A stretch of DNA of 64,000 nucleotides, taken from positions 128,001-192,000 of the forward strand of contig OZ242186.1 of NCBI GenBank assembly GCA_965205675.1, in the 5' to 3' direction. This stretch comes from Nitrosopumilus sp. GTDB lineage: Archaea; Thermoproteota; Nitrososphaeria; Nitrososphaerales; Nitrosopumilaceae. A model generated the notes under the pieces. That model was not told where the DNA came from. It worked only from the letters and a program-made list of their open reading frames with translations, and made no database searches. A program made the translations under genes and the position numbers. Shown piece after piece: positions 1-64,000 of this stretch (its first letter is position 1; each line of letters begins with the position of its first letter).

Positions 1-536
1 GCTTTACCTTCAATTATTTGTGGAGAAATAAATTCGATTTTATTTTTTAAAAATTTAATATTTTTTTTGACAGCTGGATTTTCATACATTGATGCATGCA
101 TAGCAAGACACATTAAAATTGGAATTTTAGAGCCAAAACCTACCGTAAGTACTGTCGATATAGGCGTATCATCAATCCCATTTGCTAATTTTCCTAATGT
201 ATTTGCAGTTGCGGGATATACTATTACTAAATCTGTTTGATTATAATCTACTAATCTTATATGTTCTAATTCCCCAGTAAGTTTTGTTACTACTTTATTT
301 CCTGTAGCCCATTTGAAATATTCTGGTTGAATTAATTTTGTAACTGCATTACTTGCTACACATTTGACATCTGCACCATGTCTCATTAACAATCTCGCAA
401 GTTCTATTGCTTTGTATGCTGCAACACTACCTGCTACACAAAGCACAATTCTCTTCCCAGATAATTCCACACCGTGTGAACTAACTATATCTAAGGACGG
501 ATGATCTTTTTTGTTAATTTTATTTTTTATCGCCAA
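1..536 (-). CDS. coaBC: Bifunctional phosphopantothenoylcysteine decarboxylase/synthetase, N-terminal part (runs off the window start)
   Basis: Hand translation from TTG at 536: MAIKNKINKKDHPSLDIVSSHGVELSGKRIVLCVAGSVAAYKAIELARLLMRHGA...YPATANTLGKLANGIDD...AMHASMYEN; flavoprotein GSVAAYK and PATANT motifs; sits directly after panB. Confidence 0.93.
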   Translation of the reverse strand, partial: MAIKNKINKKDHPSLDIVSSHGVELSGKRIVLCVAGSVAAYKAIELARLLMRHGADVKCVASNAVTKLIQPEYFKWATGNKVVTKLTGELEHIRLVDYNQTDLVIVYPATANTLGKLANGIDDTPISTVLTVGFGSKIPILMCLAMHASMYENPAVKKNIKFLKNKIEFISPQIIEGK

Positions 537-1365
537 TTTGTTCTCGCATTTTTTTAAGTTCTTCACCATTCATTGAAAATGAATTTTCTTGAGTAGGAAA
601 TCTACTAGATTCTACATCACTTTTATAATTTTCAAGTGATCTCACAATATCTTCAGATAGATTCATGTATCTCTTTGCAAATTTTGGTTTGATTTTGTCG
701 TACATGCCAAGTAAATCTTGTATTACCAGAACTTGGCCGTCACAATTTACCCCAGAACCAATCCCTATTACAGGTACACTAACTGTTTCAGAAATTATTT
801 GAGCAACTTCATGACTAACCATTTCTAAAGCAATACTGAAAACTCCTGCATCTTCAAGTTTTTTTGCATCTTCAATTAATTTCATTGCAGTATCTTTTGT
901 TTTACCTTGAACTTTGTATCCCTCTAAAAGCATTGTAGTTTGAGGTTGTAATCCTATATGGCCCATAACAGGAATTCCTATATCCACAATAGAACTAATT
1001 GTTTCGGCCATTATTGAACCACCTTCAAGCTTTACTGCATCTGCACCAGATTTGATTAATTTACCAGAATTATTTATAGCATCTTCAATACTTGTTTGAT
1101 ATGACATGAAAGGTAAATCTGATACAAGTAAGGAATTTTTTCTTGCTCTACTAACAGCTTCTGTAAACATACACATATGATCCATTGTTACGGGAACTGT
1201 ACTTTCATATCCAAGCATTACCATTCCTACACTATCTCCTACTAGTAGAACATCAATACCCGCTTTATCGCATAATGAAGCTAAAGTATAGTCATAACTA
1301 GTAATTACTGAAATTTTTTTCTTTTCTTTTTTCATATTAATTATATCTTGAACAGTTTTATGCAA
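520..1365 (-). CDS. panB: 3-methyl-2-oxobutanoate hydroxymethyltransferase
   Basis: LLVGDSVGMV, DLPFMSY, AVKLEGG, MGHIGLQPQ, IGIGSG..CDGQVLV motifs. Confidence 0.97.
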   Translation of the reverse strand: MHKTVQDIINMKKEKKKISVITSYDYTLASLCDKAGIDVLLVGDSVGMVMLGYESTVPVTMDHMCMFTEAVSRARKNSLLVSDLPFMSYQTSIEDAINNSGKLIKSGADAVKLEGGSIMAETISSIVDIGIPVMGHIGLQPQTTMLLEGYKVQGKTKDTAMKLIEDAKKLEDAGVFSIALEMVSHEVAQIISETVSVPVIGIGSGVNCDGQVLVIQDLLGMYDKIKPKFAKRYMNLSEDIVRSLENYKSDVESSRFPTQENSFSMNGEELKKMREQIGDKK

Positions 1366-2122
1366 CTTTTGCCCTCCTTGTTAAATTATTTTTAATTTGA
1401 ATTATACTTTCTTTGAGATTTTTCTTATTATCAAATTCTTTAATGATTTTTAAAAGACTTTTTTGATTTTTCTTTGACAGCTTTTTTGATTCACTAATTA
1501 GTAAATCAATTGCTCGTGTTACATTATCCACAATTGTGATATTTGCAGTTTGTGAAGTTCTAGAAAGAGGATTTAGATCAAATGTTATGACTATTTTTCC
1601 TGCTTTTCTAAGTGCTATAGTTCTGTCTCCATCTTCTAATGGCACAACTACAACATCGGCTACAAATATTCCATCTTTGTCTACAATTCTTCGTGCAGAA
1701 TCAATCCCTGGTAATTTTTTAAATGATGATGTTTTCGAACCTAAAATTTCACTGGCACCATTTTTTTTGAGGATTTTGATAATTACTTTTTTTCTTTTTT
1801 CATTTGTATAAAACAAATTTACCTCAAGTCTTGCTTTGACTTGTTTTGATAGTTTTACAATTTGTTTTGGACACAATGCTGCTATATTTCCATTAATTGA
1901 AATTACAGGTATTTTTGCAACTAGTAGTTGAGCAGCTGCAGCTTTTATAGCCTGAGATGCAACTTTTCCTGTTTTTTCTCCTAGTAGATAATCAAAAGCT
2001 TCGCCTCTGCCTTGAGCTAAAAGGCCTTCTTTTGCAACTAATCCACTATTAAATCCCTCAACTAATTTTTCACGAATTAAAAGTGATTTAGCTCTTGGAT
2101 GGGATTTTGGAATTAATGACAT
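1358..2122 (-). CDS. Archaeal phosphopantothenate synthetase (PPS)
   Basis: IPKSHPR, GRGEAFDYLLGE, ISINGNIAAL, VPLEDGDR, DLNPLSRT motifs; lies between panB and pantoate kinase. Confidence 0.95.
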   Translation of the reverse strand: MSLIPKSHPRAKSLLIREKLVEGFNSGLVAKEGLLAQGRGEAFDYLLGEKTGKVASQAIKAAAAQLLVAKIPVISINGNIAALCPKQIVKLSKQVKARLEVNLFYTNEKRKKVIIKILKKNGASEILGSKTSSFKKLPGIDSARRIVDKDGIFVADVVVVPLEDGDRTIALRKAGKIVITFDLNPLSRTSQTANITIVDNVTRAIDLLISESKKLSKKNQKSLLKIIKEFDNKKNLKESIIQIKNNLTRRAKVA

Positions 2123-2130
2123 AGTTTTAA

Positions 2131-3042
2131 TTAATTATTTAAAATTCTGGCTCCATTATCATCCAATTCTGATTTTATTATAATTCCTTCAGAATGTTTT
2201 TGTAAAATACCTAAAACTTTAGATTCTTCTTTCTTTGGTATCATTGAAAAAATTGTTTCACCAAAAAGAGCAATTCCACATTTAATATTATTATTTGACA
2301 ATTCACCAACTATTTTTTGCATTCTAGGTGTCATGATATTTATATATTTTGCAAATTCTAAAGACATGTCTTGAAAATGTTCATAATCTTTTGATCCTAA
2401 TAATCTGTTTACCATTTTTCCACCTAATCCATTAATTTGGGATAGGCGTTCTTTGATGAATTTATTTGTAGACATAGGAGAAAAACAAATCATAATAATA
2501 GAAATTTTGTCTGTATTTATTTTTTCTACATGACCGATTCCTGGCGCACCTGGTTTTATACGAATTTCAAATCCACCGTAATATGATGCTAAAACATCTC
2601 CAAGTCCTGTCTTACAATTCATTTCTGCATTATGTGCAATTTTTCCAATTATTGTTTTTTCTAATTTTGTATCAAGTACTTGATCTAATGCAAATGATAA
2701 TGATAATGCAATTGCACTACTAGATCCTAAACCATAACCCACTGGAATGGATATGTTATGTTCTATGTCAAAAAACTTGTCTGAAAATTTTCCAAGTTTT
2801 AAAAATTCATTTAAAACATACTGTGAAACGTCTGTCTTATCTGATTGGTATCCATATGTTGTAATTTTAAAATTTGATTCTTGATTATTTTTTACTTGAG
2901 TTTTTACTTTGGTTGTAACTCCTTGATTGATTGAAAAACCTGCCCCTATAGAGCCTAGATTTTCTAAATCTTTTTGTCCATCTTCTAAATGGGCTTTGAA
3001 GAACCCTGTGATATGTGCAGGACAAAATGCTTTCGCTTCCAT
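2131..3042 (-). CDS. Pantoate kinase (GHMP family)
   Basis: AFCPAHITGFF, GSIGAG, PVGYGLGSSS GHMP loop, AH.AE...KTGLGDV; CoA operon context. Confidence 0.92.
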   Translation of the reverse strand: MEAKAFCPAHITGFFKAHLEDGQKDLENLGSIGAGFSINQGVTTKVKTQVKNNQESNFKITTYGYQSDKTDVSQYVLNEFLKLGKFSDKFFDIEHNISIPVGYGLGSSSAIALSLSFALDQVLDTKLEKTIIGKIAHNAEMNCKTGLGDVLASYYGGFEIRIKPGAPGIGHVEKINTDKISIIMICFSPMSTNKFIKERLSQINGLGGKMVNRLLGSKDYEHFQDMSLEFAKYINIMTPRMQKIVGELSNNNIKCGIALFGETIFSMIPKKEESKVLGILQKHSEGIIIKSELDDNGARILNN

Positions 3043-3107
3043 TGATCTGAGTTTAAATTTTACATAAAATATAAGAATATGGATTAAATTAATTAAATTA
3101 GTATAAA

Positions 3108-4088
3108 TTGACTAAATTCATTCGACGCCTACAAAGAATTGGGAGTAGTATACTGGTATCATTACCCAAAGAATGGGTTGATGCCAATAATCTAGATAAG
3201 AGTAGTCAAGTTGAAATAGAAACAGGTCAGGACAGTATATCCATTTCAACAAATAAAGAAACTAGGCCAACAAAAGAACTTGTTATTTCTTATCCATTAC
3301 CAAAAGAAGAAAACATTGTTGCAAATATTACAGGTGCATATCTTTTAGGATATGACATTATTGTAATTAATTCAAAATCTATTATTCCAGGTAAAGACAG
3401 AGAAGAAATTCGTAATTCAATGCGACGGTTAGTCGGAATGGAAATAATTGAAGAAGATGCATCTCATATTAACATGCAATTTCTTTTAGATGCTACAACC
3501 CTAAATCCTCCAAAAATTCTCAAACGAATGAGTTCAATTGCACTTGGAATGTATGATGATGTATTAACTGGATTAATTTCAGATGATAAATCTAATCTAC
3601 AAACATTATCAAAACGTGATGTTGAAGTAAATAGACAATATTTTTTGCTTGTAAGACTAATTCGTAGTACACTTGTTGATAAACGATTAGCTAATGCATT
3701 TAATTTAGAAAATATTGATGTACTTGATTATAGAGTTGCTGCAAGTGTTCTTGAAAATGCAGGTGATTCTATTGTTGAGCTTTCCAATTTTATATTTAAT
3801 TTTTCTTTATCAAAAGAATATTCTAAAAAAATTTATGATGTAGTAAGAGATTTTAATAAACTTGCAGAAAAATCTATTGATGCATTTACAAAACCCGATA
3901 GATTGTTAGCTATAGAAGCAATATCCATGCATAAACAATATGAAAAAAAACTTAGTTTACTTAGAACTACATTAGGTACTAAAAAACAAATTCCGTTAGA
4001 CTTTCTTGATCTAATATACATGTTTGAAAGAATTGCACAATCTTGGGCTGATGTTGCAGATCTTGTACAACCTATTTACAATGAATAA
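3108..4088 (+). CDS. AbrB/SpoVT-PhoU phosphate uptake regulator
   Basis: N-terminal RRLQRIGSSILVSLPKEW AbrB motif followed by PhoU repeats (DVEVNRQY, LENAGD, ERIA). Confidence 0.88.
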   Translation: MTKFIRRLQRIGSSILVSLPKEWVDANNLDKSSQVEIETGQDSISISTNKETRPTKELVISYPLPKEENIVANITGAYLLGYDIIVINSKSIIPGKDREEIRNSMRRLVGMEIIEEDASHINMQFLLDATTLNPPKILKRMSSIALGMYDDVLTGLISDDKSNLQTLSKRDVEVNRQYFLLVRLIRSTLVDKRLANAFNLENIDVLDYRVAASVLENAGDSIVELSNFIFNFSLSKEYSKKIYDVVRDFNKLAEKSIDAFTKPDRLLAIEAISMHKQYEKKLSLLRTTLGTKKQIPLDFLDLIYMFERIAQSWADVADLVQPIYNE

Positions 4089-4604
4089 CTAATACAATTT
4101 CTTTTTTGCAACATAAGTTAAAACCGCACATATTGTTTTTGAATCTTGAATTTTACCTGTTTTTATCATTGATAGAAGTTTTTTAAAATCTATTTTTACT
4201 ACTGATAATATTTCATCCTCATCAAGTTTCAAACTAGATATTTTCTTTAGTCCTGAGGCTACAAAACAATGAATTACCTCTGCATTGTATCCAATTGATG
4301 GGTAATATGTGATAAGAGCAGTCATTTTCTTTGCCCTATATCCTGTTTCTTCTTCTAATTCTCTAAATGCACATCTTATTGGTTCTTCTTCTTTTTCTAA
4401 TGTTCCAGCAGGAATTTCTAAAACATATCCGTGTGGAAATCTATATTGTTCTACTAGAATCACTTTTTTATTTTCATCAAAAGCAAGCATAGCTGCAGCT
4501 CCTCTATGTTTAATGAATTCTCTTCTTACTTTCCTACCTTCTATTTTTCCATCATAAACACTAAGATCTAAAATTTTTCCTTTGTAGATCTTTGTTTCTT
4601 TCAT
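4089..4604 (-). CDS. NUDIX hydrolase (ADP-ribose pyrophosphatase-like)
   Basis: Nudix box GTLEKEEEPIRCAFRELEEETG; QYRFP; IQDSKT. Confidence 0.93.
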   Translation of the reverse strand: MKETKIYKGKILDLSVYDGKIEGRKVRREFIKHRGAAAMLAFDENKKVILVEQYRFPHGYVLEIPAGTLEKEEEPIRCAFRELEEETGYRAKKMTALITYYPSIGYNAEVIHCFVASGLKKISSLKLDEDEILSVVKIDFKKLLSMIKTGKIQDSKTICAVLTYVAKKKLY

Positions 4605-4628
4605 ATAATATCTAAAAATTATTCTTAT

Positions 4629-5531
4629 TTATTTGATTTTATATGTTAAATGTAATTTTGGTGATTTTTTAAAATCATTAATTGCTTTTTCTATCCATTT
4701 TATATAGATTAAAATCTTTTTTGGAATAAATAAATCCGCCGATTTTACATTTTTAATATTTCTAACTTGTTGTGTAATTTCATCCATTTTGAAAATATTA
4801 TCACTGTACATAAATAATACAATTTGATTTTTTGCTATGAAAGGAATTTGTAAATATGATTTTGAAAATACATTATTTAAATTTTCTAGTGTTTCTTTTA
4901 GATCCTTTTCAATCCAAGTAAGTATAACATGTGGAATGAAATTTTCAATTTTTACAGGATCATAAACTAATGTAAATTGTATTCCTTCATTTTCATGTAA
5001 TTTTTCAATACATCTTGTAATTGTTTTTGTTGACATTTTTGTATTTTTTGCGATTTGTTCAATTTTTTGTCTAGGATCTTTGATTAATTCTTCTAATATT
5101 TCTAAATCTGTTTTTGTAAGATTTGAATTAAATCCCGGATTTTCTGCTTCAAAAATAGTTAAAACTCTGACATCTTTCATCAGTTTTTTTGCAAGTTCAA
5201 TTTTTTGATTCATATTTTCTTTTATTGAAATACCACAAACTGTAACCCCCCCCACACATGGGACTACAAAATACGGCTCACCTACAAGGCTTGCTTGTTC
5301 TAAGATTTCTGTAATGTTTTCTCCTGATACAACAAAGTATAGTACGCCATAGCCTAATACTGGAGGTTCAACTTTGATGAAAATTTTTTCAATTACCTTT
5401 CTTTCTTGCATTTTTCGGATTCTAGCTCGTACTGCTCCGCCTGATATTCCTACTTCTATGCCTATTTGTCTATTTGATTCTCTACAATTGTTTAACAATC
5501 TGTTGAGAATTTTCATATCCAAATTGTCCAT
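4629..5531 (-). CDS. Tandem Lrp/AsnC-family transcriptional regulator
   Basis: Two AsnC-type HTH modules (MDNLDMKILNRL..., LTKTDLEILEELIKDPR...). Confidence 0.85.
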   Translation of the reverse strand: MDNLDMKILNRLLNNCRESNRQIGIEVGISGGAVRARIRKMQERKVIEKIFIKVEPPVLGYGVLYFVVSGENITEILEQASLVGEPYFVVPCVGGVTVCGISIKENMNQKIELAKKLMKDVRVLTIFEAENPGFNSNLTKTDLEILEELIKDPRQKIEQIAKNTKMSTKTITRCIEKLHENEGIQFTLVYDPVKIENFIPHVILTWIEKDLKETLENLNNVFSKSYLQIPFIAKNQIVLFMYSDNIFKMDEITQQVRNIKNVKSADLFIPKKILIYIKWIEKAINDFKKSPKLHLTYKIK

Positions 5532-5647
5532 TATATCACTTCAAATGACTTCATTAATTATAGAAATAACTAATATCATATAAAATTGTCTATACTGTTA
5601 GCATTATACATCATAGACATTAAATATTAGACTATTTTACTAGTTTT

Positions 5648-6835
5648 GTGGATTACAAGGTAAAACTAGCAAAACGAATGTTATTCAATAAAAAAGGCAG
5701 TTTGATTGGTGCTGTTTTAGCAGTAACTGTTGGGATTTTAGTTATTCATGTAAACTTTGTAATCTTCCAAGGATTGTATGATGCTATTGTCAGAGATATC
5801 AGTGATTATAGTACAGGTGATGTGATTGTAACTGATGAATTTGATTTTATAGACAAATCTGATCAGTCTCTTATTAGATGGTTTGAACGTATCCCAGATG
5901 TTAAAGCCGTTACGCCGCGGTTATCTACAACAGCTGAAATGAATATGACAAAAAACGGAAAGTTAGTTGAAGAAAGCAGAATTTCATTGGTAGGAGTTGA
6001 TCCCTTTAATGATGTTAGGGCTTCTACAGCACACACAACTGTTTCTGATGGAAGTTATGTTTTTTCAAGAAATTCTATCGTGTTAGGATCTGCTGTTGCA
6101 AGAGATTTGGGAGGAGCTCAAGTAGGTGATAGCGTAAAAGTTCTTGTAGTTGATAGATGGGGAGAAGATCAAGTTAAAAGATTTATGGTTACTGGAATAG
6201 CAAGTTCACCAGGAGGACAAGGATTTGATTATTCTGGTGTTATTCATATTGATACTTTACGTGACATGATGAGTAGACATGGAGATACAGGTTCATTCAT
6301 GGTAAAACTATATGATCATTCTGCTGCAACGGAAGTCAAAGAATTCTTTTTACGTTCATTCCCTAACGATGATTTTATTGCTGAAACTACTGAAGAAGCA
6401 TCTGAAGCACAACTACAAGGTTTTAGATCTGGTATTGCCATGATTAACATGGTTGGTTACTTCGGAATGATGTCTTCTGCATTTGCAGTTGTTACAATCC
6501 AAATGATGTTGGTAAATGGAAAAACTAGAGAAATAGGTGTAATGAGATCTATAGGAGCTAAACGAAAAGACATTCTAATAATTTTTATTTTTCAAGGAAT
6601 GATAATTGGAGCTATTGGTGCTGGTGTTGGTACTGCAGCTGGATTAGGTTATACTTTTTACGCTAAAGAAACAAAAATGTCATTTAATGGAAGTCTTGAA
6701 TTAGAAGTAACTTATAACTGGGAGAAAATTTTCCAAACAGCACTTACTTCTTTTATGTTGGCAGTAATTGCGTCTATATATCCGTCGTATAGAGCTACAA
6801 AGCTATTACCCGTGGAGGCTATGCGAACTGTCTAA
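5648..6835 (+). CDS. ABC transporter permease, LolE/FtsX/MacB type
   Basis: One TM, a large extracellular domain, then 3 TM; KTREIGVMRSIGA and YPSYRATKLLPVEAMR signatures. Confidence 0.92.
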   Translation: MDYKVKLAKRMLFNKKGSLIGAVLAVTVGILVIHVNFVIFQGLYDAIVRDISDYSTGDVIVTDEFDFIDKSDQSLIRWFERIPDVKAVTPRLSTTAEMNMTKNGKLVEESRISLVGVDPFNDVRASTAHTTVSDGSYVFSRNSIVLGSAVARDLGGAQVGDSVKVLVVDRWGEDQVKRFMVTGIASSPGGQGFDYSGVIHIDTLRDMMSRHGDTGSFMVKLYDHSAATEVKEFFLRSFPNDDFIAETTEEASEAQLQGFRSGIAMINMVGYFGMMSSAFAVVTIQMMLVNGKTREIGVMRSIGAKRKDILIIFIFQGMIIGAIGAGVGTAAGLGYTFYAKETKMSFNGSLELEVTYNWEKIFQTALTSFMLAVIASIYPSYRATKLLPVEAMRTV

Positions 6836-7532
6836 CGTGCTTGAGATTAATAATCTCAACAAAATCTATGGAGAAAATGATAGTCAAGTAAAAGCTCTTG
6901 TTAATGTTTCATTTTCAATTAAACAAGGAGAATTTGTTTTAATTGTGGGAAGTTCTGGTTCTGGCAAATCCACGTTACTAAACATGATCGGATTGTTAGA
7001 CAGACCAACTAATGGGGAAATTTCAATTGATGGTGTAAATACTACATCTCTAAATGATGATAAAATTTCATCATTTAGAAATAATAAATTAGGATTTATT
7101 TTCCAATTCTCTAATTTACTAAGTGATCTTTCAGTTTTAGAAAATGTCTTGTTACCTGTACAAATTTCAGGTAATAATACAATAACACAAAAAGATGCTA
7201 TGGATTTACTAAAATTTGTAGGTCTTGAATCACAAGTCAATAAACGTGCAAATAAAATATCCGGTGGTCAAGCACAAAGAGTCGCTATAGCCAGAGGATT
7301 AATCAATCAACCTTCTATTGTATTAGCAGATGAACCAACTGGTAATCTTGATTCAGTTACTTCAGAGACAATTGTCCAATTAATGAAATCAATGGCAAAA
7401 AAACTTAATCAAACATTCATTATTGTTACACATGATAGACAACATTTTGGTGACGTTGATAGAATAATTACAATTAAAGATGGTAAAGCATTTGAAGGTG
7501 ATCAGCCGCCAGAAATGGAGATTATTGCATAA
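6828..7532 (+). CDS. ABC transporter ATP-binding protein, LolD/MacB type
   Basis: Walker A GSSGSGKST, ISGGQAQRVAIAR, LADEPTGNLD; start placed at CTG 6828 (GGAGG at 6814-6818), alternatively GTG 6837. Confidence 0.93.
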   Translation: MSNVLEINNLNKIYGENDSQVKALVNVSFSIKQGEFVLIVGSSGSGKSTLLNMIGLLDRPTNGEISIDGVNTTSLNDDKISSFRNNKLGFIFQFSNLLSDLSVLENVLLPVQISGNNTITQKDAMDLLKFVGLESQVNKRANKISGGQAQRVAIARGLINQPSIVLADEPTGNLDSVTSETIVQLMKSMAKKLNQTFIIVTHDRQHFGDVDRIITIKDGKAFEGDQPPEMEIIA

Positions 7533-8836
7533 TGCATTCTAAAATTATTTTATTATTATTTGTGATTGGATTGCCATCAATTATTTTTAATAATTCTTAT
7601 GCACAAATAATCTCAGGAGGATTTGGTCAATCTCCTTTTGAAAGAGATTTTGGTGATGTAAAATTTTTAGATGCATATTTTGGTACTCTAAATGACAAGA
7701 TTGAAGTTGAAGCAGGAGATGGCAATGTTCCATTCACGGTTGTATTTGCAAATGTAGGAACTCAAGATATTACAGGAATTCGTGGTCAATTATCCTTGCC
7801 CCTAAGTTTTTCAGCATCTGATGGTCCAGGCTCATCTATTCATGCAGATAGTGATTCAAATTCATCAGCAGGTGATAATTTTCACTTAACATTTTTTGTA
7901 AATATTGATAAAAATGCACAAATCCAACAGTATCCTGGAACTGTCAAGGTTGATTATTCTAGATTAAGAGAATCTGGAATTAGAACGGCATTTGCAGATT
8001 TTGATTTTAAGGTAACTGGTGATAGTGTAATCAATGTAAAAGCTATAGAACCATTTCTAACTTCTTTGAAAACTAATGATGTCACAATTGAAATTGCAAA
8101 TGATGGTACTGCCCAAATTTCGGGCGTAGATATTATTGCAACAAATACATCTACTGAACTTGCTTCTACATCATCATCTACTACCAATGTTGAAAATGTT
8201 GTAATTCTAGAATCAAGTTGGGATATTGGAAACATCGATGCAAAATCTGCAAGATATTTTACTGCAACTGTATATGTCCCTGAATCATTAAAAGGTGACA
8301 CTTTGAGAATTCCTTTATCTATTTCATATTATAATGCACATGGAGACTTGCATGAAATTTCAAAAATTGTTGATTTTTACATTAAAGGATTAATTGATTT
8401 AACAGTTTTCGATGTTGATGTAATTGAATTATCAGGAACTCAAATGGTGATTGGTGAAATAATTAACGAAGGAAATGAAGACGGATTATTTGGCTTTGTT
8501 TCTATTGAACCAAAACATAATTCTAACATTAAACCAATCACTCAATTTATTGATGAAATTGAAATAGATGCACCTGTACCATTTAACGTTCCAATTGAAT
8601 TTGATGGTGAACCAAAATATGGTGAACATGACATTACTATTACTGTAAGATACAAAGATAATACAAGAGATGAGATATTTTTAACACATGATGCGACAAT
8701 TTTTGTAAATGAACCCTCAAATGAAGAAGAGAACACCAACGATCCAATAATGATAATCATTCCAATTCTTTTAGTTATAGGAGTTGCATTTTACATTATT
8801 CGTAGGCGTAAAAAAGCTGCAATCCAGATAAACTGA
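7532..8836 (+). CDS. COG1361-like S-layer/Ig-repeat membrane-anchored protein
   Basis: Signal peptide, repeated Ig-like N.G motifs, C-terminal TM plus RRRKK; usual partner of LolDE-type transporters in archaea. Confidence 0.7.
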   Translation: MHSKIILLLFVIGLPSIIFNNSYAQIISGGFGQSPFERDFGDVKFLDAYFGTLNDKIEVEAGDGNVPFTVVFANVGTQDITGIRGQLSLPLSFSASDGPGSSIHADSDSNSSAGDNFHLTFFVNIDKNAQIQQYPGTVKVDYSRLRESGIRTAFADFDFKVTGDSVINVKAIEPFLTSLKTNDVTIEIANDGTAQISGVDIIATNTSTELASTSSSTTNVENVVILESSWDIGNIDAKSARYFTATVYVPESLKGDTLRIPLSISYYNAHGDLHEISKIVDFYIKGLIDLTVFDVDVIELSGTQMVIGEIINEGNEDGLFGFVSIEPKHNSNIKPITQFIDEIEIDAPVPFNVPIEFDGEPKYGEHDITITVRYKDNTRDEIFLTHDATIFVNEPSNEEENTNDPIMIIIPILLVIGVAFYIIRRRKKAAIQIN

Positions 8837-8878
8837 AGACATAATTTTAAATCTAAATTGGAGAAATAGAATTATAAA

Positions 8879-9211
8879 TTGAGATTAACAATTATTATCC
8901 TCATTGTAGTTTTATCTATTGGAAGTGTAATAATCTCATTAGGTTTTCTAACTTCTCAAGAATACATTGATGTTCCTGAAATCACTACTCAATATGAAAA
9001 ATTAGAATTATACAAAAATGAATTAGAAAAAATTAATCAACAAAATCAAAAAATCCTAAATGATTTAGAAAATCAAATCAAAAATTCTAATGATATTCAT
9101 CTAGATCAAATCAATGAAGAGATTAAAGTAATAAAACGAGTAATTGATCAAAACAAAGCAGAATTAGAACAAGTAATTACAAAATTGTCTGAAATGAAAT
9201 CAGATTCATAG
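8879..9211 (+). CDS. Membrane-anchored coiled-coil hypothetical protein
   Basis: N-terminal TM followed by heptad-rich E/K/Q helices. Confidence 0.65.
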   Translation: MRLTIIILIVVLSIGSVIISLGFLTSQEYIDVPEITTQYEKLELYKNELEKINQQNQKILNDLENQIKNSNDIHLDQINEEIKVIKRVIDQNKAELEQVITKLSEMKSDS

Positions 9212-9523
9212 CTATTCTATTTCCATTTTTGGGAAATTTAAGATCATTGTTATATAGCAACGATCAAAAGTTCGTCTCTTAAGGACGTAATATTGGGTAT
9301 GGCAAAGGACGTATTTCCATTTCTATACTCAATAACAAAAATTCGTCACCCAATTTTGAATTCGATTTACGTACATTGTAGATTCAAGTTTGAATTTCAG
9401 TTATTACCATAATTTGGATTTTGGCTCATGAATATTTGTTAGACAGTATAGCAGGTAGCATTGTAGGATTTATCACAACTCTATTGTTGTAAATACTAAT
9501 AATTTTCTAAATTCATATACTTA

Positions 9524-9733
9524 TTGATACTAAAATTTTCATTGGAAGTACATCGAAAATTAACATTTGTAGGAGCAATTTTGTTAATTGTAACTTTTTT
9601 AATTAATTATTATCATGAAGAAACTCATTCTGGTATTGGATTCAATTATGCATATCTAACTGGCGTTTTAATGTTGGTAGCATTTTCTATCAGTCTTCTA
9701 GTATTTACCAAAAATCAATTAAAGACATCTTAA
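9524..9733 (+). CDS. Small two-TM hypothetical protein
   Basis: Two hydrophobic helices around YYHEETHSG; exact start uncertain. Confidence 0.55.
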   Translation: MILKFSLEVHRKLTFVGAILLIVTFLINYYHEETHSGIGFNYAYLTGVLMLVAFSISLLVFTKNQLKTS

Positions 9734-9965
9734 TTTTTGTATGAAATAAATGATTAAGGTCTTTTTTGAGAAAAGCCTTCGTTCTATCTATTTATGTTAA
9801 CTTAATTTTGTTTGAATAAAAGATATACGTAGGAATTCTCAGTGAGTTCTAAATACTATTTTAGAATAATTTTACTAGTCCTCACCACGATACAAATCGT
9901 TTCTGGTCTTAGACTACTCATGTTTTTGACCGTAAGATTATAAACAGTTACTTGATCTTGCGATC

Positions 9966-10349
9966 ATGCCTGGCGATGAGATTGAAGTCCCAAAAGAATT
10001 ACGTGAATTTATGCTAGAAGAAGCTGAAGAAACTTTTCTCGGACAAAAAAATGGTGCAGACAAACAATATCGTTATGGTAATTTACACATTAGAGAATAT
10101 AGTGATAAATTTTTAATTCATAATGATAAAATTGATCCACGAAAAGATCCTATGGGACATTTAATCCACGATGCACCTGAAGTATTGATTGGTTTGACAT
10201 GTGCAATTTTTGAAGGTTCTCAAATAGGAAAAAAAATAATGAATAACAATTCAAAAAAACTATCAATTACTTTTGGATTAGTCTCATCAATAATTTCTGG
10301 TTATGTTGCATATTTGGCCACTAAAAAAATAAAAAACTATTTGGAATAA
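9966..10349 (+). CDS. Conserved archaeal hypothetical protein
   Basis: TFLGQKNGADKQYRYGNLHIREY..H.DKIDPRKDP.GHLIHDAPE plus C-terminal hydrophobic helices; TATA-like TTATAAA about 25 bp upstream. Confidence 0.75.
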   Translation: MPGDEIEVPKELREFMLEEAEETFLGQKNGADKQYRYGNLHIREYSDKFLIHNDKIDPRKDPMGHLIHDAPEVLIGLTCAIFEGSQIGKKIMNNNSKKLSITFGLVSSIISGYVAYLATKKIKNYLE

Positions 10350-10354
10350 ATATA

Positions 10355-11899
10355 ATGTCTATTGTAAGAACAATTCAAGTACTCTTTAAACTTCTTCCAT
10401 CTATACTTGCATTACGTAAAGATAGAAAAAAATGGATTAATCAGGAAAAAAATCAAATTGATTCAGAACAATTTAGAAAAAACGCATGTAAAATACTTGA
10501 TACATTTATTTCATTAGGCCCTGTCTACATAAAATTAGGACAATGGCTTTCTTCTAGAGCAGATATTTTACCTCAACCTTATTTGGAGGAACTTTCAAAA
10601 CTTCAAGATAGTGTTCCATCTGCTCCATTTGATCAAGTCAAACCAATAATTGAAAAAGAACTTGGTTCAATTGATGAAAAATTTGATATGATTGATCCTG
10701 ATTCTATATCTGGTGCTTCATTAGGTCAAGTTTATCGTGGATCTATTTCTGGCCAACAAATTGTTGTTAAAGTGAAAAGACCCGGAATTGAGAAAGTTGT
10801 AGCCAAAGATCTTCAAGTTTTAAAAAAAGTTCTTCCTTTAGTATTAAGATTTGTTGATCCAAATTTACGTTATTCTGCAAAAGCAATGCTATCTCAATTC
10901 ATTGAAACAATTTATGAAGAAATGGATTACAAAAATGAAATTCAAAATCTCAAAAAAATTAAAATGAATATGATTGATTCATCTAACGTTGTTGTTCCAT
11001 CTGTTTATGATGATTACTCATCAAAAAATGTCCTGACTATGGAATATCTACCAGGAATCAAAGTCACAAATGTTAAGGCATTAGATGAAAAAGGAATTGA
11101 TAGGGAGCAACTAGTCATAGATGTTCATAAGGTATTTTTTACAATGCTACTCAAACATTCAGTTTTTCATGCAGATCCACACCCTGGTAACATTTCAGTG
11201 ACAGATAATGGGAAACTTATTTTGTATGATTATGGTATGGTTGGACGAATAAACAATGAAACACGTTTCAAGTTAATTCGACTATATCTGGCACTTGTTG
11301 AAAAAAATCCTTCAAGAGTAGTTAATGCAATGAGTGATTTATCTATGTTAACTCCTGGTTATAATAGAGAAGTTATTGAAAAAGGAATTGAACTTTCAAT
11401 TCGTGCAATGCATGGTAACAAACCTGATGAAATGGAAGTTCAGAGTTTAATGGAACTTGCAAATCAAACTATGAGTAAATTTCCATTTGTATTACCAAAA
11501 AATTTAGCTTTGTATATGAGAATGGCATCAATTATTGAAGGAATATACAAAACACATGATGTAGATTTCAAATTTGTCAAGGTTTTGAAAAATATTTTAC
11601 AAGAAGAAAATCTTATCCCACGTGCATATGTAGAAGAGCTAAAAATTTCATTTGATAATTTTTCAAAATCAATTGATTCTACACTTAGAATGGGTCCTGA
11701 AATGAAAAAACTTATAGATGAAATTCAAATCCATATGAAAAAAGGAAAACCTGTGGTTTTAATCAGTGGAAGTATATTTGCATCTGCAATTTTTCTTGGT
11801 TCCGTATTGTTATATCAATCAAATGATTTCTTTGGATTACTTGGTATGATAAGCTCTGGTTTCATAATGACAATTGCAGGATTTTTTAGAAAACATTAG
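10355..11899 (+). CDS. AarF/UbiB (ABC1) family atypical kinase
   Basis: LGPVYIKLGQ (KxGQ), GASLGQVY, VVKVKRP, HADPHPGN, YDYGM. Confidence 0.95.
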   Translation: MSIVRTIQVLFKLLPSILALRKDRKKWINQEKNQIDSEQFRKNACKILDTFISLGPVYIKLGQWLSSRADILPQPYLEELSKLQDSVPSAPFDQVKPIIEKELGSIDEKFDMIDPDSISGASLGQVYRGSISGQQIVVKVKRPGIEKVVAKDLQVLKKVLPLVLRFVDPNLRYSAKAMLSQFIETIYEEMDYKNEIQNLKKIKMNMIDSSNVVVPSVYDDYSSKNVLTMEYLPGIKVTNVKALDEKGIDREQLVIDVHKVFFTMLLKHSVFHADPHPGNISVTDNGKLILYDYGMVGRINNETRFKLIRLYLALVEKNPSRVVNAMSDLSMLTPGYNREVIEKGIELSIRAMHGNKPDEMEVQSLMELANQTMSKFPFVLPKNLALYMRMASIIEGIYKTHDVDFKFVKVLKNILQEENLIPRAYVEELKISFDNFSKSIDSTLRMGPEMKKLIDEIQIHMKKGKPVVLISGSIFASAIFLGSVLLYQSNDFFGLLGMISSGFIMTIAGFFRKH

Positions 11900-11900
11900 A

Positions 11901-12281
11901 TTATTCTATTAAAATATCTTTTCTCTTTTTTGTGACAGGTATGATTAATGTAAGAATTCCGTTTTCATACCTTGCAGATTTAATTTTTTCTTCACCTTCT
12001 TTAATTTCTATAGGCAGTCTAATTTTTTTATCAATTACATTAGGTCTTTGATTTGTAATTAACGAATCTGATTCTTTTTCGTCAATTGTTTTTCTTGCAT
12101 TAATGGAAAGAATGTCACTACACAAAGATAATTCAATTTCTTTTTTTGTAAATCCTGGAATATCAATTACAATTTTTAGATTATCATCATTTAGGTACAT
12201 GTCCATTGGAGGTAAAACAAATTCATAGAATTCTCTTGATTTATTTCCAATCTCTCTGATTACATCTTTTACGAGTCCCAT
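11901..12281 (-). CDS. Small heat-shock protein (Hsp20)
   Basis: DIPGF.K.EI, IRLP, ARYENGILTL..P alpha-crystallin motifs. Confidence 0.9.
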   Translation of the reverse strand: MGLVKDVIREIGNKSREFYEFVLPPMDMYLNDDNLKIVIDIPGFTKKEIELSLCSDILSINARKTIDEKESDSLITNQRPNVIDKKIRLPIEIKEGEEKIKSARYENGILTLIIPVTKKRKDILIE

Positions 12282-12358
12282 TTTCTGTTATATGCTCAGT
12301 TTTTGGTTATAAATCTTGATAGATTTTTAATTAATTAATTTCTGAGTCTTGATAACTT

Positions 12359-12940
12359 ATGATAATTGTAATTGAAGGTGGAGATCAGGCAGGTAAGTTA
12401 ACACAATCTACACTATTAGCAAAAGCACTAAAAAAACAAAAAATCAAAACAAAACTATTTCATTTTCCTGACTACAAAACACCGATTGGTATGGAGATTA
12501 GAAAATATTTAGATGGAAAACGAATATTTCCATCCCAAGCAATTCATTGTTTATTGGCAGCAAATAGATGGGAAAAACTAGATGAAATTTTAGCAGCGGA
12601 GGAAAAAAATTCTGTTTTAATTATGAATAGATATTATCATTCTAATCTTGTTTACGGATTAGCAAATGGTTTGAAACAAAAATGGCTTGAAAATTTAGAT
12701 GATGGTCTTCCAAAAGCGGATCTTGTTATACTACTTGATGTAACACAAAAAGAATCCTTTAGTAGACAGAAAACCAATCGAGATAAATTTGAAAAGAATG
12801 AAGAATTTTTAAGAAAAATCTCCAAAATTTATCGTATTACTGCAAAGAAAAAACACTGGAAAATAATTGATGCATTACAATCTAAAGAAGACATTCACAA
12901 AGAAATCTTAAAAATATTTTCAAAAAAACTTGGCTTATGA
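12359..12940 (+). CDS. tmk: Thymidylate kinase
   Basis: IVIEGGDQAGKLTQ P-loop, FPDY, ANRWE, NRYYHSNLVYG. Confidence 0.95.
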   Translation: MIIVIEGGDQAGKLTQSTLLAKALKKQKIKTKLFHFPDYKTPIGMEIRKYLDGKRIFPSQAIHCLLAANRWEKLDEILAAEEKNSVLIMNRYYHSNLVYGLANGLKQKWLENLDDGLPKADLVILLDVTQKESFSRQKTNRDKFEKNEEFLRKISKIYRITAKKKHWKIIDALQSKEDIHKEILKIFSKKLGL

Positions 12941-14172
12941 AAAAAAATTATTTAGATATAATTGATCCCATTCATGATTTCATTCGTGTATATGATTATG
13001 AATTACCAATAATTGACAATCCTCTTTTTCAAAGATTAAGACGAATAAAACAACTTTCTGGTGCCCATCTAACTTATCCTGCAGCTCAACATAGTAGATT
13101 TGAGCATTCCTTAGGAGTTATGCATATTACTAGTCAGGCTGGTTTTGCATTAAATGAAAAAGGATTTCTAAATTCTGATGATGTTCAAATTTTACGTATG
13201 GCAGGTTTACTACATGATATTGGTCATGGGCCTTTTTCTCATTTGTTTGAAGAAATAATTCAAGAAAAAAAAATTTCCCATGAAGATTATGGAAAAAATA
13301 TAATTTTAAATTCTGAAATTGGTGATATATTATCAAAAACTGGATTTGATAAAAAATTAATAACAAAAATTGCATTTGGAGAATCTAAATTTCAATATCT
13401 AAATGAAATTGTTTCAGGTGCATTAAGTGCAGATATGATGGATTATTTACTTAGAGATGGTTATTTTACCGGAGCTGAACATGCAAAAGTAGATCATAAG
13501 AGAATCACACAATCACTTGACATTCACAAGAAAAAACTTGCATTGGAACGTTCAGCTTTGTATTCTTTTGAATCTATGATGCATTCTAGATATCAAATGT
13601 TCAAAGCAGTATATTTCCATAAAACCGTTCGTGCAGCAGAAGTTATGCTTATTGAGGCATTAAGATTATCTGACGATGAATTTGGTTTTACGTCTTTCAA
13701 TCTAGATGAATTTCTTAAATTAACTGATGAGTATGTTTTATCATCTTTGATTTCATCAAAATCTTCTAAACTAAAACGTGCACGACAATTTGCAGAAGAT
13801 TATCAAAATAGAAAATTATTAAAATGTGTGTTTGAGAGAATACTTACCAGTCAAACAAATTTGCAAAAGACTAGAACTGATGAATTAAGAATTGAAATTT
13901 CCGAAAAATCTAAAGTTAACGAAAATGAAATTTTCGTTGATAGTTCTGTCACTCCTTCTATTCCACTGGCTCCGTCAAAAAACGAATCAAAATCAATAAT
14001 CTTAGTTTCTAATGAAAGTGGAAAATCTATGGCTAAAGAGATGCCTATCTCTGAAATACCTGTAGTTTCAGCCATTTCTGGGTTTATGAATATACTTAGA
14101 ATTTATACCCATGAAAAAAATAGAAAAAAAGTTGAAATTGCCACAAAATCAATCATTGGTGATTTAAAATGA
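12937..14172 (+). CDS. HD-domain phosphohydrolase (YdhJ/SAMHD1-like dNTPase family)
   Basis: [49 protein letters not shown]. Confidence 0.92.
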
Positions 14173-14852
14173 AAAAACGAATTGTAATCAAACTATCTGG
14201 ACGAGTTTTTGCCATAGATAATGTCAAAGTCCTAAAAGACTATGCATCATTTCTGGTAAAAATTAGCAAAGTCTGTCAACCTATTGTGATTGCAGGTGGT
14301 GGCAATATTGCACGACATTATATTTCTCATGCAAGATCTTCTGGTGCAGATGAATCTACTCTTGATGAACTAGGAATTGAAATTTCAAGACTTAATGCAA
14401 AGTTGCTAATATATGCTCTAAAAAATAAAGCATATTCACATCCACCAACTACTTTACAAGAAGTTAGACATGCAGTAAATGATGGATTAATTGTAGTTGC
14501 AGGAGGTCTTCATCCTGGTCAAAGCACAAATGGTACTGCAGCATTGATAGCAGAGAAAGTTCAAGCTGAACAATTTCTTAATGCAACTGATGTATCTGGT
14601 GTTTATGATATGGATCCTAACAAATTCAAAAAAGCAAAAAAATTTAAACAAATCGAAATAAAAAATCTAAAAAATATGTTAGTTCATGAAGATTCTATAG
14701 CAGGTGGTTATGATTTGATGGATATTGTGGCTTTAAAAATTATTGAGCGTTCAAAAATCAAAACAAGAATCATAAAAGCCGATACAAAAATTATCGAAAA
14801 GGCAATCAAAGGTGGCAATGTTGGCACTGAAATTATTTTCTATTCAAAATAA
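14169..14852 (+). CDS. pyrH: UMP kinase
   Basis: [37 protein letters not shown]. Confidence 0.95.
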
Positions 14853-15209
14853 TCATTCAGAACTATTATTCTGAATTGTTGGTCTTGTTTCCGACCAAAT
14901 TTGAATTTGATATTCTGGATATTCTGGAATTCCGGTTTCCCTCAGTTTTTTATAAATTGATATAGCTTCTTCTTTTTCTACCGCTTTTGATTGGGCTTTT
15001 GTAAACCCATCTTTATCCACTATGACTGCAACATGACCATCTACAGAACTAATTACTGCAGTAAATTCTTCTTCTCCAACAGGATGAAATTTCCCATCAA
15101 TCTTTTTTGTTGTTAAAGTTAACATGCCAAATCCAGCAATTTTAAACATCTTCATTTGTGACTCACTTGCCCTTTGTTTTCCTTGTTGAACTGCTTGAAA
15201 ATATTGCAT
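14853..15209 (-). CDS. Hypothetical protein (118 aa)
   Basis: Start moved to ATG 15209 (MQYFQAVQQG...) to remove the overlap with the divergent gene at 15280. Confidence 0.7.
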   Translation of the reverse strand: MQYFQAVQQGKQRASESQMKMFKIAGFGMLTLTTKKIDGKFHPVGEEEFTAVISSVDGHVAVIVDKDGFTKAQSKAVEKEEAISIYKKLRETGIPEYPEYQIQIWSETRPTIQNNSSE

Positions 15210-15279
15210 AATTTTTTCTTTTTGCAATGGTATAATAACTATCTTAACATTTAAGACATTAAGAGGAAATGTAAAAACT

Positions 15280-15834
15280 ATGAATCCTAAAATTTTTGTT
15301 GGTGTTGCAGTAGCCACACTTGCTGTAATTTTAGGAGGTATTCTTTTGATCGGACCTACAATTATAATTCCGACACAAGATACTACAACTGGAATTCAGA
15401 ATATACCTCAAGCAAAACCGGTTCAAATTGAATTAGAGGATATTTCAATTGCCAAAATATCAGAACGTTCAGTGACTATTGATTTAGCATTCAAATTATC
15501 TAATCCTAATCCACGTGCAATGATTGTACAAACTATGGATTACCAATTATTTGAAACAGGTTATTCTGATACTGAACAAATTACCGGTGGTGAAATAGGT
15601 AGTAGACCTACAGGAATGGTCGAATTTGGTTCAAATTACTATACATTACTAGGTGAAAATTCCATTATTCTTAGAGATTCAAAGACATTAAAAAATTCTG
15701 GAAATACTGCAGATCTATGGAAAGCATTTGAAGATGATACAGCATCATGGAGAGTATCTGGGGATGTATTTTACAATCTAAGTTCAATGACTAGTGGTCA
15801 AGAGAATGAGCTTCATTTCGAATTTACAAAATAA
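15280..15834 (+). CDS. LEA_2/WHy-domain membrane-anchored protein
   Basis: N-terminal TM; FKLSNPNPRAM.V..MDY (NPN) motif. Confidence 0.7.
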   Translation: MNPKIFVGVAVATLAVILGGILLIGPTIIIPTQDTTTGIQNIPQAKPVQIELEDISIAKISERSVTIDLAFKLSNPNPRAMIVQTMDYQLFETGYSDTEQITGGEIGSRPTGMVEFGSNYYTLLGENSIILRDSKTLKNSGNTADLWKAFEDDTASWRVSGDVFYNLSSMTSGQENELHFEFTK

Positions 15835-15931
15835 CTTAATAGTATCACAAAATTCTAAAATTATGATAATATGTTTTTAGAGAGAAAATATTGGCAAAGT
15901 TATAAAAGTCCGTTTCGTTGTTTTTTATCAA

Positions 15932-16042
15932 ATGGCAGAAGCAGGTATGGCCGCATTTGGCGCAGCAGCAGGAGTCGCAATTGCACTCGCAGTAGTGTGT
16001 TTCGCTCTTCGTGGTAAAGGACATCCGGAACCACTAGATTAA
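15932..16042 (+). CDS. 36-aa single-pass membrane microprotein (not in ORF track)
   Basis: MAEAGMAAFGAAAGVAIALAVVCFALRGKGHPEPLD*; TTATAAAA at 15900-15907, GC-richer than its flanks, T-rich tract after the stop. Confidence 0.75.
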   Translation: MAEAGMAAFGAAAGVAIALAVVCFALRGKGHPEPLD

Positions 16043-16083
16043 CAAAGGAATTTTTCCTTTACAACATTTTTCTAATTTTTTTA

Positions 16084-16734
16084 CTAATCTTTCTTGTTGC
16101 CGAATCCTAACATTTCTGCCAAGTCTAATTGTTTAGCATTCTTCTTTTTCATAAAACATCTTTCATAATATTGACACTCTGAACATTCAGTTGAAGGTTC
16201 TAGAATAGGTATTTTCTTTTCTTTAAGAAGATCCTTTAAAACTCTAACTCTTCGTATTACTTCCTCAAACATTTTTTTATTTCGTGATATTGAAAATGTT
16301 GTTTCTTTTCTATCTCCTGTAATGTATACTATAATTCCATCTGGTTTATCATAAATCCACATACATGCATTAAGATAAAGAACATCATTAGATTGAGGAT
16401 TTTCTAGCTCATTTATTGCTCCTCTGAATAAGAAGATATGATCATCAACAAGCATGTCAACTTGACCTTTCAAATTTATATCATCAATAGCAAATTCTTT
16501 TGGATCACTTCCATATTGTAATTTTCTAAGTAATCCTGATAGAAGCTCATTGAACCCTCTTCTTTGAATTTCTTGAGGATCAACCCTGTCATAATATGAG
16601 CGTCTAAGACATTGAACTACTTCATGTAGATGTATGGTCTGAATATCTGTTGCATTAATGTTTATTTTTAATTCTCTCTCAATAGAATTTAATGCATTTT
16701 CAACAACACTTCGAAAATCTCTATCTCCCATCAT
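16084..16734 (-). CDS. Solo Cas4-like Fe-S protein (PD-(D/E)xK fold, catalytic motifs degenerate)
   Basis: QCLRRSYY plus ECSECQYYERC four-Cys arrangement; GQVD present; no CRISPR array or other cas genes in the window. Confidence 0.8.
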   Translation of the reverse strand: MMGDRDFRSVVENALNSIERELKININATDIQTIHLHEVVQCLRRSYYDRVDPQEIQRRGFNELLSGLLRKLQYGSDPKEFAIDDINLKGQVDMLVDDHIFLFRGAINELENPQSNDVLYLNACMWIYDKPDGIIVYITGDRKETTFSISRNKKMFEEVIRRVRVLKDLLKEKKIPILEPSTECSECQYYERCFMKKKNAKQLDLAEMLGFGNKKD

Positions 16735-16767
16735 GATGAGTTATCTTGTCATATGGTCACTTATAAT

Positions 16768-17004
16768 TTAGCTCAAAATTTGGGTTAGGCATTTTGAAAT
16801 TTTAGCTGAAAATGCCAAAGTTACAAAATGTACGGAAAATCCTAAAATTGCACCTATAATCAGATTTCCTGTGCCAAAATAAATCCCTAAAAATATCCCC
16901 AATGGAGGCAATGAAAAAATCATTGCCATGAATGCACTTACCCAGACAGTATTGATGACTGTTTCTGTAGAGATACCTTGTTTTTTCTTTGGAAATTTAA
17001 TCAT
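16768..17004 (-). CDS. Small two-TM protein co-oriented with atpC
   Basis: 78 aa, Gly-rich hydrophobic hairpin, 8 bp after the atpC stop. Confidence 0.75.
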   Translation of the reverse strand: MIKFPKKKQGISTETVINTVWVSAFMAMIFSLPPLGIFLGIYFGTGNLIIGAILGFSVHFVTLAFSAKISKCLTQILS

Positions 17005-17012
17005 TTTGAAAA

Positions 17013-18044
17013 CTATTCTTCTAAAATCAGTTTTGACATTGTAATTTCTGTAGATATTTTCTGCTCAACTGCATATGCAATTGCCGCCAGATTTCTTACC
17101 TCAAAAGCAGTCAATTTTGTAATTCCTATGATTGTGGCAAAACTAAACATCTTGGTAAATGATCTTGCAGATACATGGTAAATTTCCATTTCAAAAGCTC
17201 TTTCAAATTGAGCAACAGCATCTAATTCATTTTCTACATCTGGAATCAAACTCTTGTATTTTGTATTTGCTAATTCACCAAATGCATCTCTAACTGTAGT
17301 TGCAGACATCATTCTTACAAGTAACTCTCTTGGAATAGTTGGAGTTTGTGAAACAATCAAATCTTCAATTTGTAAATCATCTAATTCCCAGAATTTTCCT
17401 CTTATGACACTAAGAAGATTATAGAAATCTACATCCATACCAACTATCTTTATCACTTCTCTTTCCCTGGTATTTTTCAAAGCTCTTCCTAATTGCTGAT
17501 ACAAAATTTTATCAAAATATGTATCAAAAATCTGAATATTTTTTGTTTCATTATACAAAGAAGATGCTTTAGAAATTTCATCACCAAATTGAACTGAATT
17601 TAGGCTAGCAACTGTTTCCTCCAAATCTTTTGAAACTAGTGCTTTGATTATGACATCTCTTTGTCTGATTAATTCTTCTGCGTGGAGATTGATGTGAGTT
17701 TCAATTTCTTCTTGAGATTTTCCTAATACCTTTCCTTTGAGAATCTGTTTCAAATTTGAAATAATGAATTTCATATAATATGCATCTAAAATATCTGAAT
17801 CTCCTGCAGTTTTGGCAATTGAATAATGAACATCTGCCAAATGACCTCTTAATGCATTTTCAATTCCTTGTGAAGTGTATGGTTTTTGAATATCACCAAT
17901 TGCGTCACCATAAATTGTATTTTTGATTCTAGTCATTAATTCTTCAAGATCTCTTGATTCTGCCAAAGTCTGAAAATCAGCCTTTTTCAATAATTTTCCT
18001 CTTTGACTGTATGACTTTACAGATGCATAGACATTCTTACCCAT
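17013..18044 (-). CDS. atpC: A/V-type ATP synthase subunit C
   Basis: YASVK...RGKLL, NLKQILKGK, VDFYNLL...RGK, EVRNLAAI. Confidence 0.92.
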   Translation of the reverse strand: MGKNVYASVKSYSQRGKLLKKADFQTLAESRDLEELMTRIKNTIYGDAIGDIQKPYTSQGIENALRGHLADVHYSIAKTAGDSDILDAYYMKFIISNLKQILKGKVLGKSQEEIETHINLHAEELIRQRDVIIKALVSKDLEETVASLNSVQFGDEISKASSLYNETKNIQIFDTYFDKILYQQLGRALKNTREREVIKIVGMDVDFYNLLSVIRGKFWELDDLQIEDLIVSQTPTIPRELLVRMMSATTVRDAFGELANTKYKSLIPDVENELDAVAQFERAFEMEIYHVSARSFTKMFSFATIIGITKLTAFEVRNLAAIAYAVEQKISTEITMSKLILEE

Positions 18045-18086
18045 AAAAAAATCCTGATGAGCAACCGATTTTAATGTTTGGCGATC

Positions 18087-18767
18087 TTATATCTTCTCTG
18101 GAATAATTTTATTCAGAAATCTAAGTGTTTCATCTTTTTCTTGTTTTGGAAATCTCAAAAAAGCCTCTAGAATTTCCTTCTGTATAACAAGCGATTCATC
18201 TAAAATTTTGTTTAGTTTTGAGGGATCAAAAGGCAGTAGTTTGTTGATCTTATTATCGCAAAATGCTTTCACATATTTTTGGAAAATTGAATGCGTAAAA
18301 ATAGGACTTGTAGTCATAAGACTAGTAAGAATTTCTTCAAATTCTTTCTCATTATCATCTGCTTGCAAAAAAAACTCTTTGAGTAGACTTTCACTCTTTT
18401 TTATTTCAGAAATTGCCAATGCTACTAAAATCCCCTCTTTTGTTAAATGATAATATGGAATTCCTTTTTCTTGTAGAGCTTTTGGACCTCTTTTCAAAGG
18501 CAGTCGTCCATTCTCTTCTGCAATATTCATAGGAAGTAAAATTTCATCTAGATCTCTAAAAATTCCAGAATAGATATTCTTCCAAACAATATCTGCTTTT
18601 TTTGCTATTCTTTGAGAAATACCTGTTCTTGTTCTTTCTGCAGGATTTGCATTACTTCCAAGAATGGCGATGATCGCTCTTTGTCTCTTTGCCTCACCAG
18701 TAAGATCATTTCTCTTTGTTTTAAAAGTATCAAAAATTGCTAATTTCGCATTAGATTTAATTTTCAT
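18087..18767 (-). CDS. Winged-helix-like putative regulator, divergent from amt
   Basis: RTGISQRIA..NIYSGIFRDL..L...GIPYYHLTKEG fits a wHTH with wing; function inferred only. Confidence 0.6.
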   Translation of the reverse strand: MKIKSNAKLAIFDTFKTKRNDLTGEAKRQRAIIAILGSNANPAERTRTGISQRIAKKADIVWKNIYSGIFRDLDEILLPMNIAEENGRLPLKRGPKALQEKGIPYYHLTKEGILVALAISEIKKSESLLKEFFLQADDNEKEFEEILTSLMTTSPIFTHSIFQKYVKAFCDNKINKLLPFDPSKLNKILDESLVIQKEILEAFLRFPKQEKDETLRFLNKIIPEKI

Positions 18768-18894
18768 TCACTCACCTTTATCATAATATCCATCTTTTAT
18801 GTTACTATCAGAATATACTAAAATATAATAATTTACTTTTTTGTATGGTTTCGAGTCTTCAATGCTTAAATAATTTTCAATTTCGATAAATTTA

Positions 18895-20457
18895 ATGAAT
18901 TCTAGGAACTACAAGTATGCTCTATTACTTGTAGCCGCAGTATCTATCACAGCAACTGGTGCTATGTCTCAGGCATACGCACAAAGTGTTGAAGATGGTA
19001 TGGACGGATATGTTAAAGGAACCAGTGGAATTTACACTGGCAACCCTAACGAATGTTGGTATGATGATGGCGAAGGCGGCATGCTACCTTGTCTTATAGA
19101 CACAGGTGATACAGCATGGATGTTAACAGCAACATCATTAGTACTCTTCATGTCTCCAGGAGTCGGTTTCTTTTATGGCGGATTAGCCAGATCAAAGAAC
19201 ATCGTCAATGTACTCGGCATGACTCTCATTGTAATGGGTCTAATGTCAATACAATGGGTTCTATGGGGATACTCACTAGCATTTGGTGGAGTTGATTCTG
19301 ACGCAAACTTATTCATGGGTAACTTAGACTATGTTGGATTTAACATGGTATCAGCTTGGGCACCATTAGGTGAAGTTGGTTCTTGTCACGATACATGGTC
19401 TTCAGCTTATCAAATGAATGCAATGAAGGAAGGCGACATGTGTAGTCAAGGATGGCCAGGTACAGTACCTCACCAACTCTTTGCAATGTTCCAAGCAACC
19501 TTCGCAATCATTACACCAGTTCTAATTATTGGTGGTTTGATTGACAGAATCAAATTCAGCGCATTGATCGTATTCGTACTCTTATGGGGAACCTTCGTTT
19601 ATGATCCAGTAGCACACTGGGTCTGGGGAGGAGGCTACATAGGAGGAGGTTCACTTGACCTCGATCCAGACTTATCGCCATCTTATGCATTAGACTTTGC
19701 AGGTGGTACTGTAGTACACATTACTTCAGGATTTGCAGCATTGGCTGGAGCCTTAGTCCTTGGCAGACGTCTTGGATACGGCAAAGTGCCAATGGAACCA
19801 CACAATATCCCGATGGTAGTCCTCGGAGCAGGAATACTCTGGTTTGGATGGTTTGGTTTCAATGCTGGAAGTGAAGTTATGGTAGACGGCATTACCGTCA
19901 GCGCATGGACTGTTACAAATACCGCAACTGGTATGGCTGTAATCACTTGGGTGCTCATGTCTTGGGCACATACAGGAAAACCAAGTGTTGTAGGAGCTGC
20001 ATCAGGAGCAGTAGCAGGATTGGTAGCAATCACACCCGCCTCAGGTTGGGTAGGTCCAATGGCTGCGATTATAATCGGTATTGCAGCTGGTACAATTTGT
20101 TATGCAGCAATAGCATTCAAGAGTGCACGCAAATGGGACGACGCATTAGATGTATGGGGAGTACACGGAATGGGTGGTCTTACAGGTGCAATTTTGACTG
20201 GTACATTAGCTAGTCCACACGTTTGGGATACTGGAGACGGTATCGGAGCATGGACTGGCACTCCAGAAGGAATGGAACAGCAAGCAATCAGCATCCTTGG
20301 TGCTGCAATATCAATAGGCTATGCCTTTGGTGTTACAATTGTAATCCTCAAAGTAATGGATGCCGTATGGCCTGGCGGAATCAGAGTGACTCCTAAAGAA
20401 GAGGAGATTGGTCTCGATTTGGCACAGCATGGCGAAAGAGCATACGTTAACGAATAG
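18895..20457 (+). CDS. amt: Ammonium transporter (Amt)
   Basis: DTGDTAWML, FFYGGL, FQATFAII, DFAGGTVVH, WFGWFGFNAGS, DDALDVWGVHG (twin His), EEIGLD; signal peptide and Cys-containing extracellular extension. Confidence 0.98.
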   Translation: MNSRNYKYALLLVAAVSITATGAMSQAYAQSVEDGMDGYVKGTSGIYTGNPNECWYDDGEGGMLPCLIDTGDTAWMLTATSLVLFMSPGVGFFYGGLARSKNIVNVLGMTLIVMGLMSIQWVLWGYSLAFGGVDSDANLFMGNLDYVGFNMVSAWAPLGEVGSCHDTWSSAYQMNAMKEGDMCSQGWPGTVPHQLFAMFQATFAIITPVLIIGGLIDRIKFSALIVFVLLWGTFVYDPVAHWVWGGGYIGGGSLDLDPDLSPSYALDFAGGTVVHITSGFAALAGALVLGRRLGYGKVPMEPHNIPMVVLGAGILWFGWFGFNAGSEVMVDGITVSAWTVTNTATGMAVITWVLMSWAHTGKPSVVGAASGAVAGLVAITPASGWVGPMAAIIIGIAAGTICYAAIAFKSARKWDDALDVWGVHGMGGLTGAILTGTLASPHVWDTGDGIGAWTGTPEGMEQQAISILGAAISIGYAFGVTIVILKVMDAVWPGGIRVTPKEEEIGLDLAQHGERAYVNE

Positions 20458-20525
20458 AAAAAATCCTTTTTTCTTCTTTTTATTTCAATCCAAATCAATT
20501 TAGATTTGATCATTTTATCTAAATT

Positions 20526-21302
20526 ATGTTAATTTCAACGACTGAACTTGATTTTATTCTAAACGAGCCCAATGTCATTATAGTTGATACTCGTTCTTTC
20601 AAAGAATATTCCGATGGACATATTCCAGGAGCTGTACATCTAGATTTATTTGCATTTCATTGGATTGATACAACAAAAGAAGGAATCAATAATTTCAATA
20701 ATCAAACACAAAATCTACTGTCGTTTCTTGGAGTGACCACAGAAAAAAAAGTTGTATTTTACGATTCAGTTTCTGGAATGCTAGCATCTAGAGGAGTTTG
20801 GATGTTGATGTATTTTTCACATGAAAATGTTTCAATACTTGACGGTGGAATTACAAAATGGAAAAAAGAAAATCTATCTATTGAAACAAAATTGAATGGC
20901 TTTAAACCATCAAAATTTACTGGTAAAATTAATCCAAAGATTATTTCTGGATTTGAATACATTAGAGATAATTTGAATAGTTTGAAAATTCTAGATGCTC
21001 GTTCTATTGGCGAATATGATGGAAGTACAACTCGCGCTGCCCAATCTGGTCATATCCCAAATTCTATCAATATTGATTGGAATCAAAATCTCAATAAGGA
21101 TGGCACTTTCAAAAATGATGAAGAATTATCTAAAATGTATAATATTCCAAAAGATTCTAAAATTGTTACATATTGTCAAGGGGCATATAGGGCCGCCAAT
21201 TCCTTTTTAGTTTTGAAAAAATTAGGATTTGAAAATGTTCGAGTATATCTTGGATCTTGGAGTGAATGGGGAAATAAATTGGATTTACCTGTAGAAAAGT
21301 AA
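20526..21302 (+). CDS. Two-domain rhodanese / thiosulfate sulfurtransferase
   Basis: GHIPGA, LDGGI..W, active site YCQGAYR, YLGSWSEW. Confidence 0.93.
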   Translation: MLISTTELDFILNEPNVIIVDTRSFKEYSDGHIPGAVHLDLFAFHWIDTTKEGINNFNNQTQNLLSFLGVTTEKKVVFYDSVSGMLASRGVWMLMYFSHENVSILDGGITKWKKENLSIETKLNGFKPSKFTGKINPKIISGFEYIRDNLNSLKILDARSIGEYDGSTTRAAQSGHIPNSINIDWNQNLNKDGTFKNDEELSKMYNIPKDSKIVTYCQGAYRAANSFLVLKKLGFENVRVYLGSWSEWGNKLDLPVEK

Positions 21303-21366
21303 ATCTTTTAGTTGTACCGGTCCATTTTTAATCTTATGATAAACTCAACTGCTTTGGAGCACTAAT

Positions 21367-22161
21367 ATGAAAAAATTGCTTTATGTCTTAATACCAATTC
21401 TTACATTTTCTATAATTTTTGTTAATACATTTTATGGTCATTTAATTTTTGCATCAGAAACTCAAGAGGTGATAAACAAGTATTCTGTTTACATCCATTT
21501 ACTTCCAGAGTGGAATAGTGGTTCTAAAAATATCATTTTTGATATCACAAACTCTTGGCATAAATTAGATGCAATTAGTAACATAAATTATGTGTTTAAT
21601 GCAAAATCAAAAGATTACAATACAAATCAACTTCAAGAAATTAATGGTAAATCCTATGTTGAATTAAAACATGAATTTAGTAATTGTCAAGAAGAATGGA
21701 CACCAATGCTGTATAGACAAGCAGTAGATACTGTAAGACATAAAATTGAATATGCTCAAGGACAACAACTCAGTACAGATCCTAATGTTTCTGTTTATCC
21801 TGATATTGATAACAAAAACTATGATAAGTCAGAACAACAATTAAAAATTAAAACTGGGTTTGCACAATTTTTCCCTATCTGTACTTCTAAAGACATTACA
21901 TCATATGATTATAGTGTGAAAACTGACAACAAAGATCTGGGCTTTGATGTATATTTTATTTCATCATCTACAAATATTGAAAAATCTCTCAGTTCTGAAT
22001 TTGATTTTTACACTGAATCTGGATGTTATGGACAAAACAAACAGAGCTATAGTGGTAAATGTGATAATATCAAAAAAGATAGTGGATTACTAGTAATTTT
22101 ACCTGATAATCTAAAACCTTGGACTACTAAATTCACAGTAAATCTTTACGAAAATAATTAG
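21367..22161 (+). CDS. Secreted hypothetical protein
   Basis: Signal peptide, four Cys, no recognisable motif. Confidence 0.7.
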   Translation: MKKLLYVLIPILTFSIIFVNTFYGHLIFASETQEVINKYSVYIHLLPEWNSGSKNIIFDITNSWHKLDAISNINYVFNAKSKDYNTNQLQEINGKSYVELKHEFSNCQEEWTPMLYRQAVDTVRHKIEYAQGQQLSTDPNVSVYPDIDNKNYDKSEQQLKIKTGFAQFFPICTSKDITSYDYSVKTDNKDLGFDVYFISSSTNIEKSLSSEFDFYTESGCYGQNKQSYSGKCDNIKKDSGLLVILPDNLKPWTTKFTVNLYENN

Positions 22162-24263
22162 TTTTTACTTTTTTTCCAGATGAATTGATTGTAAATCAGT
22201 TCTGGTCTAATCTGTCTAAATGGGCGTGAACCCCCATCATACCATTTTGTAAAGAATTCGTACAAGTGTAATCTCAGAGACTGAATATAAACAATTAATC
22301 CTTCAATCATCATAATTCCCAAATTTCCTCCAATAATCATAGCCATAGCTGCACCTGATTCAGCACCTCCAAGTGATTGAAATGCATTGTTAACTGTCAT
22401 TAATAGTGCAGCATGTACCAACAACATAATTCCTAATCGAGCATAACTAATTGTGTGTGCTAAACTTTCTACTGTCTTTCCAAGGAATACCTCCATGACA
22501 ACATTTGCTGCCGAACCTCCTTCTTCAGGATGTCGTTTAGCATGCATAATTCCACCAACCATCATCATAATCATTGATGCAATGATAATCACAACCGCAA
22601 TTCTGGTAATAATCCAAACTTCTGCCCATTCCCCTAAGAAAATTGTAACCCAAGGAACTGCTTCTGTATGAACTTTGGAATACATATTCATCACATCATA
22701 ATTAGCACCAATTGCACACATCATGATAACTACAATTCCACCATAAAGTGTAATGTTAGGAATTGCCTCCATAAACATGACAAATTTGTGTCCTTCTGCT
22801 GCTAATCTCTTGACGCGAAGGACCATTGCCCAAACCAAATGAACAATTCCAATGAATAATGAAACTTTGAGTATGTTGATGACTTGTTCAAATGTTAATT
22901 CTGCAACACTCAGAATCCCCACAATCCAACTAATTGAGTATAGAGCTCCCCCTTCTTCCAATAAACCTTCTAGTGGTCCCATATGATCTAGATGGAATCC
23001 AAATGCTTCACCTGCACCTACACCTGCTATTGCTGCTGATGCGCCAGAAATAGCAATCAACATTCCCCATCTTGAAAGAGAGCCTTGACCTTTGAATTTG
23101 AATAACAACCCCATTCCCATTAACAATAATCCGTGACCCATATCTGCAAACATTAATCCGTAGAAAATTGGCCACATCAGAGCAATCATTGGGGTTGGAT
23201 CTGCCTCTCCATGTTTTGGAATACCTTGACTTTCTGTAATTACTTCAAAAGTTCTCACAAATTTTTTATTATCAAATAATGTTGGAACTTGTTCTTTTAA
23301 TTTTGGATCAGTAACCTCTTCAACTACTGACATCCATTGTTTAACCGAGTCTTTGAATTTCCCCTCCATCTTACTAGGTATGAATCCTTGAATAACTGCA
23401 AAGTGTTTCGTTCCACCTGGTTTTCTGATTGTTTCAAGAACGTCTTTTGCAACTTGGGCTTCCTCATGAATCGCTAAAATATCACGTCTAATTTTTTTTG
23501 TAAGTTTTACAATAGTCTTCGAATTTTCTTTTTGTTTTTCAGTTAATTCTTTGATTTTTCTTTCAACTGATGCATATGCTTCTGATGGTACTTGGGAAAT
23601 TCCTTCTGGAATTACAAATGGATTTGCATTAAATCCTCTTAGTATTTTGGATACTTTATCCGAATCAAAAATACTTGAAATCACAAGAATTGCTGCTTTA
23701 TCTTTGCTTATTAGATCATATTTATAAAATGTAATTCCTTCTAATGCTCTACTAATTTCTTCATAGTCAGTAGAATTTATGACAAAAAGATTTGTGTAGA
23801 AATATTTCATTAATCCAAATCCTGAAAGATCAATGTTTAGTTTCTTGCCTATCTCAAGTGTCTCTTTAAGAGACGTATATTCATCTAAAGAACGCTTTGT
23901 AGTTGCTTGATCTTCTAAAATCTTGGTTGGTTCATCAATTATTGACGGTGCTCTTTTTTTGAGATCACTGACCATATCTTCAATTTCATCAATTTCATAG
24001 TCTTTCTTTTTGATTGTAGTTCCTTTGAACATAATCTCCAAGATTCCAACCATTGGCGGCACGCCTAATCCTTTGATGAGATCATCAATGGATTGGTATG
24101 TTTGTTGGGCATCTAATAACAAATCATCAATCTCTGGTGTTACTAAATCATTTTCAGTATCAATCTTGTGAAACCATTCAAATTCAGTTAATCTTGAAAC
24201 TGCTCTTGGAGACTCACTTCTTGGTAAAATTATACTCCCTAGCTTTAGATCGGCCACAACCAA
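22158..24263 (-). CDS. atpI: A/V-type ATP synthase subunit I (a)
   Basis: DPTP..FYGLMFADMGHG, SYARL (essential Arg), IQSLRLHLYEFFTKWY. Confidence 0.97.
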   Translation of the reverse strand: MVVADLKLGSIILPRSESPRAVSRLTEFEWFHKIDTENDLVTPEIDDLLLDAQQTYQSIDDLIKGLGVPPMVGILEIMFKGTTIKKKDYEIDEIEDMVSDLKKRAPSIIDEPTKILEDQATTKRSLDEYTSLKETLEIGKKLNIDLSGFGLMKYFYTNLFVINSTDYEEISRALEGITFYKYDLISKDKAAILVISSIFDSDKVSKILRGFNANPFVIPEGISQVPSEAYASVERKIKELTEKQKENSKTIVKLTKKIRRDILAIHEEAQVAKDVLETIRKPGGTKHFAVIQGFIPSKMEGKFKDSVKQWMSVVEEVTDPKLKEQVPTLFDNKKFVRTFEVITESQGIPKHGEADPTPMIALMWPIFYGLMFADMGHGLLLMGMGLLFKFKGQGSLSRWGMLIAISGASAAIAGVGAGEAFGFHLDHMGPLEGLLEEGGALYSISWIVGILSVAELTFEQVINILKVSLFIGIVHLVWAMVLRVKRLAAEGHKFVMFMEAIPNITLYGGIVVIMMCAIGANYDVMNMYSKVHTEAVPWVTIFLGEWAEVWIITRIAVVIIIASMIMMMVGGIMHAKRHPEEGGSAANVVMEVFLGKTVESLAHTISYARLGIMLLVHAALLMTVNNAFQSLGGAESGAAMAMIIGGNLGIMMIEGLIVYIQSLRLHLYEFFTKWYDGGSRPFRQIRPELIYNQFIWKKSKN

Positions 24264-24358
24264 GATAATCCATCGGTAATTTCTTTGATTTTAATATCTT
24301 TCTGAATTGGTTTTTTGATTCCCAAACATTAAAATCTATTATGAATAAATGCCACCCA

Positions 24359-24955
24359 TTGGCAAATTCTACTCTTGAACAAACTATTGATAAAATCCTC
24401 AATCAAACCGAAAAAGAGATAGAATCTAGCATTAATTCTGCATTATCTGATTCTCACCAAACTCTTGATGATGCTGTTCCTAAACTTGAAAGCGAATATG
24501 ATAAAATCCTCGCAGATGGTAAGAAAGAAGCAGATAAAATTGAAAAACAGATTACCGGTGGAGCTGATATTGAAGCAAGAAACAAACAACTTTTGGTTTT
24601 AGAAGGATCTGTTGACAAAGTTTTCACAAATGCGCTAGAACAAATTGCTAATACTGATCGCTCTGGTGACTATGCCAATCTCATTAAATCATTATTAGAT
24701 GAATCCACCAATATTTTAGGTACATCTGAAGTTATAGTATATACAAATCCTAAAGATAAAGATGTAGTACAATCTGTACTATCTGAATATCCTGGTTCGG
24801 AATTATCTTCTGAAACAATAGAGTGTATTGGTGGTGTAAAAATCAAATCAAAGGATGGAGCAATGACTTTTGATAATACCTTGAATGCAAAAATTGAACG
24901 TCTGAAACCTATAATTAGGAAAGATATTGCAGCAAAATTCGGAGTGAATAATTAA
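24359..24955 (+). CDS. atpE: A/V-type ATP synthase subunit E
   Basis: N-terminal coiled coil, IGGV.IKS.DG..TFDNT; start set at TTG 24359. Confidence 0.92.
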   Translation: MANSTLEQTIDKILNQTEKEIESSINSALSDSHQTLDDAVPKLESEYDKILADGKKEADKIEKQITGGADIEARNKQLLVLEGSVDKVFTNALEQIANTDRSGDYANLIKSLLDESTNILGTSEVIVYTNPKDKDVVQSVLSEYPGSELSSETIECIGGVKIKSKDGAMTFDNTLNAKIERLKPIIRKDIAAKFGVNN

Positions 24956-24958
24956 GAT

Positions 24959-26737
24959 ATGGCAGCTCAAGGTAGGATTGTTTGGGTAAGTGGCCCTGCA
25001 GTAAAAGCAGATGGGATGTCTGACGCAAAAATGTATGAAACTGTAACAGTAGGAAATTCAAAATTAGTAGGCGAAGTTATCCGATTAACTGGTGATGTGG
25101 CATTTATTCAGGTATACGAATCAACGAGTGGTCTAAAACCTGGTGAACCTGTAGTTGGTACTGGCAATCCGCTTAGTGTATTATTGGGTCCTGGAATTAT
25201 CGGACAACTCTATGATGGAATTCAAAGACCGCTAAGAGAATTATCTAAAGCATCTGGTTCTTTCATTGGAAGGGGAATCACAACATCTGCTGTAGATATG
25301 ATAAAAAAATATCATTTTGTTCCAATCGTAAGTAACGGAGATGAAATTACTGCAGGAAATGTTATCGGAACTGTTCAAGAAACTGATCTTATCGAACACT
25401 CTATCATGCTTCCACCAGATCATATGGGTGGAAAAATTTCAAACCTTGTATCTGAAGGCGATTATGATTTAGAAACTGTACTAGCTACAACTGAGAAAGA
25501 TGGGCAATCTGTTCCAATCAAAATGTATCATAAATGGCCTGTACGAAAACCACGTCCATATCACAAGAGATACGATCCAACTGTGCCTCTACTTACTGGA
25601 CAACGTGTTATTGATACATTTTTTCCAATTGCAAAAGGTGGAACTGGTTCAATTCCTGGAGCATTTGGAACAGGAAAGACTGTAACATTACACCAAATTG
25701 CAAAATGGGCTGATTCTCAAGTTGTCGTTTACATTGGTTGTGGTGAAAGAGGGAACGAAATGACTGAGGTATTAGTTGAATTCCCACATCTTAAAGATCC
25801 ACGTAGTGGAAAACCATTAATGGATAGAACTGTCCTCGTAGCAAATACTAGTAACATGCCAGTAGCAGCAAGAGAAGCAAGTATCTACACTGGTGTCACA
25901 ATTGCAGAATATTACAGAGATATGGGTAAAGATGTTGTACTTGTTGCAGATTCCACAAGTAGATGGGCTGAATCACTTAGAGAAATGAGTGGTAGATTAG
26001 AAGAAATGCCTGCAGAAGAAGGTTATCCATCATACTTAGCATCTAGATTAGCAGAATTTTATGAAAGAGCAGGTCGTGTTCAAGCAGCTGGTAGTCCAGA
26101 ACGTGATGGTTCAGTCACTTTGATTGGAGCTGTATCTCCATCTGGTGGTGACTTTACAGAACCAGTTACGACTCACACAATGAGATTTATCAAAACTTTC
26201 TGGGCTCTAGATGCAAAACTTGCATACTCTAGACATTATCCATCAATTAATTGGATGAACAGCTATTCTGGCTATCTTACAGATATTGCAAAATGGTGGA
26301 GTGAAAATATTAGTGAAGATTGGTTTAACATTAGAAGTGAAACTTATGGTGTCTTACAAAGAGAAGATACACTAAAAGAAATTGTTAGGCTCTTAGGCCC
26401 TGAAGCGTTACCTGATGAAGAAAAATTAATTCTTGAAGTTGCAAGAATGGTAAAGATTGCTTTGTTACAACAAAACTCATTTGATGATGTTGATACTTAT
26501 TGTAGTCCAGAAAAACAATTCAAATTAATGAAATTATGTGTTGATTTTTACAAAAAGGGACAACAAGCACTCAAAGAAGGTGCATCATTGTCTGACATTC
26601 GTGAGTTAGGTATAGTAAGCAGTCTACTTAAAGCAAGAATGGATGTAAAAGATGATGAGATGCCAAAACTAGATCAATTAGATAAAGATATGCAAGAACA
26701 ATTCAAATCAATTTCAGGAGTAAAAGTATCAAATTGA
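24959..26737 (+). CDS. atpA: A/V-type ATP synthase subunit A
   Basis: [37 protein letters not shown]; no intein. Confidence 0.99.
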
Positions 26738-28119
26738 CAGCAAAAGGTGGAGTTCAATACAGTAAGATTGCAGAAATTAAAGGTCCTCTAGTTGTTGTAG
26801 ATGATGTAGAAAATGCAGCATTTGATGAACTTGTTGAAATTGAAACTACTGAAGGTGAAAGAAGATTAGGTAAAGTTCTCGAAGTAGGAAACGGCAAAGC
26901 AATCGTTCAAGTCTTTGAGGGAACAACTGGACTATCAATCTCAGGAACTAATGCAAAATTTGTAGGCAAAGTTATGGAAATGCCCGTATCAAAAGAAGTA
27001 CTTGGTAGAGTATTTGATGGACTAGGAAGACCAAAAGATGGACTCCCAGATCCAATCGCTGATAAATTTGTAGATATTAACGGAGAACCAATGAATCCAG
27101 AACAACGTGAGTATCCAAAAGATTTCATCCAAACTGGTGTATCTGTAATTGATGGATTGATGACTCTAGTTAGAGGGCAAAAACTTCCAATCTTTTCAGG
27201 CTCTGGCATGTCTCACAATCTTTTGGCAGCACAAATCGCAAGACAAGCAAGTGTTGTTGGAACACAAGATGATTTTGCTGTAGTCTTTGCAGCAATTGGT
27301 GTGCAATACAGTGAAGCAGAATATTTCAGACGAAGTCTTGAAGAATCTGGTGCACTCAAAAGAAGTGTTCTATTTCTAAATACGGCAGACGATCCTGCAA
27401 TTGAGAGAATCATTACTCCCCGTGTAGCATTAACTGTAGCAGAATATTTGGCATTTGAATTAGGAATGCATGTTCTTGTAGTAATTACTGACATGACAAA
27501 CTATGCAGAAGCACTAAGAGAAATTAGTGCAGCAAGAGAAGAAGTTCCTGGAAGAAAAGGATATCCCGGTTATCTCTACACTGACCTTTCAACACTTTAT
27601 GAAAGAGCAGGAAAACTTAATGAAAGAAAAGGAAGTGTTACACAAGTTCCAATTTTATCAATGCCATCTGACGATATTACTCATCCAATTCCTGATCTAA
27701 CTGGTTACATTACTGAGGGACAAATAGTAGTTGGCAGAGATTTATTCAGACAAGGAGTTTATCCGCCAATCAATATTTTGATGAGTCTTAGTAGGTTGAT
27801 GAAAGACGGAATTGGTGAAGGAAGTACTAGAGATGATCACAGTGAAGTTTCTAACCAAGTTTATGATGCCTATTCTAGAGCACAAGAAGTTAGAGCACTT
27901 GCAGGTATTGTAGGTAAAGCAGGGCTAACTGAAATTGATCTCAAATACTTGGAACTCGGTGATATCTTTGAAAAAGAATTCCTTACACAAGCAACTGATG
28001 AGAATAGAACTATTGAAGAAACACTTGCTCTTATGTGGAAGATTGTATCAAAATTACCAAAGAATGAAATTACTAAAATCAAAGATAAACACGTAGAAAA
28101 ATATTACAAGGAAGAGTAA
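26734..28119 (+). CDS. atpB: A/V-type ATP synthase subunit B
   Basis: [42 protein letters not shown]. Confidence 0.99.
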
Positions 28120-28123
28120 CTAA

Positions 28124-28756
28124 ATGTCATTTGGACAAAACGTTGCAGCAACAAAAATCGAACTTTTCAAATACAAAAAATCTAATCAAATAGCCGTGAT
28201 GGTTCAGCAAATTTTAGATGATAAGCGTAAAGTTCTCTTAAAAAATATTGAAGAAATGATTCAAGAAGCATCTAAAGCGAGAGGTGGAATTTGGGATCCT
28301 TTACAAGATATTTACAAGTCCGTAAACGAAGCTTATCTTGCATTAGGAACCAACACTGTTGACTCTGTTGCAGAATCTACTCCTCCTGTAATGGAAGTAG
28401 ATGTTCATGTCAGAAGAGTTGTCGATGTAAAAATCCCAGCACTTACTGTTACTGAAAAAGACACAAAATTAATGCCTTATGGATTTGCAGATACAAACTC
28501 ATCAATTGATAGAGCTGCAAAACAAATCAAAGAATTAATGCCAAAAATTTGTAAAGCAGCAGAATATGAAAATTCAATCTTTAGTCTTGCAAAAGCATTA
28601 GAAAAGACCCAAAAACTGTTAAATGCACTTGAAAATGTCATTATTCCTCAATATAAAGAAAATATTCGATTCATTCTTTCTACTCTTGAAGAGCGAGAAA
28701 GAGAAGAATTCGCAAAGTTAAAAAAAGTGAAAGAAAAGATGGAAAGCAGTAAATAA
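28124..28756 (+). CDS. atpD: A/V-type ATP synthase subunit D
   Basis: ATKIEL, LDDKR, KTQKLLNALENVIIP, LEEREREEF. Confidence 0.96.
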   Translation: MSFGQNVAATKIELFKYKKSNQIAVMVQQILDDKRKVLLKNIEEMIQEASKARGGIWDPLQDIYKSVNEAYLALGTNTVDSVAESTPPVMEVDVHVRRVVDVKIPALTVTEKDTKLMPYGFADTNSSIDRAAKQIKELMPKICKAAEYENSIFSLAKALEKTQKLLNALENVIIPQYKENIRFILSTLEEREREEFAKLKKVKEKMESSK

Positions 28757-28881
28757 TGGCAAAAGAAGAAATTAAAAAATTACTTGAGAATTCTAAAAAA
28801 ATTATAGAACAAGATCATGAAGATTTTTCAAAATCTATCAAAAGCGATCTAATCTCTTTCAAAAAGAAAGCATTAGGCTAA
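28756..28881 (+). CDS. 41-aa charged helical peptide inside the atp operon (not in ORF track)
   Basis: MAKEEIKKLLENSKKIIEQDHEDFSKSIKSDLISFKKKALG*; TAATG stop/start overlap with atpD. Confidence 0.7.
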   Translation: MAKEEIKKLLENSKKIIEQDHEDFSKSIKSDLISFKKKALG

Positions 28882-28936
28882 TCTGATTTTTTATTATCAT
28901 GATTTAAATATGGATCTGAAAAAACGTGATCATAAA

Positions 28937-29245
28937 ATGAAACCTATCGTTTTACTACTTTTGGCAGCAATGATAATATCCATTTCTGGATCTACTGGAA
29001 TTGCATATGCTGCAGAAGGTGATGTAGCAGCTAGTTCTGATTCCTTGAAAATTCTTGGTGCAGGTTTAGCATTTGGTCTTGCTGCATTTGGTGCAGGTAT
29101 TGGTCTTGGTCAAGTAGGTGCAGCCGGTCTTGCAGTAATCAGTGAGAATCCAGCATTACAGTCAAAAGTATTCATTTTCGTAGGCATGGTCGAGTCAATC
29201 GCAATCTACGGTATAGTCATGATGTTTATCATCTTAGGACAATAG
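28937..29245 (+). CDS. atpK: A/V-type ATP synthase subunit K (c-ring proteolipid) with signal-peptide-like N-terminus
   Basis: GAGLAFGLAAFGAGIGLG, ENP loop, MVESIAIYG carboxylate helix; start set at ATG 28937. Confidence 0.96.
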   Translation: MKPIVLLLLAAMIISISGSTGIAYAAEGDVAASSDSLKILGAGLAFGLAAFGAGIGLGQVGAAGLAVISENPALQSKVFIFVGMVESIAIYGIVMMFIILGQ

Positions 29246-29283
29246 TCCAGACTACATATTTTTCAAATTTTTAGATTTTTTAT

Positions 29284-29745
29284 TTAATTATATTTTAGCC
29301 GGTTAACGTCTAGTACTCTTGCACAATATCTGCATTTGAGTACTCTTCCTTCTCTATCAATAACATCCATTATTGATTCAATGTGTTCTGTACTGTTTGT
29401 AATGCAATCAGGGTTTGAACATCTGAAAATTCTATCAATTTCATTAGGTAACGAAACTCTTCTCTTCTCAACGAGTTTGTATTCTTTTATCATGTTGATT
29501 GTTGCTTTTGGTGCAATTATTGCTAGCTTGTTTGTATCATCATCTTTTAGAAACTTGTTTTCTACTTTAATGATATCTTTTTTCTTAAATTTTCCACTTG
29601 GAACATTCAGTGCTATGGTGATTAAACTTCCATCATCACCATTAATTCTTAGTGCGTTAAGTACCTGAAGGCCTTTACCTTCATCAATATGATCAATTAC
29701 AGTACCTTCCTTAATTCGTCGAACCATAAGGTCGGACTGTTCCAT
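29284..29745 (-). CDS. pyrI: Aspartate carbamoyltransferase regulatory subunit
   Basis: GTVIDHI, KKDIIKVE, CSNPDCITN...CRYC Zn site; start set at ATG 29745. Confidence 0.97.
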   Translation of the reverse strand: MEQSDLMVRRIKEGTVIDHIDEGKGLQVLNALRINGDDGSLITIALNVPSGKFKKKDIIKVENKFLKDDDTNKLAIIAPKATINMIKEYKLVEKRRVSLPNEIDRIFRCSNPDCITNSTEHIESIMDVIDREGRVLKCRYCARVLDVNRLKYN

Positions 29746-29786
29746 CAGAATACTTTGTATAGTCACCTGTATATATCATTGAAAGA

Positions 29787-30716
29787 ATGAACAAATTCTA
29801 TCAAAAAGATGTCATATCAATTAAGGACTATACCAAAGAACAGTTAGAAGCAATCTTTACATCTACTGATAAAATCATGCAACTAAATCCTACTGATCGA
29901 AGAGAAATTTGTAAAGGAAAGACTTTGGGATATTTGTTTTATGAACCAAGTACTAGAACTCGTCTAAGTTTTGATTCAGCCATGGCATCCATTGGAGGAA
30001 ACTCATTAGGAATTTCTGATGTCTCATCATCTTCTACTCAAAAAGGTGAAAGTCTTGCAGATACTGTTAGAATAATGTCAATTTATTCTGATGTACTAGT
30101 TTTACGTCATACTTTGGATGGTTCAAGTAGATTTGCAGCTGAAGTTTCCGGCAAACCTGTAATCAATGCTGGTAGTGGAACTGAGGAACATCCAACTCAA
30201 GCAATTCAGGATTTATTTACAATTAAAAAAGAAAAGAAAAAGATTGATGGACTCAAAATTGGAATTGTAGGTGATCTAAAGTATGGACGAACGGTATATT
30301 CTCTATTGTATGGACTTGGAAACTATCATGTTGATGTTAAATTAATTTCTCCTGAATCATTACGAATAAGATCTGATTCAACTTATGAAATTAAAAAGAG
30401 ATTAGATTTCACAGAAACTACTGATATTGAAGAACATCTAGATGATCTTGACGTTCTGTATGTAACAAGAATTCAAAAAGAAAGATTTCCTGATGAAGAA
30501 GAATATCTTAAAGTCAAAGGAAGTTATGTAGTTGGATTAGATATGTTGCAAAGAATGAAAGATGATTCAATAATTTTACATCCATTGCCAAGAATAGATG
30601 AAATTTCTGCAGATGTTGATAAGACAAAAAATGCCAAATATTTTAAGCAAGCAGAATATGGAAAATACACTCGTGCAGCTTTGCTAGGTATGACTCTAAA
30701 TGAGAATGGGTTTTAG
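29787..30716 (+). CDS. pyrB: Aspartate carbamoyltransferase catalytic subunit
   Basis: FYEPSTRTRLSF, HPTQ, GDLKYGRTV, RIQKERF, HPLPR. Confidence 0.98.
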   Translation: MNKFYQKDVISIKDYTKEQLEAIFTSTDKIMQLNPTDRREICKGKTLGYLFYEPSTRTRLSFDSAMASIGGNSLGISDVSSSSTQKGESLADTVRIMSIYSDVLVLRHTLDGSSRFAAEVSGKPVINAGSGTEEHPTQAIQDLFTIKKEKKKIDGLKIGIVGDLKYGRTVYSLLYGLGNYHVDVKLISPESLRIRSDSTYEIKKRLDFTETTDIEEHLDDLDVLYVTRIQKERFPDEEEYLKVKGSYVVGLDMLQRMKDDSIILHPLPRIDEISADVDKTKNAKYFKQAEYGKYTRAALLGMTLNENGF

Positions 30717-30759
30717 AAATTCGTATTCCATATATCTGGAGACATTTGAATAAAACTAG

Positions 30760-31470
30760 TTGACTAGAACAAAGATTATACCAATTTTTCCATTAGACTT
30801 GGTTTTATTTCCAAGACAAGAACTCCCACTTCGAATTTTTGAGCCTCGTTACAAACAACTAGTTGATGATTGCATGATTGGAGATGGTCAATTTGGTGTG
30901 TGTTTGATTGATGAAACTAACTCCGTTAATGGTTGGAACTCTCCGAAATTAGTGGGCACTATTGCCAAAATTTCAAAATGTGAGGATGTGGAACTAGATG
31001 GATTACAATTACAAATTGAAACTCTTGGAAGAAACTCATTTAATATAAAACGCATTATTCCCCCATCAATCACTCAACCTGAAAACTATGATCCTCTTTC
31101 AGTTGAGGGACATCAAGAAATTTCTGAAATACATGAAAAAATTGGAACTGAAGAAAAAATGTACATTCAAGCTGAAGTAGAAATGATTCCTGAAATTGAT
31201 GAAAATATTTCACTTGAGAAATGGCAAACTCTAGTTGATTTATGGAAGAAGAAAATTATCAAACAGGCTTTACCTCAAATTATAGATTCACATTCGTTGG
31301 ATCATGTTTTGGAACAATATTATCTAAATACTGATACACCAACAATTGATTATATTTACTCTTTATCTGCAATTGGTGCCAAGAATCCAAATGAACTACA
31401 ATCAATTCTAGAGGCAACAACTATGGATGAATTAATTAAACAAGTTGAAAAATTGTTAAAGGTAGAATAA
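30760..31470 (+). CDS. LON peptidase substrate-binding (LON N) domain protein
   Basis: IPIFPL.LVLFP...PLRIFEPRYKQLV. Confidence 0.88.
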   Translation: MTRTKIIPIFPLDLVLFPRQELPLRIFEPRYKQLVDDCMIGDGQFGVCLIDETNSVNGWNSPKLVGTIAKISKCEDVELDGLQLQIETLGRNSFNIKRIIPPSITQPENYDPLSVEGHQEISEIHEKIGTEEKMYIQAEVEMIPEIDENISLEKWQTLVDLWKKKIIKQALPQIIDSHSLDHVLEQYYLNTDTPTIDYIYSLSAIGAKNPNELQSILEATTMDELIKQVEKLLKVE

Positions 31471-32837
31471 TGAAAATTAAAAGATCATTTACTCAATTTG
31501 GAATTCTTACAATAATGATATGTCTGTTATTTCCTGTAAGTAGTATTTATGGACATGGATTTGGTATTGATAGAATTTCATCTGTAAATGTGCAAGGAAA
31601 ACAATTATCTATTTCAGTAGAAATGCCAATGTATTTTGAAAATCAACAAGATCAAATTACAATTACTGCAACTGAAGATGATACACAAGAAAATGCAAAA
31701 AATGTAACTTTTCTTATTGGTTTGTTTTACAAAGATGAAATGATTTTTAGAAATTATTTCTTTACCGAAAATGGTATTTTACCAATTATTGTTACGCCAA
31801 CTGAAGATACTAAAATTATCATTCATGGTGAACAAGACTCTTTGCTTGGAGCCTGGCATGGAACTGAATCAAATCCTATAGAAATTACAGGACCACTGTT
31901 TAATTCAGGTGGATTGTATAATTTTGAGATTGAAATAAGAACTATTGATGAACCTACTAACATTATTGAAAATTCTGGCGTGTACAATGCCGATTTGAGC
32001 CTGATTGAGACTGTATCATTCATTGAACAAGATGTTGAAAATCATGATGTCGAATTTCGTTCAAAATCCTATTTTGACACAATTTCTAATTTTGAATATA
32101 ATCCTGAATCAAAAGAAATCACATTTGAGATGCCTTTTGATTGGAATGAAAAGCAAATGTCTCACGTATCTGTTGTTCACATAGAAACTCATTTCCCAAA
32201 AGATTTTGTAGAATTTTTATCTCCTAGCTATTCTGCATATGTTAATAATATTGAATTATTCAAATCTTCAGTATCTGTTGATGATTACACTGAAGATGAT
32301 GAAAGAATAGTTCATCTAGTTTTGTTACAAGATCATTTAAGATTCATGAAAAATGAAATGAAAAAATCTGGCGACACATTACCTGATAATATGCAATTTA
32401 GATTATCTACAAGTGAAATTACCTCATTTCCTTTAGAAGCATATACAAAAAGTGAAGATTTCAAAGTAAATCTTTCGTGGGATCCAATGACTGTAGAGCC
32501 TGACATTGATATTAATTTTATTTTTACAATTAGAGATGGTAGAACTAATGATCCTCTAAGAAGCTCTGATTATACATTTGTGATAATTCAAAATGGTAAA
32601 GAAATTCATCGAACAACCGATATTGCTCAAATAGGTGGAGAATTTGAAAAATTTAAGTTTGGAGAAGATCAAACAGGTCCTACTATAATCAAATTTGAAA
32701 ATATTCGTAACACTGGACAAGAAACTGAATTTGCTCTAGTTGTTGTACCTGAATTTGGAAATATTGTAATACTCGTATTAGTAATTTCTATTATGAGTAT
32801 AATTTTTATAACAAGAAAGAATTCATTGATTATCTAA
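31470..32837 (+). CDS. Secreted PEFG-CTERM protein, mature N-terminus HGFG
   Basis: Signal peptide ending SIYG; C-terminal VVPEFG + TM + RK. Confidence 0.85.
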   Translation: MKIKRSFTQFGILTIMICLLFPVSSIYGHGFGIDRISSVNVQGKQLSISVEMPMYFENQQDQITITATEDDTQENAKNVTFLIGLFYKDEMIFRNYFFTENGILPIIVTPTEDTKIIIHGEQDSLLGAWHGTESNPIEITGPLFNSGGLYNFEIEIRTIDEPTNIIENSGVYNADLSLIETVSFIEQDVENHDVEFRSKSYFDTISNFEYNPESKEITFEMPFDWNEKQMSHVSVVHIETHFPKDFVEFLSPSYSAYVNNIELFKSSVSVDDYTEDDERIVHLVLLQDHLRFMKNEMKKSGDTLPDNMQFRLSTSEITSFPLEAYTKSEDFKVNLSWDPMTVEPDIDINFIFTIRDGRTNDPLRSSDYTFVIIQNGKEIHRTTDIAQIGGEFEKFKFGEDQTGPTIIKFENIRNTGQETEFALVVVPEFGNIVILVLVISIMSIIFITRKNSLII

Positions 32838-33217
32838 AGCGCTACCAACTTTACAGTATCCATGTTTTTATTTGTTTGAAAATCTTTCGTTATTGTAGAT
32901 ACTTTTTCTGCATCTCCATCAATTAGAAAGAGTTCCATGCATTTTTCTTTCTCAATTTTACTATGAAGATGAGTTGTAATTAGATCTTCAAAATTATGTG
33001 TAATGCCTGAAACAATATGATCAAATTGATCATTATGTACAACCAAAAGAATTGCATGAATATTTCCTGCCAAATTTGCTTTTTGTTTTTCTTCAGAAAC
33101 AAATGATCTAATCCCAGCTCTGATAGCTTCCGATCTTCCTGAGAATCCTATAGATGTTTGAAGCTTGTCTAGTTCTGAGAGAATCTCATCATTTAATGAG
33201 ATTGAGACTATTGGCAT
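32834..33217 (-). CDS. NikR-family (RHH + ACT) metalloregulator
   Basis: IVSISL..LD......GFSGRSEAIR ribbon-helix-helix; THLH..C metal region; divergent from the metal ABC operon. Confidence 0.88.
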   Translation of the reverse strand: MPIVSISLNDEILSELDKLQTSIGFSGRSEAIRAGIRSFVSEEKQKANLAGNIHAILLVVHNDQFDHIVSGITHNFEDLITTHLHSKIEKEKCMELFLIDGDAEKVSTITKDFQTNKNMDTVKLVAL

Positions 33218-33259
33218 ATGCCTAATGTTATTAATTATCTTATAAGTTTAGCAATGAAT

Positions 33260-33290
33260 ATTATTAAGATTTTATAAATTTATTAATAAT
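33260..33290. promoter_or_regulatory. Candidate operator ATTATTAA-N15-TTAATAAT bracketing the TTTATAAA box of the ABC operon
   Basis: 8-bp inverted repeat at 33260-33267 and 33283-33290; AT-rich context lowers significance. Confidence 0.5.
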
Positions 33291-33307
33291 TTGGATTGAA
33301 TTGCTTC

Positions 33308-34351
33308 ATGAATATTCAGATAAAGATGGCAATTATCGCAATTATGGTCGTTATTCCATTAGCCTCAATTGCTGTGTATAGTATCAATCCAAGTCAACAA
33401 TTTATCAATATTGATGATAATTCTAAACTTCAAATCATTTCATCATTTAATCCACTACACGAATTTTCTCAAATTATAGGACAAGAAAAAATTGATGCTA
33501 TATTATTAGTTCCTATTGGAGTTGAACCACATGATTGGGAACCAACAATCAAAGATGTACAAAGAATGCAAAAATCTAATTTAATAGTTATCAATGGAAT
33601 AGGTTTTGAAAATTGGGTTGATAATTTAATTGAAAATAACTATCAAGGAATCATAGTTGACACAAGTAATGGGATTAAACTAAATAAATTCAAAGAACAA
33701 CATGATGAAGAACAACATGATGAAGAACAACATGATGAAGAACAACATGATGAAGAACAACATGATGAAGAACAACATGATGAAGAACAACATGATGAAG
33801 AACAACATGATGAAGAACAACATGATGAAGAACATGAACATATTGAAGGCGATCCACATATTTGGTTAAATCCTATATATGCAAAAATACAAGTTCAAAA
33901 CATTGCAAATGCTTTTTCAAACTCTGATCCTAAAAATAGTGAATTTTATAATACAAATGCAGAAAAATATAATAAAAAATTAGATTTACTTGATTCAAAA
34001 ATACGAAATGAATTATCAAACTGCAATAATGATTTTATTGTTTTTCATGATGCATTTTCATATTTTGCTGATGAATATGAGCTTAATCAACATACTATAA
34101 TCCCAACAACTAATTCTCATGGAGAAGTAACTGCAAAAACTCTTGAAAAAGTTATTTTAACGGCTAAAAAATTAAACATTAAAGTAATTTTCAGTGAAGA
34201 AAATATTTCTTCAAAATCATCAGAAATTATTGCAAATGAAATTGGTGGCAAATTTCTAATTTTATCCCCTCTGGAAGTTGTTTCTGATGGAACCTATATT
34301 TCTAAAATGACTAAAAATCTTGAAAATCTAAAGGAAGCATTATGTCAATAG
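33308..34351 (+). CDS. znuA: Zn/Mn ABC transporter substrate-binding protein (ZnuA/AdcA-like)
   Basis: EPHDWEP, DPHIWL, FHDAFSYF; His/acidic repeat loop; start uncertain (33296-33325). Confidence 0.9.
   Translation: MNIQIKMAIIAIMVVIPLASIAVYSINPSQQFINIDDNSKLQIISSFNPLHEFSQIIGQEKIDAILLVPIGVEPHDWEPTIKDVQRMQKSNLIVINGIGFENWVDNLIENNYQGIIVDTSNGIKLNKFKEQHDEEQHDEEQHDEEQHDEEQHDEEQHDEEQHDEEQHDEEQHDEEHEHIEGDPHIWLNPIYAKIQVQNIANAFSNSDPKNSEFYNTNAEKYNKKLDLLDSKIRNELSNCNNDFIVFHDAFSYFADEYELNQHTIIPTTNSHGEVTAKTLEKVILTAKKLNIKVIFSEENISSKSSEIIANEIGGKFLILSPLEVVSDGTYISKMTKNLENLKEALCQ
33695..33829 (+). repeat. 9 x 15-bp perfect tandem repeat GAACAACATGATGAA encoding (EQHDE)9
   Basis: Read directly from the sequence. 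Confidence 0.97.
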
Positions 34352-35061
34352 TTGAAATCAACAATCTCACTGTTCTGTATCCTGATGTTAAAGCTCTAGA
34401 TGATGTTAGCTTCACAGTCAATTCCGGGGATTTTCTAGGCATAATTGGTCCTAATGGTGCTGGAAAATCTACTCTTTTTGATGCTATGTTGGGTCTCAAT
34501 ACAAAATATGATGGAACTATCAAATTTTTTGATGAAGATATTAAAAAATCAAAAAATTATCTTATAGAACTTGGTTATGTACCGCAGAAGCCGATTTTTG
34601 AAAAAAATTTCCCAGTAACTGTAAGTGATGTAGTAAGAATGGGATTAAGAAATGAATCTAACGAAAATAAAATAGATGAAATTTTACAACAATTATGGAT
34701 TCATGAGCTTCGTAACAGAAGAATAGGTGAATTATCTGGAGGACAACAACAACGAGTATTCATTGCAAAAGCTTTGGTCAATAATCCAAAAATATTGATT
34801 TTAGATGAACCTGTTACAGGAATTGATCAACAAAGTATTGAATTGTTCTATAGTATTCTTCGAGAATTAAATTCTAAACAAAAAATCACTATTATTTGGT
34901 CTTCTCATGATTTGGATGCAGTTAATCAGCTAGCAAACCATGTAGCATGTTTAAACAGGACCTTATTCTTTCATGGAAAATCCGAAAAATTCTTTTCTGA
35001 TGATGAACTAATCAAACAATATTCTGAAGCTTCAATGCAGGAACATATGCATCATCATTAA
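34342..35061 (+). CDS. znuC: Zn/Mn ABC transporter ATP-binding protein
   Basis: GPNGAGKST, GYVPQ, LSGGQQQRV, LDEP, SHDL; C-terminal HMHHH. Confidence 0.92.
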   Translation: MSIVEINNLTVLYPDVKALDDVSFTVNSGDFLGIIGPNGAGKSTLFDAMLGLNTKYDGTIKFFDEDIKKSKNYLIELGYVPQKPIFEKNFPVTVSDVVRMGLRNESNENKIDEILQQLWIHELRNRRIGELSGGQQQRVFIAKALVNNPKILILDEPVTGIDQQSIELFYSILRELNSKQKITIIWSSHDLDAVNQLANHVACLNRTLFFHGKSEKFFSDDELIKQYSEASMQEHMHHH

Positions 35062-35063
35062 TC

Positions 35064-35882
35064 ATGTCTTTTGAAATTCTAACCTTTGGTTTTATGCACA
35101 GAGCACTAATTTCTGGAATTGCAATTGCAATTCTCTGTTCAGTGGTTGGCTTGTTCTTGGTGTTAAGACGTTATTCTTTATTTGGAGATGCAATTGCACA
35201 TTCATCTTTTGGTGGAATTGCTCTGGGATTACTTGCTGGCATTTATCCATTATGGGCTGCATATGGAGTTTCAATAGCTAGTGCATTAATAATTACTAAA
35301 GTTAAAGATCGATATAATATTTCAGGAGATGCATCCATTGCCGTTTTATTATCTTCAGGTATAGCAGTTGGACTTGTAATCATTGGGTTATCTGGAGGCT
35401 TTACAATTGACATCTTTAGTTTTCTCTTTGGTAGTATTCTACTTGTTAGTGTAGATGACACTGTACTAATTTTGGCATTAACTGGTGTAATCCTAATTAT
35501 AATTTTATTACTTTATCGTCAAATTCTTTATTCTACATTTAATGAAGAACAAGCCAAAGTCAGTGGAATTCCTGTTGAGAAAATAAACTATTTGATAGTG
35601 TTTATGGCAGGAATTACAGTTGTTACATCTATTCAACTTGTAGGTGTGTTATTAATTTCAGCTCTATTTGTAATTCCTAACGTTACAGCAATAATGTATG
35701 GTAAAGGCTTCAAACAAACTGCAATAATTTCAATGAGTTTATCTATTTTTTCAGTTATCGCAGGAATTCTAATCTCTTACATATTTGATATAACGCCTGC
35801 CGGAACCATCGTTCTCGTATCAATTGGATTACTTGCAATAACAATGGGGATAAAATCTTTTGGGTTATTATCTAAGAATTAA
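35064..35882 (+). CDS. znuB: Zn/Mn ABC transporter permease
   Basis: GDAIAHSSFGG, FLFGSIL, FNEEQAKVSG, VGVLLISAL. Confidence 0.92.
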   Translation: MSFEILTFGFMHRALISGIAIAILCSVVGLFLVLRRYSLFGDAIAHSSFGGIALGLLAGIYPLWAAYGVSIASALIITKVKDRYNISGDASIAVLLSSGIAVGLVIIGLSGGFTIDIFSFLFGSILLVSVDDTVLILALTGVILIIILLLYRQILYSTFNEEQAKVSGIPVEKINYLIVFMAGITVVTSIQLVGVLLISALFVIPNVTAIMYGKGFKQTAIISMSLSIFSVIAGILISYIFDITPAGTIVLVSIGLLAITMGIKSFGLLSKN

Positions 35883-38652
35883 CCATGGAATTTAATCTTC
35901 TTTTATCTTGTATACTTTTTACATAAAATAATGATGTCGCAATAATTCCTAATGCAATTATTGGTGATACAAGTTCAGCATATTTGATTTCATCACTATT
36001 TGATTCCTGAATTTGTGTAATACTTACTGGAATCTCTGTAATCTCTACCATTCCAATTTTATTTGATTGTTGTTCCACAAACCACACGTTATCATTTCCA
36101 TCTGATGTCATAAATTGAACAAAAGATGTTTCAGTTGGAATTGGAATTTCTAACAAATCCTTGTTGTCTGGATCATAAACTCCTAAACTGTCAATTGTGT
36201 GCTGTGCAAACCACACATTTCCATATTTATCAAATGTCATACCAAATGGTAATGCTTCATCATCAGGCACGGATATTTTTTCAAATGTCTCTAAAACTGG
36301 ATTAAATCTAGTGATTGCCAAGCCTGTATGTTCTGCAATCCATAGATTTCCGTCATCATCAAAAATTAGAGCCTCCGGAGACTGTAATTCTGTTTCAGTT
36401 AAAATTTGAGTCAGATGATTATCTTTTGGATCTATGAATCCTATTTTACCTACTGCTGCTGCAGAATACCACACCATTCCGTTTTCATCAACTGCTAAAG
36501 AAAGTGGAAGTGATCCTTTGTCTGGTAAAATCACTTCTTCAAATTCATCTTGTTCTGGAAGATATTTTAGAATTTTATCCTTGTTAACAATGGTGATCCA
36601 AATATTATTCTTAAAATCTGCTGTGATAACTAATGGAATATTTTTTGAAATTACTGGATCTAATTTTGGTAAAGTTTTGAGTGTAATTTCTTTTGTTTGA
36701 ACATCGATAAATCCAATTTGATTTCTTGGAGTATCTGTGAACCAAATCTTTCCAGTAGTATCCATAGTTAGAAACATTGTAGTGAGCCCATCAAATGTGT
36801 GTGCAGAAAATTCTTTTGTTTCAAGTGAAAATTGCCATAATCTTGGAGCAGAAGGATCACTTATCCAGATAGAACCATTTCCATCATACAATGGGAACCA
36901 TGGTTTTGCATCTTCAGGTAATTCATATTCAATTATTTGTGTTTGAATATCTACTAATCTTGGTTTTACAAGCAAATTCAAAATCTTAGATTCATTTGCA
37001 TTTTCTGTTCTTTGAGCTTCAATTTCTATTAACCATTCATCTGAAAATCCAAATGTTAATTCACCTTGAAATTCATTAGGTATACTTTCTTCTTGTTTTA
37101 CAAGTTCAATAGGAACTTCAATAGGTGAAATATTTTTTGATGGGTTTGAAATTTTCACTTTCATTTGATCTAAATCGTAAAGCTGATTCCCTTCAAAATC
37201 ACTTACTTTAACTAAAATTCTGTTTGCCCCACTAGAAAATGGTGAAATATAAATATCAAATTTTACATTTTCTGTAAATTCAATCGTTTTAAATCCATAT
37301 GTTACCTCTTGTGCATCTACTTTTTGGATTTCTCCTGTAGGTAATGTTCCGTTTGTTAGTAATGCCACTACGCCCAGAAGAATAATTCCCAACGCCGCAT
37401 CAACTCTCAGTGATCTTTTTAATTTTTTATAAACCATAATTTTACCTGATGAAAAATTCTTTTCAGCATTTTTTTGTATTTTAAATTGGAATATGCCTCC
37501 TAATACCACCATGACTATTGCAATCATTATTTTGAGAATAATTAATTGGCCAAATACGGACTCTTTGATTAATACTACGTCAGTTTCCAAAAACCACATT
37601 AACGTTGGTCCAGTAATTATTACAATCCCTATTGAAATGATAAATGCAATAGAAAATCTTGGAATTATCACAAGACTCATCTTTTCTCTATTTACATCTT
37701 TTAATTGTGAAAATGTTGGAAGTAATGTAAAAGCAAAATAGATTATTCCTCCTATCCAAATTGCAGCAACTAAATTGTGTATATAGTCTAGTACTAATGC
37801 TCCCAATTCTTCAGTAGCTGCACCATGTCCAATCAGACTAGAAGTTGAAATTAATACTAATGATGCTATTAGCATTGGAATTTGATTTTTCTTTGATAGT
37901 GTATTTTCTTTATCCATTGCAAACCAAATTCCAAGTAAAATTATTGTGATAATCATTCTAGCAAGCCAAACTGTTCCAAAATATGTTTGAATTACCTCTA
38001 ATGGTGAAGTTTCTAGTCTAACTGTCTGAACAGCAATCATCAAAATATCTGAAATGAATACAAGTATCAATCCTATGCCTGTAATTGACATGAATTTTCC
38101 ATGATGGAAAATTTCTATTTTATTTAATTCTTCTTTGATTAGTAGCTTATTTTGTGTTCCCCAAATTAACAATGATGCAATTACCACACCTAAAATAATA
38201 GTTTGACCTACGATTCCAGGGAATTTTGCTCCGGCATAATCAAAAAATATTATTTCTGATTCAATTACTGGTTGATTGACATCTTCAATTATTACATCTC
38301 CAACTCCAAACAAAAATGCACTTGGGACTAGATGTCCATCAAATTCAGAGAGAACTTTAACTGATGTAGTATAAACTCCATCATCTAATGGTAAGGTAGT
38401 AACAATTAGAGATAACTCTCCTTCATGATAATTGGTATCTTTGTTATCAATTTGATTTCCATTACTATCAAAAACTTTGATTTCACTAAAGTTGATATCT
38501 ACTGGTTCTGAAAAATACACAATAACTTCTGTTGTACCTACTGGAGCATTAGATGCTAAATTTGGAATAGTTTTTTCTGTAAATGGATGTGCCGCTGCAA
38601 ACGGTATTGAAATGAATGATAAAACTGTTAAAAATAGTAGAATTTTTCTCAT
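35872..38652 (-). CDS. CopC-CopD fusion with an Ig-like domain and a Vgb-like beta-propeller, C-terminally anchored
   Basis: AAA-HPF mature His1 and DGH (CopC site); GHGAA and YIHNLVAAIWIGG (CopD); repeated P..(L/I)..D..GNxW blades. Confidence 0.88.
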   Translation of the reverse strand: MRKILLFLTVLSFISIPFAAAHPFTEKTIPNLASNAPVGTTEVIVYFSEPVDINFSEIKVFDSNGNQIDNKDTNYHEGELSLIVTTLPLDDGVYTTSVKVLSEFDGHLVPSAFLFGVGDVIIEDVNQPVIESEIIFFDYAGAKFPGIVGQTIILGVVIASLLIWGTQNKLLIKEELNKIEIFHHGKFMSITGIGLILVFISDILMIAVQTVRLETSPLEVIQTYFGTVWLARMIITIILLGIWFAMDKENTLSKKNQIPMLIASLVLISTSSLIGHGAATEELGALVLDYIHNLVAAIWIGGIIYFAFTLLPTFSQLKDVNREKMSLVIIPRFSIAFIISIGIVIITGPTLMWFLETDVVLIKESVFGQLIILKIMIAIVMVVLGGIFQFKIQKNAEKNFSSGKIMVYKKLKRSLRVDAALGIILLGVVALLTNGTLPTGEIQKVDAQEVTYGFKTIEFTENVKFDIYISPFSSGANRILVKVSDFEGNQLYDLDQMKVKISNPSKNISPIEVPIELVKQEESIPNEFQGELTFGFSDEWLIEIEAQRTENANESKILNLLVKPRLVDIQTQIIEYELPEDAKPWFPLYDGNGSIWISDPSAPRLWQFSLETKEFSAHTFDGLTTMFLTMDTTGKIWFTDTPRNQIGFIDVQTKEITLKTLPKLDPVISKNIPLVITADFKNNIWITIVNKDKILKYLPEQDEFEEVILPDKGSLPLSLAVDENGMVWYSAAAVGKIGFIDPKDNHLTQILTETELQSPEALIFDDDGNLWIAEHTGLAITRFNPVLETFEKISVPDDEALPFGMTFDKYGNVWFAQHTIDSLGVYDPDNKDLLEIPIPTETSFVQFMTSDGNDNVWFVEQQSNKIGMVEITEIPVSITQIQESNSDEIKYAELVSPIIALGIIATSLFYVKSIQDKRRLNSMVNS

Positions 38653-38747
38653 TTGTTGTTAAGATCATTTATGACAATTTAAACAGTTTACATTTTTCTA
38701 AATTTGTACCAATTTACATAAAGATAATAACTGATGATTTTCCAACA

Positions 38748-39383
38748 ATGGTCGTGAAGATAGCATTTTTTGGCTTTATTGTTTTATTATTTTCAATTGG
38801 AATGACTGTTCCTTCATTAGGGCATACTACAGTACATGTTGAACAATATGCAATTGAAGCAGGATGGGGAATTGAACCTCCTGTAGTAGGAATTCGAAAT
38901 GATCTTGTCTTTAAAATAACTAAAGCCGGAGAAACAGAAGGCACATACACAGGTGTTACAAACGTTTTCAAAAGCACCGATGCGACTATAATGTTTGGAG
39001 GTGCAACTAAAAAAATTAGTATTAATTCTGATCCAAGACCTGGATATTATTTCTCACCTATTATTCCGACTAAAACTGGAAGTTACATGGTTGAATTAAA
39101 AGGAGAAATTCGTGATGTTCCAGTTGATATCAAAATACCTATTGAAGATGTTGAACCCACAGCAGTATTAGATTTTCCTCCAACAACAGGAGGCGGTGAT
39201 ACTGGTATTGCTGCACTAAAACAAGCAATTGCATCATTACAACAAGATGTTTCTAAAATGAACTCAGGTGAAACTAAAGTTAATTCTAATAGCGGTCAAT
39301 CTTATGACTTTGCAATACTTGGATTATCTATTGCAGCGGCAGCGATTATTTTAGCAATTATATCATTAGTAAAAAGAAAATAG
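38748..39383 (+). CDS. Secreted, membrane-anchored protein with predicted mature N-terminal His (HTTVHVE)
   Basis: Start moved to ATG 38748; signal peptide, Ig-like core, coiled coil, C-terminal TM + KRK. Confidence 0.75.
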   Translation: MVVKIAFFGFIVLLFSIGMTVPSLGHTTVHVEQYAIEAGWGIEPPVVGIRNDLVFKITKAGETEGTYTGVTNVFKSTDATIMFGGATKKISINSDPRPGYYFSPIIPTKTGSYMVELKGEIRDVPVDIKIPIEDVEPTAVLDFPPTTGGGDTGIAALKQAIASLQQDVSKMNSGETKVNSNSGQSYDFAILGLSIAAAAIILAIISLVKRK

Positions 39384-39397
39384 AAAAAGAGGTATTC

Positions 39398-40282
39398 CTA
39401 AAATCTCGGAACGACTCTAGATTTTGAAGTTACTGCTACGATGCTTATAATTGCAACAGCTAGTATCATCATTACGATTGTACCAAATTCTGGAACAACG
39501 TTTGAGAATACGACTTCTTCACCAATTGGTCCTGTTTTAGGATCATCAACACCATAACCTTGGAAAGTAATAGTGATGTCTACTGGATCAGAAGAACTTA
39601 ATGCTGCTGTAGTATGTACGCCTTTACCATCGTGATGATGTGCGCCTTCATCGTTCAAAACTTCTTCACCGTTTTGTGTAACCATCATATCATGGTTAAC
39701 ATGTTCTGCATCGTCAAATTCAATGGAAATTTCCATCATTTCACCTGCAATTGGTGTTGAAGTCCAGATTGAAACCATTGTGCCATCAGATAACATTCCG
39801 GTTGCAGATGCATCACCTTCGTGCATCATTTCACCGTCATCGTCACCATGATCGTCACCGTCATTGTCTTTTACAGCTTCTACTTCTTGTACTATGATCA
39901 TTCCTGCCATCCATGGATGAACTATACAGAAGTATGGTTGTTCACCAACTTGTGTTGGAGACCATTCAAATGAACTTCCGGCCATTGCTAGACTGGAATC
40001 AAATACTGTGCCAACTGAATCAGCATCTTCTGCTGCACCTGATGTGAATGTATGTGCTACATTATCAGTGTTTGAGAAAATTACTTTTCCACCAACATCA
40101 ACAGTTGCAGTACTTGGAATGAAACATCCTTCTGGAGTTTCTTCACAGCCTGGTGTGCCAGAACCTGCTGTAGGTTCAACTGTGACTTCTGCATGATCTG
40201 CAAAAGCAGCTGGAGTCATTGTGACCATACCTGCTGCAATAGCAAATAGTACGAAGAGTGAGCTAAGTGCTTTAGTCTTCAT
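39398..40282 (-). CDS. Blue (type 1) copper cupredoxin with a His-rich second domain and PEFG-CTERM
   Basis: AHTFTSG ... YFCIVHPWM ligands (H, C, H, M); EHVNHDMM and HHHDG; VVPEFG-TM. Confidence 0.92.
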   Translation of the reverse strand: MKTKALSSLFVLFAIAAGMVTMTPAAFADHAEVTVEPTAGSGTPGCEETPEGCFIPSTATVDVGGKVIFSNTDNVAHTFTSGAAEDADSVGTVFDSSLAMAGSSFEWSPTQVGEQPYFCIVHPWMAGMIIVQEVEAVKDNDGDDHGDDDGEMMHEGDASATGMLSDGTMVSIWTSTPIAGEMMEISIEFDDAEHVNHDMMVTQNGEEVLNDEGAHHHDGKGVHTTAALSSSDPVDITITFQGYGVDDPKTGPIGEEVVFSNVVPEFGTIVMMILAVAIISIVAVTSKSRVVPRF

Positions 40283-40339
40283 TAGACAAATTACTCGAAT
40301 GGATACATAAAAACCTCACTGGAATTTTTAGAGATAAAA

Positions 40340-41164
40340 CTAGTTTTTTCTAAATTGATACAGTTTTAGAATTCCAAATACAGGAATCCCTACATACATT
40401 CCAATGTTTAGTAGAACTATGGATATGCCATATACCAACATATCTTGCTCTGAGTTAATTTCAACATAATCTAACAAAGACAATGACGATAACATTGGAG
40501 TTAATCCCATCTTAACAACTTCTTTGAAAACTGGATTTTTTCTTTCAAAGTCTGCTATGGTTGGAGAAAATGAATAATAGAGTTGATTAAAAGATGTCAT
40601 AAATGCTGTTCCTGAGTTTGTTTCAAGAATTGTGTTATCTCTAAGTTCTCTTAATTGTTGAACTTGTGGTGCCATTTCAGAATCATATGCTGCAGTTGCA
40701 ATAAGACAACCTCCATTCTCATCTGTTGGAGGTTCTTCTTTATCCGATAATGATGGTTGAGCAAGTGCTTCTCCTACAATAACATCAAATGATACTATTT
40801 CAGTTGGAATTGGTTGAAACAAAATTCCTTCAACTTCAAAGTCTATAGTATACACTCCTTCTCCAAGATTAAATTCAATTGGAATTTTTACAGTTCCAAC
40901 TGATGTATGAGTTAGTGGAATTGGTCCAAATACTTTTTCATCATTCTTAGAAACGGAAATTGTATAATCAATATGTTCTTGAATTTTTTGTGTTTGTGGG
41001 TTTAGAAAATCAATATTTATTTTTGTTTGAACATTTGGTTCTATAGTATCATATGTTAATTTTACATCCAGGGTACCTTTTTCTGTAGATAGAGTCTGTG
41101 ATTCTGCAAATGCAGATGGTATAATCAATAATGGAATTAATAATGCTGCAAGTAGAAATTTCAT
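40340..41164 (-). CDS. Secreted protein with CFI-box-CTERM sorting domain
   Basis: GGCLIATAAYDSEMAPQVQQLRELRD...YYSFSP; QEHIDY..HT motif in the N-terminal domain. Confidence 0.85.
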   Translation of the reverse strand: MKFLLAALLIPLLIIPSAFAESQTLSTEKGTLDVKLTYDTIEPNVQTKINIDFLNPQTQKIQEHIDYTISVSKNDEKVFGPIPLTHTSVGTVKIPIEFNLGEGVYTIDFEVEGILFQPIPTEIVSFDVIVGEALAQPSLSDKEEPPTDENGGCLIATAAYDSEMAPQVQQLRELRDNTILETNSGTAFMTSFNQLYYSFSPTIADFERKNPVFKEVVKMGLTPMLSSLSLLDYVEINSEQDMLVYGISIVLLNIGMYVGIPVFGILKLYQFRKN

Positions 41165-41276
41165 GTTTTAATTTTAAAAATCGGAAATAAAAATTATACC
41201 TCGTTTTCTCACAGAAAACTATTACGCATAGAAATACTGTGCCAGCTTTAAATATGGAATTAACATAATTTTAGTA

Positions 41277-42986
41277 TTGTACCACAAGATTGCATTATTA
41301 GTTATAATTATCGGAATTTTTACAATTCCTGTTATTCTTCCAAATGCATTTGCTCATGGTCTTGGTGGAGATCAAGCAGAACCTATCAGTTTTGGTGACA
41401 TGGAAGTAACAGTTCGTACTGATTTGAATCCTTCTGATATTACCATTGGGAATATTGATGATGTAAATATGAAAATTAGATTTTTTGATACTCTTACTGA
41501 TATCAGTTTAGAAAAAGTAACTTACAGAGTAGAAGTTTGGAAAAGTGGGGATTTACTTGCGCGAAATCTCTTTTATGATTTAGATGGACGATTAGATGTA
41601 GAACTTCGTCCAACATTTGATTGTGACGAATCTGATCTTTGGAAATGTACTATTTATGGTGGTTCTGAACATGTTAGTGCTCCAGGTGCATTATTTGTTC
41701 AAGGCGCTGCATGTACTGATGACAATTTAGATATTTGTGCCAGACCCACAATCACGGGTCCAATTTTTGACAAAGGTGGATTATACAATATCAAAATAGA
41801 CATTGAAGCTGCAACAAGTCCTAAAATAGTTCTTGCTGAGCGATTAACATATGATACCTTTGTTAGTGTTGCACAGGAACAAGACTTTTTCATCCAAACC
41901 GCAAATGCAGAAATTCCAATAGTTGTTAAAACATATTATGACGATGTTGAGAATTTCCAATTTAATACTTCTGATAATTCAATAAGTTTTGACATGGCTT
42001 TTGATTGGAGTCCTGATTATGTTAATTTAGTACAAGTAGTTCATGAAGAAGTCAGAGTTCCTAAATCTTTTGTTCCATATGCTGAAGGAAAACAATTCAA
42101 AGGTTATGTTAACGGTGTAGAAATTGGTCAAAGAGCTTTGCTTAATGATCCATATTCTTATGATGACACAAATATAGTTCATTTCTTAGTATCAAAAAGT
42201 GACTTAGAAAAAATCAATAAAACTCTGGGACCAGATAACTATGATAATAAAAATATGAATCTAAAGTTAGTACCATTAGAAGAAACATCAAAAAGTTCTA
42301 CTGAATTTTATCTAGTAGACACTACAAACTATGAAAAAACTCCAACTACTGTAAATATTTCTTGGGATGGAAAATATGGTGCCAATCAAGAAGTTCCATT
42401 TGAGTTTACATTCTTTAATGAAGATAGAGAATTAATCAAAGATGTTAAATATGCTTATGTTGTTTTAGATGAATTTGATCAAGAAATAGCAAGAAATGGT
42501 GATGGTGTTGATTCTGTAAATCCTGGAATTGTGTCTATTGAAGGATTAGATATTCAAGAAATCTACATTCCTTCTGCAGGTCAAATTCGTATTGACATGC
42601 TAGTTTATGGAACTGGGTTAGACTATGATCCAACTTATTCTGGAATTGGTTCTGCAATTATTGAAATTGGTCCAAGTTCTACAACTGTAACACCTTTAGT
42701 TTCTGAAGAAATTCTAATCCCTAGTTGGATTAAAAATAACGCAGAATGGTGGGTAGCAGGACAAATTGATGATGATTCATTCATTCAAGGAATTCAATAT
42801 TTGATTAAAGAAGATGTTCTAAAGATTCCTCCAACTGCTCAAGGTACTAGTTCTGATTCAGATGATATTCCCGGTTGGATTAAAAATAACGCAGAATGGT
42901 GGGTAGCAGGACAAATTGATGATGATTCATTCATTCAAGGAATCCAGTATCTGATTAAAGAAGGAATCATGAGAGTACAATCATAG
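41277..42986 (+). CDS. Secreted HGLG-start protein with two C-terminal IPxWIKNNAxWW repeats
   Basis: AFA-HGLGGD; paralogous core with the 31470 and 43228 proteins. Confidence 0.85.
42724..42963 (+). repeat. Intragenic direct repeat, about 90 bp with a 150-bp period
   Basis: 42724-42793 is identical to 42874-42943, followed by a few synonymous differences. Confidence 0.92.
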
Positions 42987-43019
42987 GTTTTTAAATAAAT
43001 TCTGTAGAATGATAGTGTA

Positions 43020-43226
43020 ATGAAAGATATCAACGATATCATGCCAAAAGTTCCTAACATGAGATGGGGAGCTTTGATGAATAAAGCACCTACTAGTGAT
43101 AAGGTTGAAGAAATGAATAAAATTTTTCCCAACAATGGTAAATGGCATACAGTTTTTGAAGAACAAGATCAAATTACAATCGATGGAAAAGAAATTAGAA
43201 AGAAAAATCCCAACAAGTGGACCTAG
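43020..43226 (+). CDS. Small hypothetical protein (68 aa)
   Basis: MKDINDIMPKVPNMRWGAL...NGKWHTVFEE; TTTAAATA about 25 bp upstream; abuts the next gene. Confidence 0.7.
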   Translation: MKDINDIMPKVPNMRWGALMNKAPTSDKVEEMNKIFPNNGKWHTVFEEQDQITIDGKEIRKKNPNKWT

Positions 43227-43227
43227 A

Positions 43228-44787
43228 TTGAAAAATTTCTTATTATTTGGGTTTTTGATATTATTATCTGTATTTGTCATACAACTTGATAGTGCATATG
43301 GTCATGGTGTTGGAAGTGAAACTTTTCCTCCTGTTGATCTTAACGGCAGATTTGTAACACTAGAAGTTTCATCATCACAAAGTGATCCTAAAACAAGTGA
43401 TGATCAACAAATATCAATTTCGTTAATTGATTTTGATTCAAAAATTACATTACGAGATGTTACATTTTCAATCAAATCAGAACGTGGAGAACAATTTCTT
43501 TTTGAAGATGAATTTACAGCAGATAATGGATTCATAGTTTTTAATTTTGTATCTGAAGAAATTGATTCCATAATAGTAGAGGAGGAAAATGGCGGAGGCT
43601 TTTTTGGTTCTTTATTGGGACTTGAAAGTAGAATGGTTCATGTAAAAGGTCCTAAATTAAGTGAAGGTGGATTATACAAGTTAGATGTTATTGTATTAAC
43701 AGCAGATGGATATACCAAAAAATTAGATGTACCTCTAATTTTTAATGCTGGAATCTCTATTGCTCAAACATCTAGTCATGATTTTGTTGATCCAAATTTT
43801 GGCGAGCAAAACATAGGTGTAATAACTTACTATGATGCAATTTCTAATTTCAATTATGATCATAATTCAAAAGAAATTAGTTTTTTCATGCCTTTTGATT
43901 GGACACAATCAAACATTAACCAAACTTCTGTAGTTCATGAAGAATTAGTTATTCCAAAAAATTTTGGCGATCTACTAGTATCAGGATTTACAATGCATGT
44001 TAATGGAGTGAAATTATCTGAAAATATTGTAAATATTGATGATTTTTTTACTGATGACAGAATCGTTCATTTTATTATCTATCAAAAAGAACTACAAAAT
44101 ATTTTTGATAATACTACAATTCAAAATGGCATGAATTTTACAATTAAACCAGATCGTGATTATACCCACCTAAGTTCAGTAACTAATAATGGTCAATTTA
44201 GAATTCTCGTATCATGGGAACCCGAAATTTTAAAGTCTAATTCAAATGCAAAAATATTCTTTGATGTAGCTGATATTTTCTTAAAAGATAGACCAGTTGC
44301 AACAAATTATGATTTTTCAATAACACAAAATAACAGAATTATTTTTGAACAAAGTGGAATTAGTTCTGATTCAAAAGATGTATCTAACATTGCAGAATTT
44401 ATGATACCTGATGATATTTCAGGTATTGTAAACTTGAATTTTAATAACTTAGATCATAATACTCTTGCACAGTCTACAATTCCCATTGTAATTAATAGAA
44501 TAATTACAACAAGTGATGAAATTTCATTACCTGAATGGATTAGAAGTAATGCATTATGGTGGTCACAAGACCAAATTGATGATATAACATTTATTCAAGG
44601 AATTGAATATTTAATTCAAAATAATATAATTTCAATTCCTCAAACTCAACAAACAATTTTAGAATCTCAAGAAATCCCACCTTGGATTAGAAGTAATGCA
44701 GAATGGTGGGCAAATAAACAAATTGATGACGAAACATTTGTTCAAGGTCTGGAATATCTAATTAAGAATGGAATTATTCATGTTTGA
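43228..44787 (+). CDS. Secreted HGVG-start protein with two C-terminal PxWIRSNAxWW repeats
   Basis: Start set at TTG 43228; SAYG-HGVGSE; paralog of 31470 and 41277. Confidence 0.85.
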   Translation: MKNFLLFGFLILLSVFVIQLDSAYGHGVGSETFPPVDLNGRFVTLEVSSSQSDPKTSDDQQISISLIDFDSKITLRDVTFSIKSERGEQFLFEDEFTADNGFIVFNFVSEEIDSIIVEEENGGGFFGSLLGLESRMVHVKGPKLSEGGLYKLDVIVLTADGYTKKLDVPLIFNAGISIAQTSSHDFVDPNFGEQNIGVITYYDAISNFNYDHNSKEISFFMPFDWTQSNINQTSVVHEELVIPKNFGDLLVSGFTMHVNGVKLSENIVNIDDFFTDDRIVHFIIYQKELQNIFDNTTIQNGMNFTIKPDRDYTHLSSVTNNGQFRILVSWEPEILKSNSNAKIFFDVADIFLKDRPVATNYDFSITQNNRIIFEQSGISSDSKDVSNIAEFMIPDDISGIVNLNFNNLDHNTLAQSTIPIVINRIITTSDEISLPEWIRSNALWWSQDQIDDITFIQGIEYLIQNNIISIPQTQQTILESQEIPPWIRSNAEWWANKQIDDETFVQGLEYLIKNGIIHV

Positions 44788-44841
44788 TCGGTATCTATTC
44801 GATCAATGAACCAGCCCCCTTAAATTTAGAACTTTGTAAAT

Positions 44842-45243
44842 TTGATCACTTTGCTTAGACCTGAACGTATAATTGAAAAAAAATCAACCTTGTTTTCTAT
44901 TGTTGTAACTGGCGTTGTTGCAATTTTAGCCTTGCCGATAATTATTCCTCATTTGCTACATGGTTATCATCTAGTCCACATCTTCTTGCATGTTGGAGGG
45001 ATTACTCTTGCTGTTTTTATTTCCGTATTGGCAGGAATTGCATATTACAGATTAAGAACAAAACGACTTTTACTAAGTGCAGTAGCTTTTACAAATTTTA
45101 TTGCAGCTGAATTTGTTTTACTTGTAGATGCTACATGGCCATTAATTTATGATGTTGGCGATGTGTCTCTTGGAGAAGTAGGACATTTGTTGACTTTTAT
45201 TACTCTGGGATTATTGGCATTGGGAGTGTTTAGAAATGACTGA
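44842..45243 (+). CDS. Four-TM His-rich membrane protein
   Basis: PHLLHGYHLVHIFLH loop and EVGH in the last TM; overlaps the following wHTH gene. Confidence 0.75.
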   Translation: MITLLRPERIIEKKSTLFSIVVTGVVAILALPIIIPHLLHGYHLVHIFLHVGGITLAVFISVLAGIAYYRLRTKRLLLSAVAFTNFIAAEFVLLVDATWPLIYDVGDVSLGEVGHLLTFITLGLLALGVFRND

Positions 45244-45736
45244 TAGAGATTCTCAACTACAACAAATTATTGAACAAAACCCTGGAATTCAATTCCGAGA
45301 AATTATGCGCTCTTCTGGACTAAAAAATGGAGTTCTAAGTCACTATTTAGGAAAACTAGAAAAAAATGATATCATCAAAGTTGTTCGTGGACCACGACAA
45401 TCAAGATTTTATCCACCTCAAATTACTGAAGAAGAATCTATTGTTATCAAAGCTTTACGAAAACAAACTCCACGCGATTTGTTACTTGCATTGATCAAAA
45501 ATGATGGATTAGAATTCTCTCAATTAGTTAAAGAAGTTAAAAAATCACCATCAACTGTTTCATTATATCTCTCACAAATTGTAGATGATGGATTAGTTGA
45601 GACTAGATTAGTAGAACTTAAAAAGAGATATCATATTAAAGCGAGAGATCTTATTGATAAATTAATTGAAGAATATAGACCAAGTTTACTTGAGAAACCA
45701 ACATCTGGATTCGAGGATATTATCAACTCATTTTAA
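45236..45736 (+). CDS. Double winged-helix transcriptional regulator
   Basis: NPGIQFREI..GLKNGVLSHYL..LE and LEFSQL..KSPSTVSLYL. Confidence 0.85.
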   Translation: MTDRDSQLQQIIEQNPGIQFREIMRSSGLKNGVLSHYLGKLEKNDIIKVVRGPRQSRFYPPQITEEESIVIKALRKQTPRDLLLALIKNDGLEFSQLVKEVKKSPSTVSLYLSQIVDDGLVETRLVELKKRYHIKARDLIDKLIEEYRPSLLEKPTSGFEDIINSF

Positions 45737-45764
45737 AATTTTAGTCTTAAAATTTTCTTTATCC

Positions 45765-46964
45765 ATGTTCGGTTTTATCATTCTATTATCGATATTGCCT
45801 AGTGTTTCTTTTGGGGAGGTTTATGTTCCGGATAATGAATATGTTGGTTATTTTGATTCAAATAGAATCTATACAGTTGTTGGAAACATAAAAAATACAA
45901 ATGATTATGCAATACTTCCAACAGTTACTGTATCAGTAACTGATAATTTTGAATTATATTCTAAAACAATAAGACATGTCCCATTAAGTTCAGGTGCAGA
46001 AATTCCATTTAAAATTAAATTTCCAAATGTCTCTATTGATCCTATGTTACTTCCTGCAGAATTATCATTTGAGAAAACTACTCAAAATGTAGTTTCAATA
46101 GATGTTCTTTACGATGAAACTCTTGTACAATATGATGATGGTCATCTTACTGGTAGAATTCAGAACACTGGAGAAAAAACTATTTACAATCCTAAAATTT
46201 TTGCAGTAATTCATGGTTATGATCGAATTTTAGATATTGGACAAAATATAGAGTTTATTGAAAAAATTGAACCAGGACAAATTGTTGGTTTTACAATGTA
46301 TCCGGATCCATCAATTACTGATGAAGTTTTTTACTATAGTTGTTTTGCACCTGTTGATACAACTGTAATTCCAGTTACTGCAAAGAAAAATGATGGTGAT
46401 TTTGATTTTAGATATGATTCGGGAGCTTGGTATTCAGCTGCTGAATTTGATGAAGCAGGAACAACTTTGAGTATTAGAGGTTACAATAGTTATCCTTTAG
46501 AGACCTATGCAAATTTTGAATTCTTTCCAATTTCAGGAAACGAAAAATTTGATGTTACACTTAATGATGAACCTGTAGAATTCATTCAAAGTATTGACGA
46601 GATGGGATTTTGGCACGTGGTCTTTAAGGTAGAGCCAACATCTCAAGGCATACTCAAAATTTCAGGTTTTGATAAAGGCTTACCTCCCGAATTACCAAAA
46701 ATTCCACAATGGATTAAAACTAATGCAAACTGGTGGGTAACAGATCAAATCTCTGATTCCAAATTTCTTGAAGGAGTTGATTTTTTATTTGAAAAACAAA
46801 TTATAATAATTCCTGAACGTGACGTAATTAAGCAATCACAATGGAGTATTCCTTCATGGACAAAAACTTCAGTGAGTTGGTGGTATGAAGGAAAAATTTC
46901 TGATGATGATTTTTTAAATATTATTGAAAATTTAGTAAAACGAAAAATTATTGTGATCAACTGA
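45765..46964 (+). CDS. Secreted protein with FxLYD-like Ig repeats and C-terminal IPxWIK repeats
   Basis: VVGNIKNT and LTGRIQNTG motifs; IPQWIKTNANWW and IPSWTKTSVSWW; start about 45765. Confidence 0.78.
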   Translation: MFGFIILLSILPSVSFGEVYVPDNEYVGYFDSNRIYTVVGNIKNTNDYAILPTVTVSVTDNFELYSKTIRHVPLSSGAEIPFKIKFPNVSIDPMLLPAELSFEKTTQNVVSIDVLYDETLVQYDDGHLTGRIQNTGEKTIYNPKIFAVIHGYDRILDIGQNIEFIEKIEPGQIVGFTMYPDPSITDEVFYYSCFAPVDTTVIPVTAKKNDGDFDFRYDSGAWYSAAEFDEAGTTLSIRGYNSYPLETYANFEFFPISGNEKFDVTLNDEPVEFIQSIDEMGFWHVVFKVEPTSQGILKISGFDKGLPPELPKIPQWIKTNANWWVTDQISDSKFLEGVDFLFEKQIIIIPERDVIKQSQWSIPSWTKTSVSWWYEGKISDDDFLNIIENLVKRKIIVIN

Positions 46965-47037
46965 TCCCAACATAAACCATTTAGGTAAATTTTGATGATC
47001 ATTTAGATCTACGAACAATGTCATTTAGAACAATTCT

Positions 47038-47130
47038 ATGCAATTTACAGAACTAACTAACAAGCAATGGAATATGTTACAATTACATTTGTCAAAACCA
47101 GCTAAAACTGGCTAGTAGAAATCATCTCAT
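47038..47130 (+). pseudogene. IS5-family transposase N-terminal remnant
   Basis: MQFTELTNKQWNMLQLHLSKPAKTG** fits the L(T/S)DxQW..(I/L)...LP....GRP start of IS5 transposases. Confidence 0.65.
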
Positions 47131-47434
47131 GAGATTCGTGTGTTTTTTTATTCTCTTATTTTATTTAATGTTTGGAGAATTACAAATCATATGCTTGCAA
47201 AAAATGATTCTTGTTACAAACCAACTGTAACTATACATTTACTAAAATGCTTTATTGGAATAATAATTATAAATTAATTTCCAGATAAAGAAAATAGTAT
47301 GTATCAAGCCTCACGTCTAGAATTTGTTTTTAGTTTCCATTTTTGTTCCTGATGTGATGGATGACCTTGATTCATACGAAAATATCACTTAAAATACAAG
47401 GGAAGAATTATTTTTCTATAGATTGTTGTTGTAA

Positions 47435-47737
47435 CTATCTTCTGGTAATCCAAACAAGTATTGCCAATCCAATTGTTTGAATTACATTAATTGCAAACAA
47501 ATAGTGAGATATCGTGTCTGCCGACATCATCAATGCTTTATCATCCATGTATAGCGTTGACCAAAATAATACAATTACAATATTTTGCACCATTAACAAT
47601 GCTGCAACTAAAACTAAACCGGATGTATAATATGATCTAATCACTCTCATGTTTTGAACATAAGTTGCAATTACTACTAGTAACAATGCAATGTTAAGTA
47701 ATGCAGATACAACTGCAGCTAACATAAAATCTATCAA
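47435..47737 (-). CDS. Small three-TM membrane protein paired with an HTH regulator
   Basis: Three hydrophobic helices; 27 bp downstream of the HTH gene. Confidence 0.75.
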   Translation of the reverse strand: MIDFMLAAVVSALLNIALLLVVIATYVQNMRVIRSYYTSGLVLVAALLMVQNIVIVLFWSTLYMDDKALMMSADTISHYLFAINVIQTIGLAILVWITRR

Positions 47738-47764
47738 TATGTTTCATTCCTTTGATTCGTTAAT

Positions 47765-48145
47765 TTACTTCGTTCCAATTTTTAGTATAATCTCCTCTAA
47801 AATACTTTGATTCTCTTTCATAATTTGTGTTAAATGATATTCCGCACCGTATTCTTTTTCGGCCTTTGTAACAAGCTCATTTTTTGCAAGAATTTTGACA
47901 TGGTGAATTACGGTTTTGTGATCTAAACTCAGGACTGTTGCAATCTTGTTTGCATTCATTGGGGTTTCTTTGATTAAATTGAGGATTTTTGCTCTGTTTA
48001 CACCGCCTCTTGTACCTGCAATAATTGACCAAAGTACCATTTTAAATCTTGGATTTGGTCCGCTTTGAGCACTTTCTGTTCCTGAAAATGAAAACAGTTC
48101 TTTTGGAACAAATCTTGAAAATGAAAATACAGATGAAGTTATCAT
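47765..48145 (-). CDS. ArsR-like winged-helix regulator (AGTRGGxNR type)
   Basis: WSIIAGTRGGVNRAKIL..PMNANKIA..LDHKTV.HH; start set at ATG 48145. Confidence 0.85.
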   Translation of the reverse strand: MITSSVFSFSRFVPKELFSFSGTESAQSGPNPRFKMVLWSIIAGTRGGVNRAKILNLIKETPMNANKIATVLSLDHKTVIHHVKILAKNELVTKAEKEYGAEYHLTQIMKENQSILEEIILKIGTK

Positions 48146-48212
48146 TCCAGTAAACACTAATTGTTCAGATTTGGTATCTGATATAAAAAATTCCTTTTGG
48201 GAGTTTTTGGTG

Positions 48213-48875
48213 CTATTGAGTAGATATTTCTGCACTGCCAAATAAAACACCAAAGGCTTTACACCAAATCAATACTTTGTTGTATTTACTTAGATCTGTA
48301 TCATTTGGAATCTCATAGTTTTGATTGCCACTGTTTGCTTTGAGTGTACCTAAATTCACAAAGTCTGATGCATTATCATCAGTTGACAAGTAAACATACA
48401 AGTCTGGACCATTAGTTGATTTAAAATTCTCTAATCTTAGTATGGTACTGCTATCTTCTAATGGAATTGTAAATGCGTCTCCTTGTGCATCATGAATACC
48501 ATCACCAACACCAACAAATGTTCCTACATAAGACATTGGAATCTCATCTTCCATCATAGCATCATCTTCCATCATAGCATCATCTTCCATCATAGCATCA
48601 TCTTCCATCATAGCATCATCTTCCATCATAGCATCATCTTCCATCATAGCATCATCTTCCATCATAGCATCATCTTCCATCATAGCATCATCTTCCATCA
48701 TAGCATCATCATCTTGAGCTGTAATGGCATCTTTGTTTTTTATTTCAGATTGAATTATCGCACCAGGAGGTATTGCTTCATCAATACTTGATTCTGTAAA
48801 GTATGGAGATAATGCAAATGCTGAAACTGCACCTACAACTATTATAGCAATTGTAATTACTACAAATTTGTTCAT
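48213..48875 (-). CDS. DM13-domain protein with a Met-rich repeat linker
   Basis: GTFVG...HDAQG, LRLENF..NGPDLYVYL, LKANSGNQNY, VLIWCKAFGVLFG; start set at ATG 48875. Confidence 0.9.
   Translation of the reverse strand: MNKFVVITIAIIVVGAVSAFALSPYFTESSIDEAIPPGAIIQSEIKNKDAITAQDDDAMMEDDAMMEDDAMMEDDAMMEDDAMMEDDAMMEDDAMMEDDAMMEDDAMMEDEIPMSYVGTFVGVGDGIHDAQGDAFTIPLEDSSTILRLENFKSTNGPDLYVYLSTDDNASDFVNLGTLKANSGNQNYEIPNDTDLSKYNKVLIWCKAFGVLFGSAEISTQ
48544..48705 (-). repeat. 9 x 18-bp perfect tandem repeat encoding (DAMMED)9
   Basis: Plus-strand unit TCATCTTCCATCATAGCA. Confidence 0.97.
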
Positions 48876-48892
48876 GATAAAATGATACAGTT

Positions 48893-48906
48893 TTGGTATA
48901 TACCAA
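48893..48906. promoter_or_regulatory. Perfect 14-bp palindrome TTGGTATATACCAA over the expected TATA position of the DM13 gene
   Basis: 18-31 bp upstream of ATG 48875, in the divergent DM13/dedA spacer. Confidence 0.5.
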
Positions 48907-48997
48907 CTTTTCCAGTTTTGACCCCAATCTTTAGGCGTAAAATACCTGAATCTATTCATCGTAAGGTAGTTTAATACGATTTCATTGCCAGAATCTA

Positions 48998-49525
48998 ATG
49001 GAACTTTTTGATTCTTTCTTGATATGGATTGCAAATTTTTTAGGAGACCATCTCTATGAAGGAATTTTTCTAGCAGCGTTACTTGAAACTATAGTTCCAC
49101 CAATTCCAACACTTGCAATATTCCCAACTGCGGGATTTTTAGCATCTCAGCAAGGCATCACAATATTTGGATTAATTCCCATGATAATTCTTGGCGCAAT
49201 TGGTGCTACAATTGGAACATCTGCAATTTATCTAATCGCATTAAAATTTGGACGAGTTGTTTTGTTACGTTATCTAAAGAATATAAAAATAAATGAAAAA
49301 AAATTAGAACGAGTTGAAGTTTGGTTTGAAAAATATGGTGACAGGGCAGTATTTTTAGGAAGGATGGTTCCAGTAATGAGAGAAATGATTTCAATTCCTG
49401 CAGGATTGTTAAAAATGAAAATTCCTAAATTTGTATTATATACATTTGCAGGTTCTTGTGTTTGGTCTTCTGCAACAATTTTGTCTGGATATTATTTTAG
49501 CGAGGTTTTAGGGCTTGTGCCATAG
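48998..49525 (+). CDS. DedA family membrane protein
   Basis: LETIVPPIP, AGFLA, WFEKYG..AVFLGRMVPVMR.MISIPAG. Confidence 0.92.
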   Translation: MELFDSFLIWIANFLGDHLYEGIFLAALLETIVPPIPTLAIFPTAGFLASQQGITIFGLIPMIILGAIGATIGTSAIYLIALKFGRVVLLRYLKNIKINEKKLERVEVWFEKYGDRAVFLGRMVPVMREMISIPAGLLKMKIPKFVLYTFAGSCVWSSATILSGYYFSEVLGLVP

Positions 49526-49585
49526 AATTTATAAAATTTAAAATAAAATTTCATTTTTTTAGATAAACTCTGTAATAAAATAATT

Positions 49586-49973
49586 ATATGATATGATGAA
49601 AGTGCTATTAGCAACAAAAAATATCACAACAGATTACAATTTATTTTTAATTGTATTTTCAGCATTAACACCCATCTTAACTGCTATAGATTTTGGATTA
49701 GCCGAATATCATTTTCTAAAATGAATTGCAATAATCACTGCTGTGATTGTAGCAATATCTTCATCTGTATTACGAATTTTTAAATTTCATGATAATTGGA
49801 TAACATAGAGAAATATCTGTGAAATGTTAAAAAAAGAAATTAATTTTTACGACGGTGATTCGGGAGATTATAATAATTCGGATGATAAAGAAGCAATTTT
49901 TATCCAAAATATAGAGAATTTAATTTCAAGAGAACATAATCTATGAAAAACATCTTTTAAGAAAGAAACATGA
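49586..49973 (+). pseudogene. DUF4231/SLATT-like two-TM protein pseudogene
   Basis: I*YDESAISNKKYHNRLQ [frameshift] LIVFSALTPIL...FKFHDNWIT*RNICEMLKKE...Y...FIQNIENLISREHNL*; stops fall at family W/Y positions. Confidence 0.75.
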
Positions 49974-50479
49974 TAAATTTGAACATCATATCAAAATTAC
50001 TTTAATACAAGATTAAAATGTTTATTAGAATATAGATCTCATCTACAAATTAACAACATGTGTTCAAATCTGTTAAAATTTGAATATTAAATATTCTTTG
50101 AGAGTTTATTTCGAATCTAATTTAATCTGTTTCATTATTCATCTCTATCTTATGATCTAAAACTAAAATACAAAGTTACATTGAAGTTCAAATTTAATTT
50201 ACAACGTACAAAAAACTGCGTATTGTGATGTACAAGAAATACTGTGTTTTTAGATTACTAACAATTAGATGGGTTGTGCAATTACAGGTAAAACTTAACC
50301 TTTCATTGTAATTGATTTTAAAAATGATATTGATTGTATTGTAGATAAAATTATTAAAAATGTATGAAAATGGAAAAATATTCAACTATCTGAAAAAGAT
50401 AGATCAGATACAAAAATAACTGAATAATAAAATCGATCTGTTGAAAACCGCTACTAAAACATATATCTATGTGAAATCT

Positions 50480-50690
50480 TTAAAAACATTTGCACTCTTT
50501 TGCAACACATGAGAATGGCTACCGCTCGAGATGATCCCATTCATTTTCAAAAGATGAAACCGGACACATATCTATTCGAGGATCTCCCTCAGTACCATTC
50601 TTCATCCATTTATCAGAACCATGCCGCAGTTACAAAACGAGGATCTCCCTCAATATGTTTAACGAGGATTATAGTTCTGATCATAATGTT
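50480..50690 (-). ncRNA. Putative bridge/seek RNA of the IS110 element
   Basis: Two stems (50612-19/50674-81 and 50553-58/50601-06), each closing an internal loop capped by the same 15-mer hairpin; loop strands match the flanks and element ends. Confidence 0.75.
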
Positions 50691-50693
50691 TCA

Positions 50694-51803
50694 TTATGCA
50701 TTTTTGATGCACTGGTAAAATGTCATGTTGTTTTTTAACATCCAGTAAATTATTCTCAACAGTTTGGATGCTGCTGCCACTGCAGCTTTTGATGTCCCCC
50801 TCTTTTTTGCAAGACGTTTGTAAAAATTTGTAATGGTGCTGTTTTTTGCATATCTTACATGAGAATGTACTGCCTCCACCAGAACCCAGCGTAACATGCT
50901 ACTTCCTCTTCTTGTTATGGAACCATGGCGTATGGTGTCAGCTGAGTTTCTCACCGATGGTACAATTCCTGCATATGAACACAGTTTGTGAGAATCTGAA
51001 AATCTTTCGATATTGTCAATTTCAGAGGATATGGTTAATGCAGTGAATCTTCCAACACCAGGTATTGATTCTAAGAGTTGTGCGTTAGAACCATGTTTTA
51101 GAGCATCCTTGATTCTCATGTCTGACTCTGCGATTCTATCATTGATTGATATTATCATCTTGAGATATCCATCTATTCGATAGTCATCTAATCCCAACAG
51201 TTTGTGCACATATGAATCAGAAAATGCAGTTCCTGGTATCTTGATTGCATTTTGTAAGGTTATACTGTGAATCAAATTTTTCATCCTTGTCCTGTTGCGG
51301 ACTAGTTTGGTTCTATATCTCACCAGTTGTCTTGTTTGCACGGTATCTTTTTCTGGTACATGACAAGATGAGATGTATCCTCCTCTTAGCAAATCTGCCA
51401 AGATGTGAGCATCAATCTTGTCAGTTTTTTTCTTTGCTGCTGCAATTGCTTTTGTGTGATATGGGTTTGATAGTATTACATCAAATCCTAGTTCGTCTCG
51501 CAGAAACCTAAACACGCCATACCAGACAGATGATGATTCCATTACACATTTTGAGTTTTTTGGGATTGCAGAAAATACTTTTTTGATATCCTCTCTGGTG
51601 TTTGTAATTTTTTCATTGAATAATGTATGTCCTTTATCATCCATTGTTTCGACCTGTAAGAATTCTTTGTGCAAATCAATTCCGACATAGGTCATGGGTT
51701 TTGTCTTTCTAGTCCTAATGATTTTCTTTGGTTTTTTCTTGGAGGTGTATCTTTTAGAAACTATAGAATCAGCAGTACCATCTAAATTTCGTTGTTTATT
51801 CAC
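50694..51803 (-). CDS. IS110-family DEDD recombinase/transposase, intact
   Basis: VGIDLHK (D), VMESS (E), KKTDKIDA (D, D), SIPGVG HhH, YAGIVPSVRNS catalytic Ser, G..ITRRGS..LRW; start GTG 51803 or ATG 51695. Confidence 0.96.
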   Translation of the reverse strand: MNKQRNLDGTADSIVSKRYTSKKKPKKIIRTRKTKPMTYVGIDLHKEFLQVETMDDKGHTLFNEKITNTREDIKKVFSAIPKNSKCVMESSSVWYGVFRFLRDELGFDVILSNPYHTKAIAAAKKKTDKIDAHILADLLRGGYISSCHVPEKDTVQTRQLVRYRTKLVRNRTRMKNLIHSITLQNAIKIPGTAFSDSYVHKLLGLDDYRIDGYLKMIISINDRIAESDMRIKDALKHGSNAQLLESIPGVGRFTALTISSEIDNIERFSDSHKLCSYAGIVPSVRNSADTIRHGSITRRGSSMLRWVLVEAVHSHVRYAKNSTITNFYKRLAKKRGTSKAAVAAASKLLRIIYWMLKNNMTFYQCIKNA

Positions 51804-51924
51804 ATATGGTTACACTAGAATACCAAAAAAATACTCTTCTCATGCGTGTGACATGTAATTTGGGATCATCAATATCAGTAAAAGTATTAGAATGCTCAAA
51901 AATCGATTTCCTAGAAATCATCTG

Positions 51925-52042
51925 TAAAACTAAAGCAGAAATGAATTTGATGGATTTAAAAGAGATGACAAGCATGAAAATACATGCTGTCACAAATGAT
52001 AATGGATTGCCAGTACCAATACCTGTTGAATTTAGCAAATAA
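51925..52042 (+). pseudogene. IS5-family transposase internal remnant
   Basis: FDGFKR [frameshift] MTSMKIHAVTNDNGLPV resembles the G(Y/F)DGxK..GxKIHxxVDxxGLP DDE segment. Confidence 0.6.
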
Positions 52043-52201
52043 AACATGATTTTTTCAGTTAAAGCTAGATTTTCTAGTCATGTGGCAAAATCTACGTCTT
52101 TCTGAGATTCAAGTCCTACATGTAAATCTCAAATCCCAATTTCTGCACCACTTTGATTTCTGTGAATGATTAATAATAAGAAAATCTTCAGCAAACCAGT
52201 T

Positions 52202-53044
52202 ATGAAAAAGATAGTAGTAGGAATTACAGTAGTAGGTAAAGATCGAGGAGGGATTGTAGCTACATTTACAAATTTTGTCTTCTCTAAAGGTGGGAACATT
52301 GAGAAAGTAAATCAAAATGTAATCAAAGATCTTTTTGGTATGTATCTAGAAGCATCATTTTCAAAATTAGTTGATGTTAAAAAATTTGACTTGGATATTC
52401 AAAGTCTAGCAAAAAAAGAAAAGATGGATGTCAGCACTCATCATGAAACTAATTCGCAAAAAAATATTGCAGTACTAGTAACTAAAGAGCCATTATGTCT
52501 TCAAACAATTCTATCTAATGCAAAATCATTGAAAGGAAAAATTTCGGTAATCATTGGTACTGAAAGAACTCTAGAATCACTTGCAAAAAAAGCAAAGATT
52601 CCATTTGTTGCAATAGAAGATCAAGTTCAAGACAAGGCTGAAGAAAAAATTATTCAAATTTGTAAAAAATATAATATTGATTTGATATCACTTGCAAGAT
52701 ATATGAGAATTCTTAGTCCTAACTTTGTTTGGAGATATCCAAATAGAATAATTAACATCCATCCATCATTGTTACCTGCATTTCCAGGTGCTTCTGCATA
52801 TGCACAAGCCTTTGAGAGGGGTACAAAGATTGTAGGTGTTACATCACACTATGTAACTGAAAATTTAGATCAAGGACCGATTATTTTCCAAGACTCTTTC
52901 AAAGTAGATCCAAATGATACATTAGAGAAGATGAAATCTAAAGGACAAAAACTTGAAGCATACACGCTGATAAAAGCGATGAAGATGCATTTAGATAACA
53001 AACTCGAAGTTCGTTGGAGAAAAGTTCATATCAAATCCAAGTGA
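52202..53044 (+). CDS. purU: Formyltetrahydrofolate deformylase
   Basis: ACT domain (GKDRGGIVA) plus LARYMRIL, INIHPSLLPAFPG, GVTSHYVT..LDQGPII. Confidence 0.93.
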   Translation: MKKIVVGITVVGKDRGGIVATFTNFVFSKGGNIEKVNQNVIKDLFGMYLEASFSKLVDVKKFDLDIQSLAKKEKMDVSTHHETNSQKNIAVLVTKEPLCLQTILSNAKSLKGKISVIIGTERTLESLAKKAKIPFVAIEDQVQDKAEEKIIQICKKYNIDLISLARYMRILSPNFVWRYPNRIINIHPSLLPAFPGASAYAQAFERGTKIVGVTSHYVTENLDQGPIIFQDSFKVDPNDTLEKMKSKGQKLEAYTLIKAMKMHLDNKLEVRWRKVHIKSK

Positions 53045-53049
53045 ATTAA

Positions 53050-53772
53050 ATGTCAAATATCAAAACTCAGTTTGATCCAATACTTAGAAATTTAATATCA
53101 AAGAAAAAGCAAATTGCAGTAATTCCTGTAGGCTCAATTGAACAGCACGGATCACATTTACCAATATCTACTGATTCAGATATTGTAAGTGAGATAACAA
53201 AAAAAATCTCAGAAAAATATGGATATCTCTTGTTGCCTACACTCAATTACGGAGTGTCATACGAGCATATTCCATTTTTCAATCTAAGCATTAGAGAATC
53301 TACTTTACAAACAGTTCTTACAGACTTGTGTTTGTCTTTACTATCTAATGACATCAAAACAGTTTTTATAATTAATGGACATCACGGCAATCTAAAACCA
53401 ATAAAAAATCTGGATACAAAACTCAAAAAAATCTCAAAAAATAAACTACAAGTATTTTCATTATCTTATTGGCATTTTATGAATAGAGAGTTTGATCATG
53501 CAGGATTTGTAGAAACATCATTGATGCTGGCAATCTCAAAAAATGTCAAAATGAAATTAGCAAAAAAAGGATTAATCACAGATGGAATGACAAAACAAGA
53601 AATTGCTAAACTAGAAAGACTAGCAAATCAATCATTTCCTAAAGCTACCAAAAATGGAATTTGGGGGGATCCTAGAAAAGCTACAAAGAAAGATGGACAA
53701 GTGATTTTAGCCGAAATCGTCAAAAATCTTGGAAAAAAGTGTCAAACTTGCCTTACTGAGTATAGCTCATAG
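53050..53772 (+). CDS. Creatininase-family amidohydrolase
   Basis: PVGSIEQHGSHLP..TD, GVSYEH, NGHHGN, HAGFVETS, GIWGDP; substrate not determinable. Confidence 0.9.
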   Translation: MSNIKTQFDPILRNLISKKKQIAVIPVGSIEQHGSHLPISTDSDIVSEITKKISEKYGYLLLPTLNYGVSYEHIPFFNLSIRESTLQTVLTDLCLSLLSNDIKTVFIINGHHGNLKPIKNLDTKLKKISKNKLQVFSLSYWHFMNREFDHAGFVETSLMLAISKNVKMKLAKKGLITDGMTKQEIAKLERLANQSFPKATKNGIWGDPRKATKKDGQVILAEIVKNLGKKCQTCLTEYSS

Positions 53773-53829
53773 TTTCACCAATGGAAATTTAATATAATCC
53801 CTTGATATCCAAGTCAATAAGTGAAATAG

Positions 53830-54066
53830 ATGTCCGTTGATATGGCAGTAAAAGTATTGGATGAGAGTATCAATCAAGTTGTATTGGTAAAACTCAAAGG
53901 AAATAAGACGATTAGAGGCAATCTTCTTGGTTTTGACCAACACATGAACCTGCTACTCGATTCTTCAGAGGAAATTCCTGCTGAAGGCGATTCTAAGAGC
54001 CTTGGAAGCATTGTAGTCAGAGGAGACAATGTAGTCATGATCTCTCCTCCACCAGCACAAAATTAG
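53830..54066 (+). CDS. Sm/Lsm RNA-binding protein
   Basis: [14 protein letters not shown] and VRGDNVV; typical position upstream of rpl37e. Confidence 0.96.
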
Positions 54067-54076
54067 GTGATTTACA

Positions 54077-54244
54077 ATGACGAAAGGTACAACTTCTATG
54101 GGTGGTTTTACAAAGAAGAAAGTTCATATCAGATGTAGACGATGTGGTAAAAACTCACTTCACAAACGCCATCACCAATGTGCAAGTTGTGGATTCCCAG
54201 AGGCAAAACGCAGAAAATATTCTTGGATTAAATGGTATACATAG
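54077..54244 (+). CDS. rpl37e: 50S ribosomal protein L37e (not in ORF track)
   Basis: [55 protein letters not shown]; GGTGA upstream. Confidence 0.97.
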
Positions 54245-55120
54245 ATGCAAGAAATTATTCTTATTCTTAGTTCACTAGCAGGCGTAGCTACCGCTGCTGT
54301 TGTTCGTAAAATGCCAAAAAATAAAAATCAATTACTTAGTCTTGGTGCCAGCTCACACATCAAAAGTCAAGTTAACTTATTAAAAATTGAAAAAGATATT
54401 CTAACTAAAACTATTTCAAGATTATACCAAGCAGATTCAGAATTTACCAAAATTCAAAAAGATAAATTGTTGTTAAAGTATCAACACCAATTAGGAATTG
54501 TATTAGCTAAGCTAGAAAAACTTGAACAAGCAGCCAACCATCCAGATTTGGGTCCAGTAGGTGATGGTTTGATTACATTAATGGATCAAAAATTATCAAA
54601 ATTAGATGATAGATTATACGAATTATCATCAAAAATGACAACTGTTAAAGATGAAACATCAAAAAATAAAGAACTAGAAATAAAACAAAAACCATCCAAA
54701 GTATTCAACTTTGATAAACCAAAACAAAAAACTGATCTAATTGAAATTCCCACAACAAAACCAAAACGACCGTTTGAACTAACAACACTTACAGATATTT
54801 CAGGAAAAAAACCAAAGTCTTCACTGTTTGAAGAAATAAAACAAGTTACAAAACCAATGCCACAATCAAAAGTAACTCAAACTGAATTAATCAACCCAAA
54901 ACAAGAGATTGATTTTGGAACCATTCAATCAACATTAATTGGAACGAAAACTGGATTCGACAATAACAAAAAAATTGCTAAAATCTCTGAACATAAAGCA
55001 CTTCCCGAACCAATCAAAGAAAAACTAGATACACTAGATGATGATGCAGATGATTTAGACGAAATTAAAGGTAAGATTATGAAAGTTCTATCAAAGCTTG
55101 ATCAAGCAGAGGTAGAATAA
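54245..55120 (+). CDS. Membrane-anchored coiled-coil hypothetical protein
   Basis: N-terminal TM, EKDILTKTISRLY helix, low-complexity middle, KLDQAEVE end. Confidence 0.75.
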   Translation: MQEIILILSSLAGVATAAVVRKMPKNKNQLLSLGASSHIKSQVNLLKIEKDILTKTISRLYQADSEFTKIQKDKLLLKYQHQLGIVLAKLEKLEQAANHPDLGPVGDGLITLMDQKLSKLDDRLYELSSKMTTVKDETSKNKELEIKQKPSKVFNFDKPKQKTDLIEIPTTKPKRPFELTTLTDISGKKPKSSLFEEIKQVTKPMPQSKVTQTELINPKQEIDFGTIQSTLIGTKTGFDNNKKIAKISEHKALPEPIKEKLDTLDDDADDLDEIKGKIMKVLSKLDQAEVE

Positions 55121-55795
55121 TTGACATTCGATGATGCCGTCAAGGTATTATCAAGTGATGCATTGAAATTTGTTAAAGATGATTATACTGTAGGATTAGG
55201 TAGTGGACGAGCTGCAACTACACTTGTAAAATTACTTGGAAAATTAATTAAACTAAAAGGATATAACATTAGAGGGGTTCCCACATCATTACAAATCAAA
55301 CTAGTTGCAGAAAAAGTAGGTATACCACTAGTAGAAGCTGATCAAGTGCAATACATCGATGTTATCTTTGATGGCGCAGATCAAATTAATTCACAAAAAT
55401 ATGTAATTAAAGGTGGTGGGGGGGCATTATTACGAGAAAATATTCTCTTTAGTCTTGCAAAAAAAGTTGTAGTAATAGCAGATAAAACAAAGTTTGTAAA
55501 AAATTTCAATAGAGCAGTACCAGTAGAAATTCATCCACTTGCACGGAACTCAATTGTAAAATCAATAAACAAATTTGGTGGAGATGCACAGATTCGTTCA
55601 CTGGATAGAGGCTATCCATTTTTTACAGAAAATGGAAATATTATTCTAGATTGTAATTTTGGAATAATAAAAACTCCCAAAGCATTAACTCAAAAAATTA
55701 AACAAACAGCAGGAGTACTAGAATCAGGAATATTCTTGAGAAAACCAGATGTGATTTACAAAGCCAAAGAAAAAGGCAAATTCGATATAATCTAA
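55121..55795 (+). CDS. rpiA: Ribose-5-phosphate isomerase A
   Basis: VGLGSG, VPTS, DGADQ, IKGGGGALLRE, TENGN.ILD. Confidence 0.95.
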   Translation: MTFDDAVKVLSSDALKFVKDDYTVGLGSGRAATTLVKLLGKLIKLKGYNIRGVPTSLQIKLVAEKVGIPLVEADQVQYIDVIFDGADQINSQKYVIKGGGGALLRENILFSLAKKVVVIADKTKFVKNFNRAVPVEIHPLARNSIVKSINKFGGDAQIRSLDRGYPFFTENGNIILDCNFGIIKTPKALTQKIKQTAGVLESGIFLRKPDVIYKAKEKGKFDII

Positions 55796-56317
55796 AAATC
55801 CATAATATTCTAAATATTCATGTAATGTAGATTAGATGTATTTTGGGAGGGGTCAATATCACTGAGATTCACCTATAAATTAAGGATAAAAATTGATACA
55901 GATCGATGTTAATTATTCTATAGTTGTAGAAGATTTCCCATTCACCAAAACAAGAATTGTAATTACAACTCCAACAGATGTAATCTAAAACACTTCAATC
56001 AAAATTCCATGTCACTAATTCGTCCTTCTTTTCCAGCGATGAAGTTATCAGAAATCCTAGTGATTACTCAAATTGAGAAAGACAATTGTTTCTTCACCCT
56101 ACTAGATCTAACATTGGTGGTAAGTTTTGTGGAATTAATATGATGTGCTCTGATTCAGCCTAAATACAATTACATCACAATCACTATCCACCCAAATTCA
56201 TCCAGATCTGCTACATGACTAGTAAAACAAAGTGGCTTGATTTTTTTTAAATAATAGTTTGATTCATCTAGTCTGTATTATATGAATAAGATATTATAAA
56301 AATAATCATCTTGAAAA

Positions 56318-57709
56318 TTAGTTAATTTTTCTCTCAACTAGTTTACCGTGACCTAATTTTCCAACCACTTCAAAGTCTTCTGCAACTAACTGACCTCTGA
56401 CAAGAGTTTTGACAGGCCAGCCTTTCAGATTTTGCCCTTCATATACAATGTAATCAGAGAATCCACCAAACAATTCTGAAGTAACTATTTTTTCTTTCTT
56501 CAAGTCTAGCATGATAATATCTGCATCAGAATTTTTCTCCAATGTGCCTTTTTGTGGATACATACCAAAGATTTGTGCAGCATTTTGGCTGGTAAATCGA
56601 ACAAACTGTTCCAACGTAATCTTGTTTTGATTGACACCATCATTGAGTAGTATAGGAATTACAGTGCCTATCCCAGGAAAACCTGCGAGAGCACTCCAAA
56701 CATCATCACCATCTAGTTTGAGTTTGAGTTGATTTGCAACATGATCAGTTCCTATTGTATCAATTTGATTATTAGATAAAGCATTCCAAACAGCTTTTTG
56801 GTCATTTTCAGTTCTAATTGGAGGCATAACTTTAGCAAGATAACCTGATTGTTTCTCATAAGATAACGTCAAGTAATGAGGACAGGTTTCAACAAAAATT
56901 TTTGTTCCAAGTTTTTTCTCCTCTTGGATTTGTTTTAGTGCACGCTCTGAACCAATATGGACAAAGTAGATCACACAATCATAATCTCTACCAAACTTGG
57001 ACACTGTTTTGATTGCTTTAGCTTCAAATTCTGGAGAACGGCTAGAAGACCATGCAGATAATCCATCTTGATTTTTTTCTTTTGCTGTTTTAATTCCACA
57101 TCCACAAGACTCATAGTCTTCTGCATGAACTAGTACAGGGCAACCAAGTTTTGCGGCAGTCTTTACGGTCTGCTCAACTATATCATTAGTTACATCCACT
57201 TTAGCTGCAACAAGACTAGAAGAATTTGGTGGCATATCCATGTATACATGACCAATTTCACCACCAAGATTCATGTAAATTTTAAATGATGTTATTCCTT
57301 TGTCAACACATAAATTCATCTCATTGATTTGTTGTGGTGTAAAAATTGAAGCATGTATTGCATAATCAACATAATGATTTTGTGATGCTACATCAAGTTG
57401 AGATTGTAAAGAATTAGAAAAAGGATCTCCTAGTCTAAGCATTCGCATCATTGTGGTAATTCCACCTATAGCTGCTGCATGGGATTCCGTTTTTGCAGCT
57501 TCATTAATTGGAGAATAAACTCCATAGTGAATATGAGTGTCAATGGGTCCAGGAACTGAAACTAGACCTGCGCCATTGATTTTATTATCACATGCAGGAA
57601 CATTAGTACTTAGTCCTACAATTTTTCCCTCATCAATTAGAATATTTTTCTCAACCATTCCTTGAGACAAGATAACATGTGAATTAGTAATTACAGTGTC
57701 ATATGTCAT
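56318..57709 (-). CDS. Cyclic amidohydrolase (dihydroorotase/dihydropyrimidinase/allantoinase family)
   Basis: PGPIDTHIH, SFKIYM, VHAED, VH, ETCPHYL, PPIR, GTDH, DAD. Confidence 0.9.
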   Translation of the reverse strand: MTYDTVITNSHVILSQGMVEKNILIDEGKIVGLSTNVPACDNKINGAGLVSVPGPIDTHIHYGVYSPINEAAKTESHAAAIGGITTMMRMLRLGDPFSNSLQSQLDVASQNHYVDYAIHASIFTPQQINEMNLCVDKGITSFKIYMNLGGEIGHVYMDMPPNSSSLVAAKVDVTNDIVEQTVKTAAKLGCPVLVHAEDYESCGCGIKTAKEKNQDGLSAWSSSRSPEFEAKAIKTVSKFGRDYDCVIYFVHIGSERALKQIQEEKKLGTKIFVETCPHYLTLSYEKQSGYLAKVMPPIRTENDQKAVWNALSNNQIDTIGTDHVANQLKLKLDGDDVWSALAGFPGIGTVIPILLNDGVNQNKITLEQFVRFTSQNAAQIFGMYPQKGTLEKNSDADIIMLDLKKEKIVTSELFGGFSDYIVYEGQNLKGWPVKTLVRGQLVAEDFEVVGKLGHGKLVERKIN

Positions 57710-57785
57710 CTATGAGTTTTGTATACTTTAGGCTATTATGCGTTGAGAAAATGAATAAAAGAAGAACAAAATGAGGTTAAACTGA

Positions 57786-57860
57786 GGGCCGGTGGTTTAG
57801 GGGTATAATTCCTCGTTCGCAACGAGGATGTCGAGGGTTCGATTCTCTCCCGGTCCACCA
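57786..57860 (+). tRNA. tRNA-Ala(CGC), intronless, CCA encoded
   Basis: Acceptor GGGCCGG/CCGGTCC with G3:U70, anticodon arm CCTCG-TTCGCAA-CGAGG, GGTTCGATT T-loop, ACCA end. Confidence 0.96.
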
Positions 57861-57974
57861 TTTACTTTACAAAATAATTTAACAAAATTCTAAAAAATTA
57901 CAAAACACGATAATTCCAATCATTATTTATCTAGATCACCATCAATATCATCGTCAGATGTATATTTTCTGATC

Positions 57975-58652
57975 TGGACCCTCCCTAGAATAAGAATAGC
58001 ACCATACATACATTTTTCAGATAATCTAGAAGGTCTACTAACTCACGATAAAGAGTAAATTCATATCATCAAAAAAATCAAGGATTGTATTAGAATCACT
58101 AAACACAAACATTACAACTACAGAATTATGCAGAAAATACAATATTTATCCTCAAATATTTTATTCTTGGAAAGAAAAGGTTGTAGATGGAGGCAAAACT
58201 GTACTTGTATTCAAACCTGATGATGATACGTACAGAACTTTACAAAAGAGAAATGATACTCTAAAAAGAATTGTTGATAAGTTGACCATTGTCACTGACG
58301 ATTTTAAAAAAACATTGGAGGAACACAAAAGATAATCATTACAAAACAATTCATTACACAATTAATTTTGAGAAAGTCATTATTTTGTGTTGGAGTATCT
58401 CACAATAAAATGTATATATAAAATCATTCCACAAGGCACTCAAAGAATATTTGTGGTCATATGGGTTTGAAAACTTTCAATCAGCATGAGTAACAATTAC
58501 AAAAGCATTTGAGGATTACGAACATTGTAGAATTCATTGTGCATATGAATATTTCACACCAAATAAATTTTCAGAGACTTGGGAAATGAAACATAAATGA
58601 AAGCGGATACATGTATGATCATGCAAAAAATATTCTCATTTAACGGAACCCA
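57975..58652 (+). mobile_element. Internally deleted IS3-family remnant
   Basis: OrfA-like KSRIVLESLNTNITTTELCRKYNIYPQIFYSWKEK..GGK..LQKRNDTLKRIV; OrfB tail AFEDYEHCRIHCAYEYFTPNKF; degenerate TG...CA ends. Confidence 0.75.
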
Positions 58653-59076
58653 TTTTATTAGTACTCAAAGAAGCAATTGTAAAACATGGAAAACCTGCAT
58701 CTGTTTTAATTGACCATAATTCCCAATTTTATGCAAATCAATCAAAAGAAAAGAAGTATCACAGTTTGAGATGGAACTGATAGAATTGGAGATAAACCAT
58801 ATCCTTGCAAGAGTGAACTGTCTACATACAAATGGAAAACTAGAGCAATTTCACGGTAAGATCCAAAGAAAGTCAAAAATGGTTTGATGGAGTCGATGAG
58901 TTGGTCCACTGGTACAACCACATAAAGCCACACATGTCACTTGATTGGGACAATCTGAGACCCCTACAAAAGCATATGTAAGAAAGATGCAAAAGAATGA
59001 AACAAAAGTTATTGATGAACAGATAGGAGGAAAATACAATATGAAACAAGGGATGAATTGATTTTGGGATATAACA
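58653..59076 (+). pseudogene. IS481-like (rve integrase) transposase C-terminal remnant with its right end
   Basis: EAIVKHGKPASVLIDHNSQFY / FEMEL....HILARV...TNGKLEQFH / WYNHIKPHMSL..ETP with frameshifts; ends in ...ATAACA (TGT terminus). Confidence 0.75.
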
Positions 59077-59118
59077 ACATGAATCTCACCCAGAAACTAT
59101 TATACATAAATAAAAAAT

Positions 59119-59487
59119 ATGATCAACATGGAAGGTTTTGACGGTAAAAAAGCTGCACAAGATTATATGTCAAAGCATACTTTAGCATTCTCAACTCCAG
59201 AACTAACTCTAATGAGATTTGCATTTTGGTTAGGAGACTCTGTTCCAGATCCAAAAAATGAAGGTAAAGGAATTCCAAGAATGATGACATATTTGATAGA
59301 ACAAGACTTTGAACCAGTTTTAATTGATGATGAAACATATGTTCCATCAGGGGCAGTAAAAAGTTCAGCAACAGTTGGAAATGCGTACAATGAACAAGTT
59401 CAAAGTGGAAACTTTTGTTCTGAATGTGGAACCAGCCTTTCAGCTACTGCAAAATTCTGTCCAGAATGTGGAACAACACAAGAATAA
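59119..59487 (+). CDS. Zinc-ribbon domain protein
   Basis: C-terminal FCSECG....AKFCPECG. Confidence 0.85.
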   Translation: MINMEGFDGKKAAQDYMSKHTLAFSTPELTLMRFAFWLGDSVPDPKNEGKGIPRMMTYLIEQDFEPVLIDDETYVPSGAVKSSATVGNAYNEQVQSGNFCSECGTSLSATAKFCPECGTTQE

Positions 59488-59512
59488 GAAAATAATTTTT
59501 AAATTACTAATT

Positions 59513-60058
59513 TCATGCCTTTGCACCACACTTTGTGCAGAACTTTGCATTTACTCTAAGTGCTGCACCACAAGAAGAACATCCATTTCCACTTTGTGGT
59601 GGTGGTGTTTGTCTTGGCATTAATGCAGGATCAGGGGATGGTAAAGTTCCAATATCCCCAAATGTTTTGTCTGCAGATACAATTCCGGGTGGACTTCCAC
59701 CTACAGGATTATCTATTGTGCCAGCTCTTGGTGGTTGACCCATACCACCTGTCATCATTCCAGGTTGACCCATACCAGGCATTAGTCCGGGAGATTGGGT
59801 GTTTCCAAAACCAGAACCCATTGATTTTTTTAGTTCAAAGATTACTTTGATGGCCAAAAATTCTAATGCAGAATATGCAACTGTATAATCACCTAATTTT
59901 TGAAAGAATTCTTTATCACTAATTTGGCCTTTCTTGTACATGTTGTTTGTGTCTAAAAATGATTCATAGTATCCTTGGGATTCATCAAACAAACTCTGTA
60001 GTTTGTCAAAGAGCATACCAAGAGTATCTACTTCACCAAGTGACATAATCTCACTCAA
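59513..60058 (-). CDS. Zinc-ribbon protein with a Gly/Pro/Met-rich linker
   Basis: Helical N-domain, PGMGQPGMM linker, CSSCG..AKFCTKCG. Confidence 0.85.
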   Translation of the reverse strand: MSEIMSLGEVDTLGMLFDKLQSLFDESQGYYESFLDTNNMYKKGQISDKEFFQKLGDYTVAYSALEFLAIKVIFELKKSMGSGFGNTQSPGLMPGMGQPGMMTGGMGQPPRAGTIDNPVGGSPPGIVSADKTFGDIGTLPSPDPALMPRQTPPPQSGNGCSSCGAALRVNAKFCTKCGAKA

Positions 60059-60115
60059 TTTTTGTAATATTAATTACTTTAGAATCAAAAAAGAGGAAGA
60101 AACATATGTTTGAAT

Positions 60116-60442
60116 TTATGCGAGTGCTCTATCAATCATACCTTGATATGATTCTTTAGAAGCTGCGCCCACTTGCTGGCTAACTATCTTACCTTTGTTT
60201 AAGATGATTAAGGTTGGAATACTAAAGACATTGTATTTTGATGCCAATTCGTTGGATTCATCAACATTAACCTTGACAAATTTTACTTTGCCATCATAGT
60301 CAGCTGCTAGTTCTTCAACTACTGGACCTACCATTCTACATGGACCACACCATTCGGCCCAAAAGTCTACAAATACAGGAATGTCAGAATTTATCACGTC
60401 AACTTCCCATGATTTTGCATCTGAAATTTGTGTTACAGCCAT
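60116..60442 (-). CDS. trxA: Thioredoxin
   Basis: DFWAEWCGPC, SIPT. Confidence 0.97.
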   Translation of the reverse strand: MAVTQISDAKSWEVDVINSDIPVFVDFWAEWCGPCRMVGPVVEELAADYDGKVKFVKVNVDESNELASKYNVFSIPTLIILNKGKIVSQQVGAASKESYQGMIDRALA

Positions 60443-60557
60443 TGTAACATTATTTTATTGAACATACCTAAAAATGTTCACCAAAATCAACATCATATTT
60501 TTTGTTGGATAAATAATTTTGATATATACTTAAATGACGTTTTGGTAAAACTCAACT

Positions 60558-61352
60558 ATGAGTGAAGAACTTAGACTTAAAAAATTAAGAGGATCAGGTG
60601 GCTATGTTATAGCTTCTGTTACTGATGAACAACAAATGAAAGGTAATTTAGGTGGTCCTGACTTATTTTTAGCACCAATTGGCAGACTAGATGCTGAAAA
60701 AATTACTAAACATTTTTGCAATACTTGTGAGAAAGAATTTGAAGGTTCTCCCAAGATAGAATTTGAGAATCCAAACGAAGAAGTTGCAGAAAACCTAATC
60801 CTTACAGAACGAGGTCAATACATTTGTAATTCATGCAATGCATCAATTGCAGAATATAGGGAATTTAAAAAAGAAGATGAAGCAGGAGAAGTTGGAAGTG
60901 CAAAACCATTAGAATCACAAGTTCAGAGTAGACAGCCAGAAATTGCATCACAAAATATACCAGAACCTATAGCTGCATCACAAAATATACCAGAACCTAT
61001 AGCTGCATCACAAAATATACCAGAACCTATAGCTGCATCACAAGAAACTGTTACACAATCAAGTCCAGCAACTTCAATTACTTCAATTGAAGGAAAATTT
61101 GTATTTAATGAAAGTGCAAACAAGATTGGAACTGCAAAACATGTTGGTATTGATTCTACACAATCTATGGTTTTAGTAATTACTAAAGAAGATGGCACAG
61201 AAGGTAGCATGCCATGGACTAGCATTAGGAAAATTGGTGAAGTCGTTCTTTTAGGAAATCCTGAGGTAGTAACACCAAGAAAATGTTCCAACTGTGGATT
61301 TAAAAACAAAGAAGATTCCAAATTCTGTGAAGAATGTGGAACCAAGATCTAA
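60558..61352 (+). CDS. Multi-zinc-finger protein with a PRC-barrel-like domain
   Basis: CNTC...CNSC, GKFVFNESANKIG...PW..IRKIGEVVLL (PRC-like), CSNCG..FCEECG. Confidence 0.8.
   Translation: MSEELRLKKLRGSGGYVIASVTDEQQMKGNLGGPDLFLAPIGRLDAEKITKHFCNTCEKEFEGSPKIEFENPNEEVAENLILTERGQYICNSCNASIAEYREFKKEDEAGEVGSAKPLESQVQSRQPEIASQNIPEPIAASQNIPEPIAASQNIPEPIAASQETVTQSSPATSITSIEGKFVFNESANKIGTAKHVGIDSTQSMVLVITKEDGTEGSMPWTSIRKIGEVVLLGNPEVVTPRKCSNCGFKNKEDSKFCEECGTKI
60944..61043 (+). repeat. 3.3 x 30-bp tandem repeat encoding (ASQNIPEPIA)n
   Basis: Unit TGCATCACAAAATATACCAGAACCTATAGC. Confidence 0.95.
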
Positions 61353-61395
61353 TAATTAGTAAATTTAATCAATGACACTATAAGCGAGAATATAA

Positions 61396-62160
61396 TTGGC
61401 AAAAAGATCAATCCCCAAAGGAGTAATAAAAGACATTGTAATTGTCGGAGTAGGAGTTTTAGTTATTTGGATTGGCCTGCAAGTAGCATTTGGAACACAA
61501 AATCCATTTTATGTTGTTGCAAGTGGAAGTATGATTCCAGCTTTAGAAGTGTATGATGTTTTGATAGTTTCAGGTCATGTGCCTTTTGAAGATATAGAAG
61601 TAGGCGATATTATCGTGTTTAATCGTCCATCAGATCATAATAGGGTAATAGTACATAGAGTTGCCTCAATACTTGAAGATGAACCTAGAGAACTTAGAAC
61701 AAAAGGAGATGCAAACCCAGCATCAATTCCTGGAACTGACTTTCCAATTACAGAAAAAGAATACATTGGTGAAGTAGCATATACTCTTCCTCAAGTAGGA
61801 TATATCACACAGTTACTAAGACCTCCAATTAACTATATCATAATTGTAATCGTTGTTGGGGTAATGATTGCAAAACAGATGATAAAAAAGAAAAATGAAA
61901 AGGAAGAGTCAGTTATAAACACATCAGATTCAGTTAATCCTGATACTTTAGAGGAACTATCAGATATTGATAAAATTGAGAAAGATTCTGAATATTCAGA
62001 ACATGTTGAAAAATCAACTGGGGATGAATTAAAAGATTCAGAATCTAGAGATATTGCAGAATCATCAGATATTGAAGAAAAAATGGAAGGAATAGAGGAA
62101 TCAATAGAAGATAAGCCAACAAAACCTAAAGATTCAGAAGAAGAAAACAATAATTTTTAA
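61396..62160 (+). CDS. Signal peptidase I (archaeal Sec11 type) with an acidic tail
   Basis: VASGSM.P, GDIIVF, IVHRV, TKGDAN. Confidence 0.95.
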   Translation: MAKRSIPKGVIKDIVIVGVGVLVIWIGLQVAFGTQNPFYVVASGSMIPALEVYDVLIVSGHVPFEDIEVGDIIVFNRPSDHNRVIVHRVASILEDEPRELRTKGDANPASIPGTDFPITEKEYIGEVAYTLPQVGYITQLLRPPINYIIIVIVVGVMIAKQMIKKKNEKEESVINTSDSVNPDTLEELSDIDKIEKDSEYSEHVEKSTGDELKDSESRDIAESSDIEEKMEGIEESIEDKPTKPKDSEEENNNF

Positions 62161-62304
62161 GAATATTCAAGCAAACAGGTTCACATACGCTTATGGCAAG
62201 AGAATGATAGATCGTCCTGTTGACTTGGTAATCTAAATACGTCAAGTTCTCTAAAAAAGGATCCTAAGGAATCAGAAGTTTCAAAAGAGGCATTGTTTAT
62301 CTAA
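62160..62304 (+). pseudogene. Possible HicA toxin remnant
   Basis: IFKQTGSHTLMARE** then, in shifted frames, LKR/IL/ESEVSKEALF; fits QxGSH...L..IL....(I/V)S.E.F. Confidence 0.4.
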
Positions 62305-62337
62305 TACAAAATATGTGAAATTAAAAAATACTTTTTC

Positions 62338-63864
62338 TTAAAGAACTGAATTTTTTGTTTTGAAAACTCGTTTAAAGTAGTCAGAGGGTTCTTGTGGCTC
62401 TTCAATGTCATTTTTGATACCAGCTAGATGCTTTGCCAAATTCTTTTTGTAACCCACTTGCATTTGCCTCTGAATTTGGATTCTTTGTGCTTGTGGTGAA
62501 CCTGCCCCATGCATTGATTCAGTAAGATAGCCAACGGCATTTCTTCCCAAAGTCATGTTTTCAATTAATCTTAAAATCCTCATTCTATTTTCTACATCTG
62601 TTCCTTTTCTACCAGCAAGATATTTTTTCAGTAATGGTCCTGCTTCTGGATGTCTAAAGTCTTTCTCAGAGGGTAATGTAACTACTAGCCCACCTGCAAT
62701 GTCTTGTGCCAATCTACTAATCTCATATGGGAATCTTGTAACATTATGTTTGCAAACTTGTGCAAGCATATCATCATTTAAAAATACACCGGACTTCATC
62801 TTTTGCCCTTGATATGAAGATGCAATACCTGCTGCAAAAATTGTTTCATTAAGATGAGTCATCTCAATAATTTTATCTTTTATGTGAGATACCTTAGGAA
62901 CCCCGTTGTAATCGGCAATTGTAGCTGCTGCACCAATTAAGACGTCACCAAGACCGGTTTTGCATACATAACTACGTCTATGATAACACGTGAATCGTTC
63001 CACAAGCATTGATGCAAATTCATATTCGCCGTGCATGAAGACCTTGTCCCATGGGATAAACACTTTATCTAAAATTATCAAGGCTTCTTGGCCACCAAAC
63101 TTTGCATTGCCATCATCAATATCACCTTCTTCCATACTTCTTGTGTCACAAGATTGTCTGCCGTAAATGTAAGTAACACCTTTTGCATCTGCAGGTATTG
63201 CCCCAACTATTGCCCAATCTTTATCAGATTCCGTTAGTCTAATAGTTGGCATCAGAATTATCCAATGTGAATTAATACAGCCAGTTTGATGTGCTTTGGC
63301 ACCTGAGACATATACTCCTTTATCATCAGTATCAACAATTCTAGTGAATAAATCAGGATCATCTTGCTCGGCAGGACCTTTGCTTCTATCTCCTTTAGGA
63401 TCAGTCATTGCACCACCAATTACAAGATTTTCTTGTTGTATCATTTTTACAAATTCTAAGAATCGTTTATGATAATCTGTCCCATGTTTCTCATCTATCT
63501 CAAATGTAGTAGAGTGTAAAGAGTTCAGGGCATCCATTCCAACACATCTTTGGAAACATGTTCCAGTGTTTTGTCCAAGTTTTCTCTGCATTTTATTTTG
63601 TAAAACTAAATCTTCTGCACTTTCTGCAATGTGTAAAAACCTATTTACTTTTAATCCAGTAATTGATGAATCAACAGATGCTAATGCTTCTTCACGTACT
63701 GCAAGATCATAAGTTTCTGCAACTGCATTAATTGATGGTCTGATCATAGGATGATCTACTGGTTCTTTAACTAGTTCTCCAAAGAGGTAAATTTTGAGAT
63801 CACGGCCTCTAAGACTTTTAATGTAATCATCTCCAGTTCTAATTGTCTTTAAGACATTAGCCAT
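62338..63864 (-). CDS. hcd: 4-hydroxybutyryl-CoA dehydratase (HP/HB carbon fixation cycle)
   Basis: TCFQRCVGMDA, MTDPKGDRS, GAKAHQTG, YHRRSYVCK, ESMHGAGSPQAQ. Confidence 0.97.
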   Translation of the reverse strand: MANVLKTIRTGDDYIKSLRGRDLKIYLFGELVKEPVDHPMIRPSINAVAETYDLAVREEALASVDSSITGLKVNRFLHIAESAEDLVLQNKMQRKLGQNTGTCFQRCVGMDALNSLHSTTFEIDEKHGTDYHKRFLEFVKMIQQENLVIGGAMTDPKGDRSKGPAEQDDPDLFTRIVDTDDKGVYVSGAKAHQTGCINSHWIILMPTIRLTESDKDWAIVGAIPADAKGVTYIYGRQSCDTRSMEEGDIDDGNAKFGGQEALIILDKVFIPWDKVFMHGEYEFASMLVERFTCYHRRSYVCKTGLGDVLIGAAATIADYNGVPKVSHIKDKIIEMTHLNETIFAAGIASSYQGQKMKSGVFLNDDMLAQVCKHNVTRFPYEISRLAQDIAGGLVVTLPSEKDFRHPEAGPLLKKYLAGRKGTDVENRMRILRLIENMTLGRNAVGYLTESMHGAGSPQAQRIQIQRQMQVGYKKNLAKHLAGIKNDIEEPQEPSDYFKRVFKTKNSVL

Positions 63865-63937
63865 GTAACATTATTGGTTTAGATGTTGTATAAATATTCT
63901 AGATTAGTGAAAGCTAAATTTTAGGAATAAATAGCGA

Positions 63938-64000
63938 TCAGAGTCCAATTCTAACATCAAGAATTCTGCAACCCTTACCTTTTTCCATAACTAGTACTGG
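63938..64000 (-). CDS. C-terminal end of an ADP-forming acyl-CoA synthetase (probably 4-hydroxybutyrate-CoA ligase)
   Basis: PVLVMEKGKGCRILDVRIGL* fits the end of an ATP-grasp domain (NPV....G...(L/V)D.RI); adjacent to hcd. Confidence 0.75.
   Translation of the reverse strand, partial: PVLVMEKGKGCRILDVRIGL

Follow-up and report, generated by a model that had tools for sequence, protein, structure and literature searches.

Three paralogous surface proteins encoded beside a CopC–CopD copper importer in Nitrosopumilus belong to an uncharacterised, probably metal-binding family

In a 64,000-nucleotide stretch of contig OZ242186.1 from Nitrosopumilus sp. (the window), three surface proteins are encoded in one island with two metal importers. 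A sequence-only reading has put them forward as a candidate new His-brace copper-binding family. Do they form a family, and is copper what they bind? The three genes are:

31470..32837, + strand: paralogue A, 455 aa, open reading frame with translation
41277..42986, + strand: paralogue B, 569 aa, open reading frame with translation
43135..44787, + strand: paralogue C, start uncertain (43135, 43183 or 43228)

The reading frames are real, and pairwise alignment with A gives 30% identity for B and 28% for C. The start at 43228 first assigned to C is one of several, as the frame is open from 43135, with further in-frame starts at 43183 and 43228. All of the shared motifs initially listed fall among the 60-odd invariant columns of the A/B/C alignment, together with the three invariant histidines (H29, H237, and H282 of the A precursor, i.e., mature residues 1, 209, and 254). 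In A, whose start codon overlaps the stop of an upstream Lon-N-domain gene by one base, a signal peptide (residues 1–28) is followed by the mature His1 at nt 31554, a three-domain core (nt 31554–32741), and a PEFG-CTERM anchor from about nt 32742 (TIGR04296, E 1.1e-9, 37.8 bits, cut-off 25). The anchors indeed differ, since B bears two WIKNNAEWW repeats (residues 484 and 534) and C two WIRSNAxWW repeats; B also has an insertion with four Cys in domain 1.

No Pfam model, NCBIfam-core match, or PDB sequence match has been found for A, B, and C. Comparison at the sequence level confirms them as members of a real, undescribed protein family, which comprises 687 clusters at 50% identity. Members occur in each of the order's four families with AmoA, with several paralogues per genome, and in the sample of the order they are present in 66/66 AmoA-positive genomes vs. 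2/85 AmoA-negative ones. The family is restricted to ammonia-oxidising archaea, and A, B, and C are anciently diverged paralogues, with B in a tree clade apart from A and C. In databases, this one family is split into three bins (arCOG08795, arCOG08812, and arCOG08793), which may also include stand-alone domain-3 proteins; domain-3-like proteins of this kind in other loci match the family HMM at 1e-13 to 1e-17. Sequence comparison places NVIE_014240 of N. viennensis, binned in arCOG08812, in the family (62% identity over 97%, HMM E 1.8e-113), while Nmar_1684, Nmar_1647, and Nmar_1648 have been assigned to A, C, and B, respectively, by gene order and product name (Dataset S4, PMC12448741).

The first point of the copper proposal is the mature N-terminus. 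The −3/−1 rule, on which all the cleavage sites given here are based, puts His1 first in A (SIYG/HGFG), B (AFA/HGLG, His27 at nt 41355), and C (SAYG/HGVG, His at nt 43303), exposing the HGxG start as expected. In the family alignment, 114 rows have at least 12 residues before aligned position 1; in these, residue −3 is A/V/S/T/I/L throughout (114/114) and residue −1 is G/A/S in 113/114, so that 113 of the 114 rows fit the rule. The upstream leader has a median of 27 residues, with an uncharged stretch of at least nine in 110/114. Both features indicate that aligned position 1 is the predicted mature N-terminus. Of 121 rows, 91 (75%) have His at residue 1, 21 have Asp, three Gln, two Asn, and one Glu, and Gly2 occurs in 110. 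Asp prevails in one clade of 23 rows (19 Asp, two His, and two Asn) and appears in a second small clade, and the tree suggests His–Asp swaps in both directions, including reversions to His. To our knowledge, the known His-brace families retain His1, and a strict His brace does not tolerate the exchange of His for Asp; the variability of residue 1 across the family therefore weakens the strict His-brace reading.

The best-conserved residues belong to domain 2, namely His209-x-Glu211, His254, Asp243, and Asn231 (found in 115, 118, 116, 115, and 115 of the 121 rows, respectively); Asp175 is kept in 117, and about ten polar or aromatic residues are kept at 90% or more across the family. Judged from the alignment, the polar set is of a metal-ligand kind. 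Residue 1 appears to be coupled to it: where it is neither His nor Asp, four of six rows lack His209 or His254 as well, usually with Arg or Lys in its place, vs. just five of the 112 rows that begin with His or Asp. All 21 Asp1 rows retain His209, Glu211, Asn231, Asp243, and His254. Chemically, a set of His/Asp, two His, and Glu is no less typical of Zn, Fe, Mn, or Ni than it is of Cu.

The AlphaFold (AF2) model of A confidently predicts three beta-sandwich domains in a fixed arrangement (pLDDT 95.8, pTM 0.88). The first ten residues average only 83–84, and the counts fit values of 50–70 for residues 1 and 2, so the N-terminal His has no confident docking in the model. Domain 3 matches the CD109 MG domain (Z 11.7, rmsd 1.7, 92 aligned), C3 (Z 11.5), CrdA (Z 10.7), and PmoD (Z 9.8). 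For domain 1, the matches are CrdA as the best (Z 8.0, rmsd 3.1, 102 aligned), HftA (Z 7.0), FtrA-P19 (Z 6.7), PmoD (Z 6.6), and Tp34 (Z 6.5), along with macroglobulin domains (Z 7.4–7.9). Such matches are generic, and the fold comparison has given none specific to a His-brace family. When the family was compared by hhalign with the CopC domain of the island itself, the probability was 0.8%, and the sole aligned segment paired the GGLY motif with the DGxY strand of CopC; GGLY looks like a structural tyrosine corner rather than a ligand.

The surroundings of A, B, and C in the window are as follows:

32834..35882: NikR-like regulator (− strand) and ZnuA/ZnuC/ZnuB-type metal ABC importer (+ strand); Pfam NikR_C 1.8e-11, ZnuA 7.8e-72
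35872..38652, − strand: fusion of CopC, CopD, and a beta-propeller, 926 aa; Pfam CopC 6.6e-8, CopD 1.8e-11, Vgb_lyase 1.8e-42
38748..39383, + strand: small exported protein with a C-terminal membrane anchor
39398..40282, − strand: cupredoxin-like protein with a PEFG-CTERM anchor (8e-13)
40340..41164, − strand: CFI-box-CTERM protein; NF041770 E 6.2e-22
44842..45736, + strand: 133-aa membrane protein and 166-aa double winged-helix ArsR/MarR-type regulator (Pfam)

The cleavage sites predicted for the neighbours agree with the N-termini that the sequence-only reading had pointed out: FAAA/HPF in the CopC–CopD fusion, SLG/HTTVH in the small exported protein, and AFA/DH in the cupredoxin-like protein. 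The CopC domain has the canonical His1...Asp-x-His, with His1, Asp84, and His86 invariant in 56/56 aligned sequences. The HTTVH protein belongs to no Pfam family and adjoins CopC–CopD in 32/39 close loci, as well as in other genera. The Cupredoxin_1 and Copper-bind matches of its neighbour fall below the Pfam cut-offs, and the N-terminal domain of the CFI-box-CTERM protein resembles domain 3 of the A/B/C family. By a crude signal-peptide heuristic, His occupies position +1 in 12 of 481 leader-like ORFs genome-wide (2.5%), and four of the 12 lie within this 13-kb block of the 2.01-Mb genome; A, which the heuristic cuts elsewhere, is the fifth His-first protein of the block, giving 5 of about 13 in the genome. 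The clustering of His-first proteins in the block is more than chance.

The link with CopC–CopD extends to other genomes. A CopC–CopD gene lies no more than 8 kb from the A orthologue in 34/39 close loci with full flanks, and within the fetched 20 kb in 8/16 loci in other genera of the family (ten genomes). In genus g166, a member and CopC share one contig, 6–14 kb apart, in 4/4 genomes present in both lists, and a member stands beside CopC–CopD in the three other AmoA-carrying families (L102 and L112, L108, and L109). Each of the order's four families with AmoA thus has a member within a few kb of CopC–CopD, which supports the genomic link, although a gene order shared inside one monophyletic group may reflect descent and not function. 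The membrane protein/winged-helix pair likewise accompanies family members and CopC–CopD in other lineages; by protein-family label it corresponds to NVIE_014290/NVIE_014280 (Dataset S2/S4, PMC12448741).

The original copper proposal is partly supported. An undescribed family, an N-terminal His predicted to be free in all three paralogues, the CopC–CopD link in four families, and the joint loss of residue 1 and His209/His254 speak for it, while the His brace itself is weakened by the Asp swaps at residue 1, the generic fold matches, the negligible likeness to CopC, and the lack of NVIE_014240 induction under Cu limitation. Our tentative preference is that A, B, and C are constitutive surface proteins binding a divalent metal. 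Each would be exported by a Sec-type leader, whose predicted cut frees residue 1, and fixed to the cell surface through an anchor of one of three interchangeable types. The displayed part would be a rigid core of three beta-sandwich domains, which we infer to hold one divalent transition-metal ion; in the putative site, neighbouring domain 2 strands would supply His209-x-Glu211 and His254, with residue 1 (His, or Asp in one clade) as a cap from the N-terminus. The metal would most likely be Cu(II), and the proteins may act as a constitutive extracytoplasmic copper-binding partner (a buffer, store, or hand-over station) of the adjacent CopC–CopD importer, in the role that YcnI has for YcnJ in Bacillus subtilis.

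The word "constitutive" comes from expression data. In the one organism covered, N. viennensis, copper limitation, which the sequence-only reading had named as a check, does not induce NVIE_014240 (log2FC 0.11, adjusted p 0.57), whereas NVIE_014250 to NVIE_014310 next to it, including the CopC/D genes, are up 2.2–2.8 log2 units (NVIE_014290 and NVIE_014280 by 2.7 and 2.5). Two further arCOG08812 genes change by log2 0.65 and 0.08, and biofilm growth likewise leaves NVIE_014240 unchanged (log2 −0.03) but raises the expression of its neighbours. Such constitutive expression also suits structural surface proteins, i.e., Ig-like spacers or an S-layer-associated scaffold of the pseudo-periplasm with no part in metal trafficking, where the His/Glu/Asp/Asn cluster would merely lock the interface of domains 1 and 2, perhaps around a structural Ca or Zn ion. 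Three Ig/macroglobulin-like sandwiches, S-layer proteins among the fold matches (7ptp_A, Z 8.6; 4aq1_C, Z 6.0; 8qox_B, Z 5.9), several paralogues per genome, and the same core on three different surface anchors (PEFG-CTERM, WIKNNAxWW pairs, and, in Nitrososphaera, CFI-box-CTERM) all favour this role. We nevertheless hold it to be unlikely: His is an unusual ligand for structural Ca sites, a spacer needs neither strict conservation of residues 1–2 right after the cleavage site nor the coupled loss of residue 1 and His209/His254, and the CopC–CopD link survives rearrangements in four archaeal families.

If a metal is bound, it might also be zinc (or nickel), scavenged at the surface for the ZnuABC-type importer under the NikR-like regulator. 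The NikR-like/Znu genes, whose ZnuA has a long His/Asp/Glu-rich insert, sit between A and CopC–CopD, so that A adjoins them directly, here and in 31–32 of 39 close loci; moreover, His/Asp, His, His, and Glu with a free His–Asp exchange at one position, the pattern seen in the family, is typical of Zn sites. However, the insertion is lineage-specific: Znu/NikR genes are absent beside members in L009 and in the three other AmoA-carrying families, where CopC–CopD is present (L102, L108, L109, and L112), and in the island B and C are grouped with the copper genes, beside the cupredoxin and CopC–CopD partner genes. A zinc or nickel binder is thus rather improbable. Least probable of all are extracellular metalloenzymes specific to ammonia-oxidising archaea, with the domain 2 cluster and the N-terminus as a catalytic copper centre acting on small nitrogen/oxygen species or a surface glycan: the near-exact tracking of AmoA, more conserved residues than a simple binding site needs, paralogues beside AmoC (L105) or haem-copper oxidase genes (L108), NFRAN_2799 next to the multicopper oxidase NFRAN_2798 by gene order (Dataset S3, PMC12448741), and steady, fairly high expression (NVIE_014240 at TPM 412–518, Nmar_1648 ranking 169th) would fit, but the fold comparison shows no enzyme similarity beyond generic sandwiches, the shared distribution with AmoA amounts to one event, given that the ammonia oxidisers form a single clade, N. 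maritimus expresses its A orthologue at a low level (TPM 12–20), and Asp can replace His1.

Returning to the proposed copper binding by A, B, and C, three groups of known proteins can be compared with them. The bis-His-brace proteins (LPMOs, CopC, and PmoB/PmoF-type) are likewise secreted beta-sandwiches in which the mature chain starts with His (predicted for A/B/C) and a further conserved His and an acidic residue are available, but the two share no sequence or profile likeness, and His1 is far from universal in the family. The MG/Ig-like domains and the copper sandwiches CrdA (9ll2), PmoD (6cpd), P19/FtrA (7r4z), HftA (8t7m), and Tp34 (3pjl) belong to the same fold class; the copper sandwiches tie with generic MG domains, identity is 5–20%, and only the fold is in common, as neither domain 1 nor domain 3 conserves residues equivalent to the metal ligands of these five.

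The precedent for the proposed role is YcnI (DUF1775), which is described as binding Cu(II) via its N-terminal His plus a Glu (PMC8424229) and as exchanging Cu(II) with the CopC domain of YcnJ (PMC12362106). A, B, and C differ from YcnI in having no DUF1775 match, three domains instead of one, candidate second ligands in another domain, and a His1 replaceable by Asp; in addition, Cu starvation raises expression of the ycn operon, a response that NVIE_014240 lacks. By position, the better counterpart of YcnI is the small HTTVH protein, which has the same place beside CopC–CopD as YcnI has beside YcnJ. Still, like YcnI, A, B, and C are beta-sandwich proteins tethered to the membrane outside the cytoplasm, with an N-terminal His that is free (by prediction in A/B/C), and their genes adjoin that of a CopC–CopD fusion importer; YcnJ (CopC-CopD-YtkA) and the island fusion have the same domain order, and a YtkA-like domain, as in YcnJ, has been detected in relatives (L108 and L109).

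The three paralogous surface proteins A, B, and C belong to a family whose members display three sandwich domains at the cell surface; its defining conserved features, as read from the alignments, are a predicted free N-terminal residue and a His-x-Glu...His cluster in the second domain. Our tentative reading, for which we would claim somewhat less than an even chance, is that the N-terminus closes one metal site, which would work beside the CopC-CopD fusion, whichever the metal. The three open frames proposed in the sequence-only reading exist, and their paralogy is borne out by identities to A of 30% (B) and 28% (C); the motifs it had listed are all invariant among the three, including the His residues at positions 29, 237, and 282 of the A precursor. 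The window has a G+C content of about 31%, and its nearest relatives in protein and locus searches are Nitrosopumilus genomes.

The three family genes of the window
31470-32837, forward strand: A, ORF of 455 aa
41277-42986, forward strand: B, ORF of 569 aa
43135-44787, forward strand: C, ORF open from 43135 (other candidate starts 43183 and 43228) to 44787

Besides these three intact genes, the window's genome (G000) contains one decayed copy and one short fragment of the family, both outside the window. The former (G000:C1:250328-251350, reverse strand; locus L004) has 7 in-frame stops with VVHQE still readable, and the latter (G000:C1:87004-87210, forward strand; L005) is a piece of domain 3. 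As had been claimed, the anchors differ: A ends in PEFG-CTERM (TIGR04296, residues 425-454, scoring 37.8 bits where the cut-off is 25), a profile with no match in B or C, which carry instead a C-terminal pair of repeats of about 45 residues containing WI(K/R)xNAxWW. Since this repeat is present in 8 open frames of the genome, usually twice per frame, it is a general surface module of this organism, and it constitutes a surface-anchoring domain for which there is no existing model. In Nitrososphaera, judging from the product names given by the sources, CFI-box-CTERM is a third anchor on the same core. An exported 432-aa protein at 45666-46964 (forward strand) of the window also bears two WIKTNANWW-type repeats, its N-terminal part being unrelated and unclassified, with a weak FxLYD match (E 0.013).

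The anchor-free core served as query for an exhaustive profile search, which yielded 687 clusters (50% identity) with E capped at 0.001 and 198 with E capped at 1e-30. The alignment used below has 121 rows, namely the three cores and 118 representatives of at least 400 residues among the 150 representatives listed. Leaders were assessed in the 114 listed rows with at least 12 residues ahead of aligned position 1, with the -3/-1 rule as the sole basis: the residue at -3 belongs to the set A/V/S/T/I/L in 114/114 and that at -1 to the set G/A/S in 113/114, the median leader length is 27 residues, and an uncharged run of at least 9 residues occurs in 110. Position 1 is thus the predicted mature first residue throughout the family, and the proposed cleavage before HGxG in A, B, and C stands as a prediction, residues allowed by the rule occupying both positions in 113 of the 114 family rows.

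When a crude leader-peptide heuristic was applied to the whole genome, His was found at +1 in 12 of 481 candidates (2.5%), and four of the 12 lie inside this block: the CopC-CopD fusion, the HTTVH protein (an exported protein named after its predicted mature start), B, and C. A is the fifth His-first protein of the block, the heuristic having placed its cut elsewhere. The enrichment of the island in His-first exported proteins is real. Further predicted proteins of this kind, with a slash marking the cut, start elsewhere in the same genome at G000:C1:82717 (forward strand, AYG/HTVDALGEY, similar to the HTTVH protein), 199473 (forward, TSA/HTTLAF), 1634140 (reverse, AYA/HKLISH), and 1818227 (forward, AYA/HSMFNS).

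With residues numbered from the mature N-terminus of A, at least 90% conservation across the 121 listed rows is seen at Gly2, Phe69, Gly74, Gly120, Leu121, Tyr122, Ser149, Tyr173, Asp175, Pro194, Phe195, Trp197, His209, Glu211, Asn231, Asp243, and His254, and Gly120 is invariant. Among these, His209 is kept in 115 of the rows, Glu211 in 118, His254 in 116, Asp243 and Asn231 in 115 each, and Asp175 in 117. The first mature position holds 91 His, 21 Asp, 3 Gln, 2 Asn, and 1 Glu, and 3 rows have a gap there. Consequently, the three His are not equal. Within the trio of paralogues the claim of their invariance is right, and in the family at large the domain-2 pair is near-universal; His1 is replaceable, and with Asp in 21 of 121 rows, a family-wide invariant N-terminal His of the kind found in His-brace proteins is not what the family has.

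A FastTree phylogeny places A, B, and C in three separate, well-supported clades. Most Asp1 proteins group together in a 23-row clade that comprises 19 Asp, 2 His, and 2 Asn rows, a second small Asp pair is nested in the superclade of C, and the Asp label changes at least 4 times on well-supported branches, so that several His/Asp exchanges in both directions are indicated. All 21 Asp1 rows retain His209, Glu211, Asn231, Asp243, and His254. Where residue 1 is Gln, Asn, or Glu, four of six rows also lack His209 or His254, mostly having Arg or Lys instead, as against 5 of 112 rows with His or Asp. Such coupled losses would be expected if residue 1 and the two domain-2 His form one site and a basic side chain stands in for a lost cation; the rows are related, and the pattern is a hint, not a statistic.

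An AlphaFold2 model of the A core, built with the 121-row alignment (396 residues, mean pLDDT 95.8, pTM 0.88), is predicted to be all-beta except for one helix, with sandwich domains at about 1-135, 140-298, and 300-396; a second model of residues 1-298 has a pLDDT of 94.7. Domain 3 resembles macroglobulin-type sandwiches at the fold level only (CD109, Z 11.7, rmsd 1.7 over 92 aligned residues; C3, Z 11.5), and small copper proteins (CrdA, Z 10.7; PmoD, Z 9.8) score below the macroglobulin domains at 11.1-11.7. The best match of domain 1 is CrdA (Z 8.0, rmsd 3.1, 102 aligned), level with macroglobulin domains at 7.4-7.9 and followed by HftA, FtrA-P19, PmoD, and Tp34 (Z 6.5-7.0); domain 2 matches only accessory glycosidase sandwiches with Z of 7.0 or less. 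With both models, Foldseek returned only multi-domain complement/macroglobulin and T-cell-receptor-like (tandem-Ig) matches at TM of about 0.2. LPMO, CopC, YcnI, and peptidylglycine-monooxygenase-type entries are not among the matches in the four structure-search lists, which does not amount to an exclusion. On the evidence of the models, the fold class of the family is known, without a specific structural relative in these searches.

Pfam has no family for A, B, or C at E up to 0.01. With the limit relaxed to E 10, there was only noise for the split domains, for the WIKNNAxWW tail, for the HTTVH protein, and for three small neighbours, His- or Asp-first, in the Nitrososphaera-type locus L112. 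NCBIfam recognised nothing in the three proteins except the anchor of A, neither database has a peptidase family profile for them, and the joint profile of A, B, and C matched no PDB chain at E up to 10. The nearest ESM Atlas clusters are unnamed Nitrososphaerota clusters, one of them auto-named 'Secreted periplasmic Zn-dependent protease family protein'. The Zn-dependent peptidase label attached to some records was rejected, the conserved motif being VVH-x-E and not HExxH, with no peptidase profile.

The mean pLDDT of the first ten residues is 83-84, with counts compatible with residues 1-2 at 50-70 in both models. The N-terminal His is therefore not confidently docked in the predicted structures, and this speaks mildly against a site that is already formed. 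The macroglobulin-like sandwiches would sit well with a purely structural surface role, the joint loss of residue 1 and the domain-2 His less well; we consider such a role unlikely, although it deserves to be kept in mind. A complex prediction for the CopC domain with A domains 1-2 scored 0.00 both times, the mark being 0.32, and carries no weight either way.

In a phylum sample of 301 genomes, the family occurs in 43/43 genomes of the window's own taxonomic family (besides the window's genome) and in 0/257 of other families. In an order sample of 151 genomes, the window's own included, matches are found in four families (23/23, 9/9, 11/11, and 23/23), in 1/15 genomes of a fifth, and in none of the other 69. 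The archaeal AmoA profile PF12942, run against the same 151 genomes, marks the same four families (23/23, 9/9, 11/11, and 22/23) and 0/84 elsewhere. The protein family is present in 66/66 AmoA-positive genomes of the order sample versus 2/85 AmoA-negative ones, the two being G414 (96% complete) and G390 (75% complete). Given the samples and the related groups they contain, the safe claim is limited to the sampled AmoA-carrying lineages: the family is in every one of them and almost nowhere else in the order.

The neighbourhood of A orthologues was compared in the 39 of 80 loci that have full 8-kb flanks, all from Nitrosopumilus, Nitrosarchaeum, or close relatives.

Genes around A orthologues in the close loci
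pyrB: 39/39
Lon-N-domain gene: 38/39
CopC-CopD fusion: 34/39
HTTVH protein: 32/39
ZnuC and ZnuB: 32/39
NikR-like gene: 31/39

In one of these (L009), A abuts CopC-CopD directly because the Znu block is absent. The order pyrB, Lon-N, A is preserved in 38-39 of the 39 close loci, and in the window (30760-31472) the stop codon of the upstream Lon-N-domain gene overlaps the A start codon by one base. A is probably co-transcribed with housekeeping genes.

Beyond these genera, 16 loci of 20 kb around family matches in ten genomes of the same taxonomic family have CopC-CopD within 20 kb in 8 cases and at least one of CopC-CopD, HTTVH, and cupredoxin in 11, with shuffled gene order and protein identities down to 27-36%. 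The CopC-CopD association is also found in the three other AmoA-carrying families. In L102 and L112, the family member is separated from CopC-CopD by small exported proteins, then a double-wHTH regulator, then a small membrane protein; in L109, a pair of members adjoins CopC-CopD; in L108, a member directly follows CopC-CopD, then come a second member and the COX15, plastocyanin, COX1, and COX2 genes. A zinc or nickel role, to which the Znu and NikR-like neighbours of A might point, is rather improbable: these genes are not beside family members in the three other AmoA-carrying families examined, so it is CopC-CopD that keeps company with the family in every AmoA-carrying family examined, the zinc link being specific to one lineage. 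The family has stood beside CopC-CopD since before the sampled AmoA-carrying families diverged.

Several further observations concern these clusters. Other paralogues of the same genomes lie beside AmoC (L105), superoxide dismutase (L103), and pterin carbinolamine dehydratase (L104). At L105:7730-8290 and 9501-10553, the AmoC gene stands beside a two-domain Asp1 paralogue of 350 aa, and L108:9031-14173 is the stretch where paralogues adjoin the COX15, plastocyanin, COX1, and COX2 genes. Stand-alone domain-3-like proteins recur in the clusters (window 40340-41164, reverse strand; L109:8194-8733; L112:16552-16995; HMM E 1e-13 to 1e-17). The window also encodes, at 33296-34351 (forward strand), a ZnuA-type binding protein with about 8 tandem EEQHD-like pentapeptides (HDEEQHDEEQ...), ending in HEHIEGDPH; they make up a long loop rich in His, Asp, and Glu, such as zinc-specific binding proteins have. 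In Nitrososphaera-type clusters, nearly all small exported proteins between the member and CopC-CopD are His-first after the predicted cut (AFA/HNF, ADA/HFF, VYA/HQR, AYA/HAV, and VYA/HPI; L112:6557-7468, 7525-8031, 11491-12234, and both CopC-CopD genes; L108:10625-11155). In Dataset S3 of PMC12448741, NFRAN_2799 (arCOG08812) adjoins the multicopper oxidase NFRAN_2798 by gene order.

Transcript data come from N. viennensis, where a guess from gene order, NVIE_014250, was ruled out as the family member. Sequence search points to the adjoining NVIE_014240 (P0426), with 62% identity over 97% of the L112 protein, a family HMM E of 1.8e-113, and the motifs GAYG/HGLG, GGLY, FDW, LVHME, and VVHF; labelled arCOG08812 in Dataset S2 of PMC12448741, it is a family member by sequence. 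Expression under Cu limitation had been proposed as a check, and in Dataset S1 of Reyes et al. 2020 (PMC7785015) this gene is not induced.

Response of N. viennensis genes to Cu limitation (log2; PMC7785015)
NVIE_014240, family member: 0.11 (adjusted p 0.57)
NVIE_014250, exported protein: +2.64
NVIE_014280, ArsR regulator: +2.47
NVIE_014290, membrane protein: +2.72
NVIE_014300, CopC/D: +2.68
NVIE_1457, exported protein: +2.80
NVIE_014310, CopC/D: +2.20
NVIE_027700, arCOG08812: +0.65
NVIE_028080, arCOG08812: +0.08

The biofilm study PMC12448741 likewise reports NVIE_014240 as flat (log2 -0.03, TPM 412 vs 518, rank about 359) and NVIE_014250 to NVIE_014310 as up. The N. maritimus counterparts below were assigned from gene order and product names.

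Putative N. maritimus counterparts (Dataset S4, PMC12448741)
Nmar_1684, A: PEFG-CTERM, arCOG08795, TPM 12-20
Nmar_1648, B: labelled 'peptidase', arCOG08793, TPM 222-384
Nmar_1647, C: arCOG08812, TPM 18-33

From these data, the family is expressed at steady levels, and the low, steady expression of Nmar_1684 fits the probable co-transcription of A with housekeeping genes. In N. viennensis, the one organism covered, the family is outside the copper-starvation response that governs its immediate neighbours, which cautions against treating all genes of the island as members of a single copper-starvation regulon. Gene order equates the first and third His-first proteins of L112 with NVIE_014250 and NVIE_1457, both strongly induced by Cu limitation in the same dataset, and the small His-first proteins of Nitrososphaera-type clusters may be better copper-starvation candidates than A, B, and C. 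The element TTCTAAATTTGTACCAAT at window 38696-38713 (forward strand) has 3 mismatches to the promoter motif reported for Cu-limitation-induced genes in N. viennensis (PMC7785015). It is situated between the divergent HTTVH and CopC-CopD genes, 35-52 nt ahead of the HTTVH start. Matches to this motif number 8 in the window where 2.5 are expected, a count attained in 0 of 100 shuffles, and the remaining seven are not at obvious copper genes. Literature searches found no paper naming Nmar_1648, Nmar_1647, Nmar_1684, or NVIE_014240, nothing joining 'histidine brace' with ammonia-oxidizing archaea, and nothing on PEFG-CTERM that concerns this family.

The energy metabolism of ammonia-oxidising archaea is copper-based, and to our knowledge, nothing is known of their copper acquisition beyond the CopC/CopD genes. 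The simplest mechanism fitting the observations would be a single metal site over which the N-terminus closes and which functions beside CopC-CopD. It is held tentatively, and its metal left open, because of the His/Asp exchange at residue 1 and the flat transcripts under copper limitation. A bolder reading, which must be called improbable, sees a metal centre of a new extracellular kind that would have arisen a single time, when the ammonia-oxidising archaea originated: an inter-domain site where the free N-terminal residue of domain 1 would close over the His-x-Glu...His platform of domain 2, providing either the missing step of high-affinity Cu(II) capture and hand-over in these copper-dependent nitrifiers or a catalytic copper site in extracytoplasmic nitrogen-oxide chemistry. 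An enzyme specific to ammonia-oxidising archaea would match the AmoA-like distribution, finds little encouragement in the fold matches, and seems the least probable of all. The family is an obvious and cheap target, being multi-copy, in every sampled AmoA-carrying lineage, and beside CopC-CopD throughout the history of the group. Should copper binding prove true, the few known metal sites built on an N-terminal residue would gain a new architecture, and copper uptake in archaea a new component; if not, the family is still a conserved surface module of these organisms.

Compared with known systems, A, B, and C share with His-brace proteins of the LPMO, CopC, and PmoB type a predicted His as mature residue 1. 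They differ from CopC (PF04234) in having no profile match at E up to 0.01, or at E up to 10 with split domains, and an hhalign comparison of the family with the CopC alignment is insignificant (probability 0.8%), its sole paired segment being GGLY with DGVY of CopC; GGLY probably serves the fold as a tyrosine corner. Nor does the mono-histidine-brace protein YcnI (DUF1775) have a profile match in A, B, C, or the HTTVH protein. YcnI binds Cu(II) via its N-terminal His and a Glu (PMC8424229) and exchanges Cu(II) with the CopC domain of YcnJ (PMC12362106). YcnI with YcnJ is the closest worked example for the site proposed here beside CopC-CopD.

Follow-up and report, generated by a model that had tools for sequence, protein, structure and literature searches.

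A probable IS1111-type element with a bridge RNA in a Nitrosopumilus-like ammonia oxidiser

The window, a stretch of 64,000 nucleotides from a Nitrosopumilus sp. contig, very probably contains a recently active IS1111-type element of the IS110 family, in which the gene for a DEDD/Ser recombinase is followed by a bridge (seek) RNA of ~140 nt. Comparison of sequences across copies and families established the anatomy of the element and the position of its core, the conserved catalytic residues, covariation within the RNA stems and covariation of the guides with flanks and, less clearly for the 5′ donor guide, with element ends. The original prediction of an IS110/IS1111 element with a 3′ non-coding RNA carrying target- and donor-binding loops is supported by the hypervariable guides, by how they covary with flanks and ends, by changes in the stems and by the order of the guides.

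Bridge or seek RNA recombinases were described from bacteria in 2024 (PMC11187229, PMC11208160), and a preprint records 662 archaeal IS110 recombinases in 2,835 genomes (10.1101/2024.06.21.599552). Going by titles and abstract openings, the literature on IS110 in Nitrosopumilus and on archaeal or Thaumarchaeota bridge RNA held no description of guide RNAs in ammonia oxidisers that we could find; the supplementary tables of Durrant et al. may already list related archaeal elements. The element is a new archaeal example of a known bridge-RNA system and not a new kind of system, and it leaves the picture of how such systems work unchanged.

Recombinase, element ends and core

The element, termed family A, lies on the minus strand at 50466–51810 (1345 bp without the core). 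The genome carries four copies with 99–100% identity and differing flanks; identity ends at 50466/51810, and the exact ends were set by empty-site comparisons. Subterminal inverted repeats of 8 bp, TATGTGAA on the left (51799–51806) and TTCACATA on the right (50468–50475; both read on the transposase strand), begin 4 and 2 nt inward from the ends. A non-coding stretch of 228 nt, which contains the RNA scaffold, runs from the stop codon to the tip of the right end (RE), versus 7 nt ahead of the start codon. The host genome encodes an archaeal amoA (386 bits), in agreement with the ammonia-oxidising archaeon proposed as host.

The recombinase ORF (50694–51803, minus strand, 369 aa) matched PF01548 (DEDD_Tnp_IS110; E 2.7e-28, 99.1 bits) and PF02371 (Transposase_20; E 2.7e-23, 82.6 bits), both above the curated cut-offs. 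Residues D43, E89, D128, D131 and S287 align with D11, E60, D102, D105 and S241 of IS621 (the chain numbering of 8wt6 is +2); together with the Pfam domains, this alignment bears out the intact DEDD and Ser recombinase of the original prediction. The only solved relatives were IS621 (8wt6; E 6.5e-12 over 326 residues) and ISCro4 (9t56). The start codon, a GTG, falls inside the left subterminal inverted repeat at 7 nt from the tip of the element, and the ORF is open from the corresponding GTG in most sister families.

Orthologous empty sites of the window copy and of copies L003 and L002 were not found among up to 60 genomes of the genus, and a genome-wide pattern search for empty sites of families A and B returned only chance-like matches in this AT-rich genome. 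Because the copy flanks are unconserved or part of other repeats, empty-site work on these copies was limited to paralogous or homologous uninterrupted sites. Three independent comparisons fit a TA core, at 50464–50465 on the RE side and 51811–51812 on the side of the left end (LE). At nine paralogous uninterrupted sites (one in the same genome, eight in relatives), 4 nt separate AAAACA from CACTAGAATA, versus 5 in the empty site of the original prediction; the true empty site of family C is the intact left end of family B; and an uninterrupted homologue (L062) of the site of L002 and L004/5 reads AACACA-AA-CAT.

The original prediction had instead cut the element at a single shared T (50464/51810), giving an element of 50465–51809, an empty target ...CATA-T-TACAC and a joint ...ATGG-T-ATCTATG. 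All four loop strands of the RNA do match flanks or ends as it proposed, but with a TA core the lengths shrink slightly: target-left from 9 to 8 contiguous positions (9/10 across the loop strand), target-right from 5 to 4, after which come two handshake bases, and donor-left from 6 to 5, with donor-right unchanged at 7. The longer target-left and donor-left matches in the window copy speak for the single T, as does the 5′ donor guide of families A and B, which fits a joint one T shorter at 6/7 positions. However, the target that it requires is one nucleotide longer than all nine paralogous uninterrupted sites (9/9) and likewise than the empty site of family C, which has the same left end; the L062 homologue also contradicts it, and copy L002 has A rather than T at the proposed core position of its left junction. 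We consider the single T very unlikely and, on the three empty-site comparisons, a mis-parse of the TA core, which made the predicted empty target one base too long and displaced the ends by one base at the right junction.

A one-base core placed elsewhere is a more serious contender, if still an unlikely one: sharing of one base alone, the T in the transposase-strand TA (A 50465 and A 51812 on the plus strand), might suffice for crossover, leaving a core of effectively 1 nt. LE junctions read TA in 45/45 cases; RE junctions across all families (n = 46) read TA in 40, TG in 4 and TT in 2, and those of the L066 family (14 copies) read TT in 6 and TG in 7. The variant base always lies on the RE side, although a 2-nt heteroduplex resolved by replication should yield either side, and an uninterrupted target copy in L078 has just the T in common with both junctions. 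Against this, the overlap at the window copy and in family C is TA or ATA, and for that reason one-base and two-base cores are indistinguishable there; in every family UA stands at the core position of both 3′ RNA strands, as a 2-nt core predicts; and just one uninterrupted target was found in which the second base is not A. With the core taken as TA, the 5′ target strand spans 0–2 core bases, varying by family, and the IS621 rule that the core lies within all four guide pairings does not hold here. An AT core with the left end at ATGTGAA, suggested by tandem joints between families C and B, was rejected, as it needs six extra bases at the window copy's site compared with 9/9 paralogues.

RNA scaffold

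The scaffold (50549–50684, minus strand; covariance-model match of 122.6 bits) occupies ~140 nt immediately 3′ of the recombinase stop codon and has two internal loops, target first and donor second, each between a basal stem and a UGRGR...YCYCG hairpin. The 5′ arm of the outer stem of the target domain (50674–50681) pairs with 50612–50619, with both-side changes in 3/7 pairs of helix 1. The basal stem of the target loop joins CCUCG (50663–50667) to UGCGG (50624–50628); pair 21–85 of helix 2 is U-A in 16 rows, U.G in 10 and C-G in 8. Hairpins formed by two copies of the 15-mer CGAGGATCTCCCTCA cap the target loop (50638–50652) and the donor loop (50577–50591). Both copies of the 15-mer were recovered where the original prediction had placed them, and the fold reproduced its minus-strand hairpin UGAGG-GAGAU-CCUCG, with U.G as the closing pair. 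Its identical caps hold for family A but not as a general feature, as families B and C have two differing caps.

The complementarity proposed between 50612–50619 and 50674–50681, and between 50601–50606 and 50553–50558, was confirmed. The latter pairing had been taken to close the donor loop, but it competes with a conserved basal stem, GGAUG (50603–50607) with UGUCC (50562–50566), and neither is preferred. In this conserved stem (helix 4), pairing reaches 97.7% and all changes are one-sided; the alternative has 4–8 bp and shifts in register among families. A U4 tract 3′ of the donor domain (50549–50552), conserved as CAUCUUUUGA, is a possible archaeal terminator and RNA 3′ end.

The covariance model found 52 scaffold matches in 69 sources and 29 in the element's own genome, with matches also in other Nitrosopumilaceae. 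In the alignment used for the pair counts, itself fitted to the model, 98.7% of cells are paired, compared with 35–45% when partners are slid, and 10/27 stem pairs show compensatory (both-side) changes. A two-loop structure is conserved in homologous elements, in line with the original prediction. The scaffold did not turn up beside the six most distant relatives examined (four bacterial, one Thermoplasmatales archaeon and one unclassified MAG), and a permissive Rfam scan of 50200–52100 gave five matches, every one far under the gathering score.

Direct repeats in IS ends often bind transposases, and the 15-mers and their surroundings could act at the DNA level, with the recombinase binding to them in the right end, or could terminate the recombinase mRNA; the flank matches would then be due to chance or target homology, and there would be no guide RNA. 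The sequences are short and AT-rich, and single-sequence folds are modestly above shuffles (z −2.1 and −2.3; 4/200 shuffles each), both of which suit such an account. We nevertheless give it hardly any credence: pairing is strand-specific, with U.G and G.U pairs retained on the minus strand only, the stems carry compensatory changes, and it is the loop strands, not the repeats, that vary and track the flanks of their own family.

Target and donor guides

The 5′ target guide UUAAACAUAU (50653–50662, minus strand) has 9/10 identity to plus-strand positions 50455–50464. The 3′ target strand UUUUG-UA-AC (50629–50637, minus strand), comprising guide, core pairing and two handshake bases, is complementary to plus-strand 51809–51814; in all families this strand terminates in UA-AC, UA-AU or UA-AA. 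Loop-1 strands are hypervariable, with an entropy of 1.15 and 1.48 bits compared with 0.56 for the remaining scaffold, and at least 15 different versions of the loop-1 guides occur on one conserved scaffold.

Against its own RE flank, the 5′ target guide scored a mean of 7.89/10 (46 copies, 15 families), compared with 4.93 in 601 cross comparisons, of which one reached 9/10 or more. The 3′ target guide, with five variable nucleotides, scored 3.58 against its own flank and 1.51 against other flanks (45 copies, 12 families). The observed mean was reached in 0/20000 family permutations for the 5′ guide, and the 3′ guide likewise gave 0/20000 permutations. These results support the covariation that the original prediction had envisaged, of the target loop strands with both target flanks, each element's own. 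In the window copy alone, the 5′ target guide is the sole guide clearly beyond chance; individual matches are indeed short and AT-rich, as had been cautioned, and the weight rests on the comparison across families.

Family A′ (79% amino acid identity) keeps the 3′ guide and loop 2 unchanged and differs at 4/10 positions of the 5′ guide, and its flank changes along with the altered guide, giving a 9-nt match. The L066 family, left out of the 5′ guide statistics by the RE search pattern, was compared by eye: 12 of its 14 copies have a perfect 9-nt match, one has a single mismatch and one has no match. Families differ by as much as 2 nt in the register between 5′ target guide and core, and there is a 1-nt difference inside L066. 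The 3′ target guide of family A matches at just 1–3/5 variable positions, and copy L003 sits in a poor target, with a 7/10 match at another offset.

In the donor loop, the 5′ guide AUGGU (50594–50598, minus strand) is identical to the element end at plus-strand 51806–51810, and the 3′ strand A-AUAGA-UA-UGUGU (50564–50576, minus strand; guide, core and handshake) is complementary to plus-strand 50463–50470. The 3′ donor strand, AUAGA or AUGGA, tracks the RE end, ATAGA or ATGGA, in 44/46 rows. The 5′ guide reads AUGG where the end is CCAT, in 15 rows, and AUAG where it is CTAT, in 28 rows, with 2 exceptions. It comprises 4–5 nt in two states, and apart from the exceptions its covariation comes down to a single event that separates two clades. 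The 5′ donor strand leaves the core uncovered, reading AC or AU where TA is expected.

By analogy with published work on IS621 and IS1111 elements, the RNA would be produced and bound by the recombinase, the element would pass through a circular intermediate, and strand exchange would proceed in the order worked out there. Loop 1 would read the target. Its 5′ strand (50653–50662) has the plus-strand sequence left of the insertion point and would therefore pair with the opposite strand, and its 3′ strand (50631–50637) would pair with the plus strand on the right side of the insertion point, including the core; for bases 50629–50630, pairing with the donor end would have to await strand exchange, as a handshake. 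Loop 2 would read the joined element ends, AUGGU one end and AUAGA-UA the other, with handshake bases that match the preferred target. The bases after both right guides fit the exchanged partner, as predicted, in the geometry of IS621. Target and joined ends have a TA in common, where exchange would take place, and each junction would keep one TA.

The natural guide variants suggest that the element may be programmable. They also make up a natural test set: one scaffold with at least 15 target guides and their insertion sites, along with chimeric combinations of target and donor modules and one element directed at its own relatives. Such a set could serve to learn the pairing rules of IS1111-type systems, including register, tolerance for the second core base and handshake length. 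Further uses are the annotation of IS-rich Nitrosopumilus genomes and mesophilic archaeal recombinases as candidates for testing.

Relation to known systems, proposed circle junction and family C

Published descriptions of the IS1111 seekRNA elements ISEc11, ISPa11 and ISKpn4 (Siddiquee 2024, PMC11187229; Durrant 2024, PMC11208160) likewise give a DEDD/Ser recombinase, a long downstream non-coding region with the RNA, subterminal inverted repeats, site-specific insertion without long duplication, and natural reprogramming. The order of the guides is the same: IS1111 seekRNAs carry the top-strand match on the 5′ side and the bottom-strand match on the 3′ side (PMC11187229), and here, in the orientation of the transposase, the 5′ guide complements the top strand at the RE flank and the 3′ guide reads in the same sense as the LE flank. 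The archaeal (Nitrosopumilaceae) host, a scaffold without an Rfam family and a start codon inside the left repeat set the present element apart. Its 8-bp repeats fall below the 'usually 11-13' bp of PMC11187229 and inside the 7–17 bp of PMC11208160, and beyond the repeats it extends by 4 and 2 nt plus TA, compared with the terminal extensions of 7 (or 6) and 3 published for IS1111.

The bridge RNA of IS621, of the IS110 group (Durrant 2024; Hiraizumi 2024, PMC11208158), also has two internal loops, target then donor, each with a 5′ strand that has the sense of one DNA strand and a 3′ strand that pairs with the other. It shares the 2-nt core read by the 3′ strands and at least two handshake bases after the right guides, and the catalytic residues of the two proteins align despite weak overall similarity (E 6.5e-12, 326 residues). 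In contrast to IS621, the RNA here lies 3′ and not 5′ of the gene, it has the opposite orientation with respect to the element, TA and not CT forms the core, and the core is covered only in part by the 5′ target strand and not by the 5′ donor strand.

A TATA-like box, TTTTTAAA on the transposase strand (50479–50486, minus strand), lies near the RE tip and occurs at the same place in 21/21 distinct RE tails; a promoter function is our inference. As the GTG is only 7 nt from the element tip, too little space is left in an integrated copy for its own promoter. In the circle junction that joining the ends at TA would create, the 3′ edge of the box falls 22–23 nt upstream of the LE GTG. Archaeal TATA boxes usually lie at about −30 to −23, the span that the box would occupy. 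No natural RE-TA-LE tandem was present in the genome or the examined loci. No RNA run was listed among the public runs containing the locus, and their assembled contigs included neither a circle-junction joint nor a sequence across an empty site.

Insertions of family C occupy one fixed position within the left end of families B and A, its sisters; in the left end of family C itself the guided bases are TGTGCC, not TGTGAA. From these arrangements we tentatively propose, at somewhat less than even confidence, an archaeal circle-junction promoter, with the excised circle as the main source of a leaderless transcript for recombinase and guide RNA, together with a re-aiming of the family C guides towards the left end of related elements, by which family C would parasitise its sisters. 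Targeting of one mobile element's end by another is also described for IS4321/IS5075, IS1111-family elements that insert in the terminal repeats of Tn21-family transposons (reference 10 of PMC11208160); unlike those, family C targets close relatives of the invader.

A recombinase of a known kind and its sister families

The recombinase ORF at 50694-51803 on the minus strand encodes 369 aa, in which the two Pfam domains that mark the IS110 family are both present. Its only solved-structure relatives are IS621 (E 6.5e-12) and ISCro4 (E 4e-12), both bridge recombinases, and in an alignment with IS621 the catalytic positions of the IS621 structure paper (PMC11208158) are occupied by D43, E89, D128, D131 and S287. 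All defining features of the IS110 family and IS1111 group that we tested were present. Bridge RNAs have been predicted for 93% of ISfinder IS1111 entries (Durrant et al., PMC11208160), and Siddiquee et al. (PMC11187229) describe the IS1111 family as abundant in bacteria and archaea. Given these published IS1111 bridge/seek RNAs, the window element adds to a known kind of system and is not another kind. Among the papers listed by our literature searches, we found no description of such RNAs in ammonia oxidisers. The host genome is one 2.01-Mb contig with archaeal amoA, and the nearest relatives of the recombinase come from Nitrosopumilus, Cenarchaeum and other Nitrosopumilaceae MAGs; the description of the host as an ammonia-oxidising archaeon therefore holds.

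Three further host-genome copies share 99-100% identity with the window element (family A), at 1157627, 482515 and 1402198 (remainder at 1409825), and a fragment lies at 954407. In every copy the stretch of identity has the same end points, and the flanks differ from one copy to the next. The fourth copy, that at 1402198, is interrupted at 1403286-1409825 by an insert of ~6.5 kb. Using tblastn, we detected ~25 additional, more distant IS110 genes, which group into sister families B (~60% amino acid identity, 10 copies) and C (~57%, 10 copies), whose end motifs and 3' non-coding RNA region are built as in family A. In most B copies (for example, 202555-203900) a short deletion around codon 60 leaves an ORF of 315 aa, and these copies are likely defective judging from this reading frame; in copies 616022 and 1108267 ('b') the ORF is 373 aa. 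In the family C recombinase gene (928904-929972 and other C copies), the reading frame has to shift at a GGAGGG stretch close to the residues that align with query positions 125-142. The site differs among copies and may reflect either an inactivating indel or programmed frameshifting.

Element ends and a TA core

Read in the direction of the transposase gene, the copies all have the form flank-TA-AC(C/T)ATATGTG ... TTCACAT(A/G)GA-TA-flank. The original prediction had cut the element at a single shared T (50464/51810), giving the empty target CATA-T-TACAC. Three independent comparisons with uninterrupted sites agree instead on a crossover within TA. On this basis the element spans 50466-51810 and is bordered by TA at 50464-65 and 51811-12; a cut of the predicted type makes the empty site one base too long in all three.

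The first comparison used the right flank of the window copy, part of a conserved sequence that has one host-genome paralogue and of which eight relatives carry homologues. These nine uninterrupted sites all run leftwards into sequence resembling the left flank of the window copy, with 4 bases between AAAACA and CACTAGAATA, the spacing predicted by a TA core; the earlier empty site predicts 5. The second used family C, which shares its left end with family A and is in every case inserted into the left end of a B or A element; left ends of B and A that remain intact thus serve as its true empty sites. Junctions compared with these overlap by ATA, so the C left end begins ACC or AACC, and a parse of the earlier type makes the site one base too long. 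In the third, the gene struck by family A copies L002 and L004/5 has an uninterrupted homologue reading AACACA-AA-CAT. Removing the element with a TA core yields AACACA-TA-CAT and AACACA-AA-CTT for these two copies; the earlier cut yields one base more.

Among 58 distinct element copies extracted, the right-end pattern located the end in 46 and the left-end pattern in 45; copies without a match, mostly of the L066 family (right end CTCACAT) or truncated, were left out. Left junctions had TA in 45/45 cases, and right junctions had TA in 40/46, TG in 4/46 and TT in 2/46. In the L066 family, right junctions had TT in 6 of 14 copies and TG in 7. One uninterrupted L066-type target has T alone in common with both junctions, and the L002 right junction retains AA, as in its uninterrupted homologue. 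These two cases suggest that a mismatch at the second core base is tolerated, in which event the target's base would remain on the right-end side. A very short core, as first proposed, may thus hold in changed form, the single shared base then being plus-strand A at 50465 and 51812 and not T at 50464 and 51810.

A TATA-like box is present in 21/21 distinct right-end tails. Once the ends are joined as inferred, the 3' edge of the box would fall 22-23 nt upstream of a GTG, 7 nt inside the left end, at which the recombinase ORF opens; the frame is open from this GTG in most families. Hexamers of this type occupy 0.24% of positions per strand, for a pattern selected after data inspection. By analogy with the junction promoter of bacterial elements (PMC11187229), the box may be its archaeal equivalent. 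A literature search on such a promoter yielded nothing relevant. Between the RNA and the box, the right ends of both A and B elements contain a conserved block (AGCG..AGCCAT; window 50487-50545).

Predicted bridge RNA scaffold and guides

The repeated 15-mer (50577-50591 and 50638-50652) lies where it was claimed and forms a 5-bp minus-strand hairpin with a U.G closing pair. From 31 sequences and a structure specified by the analyst, we built a covariance model that gave 52 matches in 69 sources. It gave 29 matches in the host genome, and matched 9/150 other genomes of the order across four families. No match lay next to the six remotest relatives retrieved, of which four are bacterial, one belongs to Thermoplasmatales and one is unclassified. 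Across 35 distinct rows, 98.7% of stem cells were paired, compared with 35-45% with slid partners, and two-sided changes occurred in 10 of 27 stem pairs, figures biased toward the model to which the alignment had been fitted. RNAalifold on a plain MAFFT alignment returned the same outer stem, both caps and 7 compensatory pairs. The proposed outer stem (50612-19/50674-81) is supported. For the donor loop, the proposed GAUGAA/UUCAUC stem competes with a conserved GGAUG/UGUCC, and neither is preferred.

The most variable scaffold columns were the 10 bases 5' of the first cap (1.15 bits) and 5 variable bases 3' (1.48), against 0.56 elsewhere; 34 rows held 20 distinct 5' guides and 14 distinct 3' guides. 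When reverse-complemented, the 5' guide matched the element's own right flank at a mean of 7.89/10, compared with 4.93 for guides of other families (excluding family pairs with >7/10 guide bases in common and allowing three registers throughout), a mean reached by 0/20000 family permutations. The 3' guide matched the left flank at 3.58/5 versus 1.51, again with 0/20000 permutations as high. As predicted, then, the target-loop strands track each element's own flanks. The family A 3' guide matches weakly (1-3 of 5 bases), and copies L003, L109 and L107 sit in poor targets. In the L066 family, inspected by eye, a 9-nt guide match was perfect in 12/14 copies, had one mismatch in one and was absent in one. 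At window 50655, contigs of public runs X1, X4 and X5 and three copies (L068, L069 and L072) of another Nitrosopumilus MAG have G instead of A, so that their 5' target guide reads AAACACAU and not AAACAUAU; the C form suits L002 and L004 better (2/4 host-genome sites), and the U form suits the window site.

In the donor loop, the 3' strand (AUAGA/AUGGA) corresponds to the element end (ATAGA/ATGGA) in 44/46 rows and the 5' strand (AUGG/AUAG) to CCAT/CTAT in 43/45. Both strands appear to follow the ends as proposed, although the 5' strand is short and does not read the core. In IS621 the core lies in all four guides, which is not the case here. The 3' strands of both loops have UA at the core and then bases fitting the exchanged partner, as in the handshake arrangement of IS621 (PMC11208158). 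The guide order, top-strand match 5' of bottom-strand match, is that of IS1111 and opposite to IS110 (PMC11187229).

Insertion contexts

Family C occupies one fixed point in the left end of family B (8 cases) or A (one fragment, 954408), for example at G000:C1:928662-930000 in the host genome and at loci L006 and L007. Its target guides match the B/A left end (ATGTGAA and AACTA-TA); it is therefore an insertion sequence aimed at its own relatives. Nested C insertions exist (C63: ...ACTA-TA-ACCA-TA-ACCATATG). Chimeric elements L098 and L106, from a Nitrosopumilus MAG, combine a family C target domain and left end with a family A donor domain and right end, an arrangement that, read from sequence, shows the two RNA domains to be apparently exchangeable as modules.

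The right flank of the window copy (51811-51904, with ORF 51806-52042) covers the beginning of a gene (MRVTCNLGSS...) together with the sequence upstream. This flank has a paralogue at 1067451 and homologues of 71-82% identity in eight relatives; the element lies ~30 nt upstream of the ATG, probably inside that gene's promoter. The right flank of copy A483 (L003:2849-3640; host ~483863-484650) is the start of a different ~790-bp repeat (TACTCTCTAAC...), apparently another mobile element, with 4-5 copies in genome G052, 3 in G009 and 2 in G055. Elsewhere in the window, the minus-strand ORF 48213-49034 encodes nine tandem DDAMME repeats in a product predicted to be membrane-anchored.
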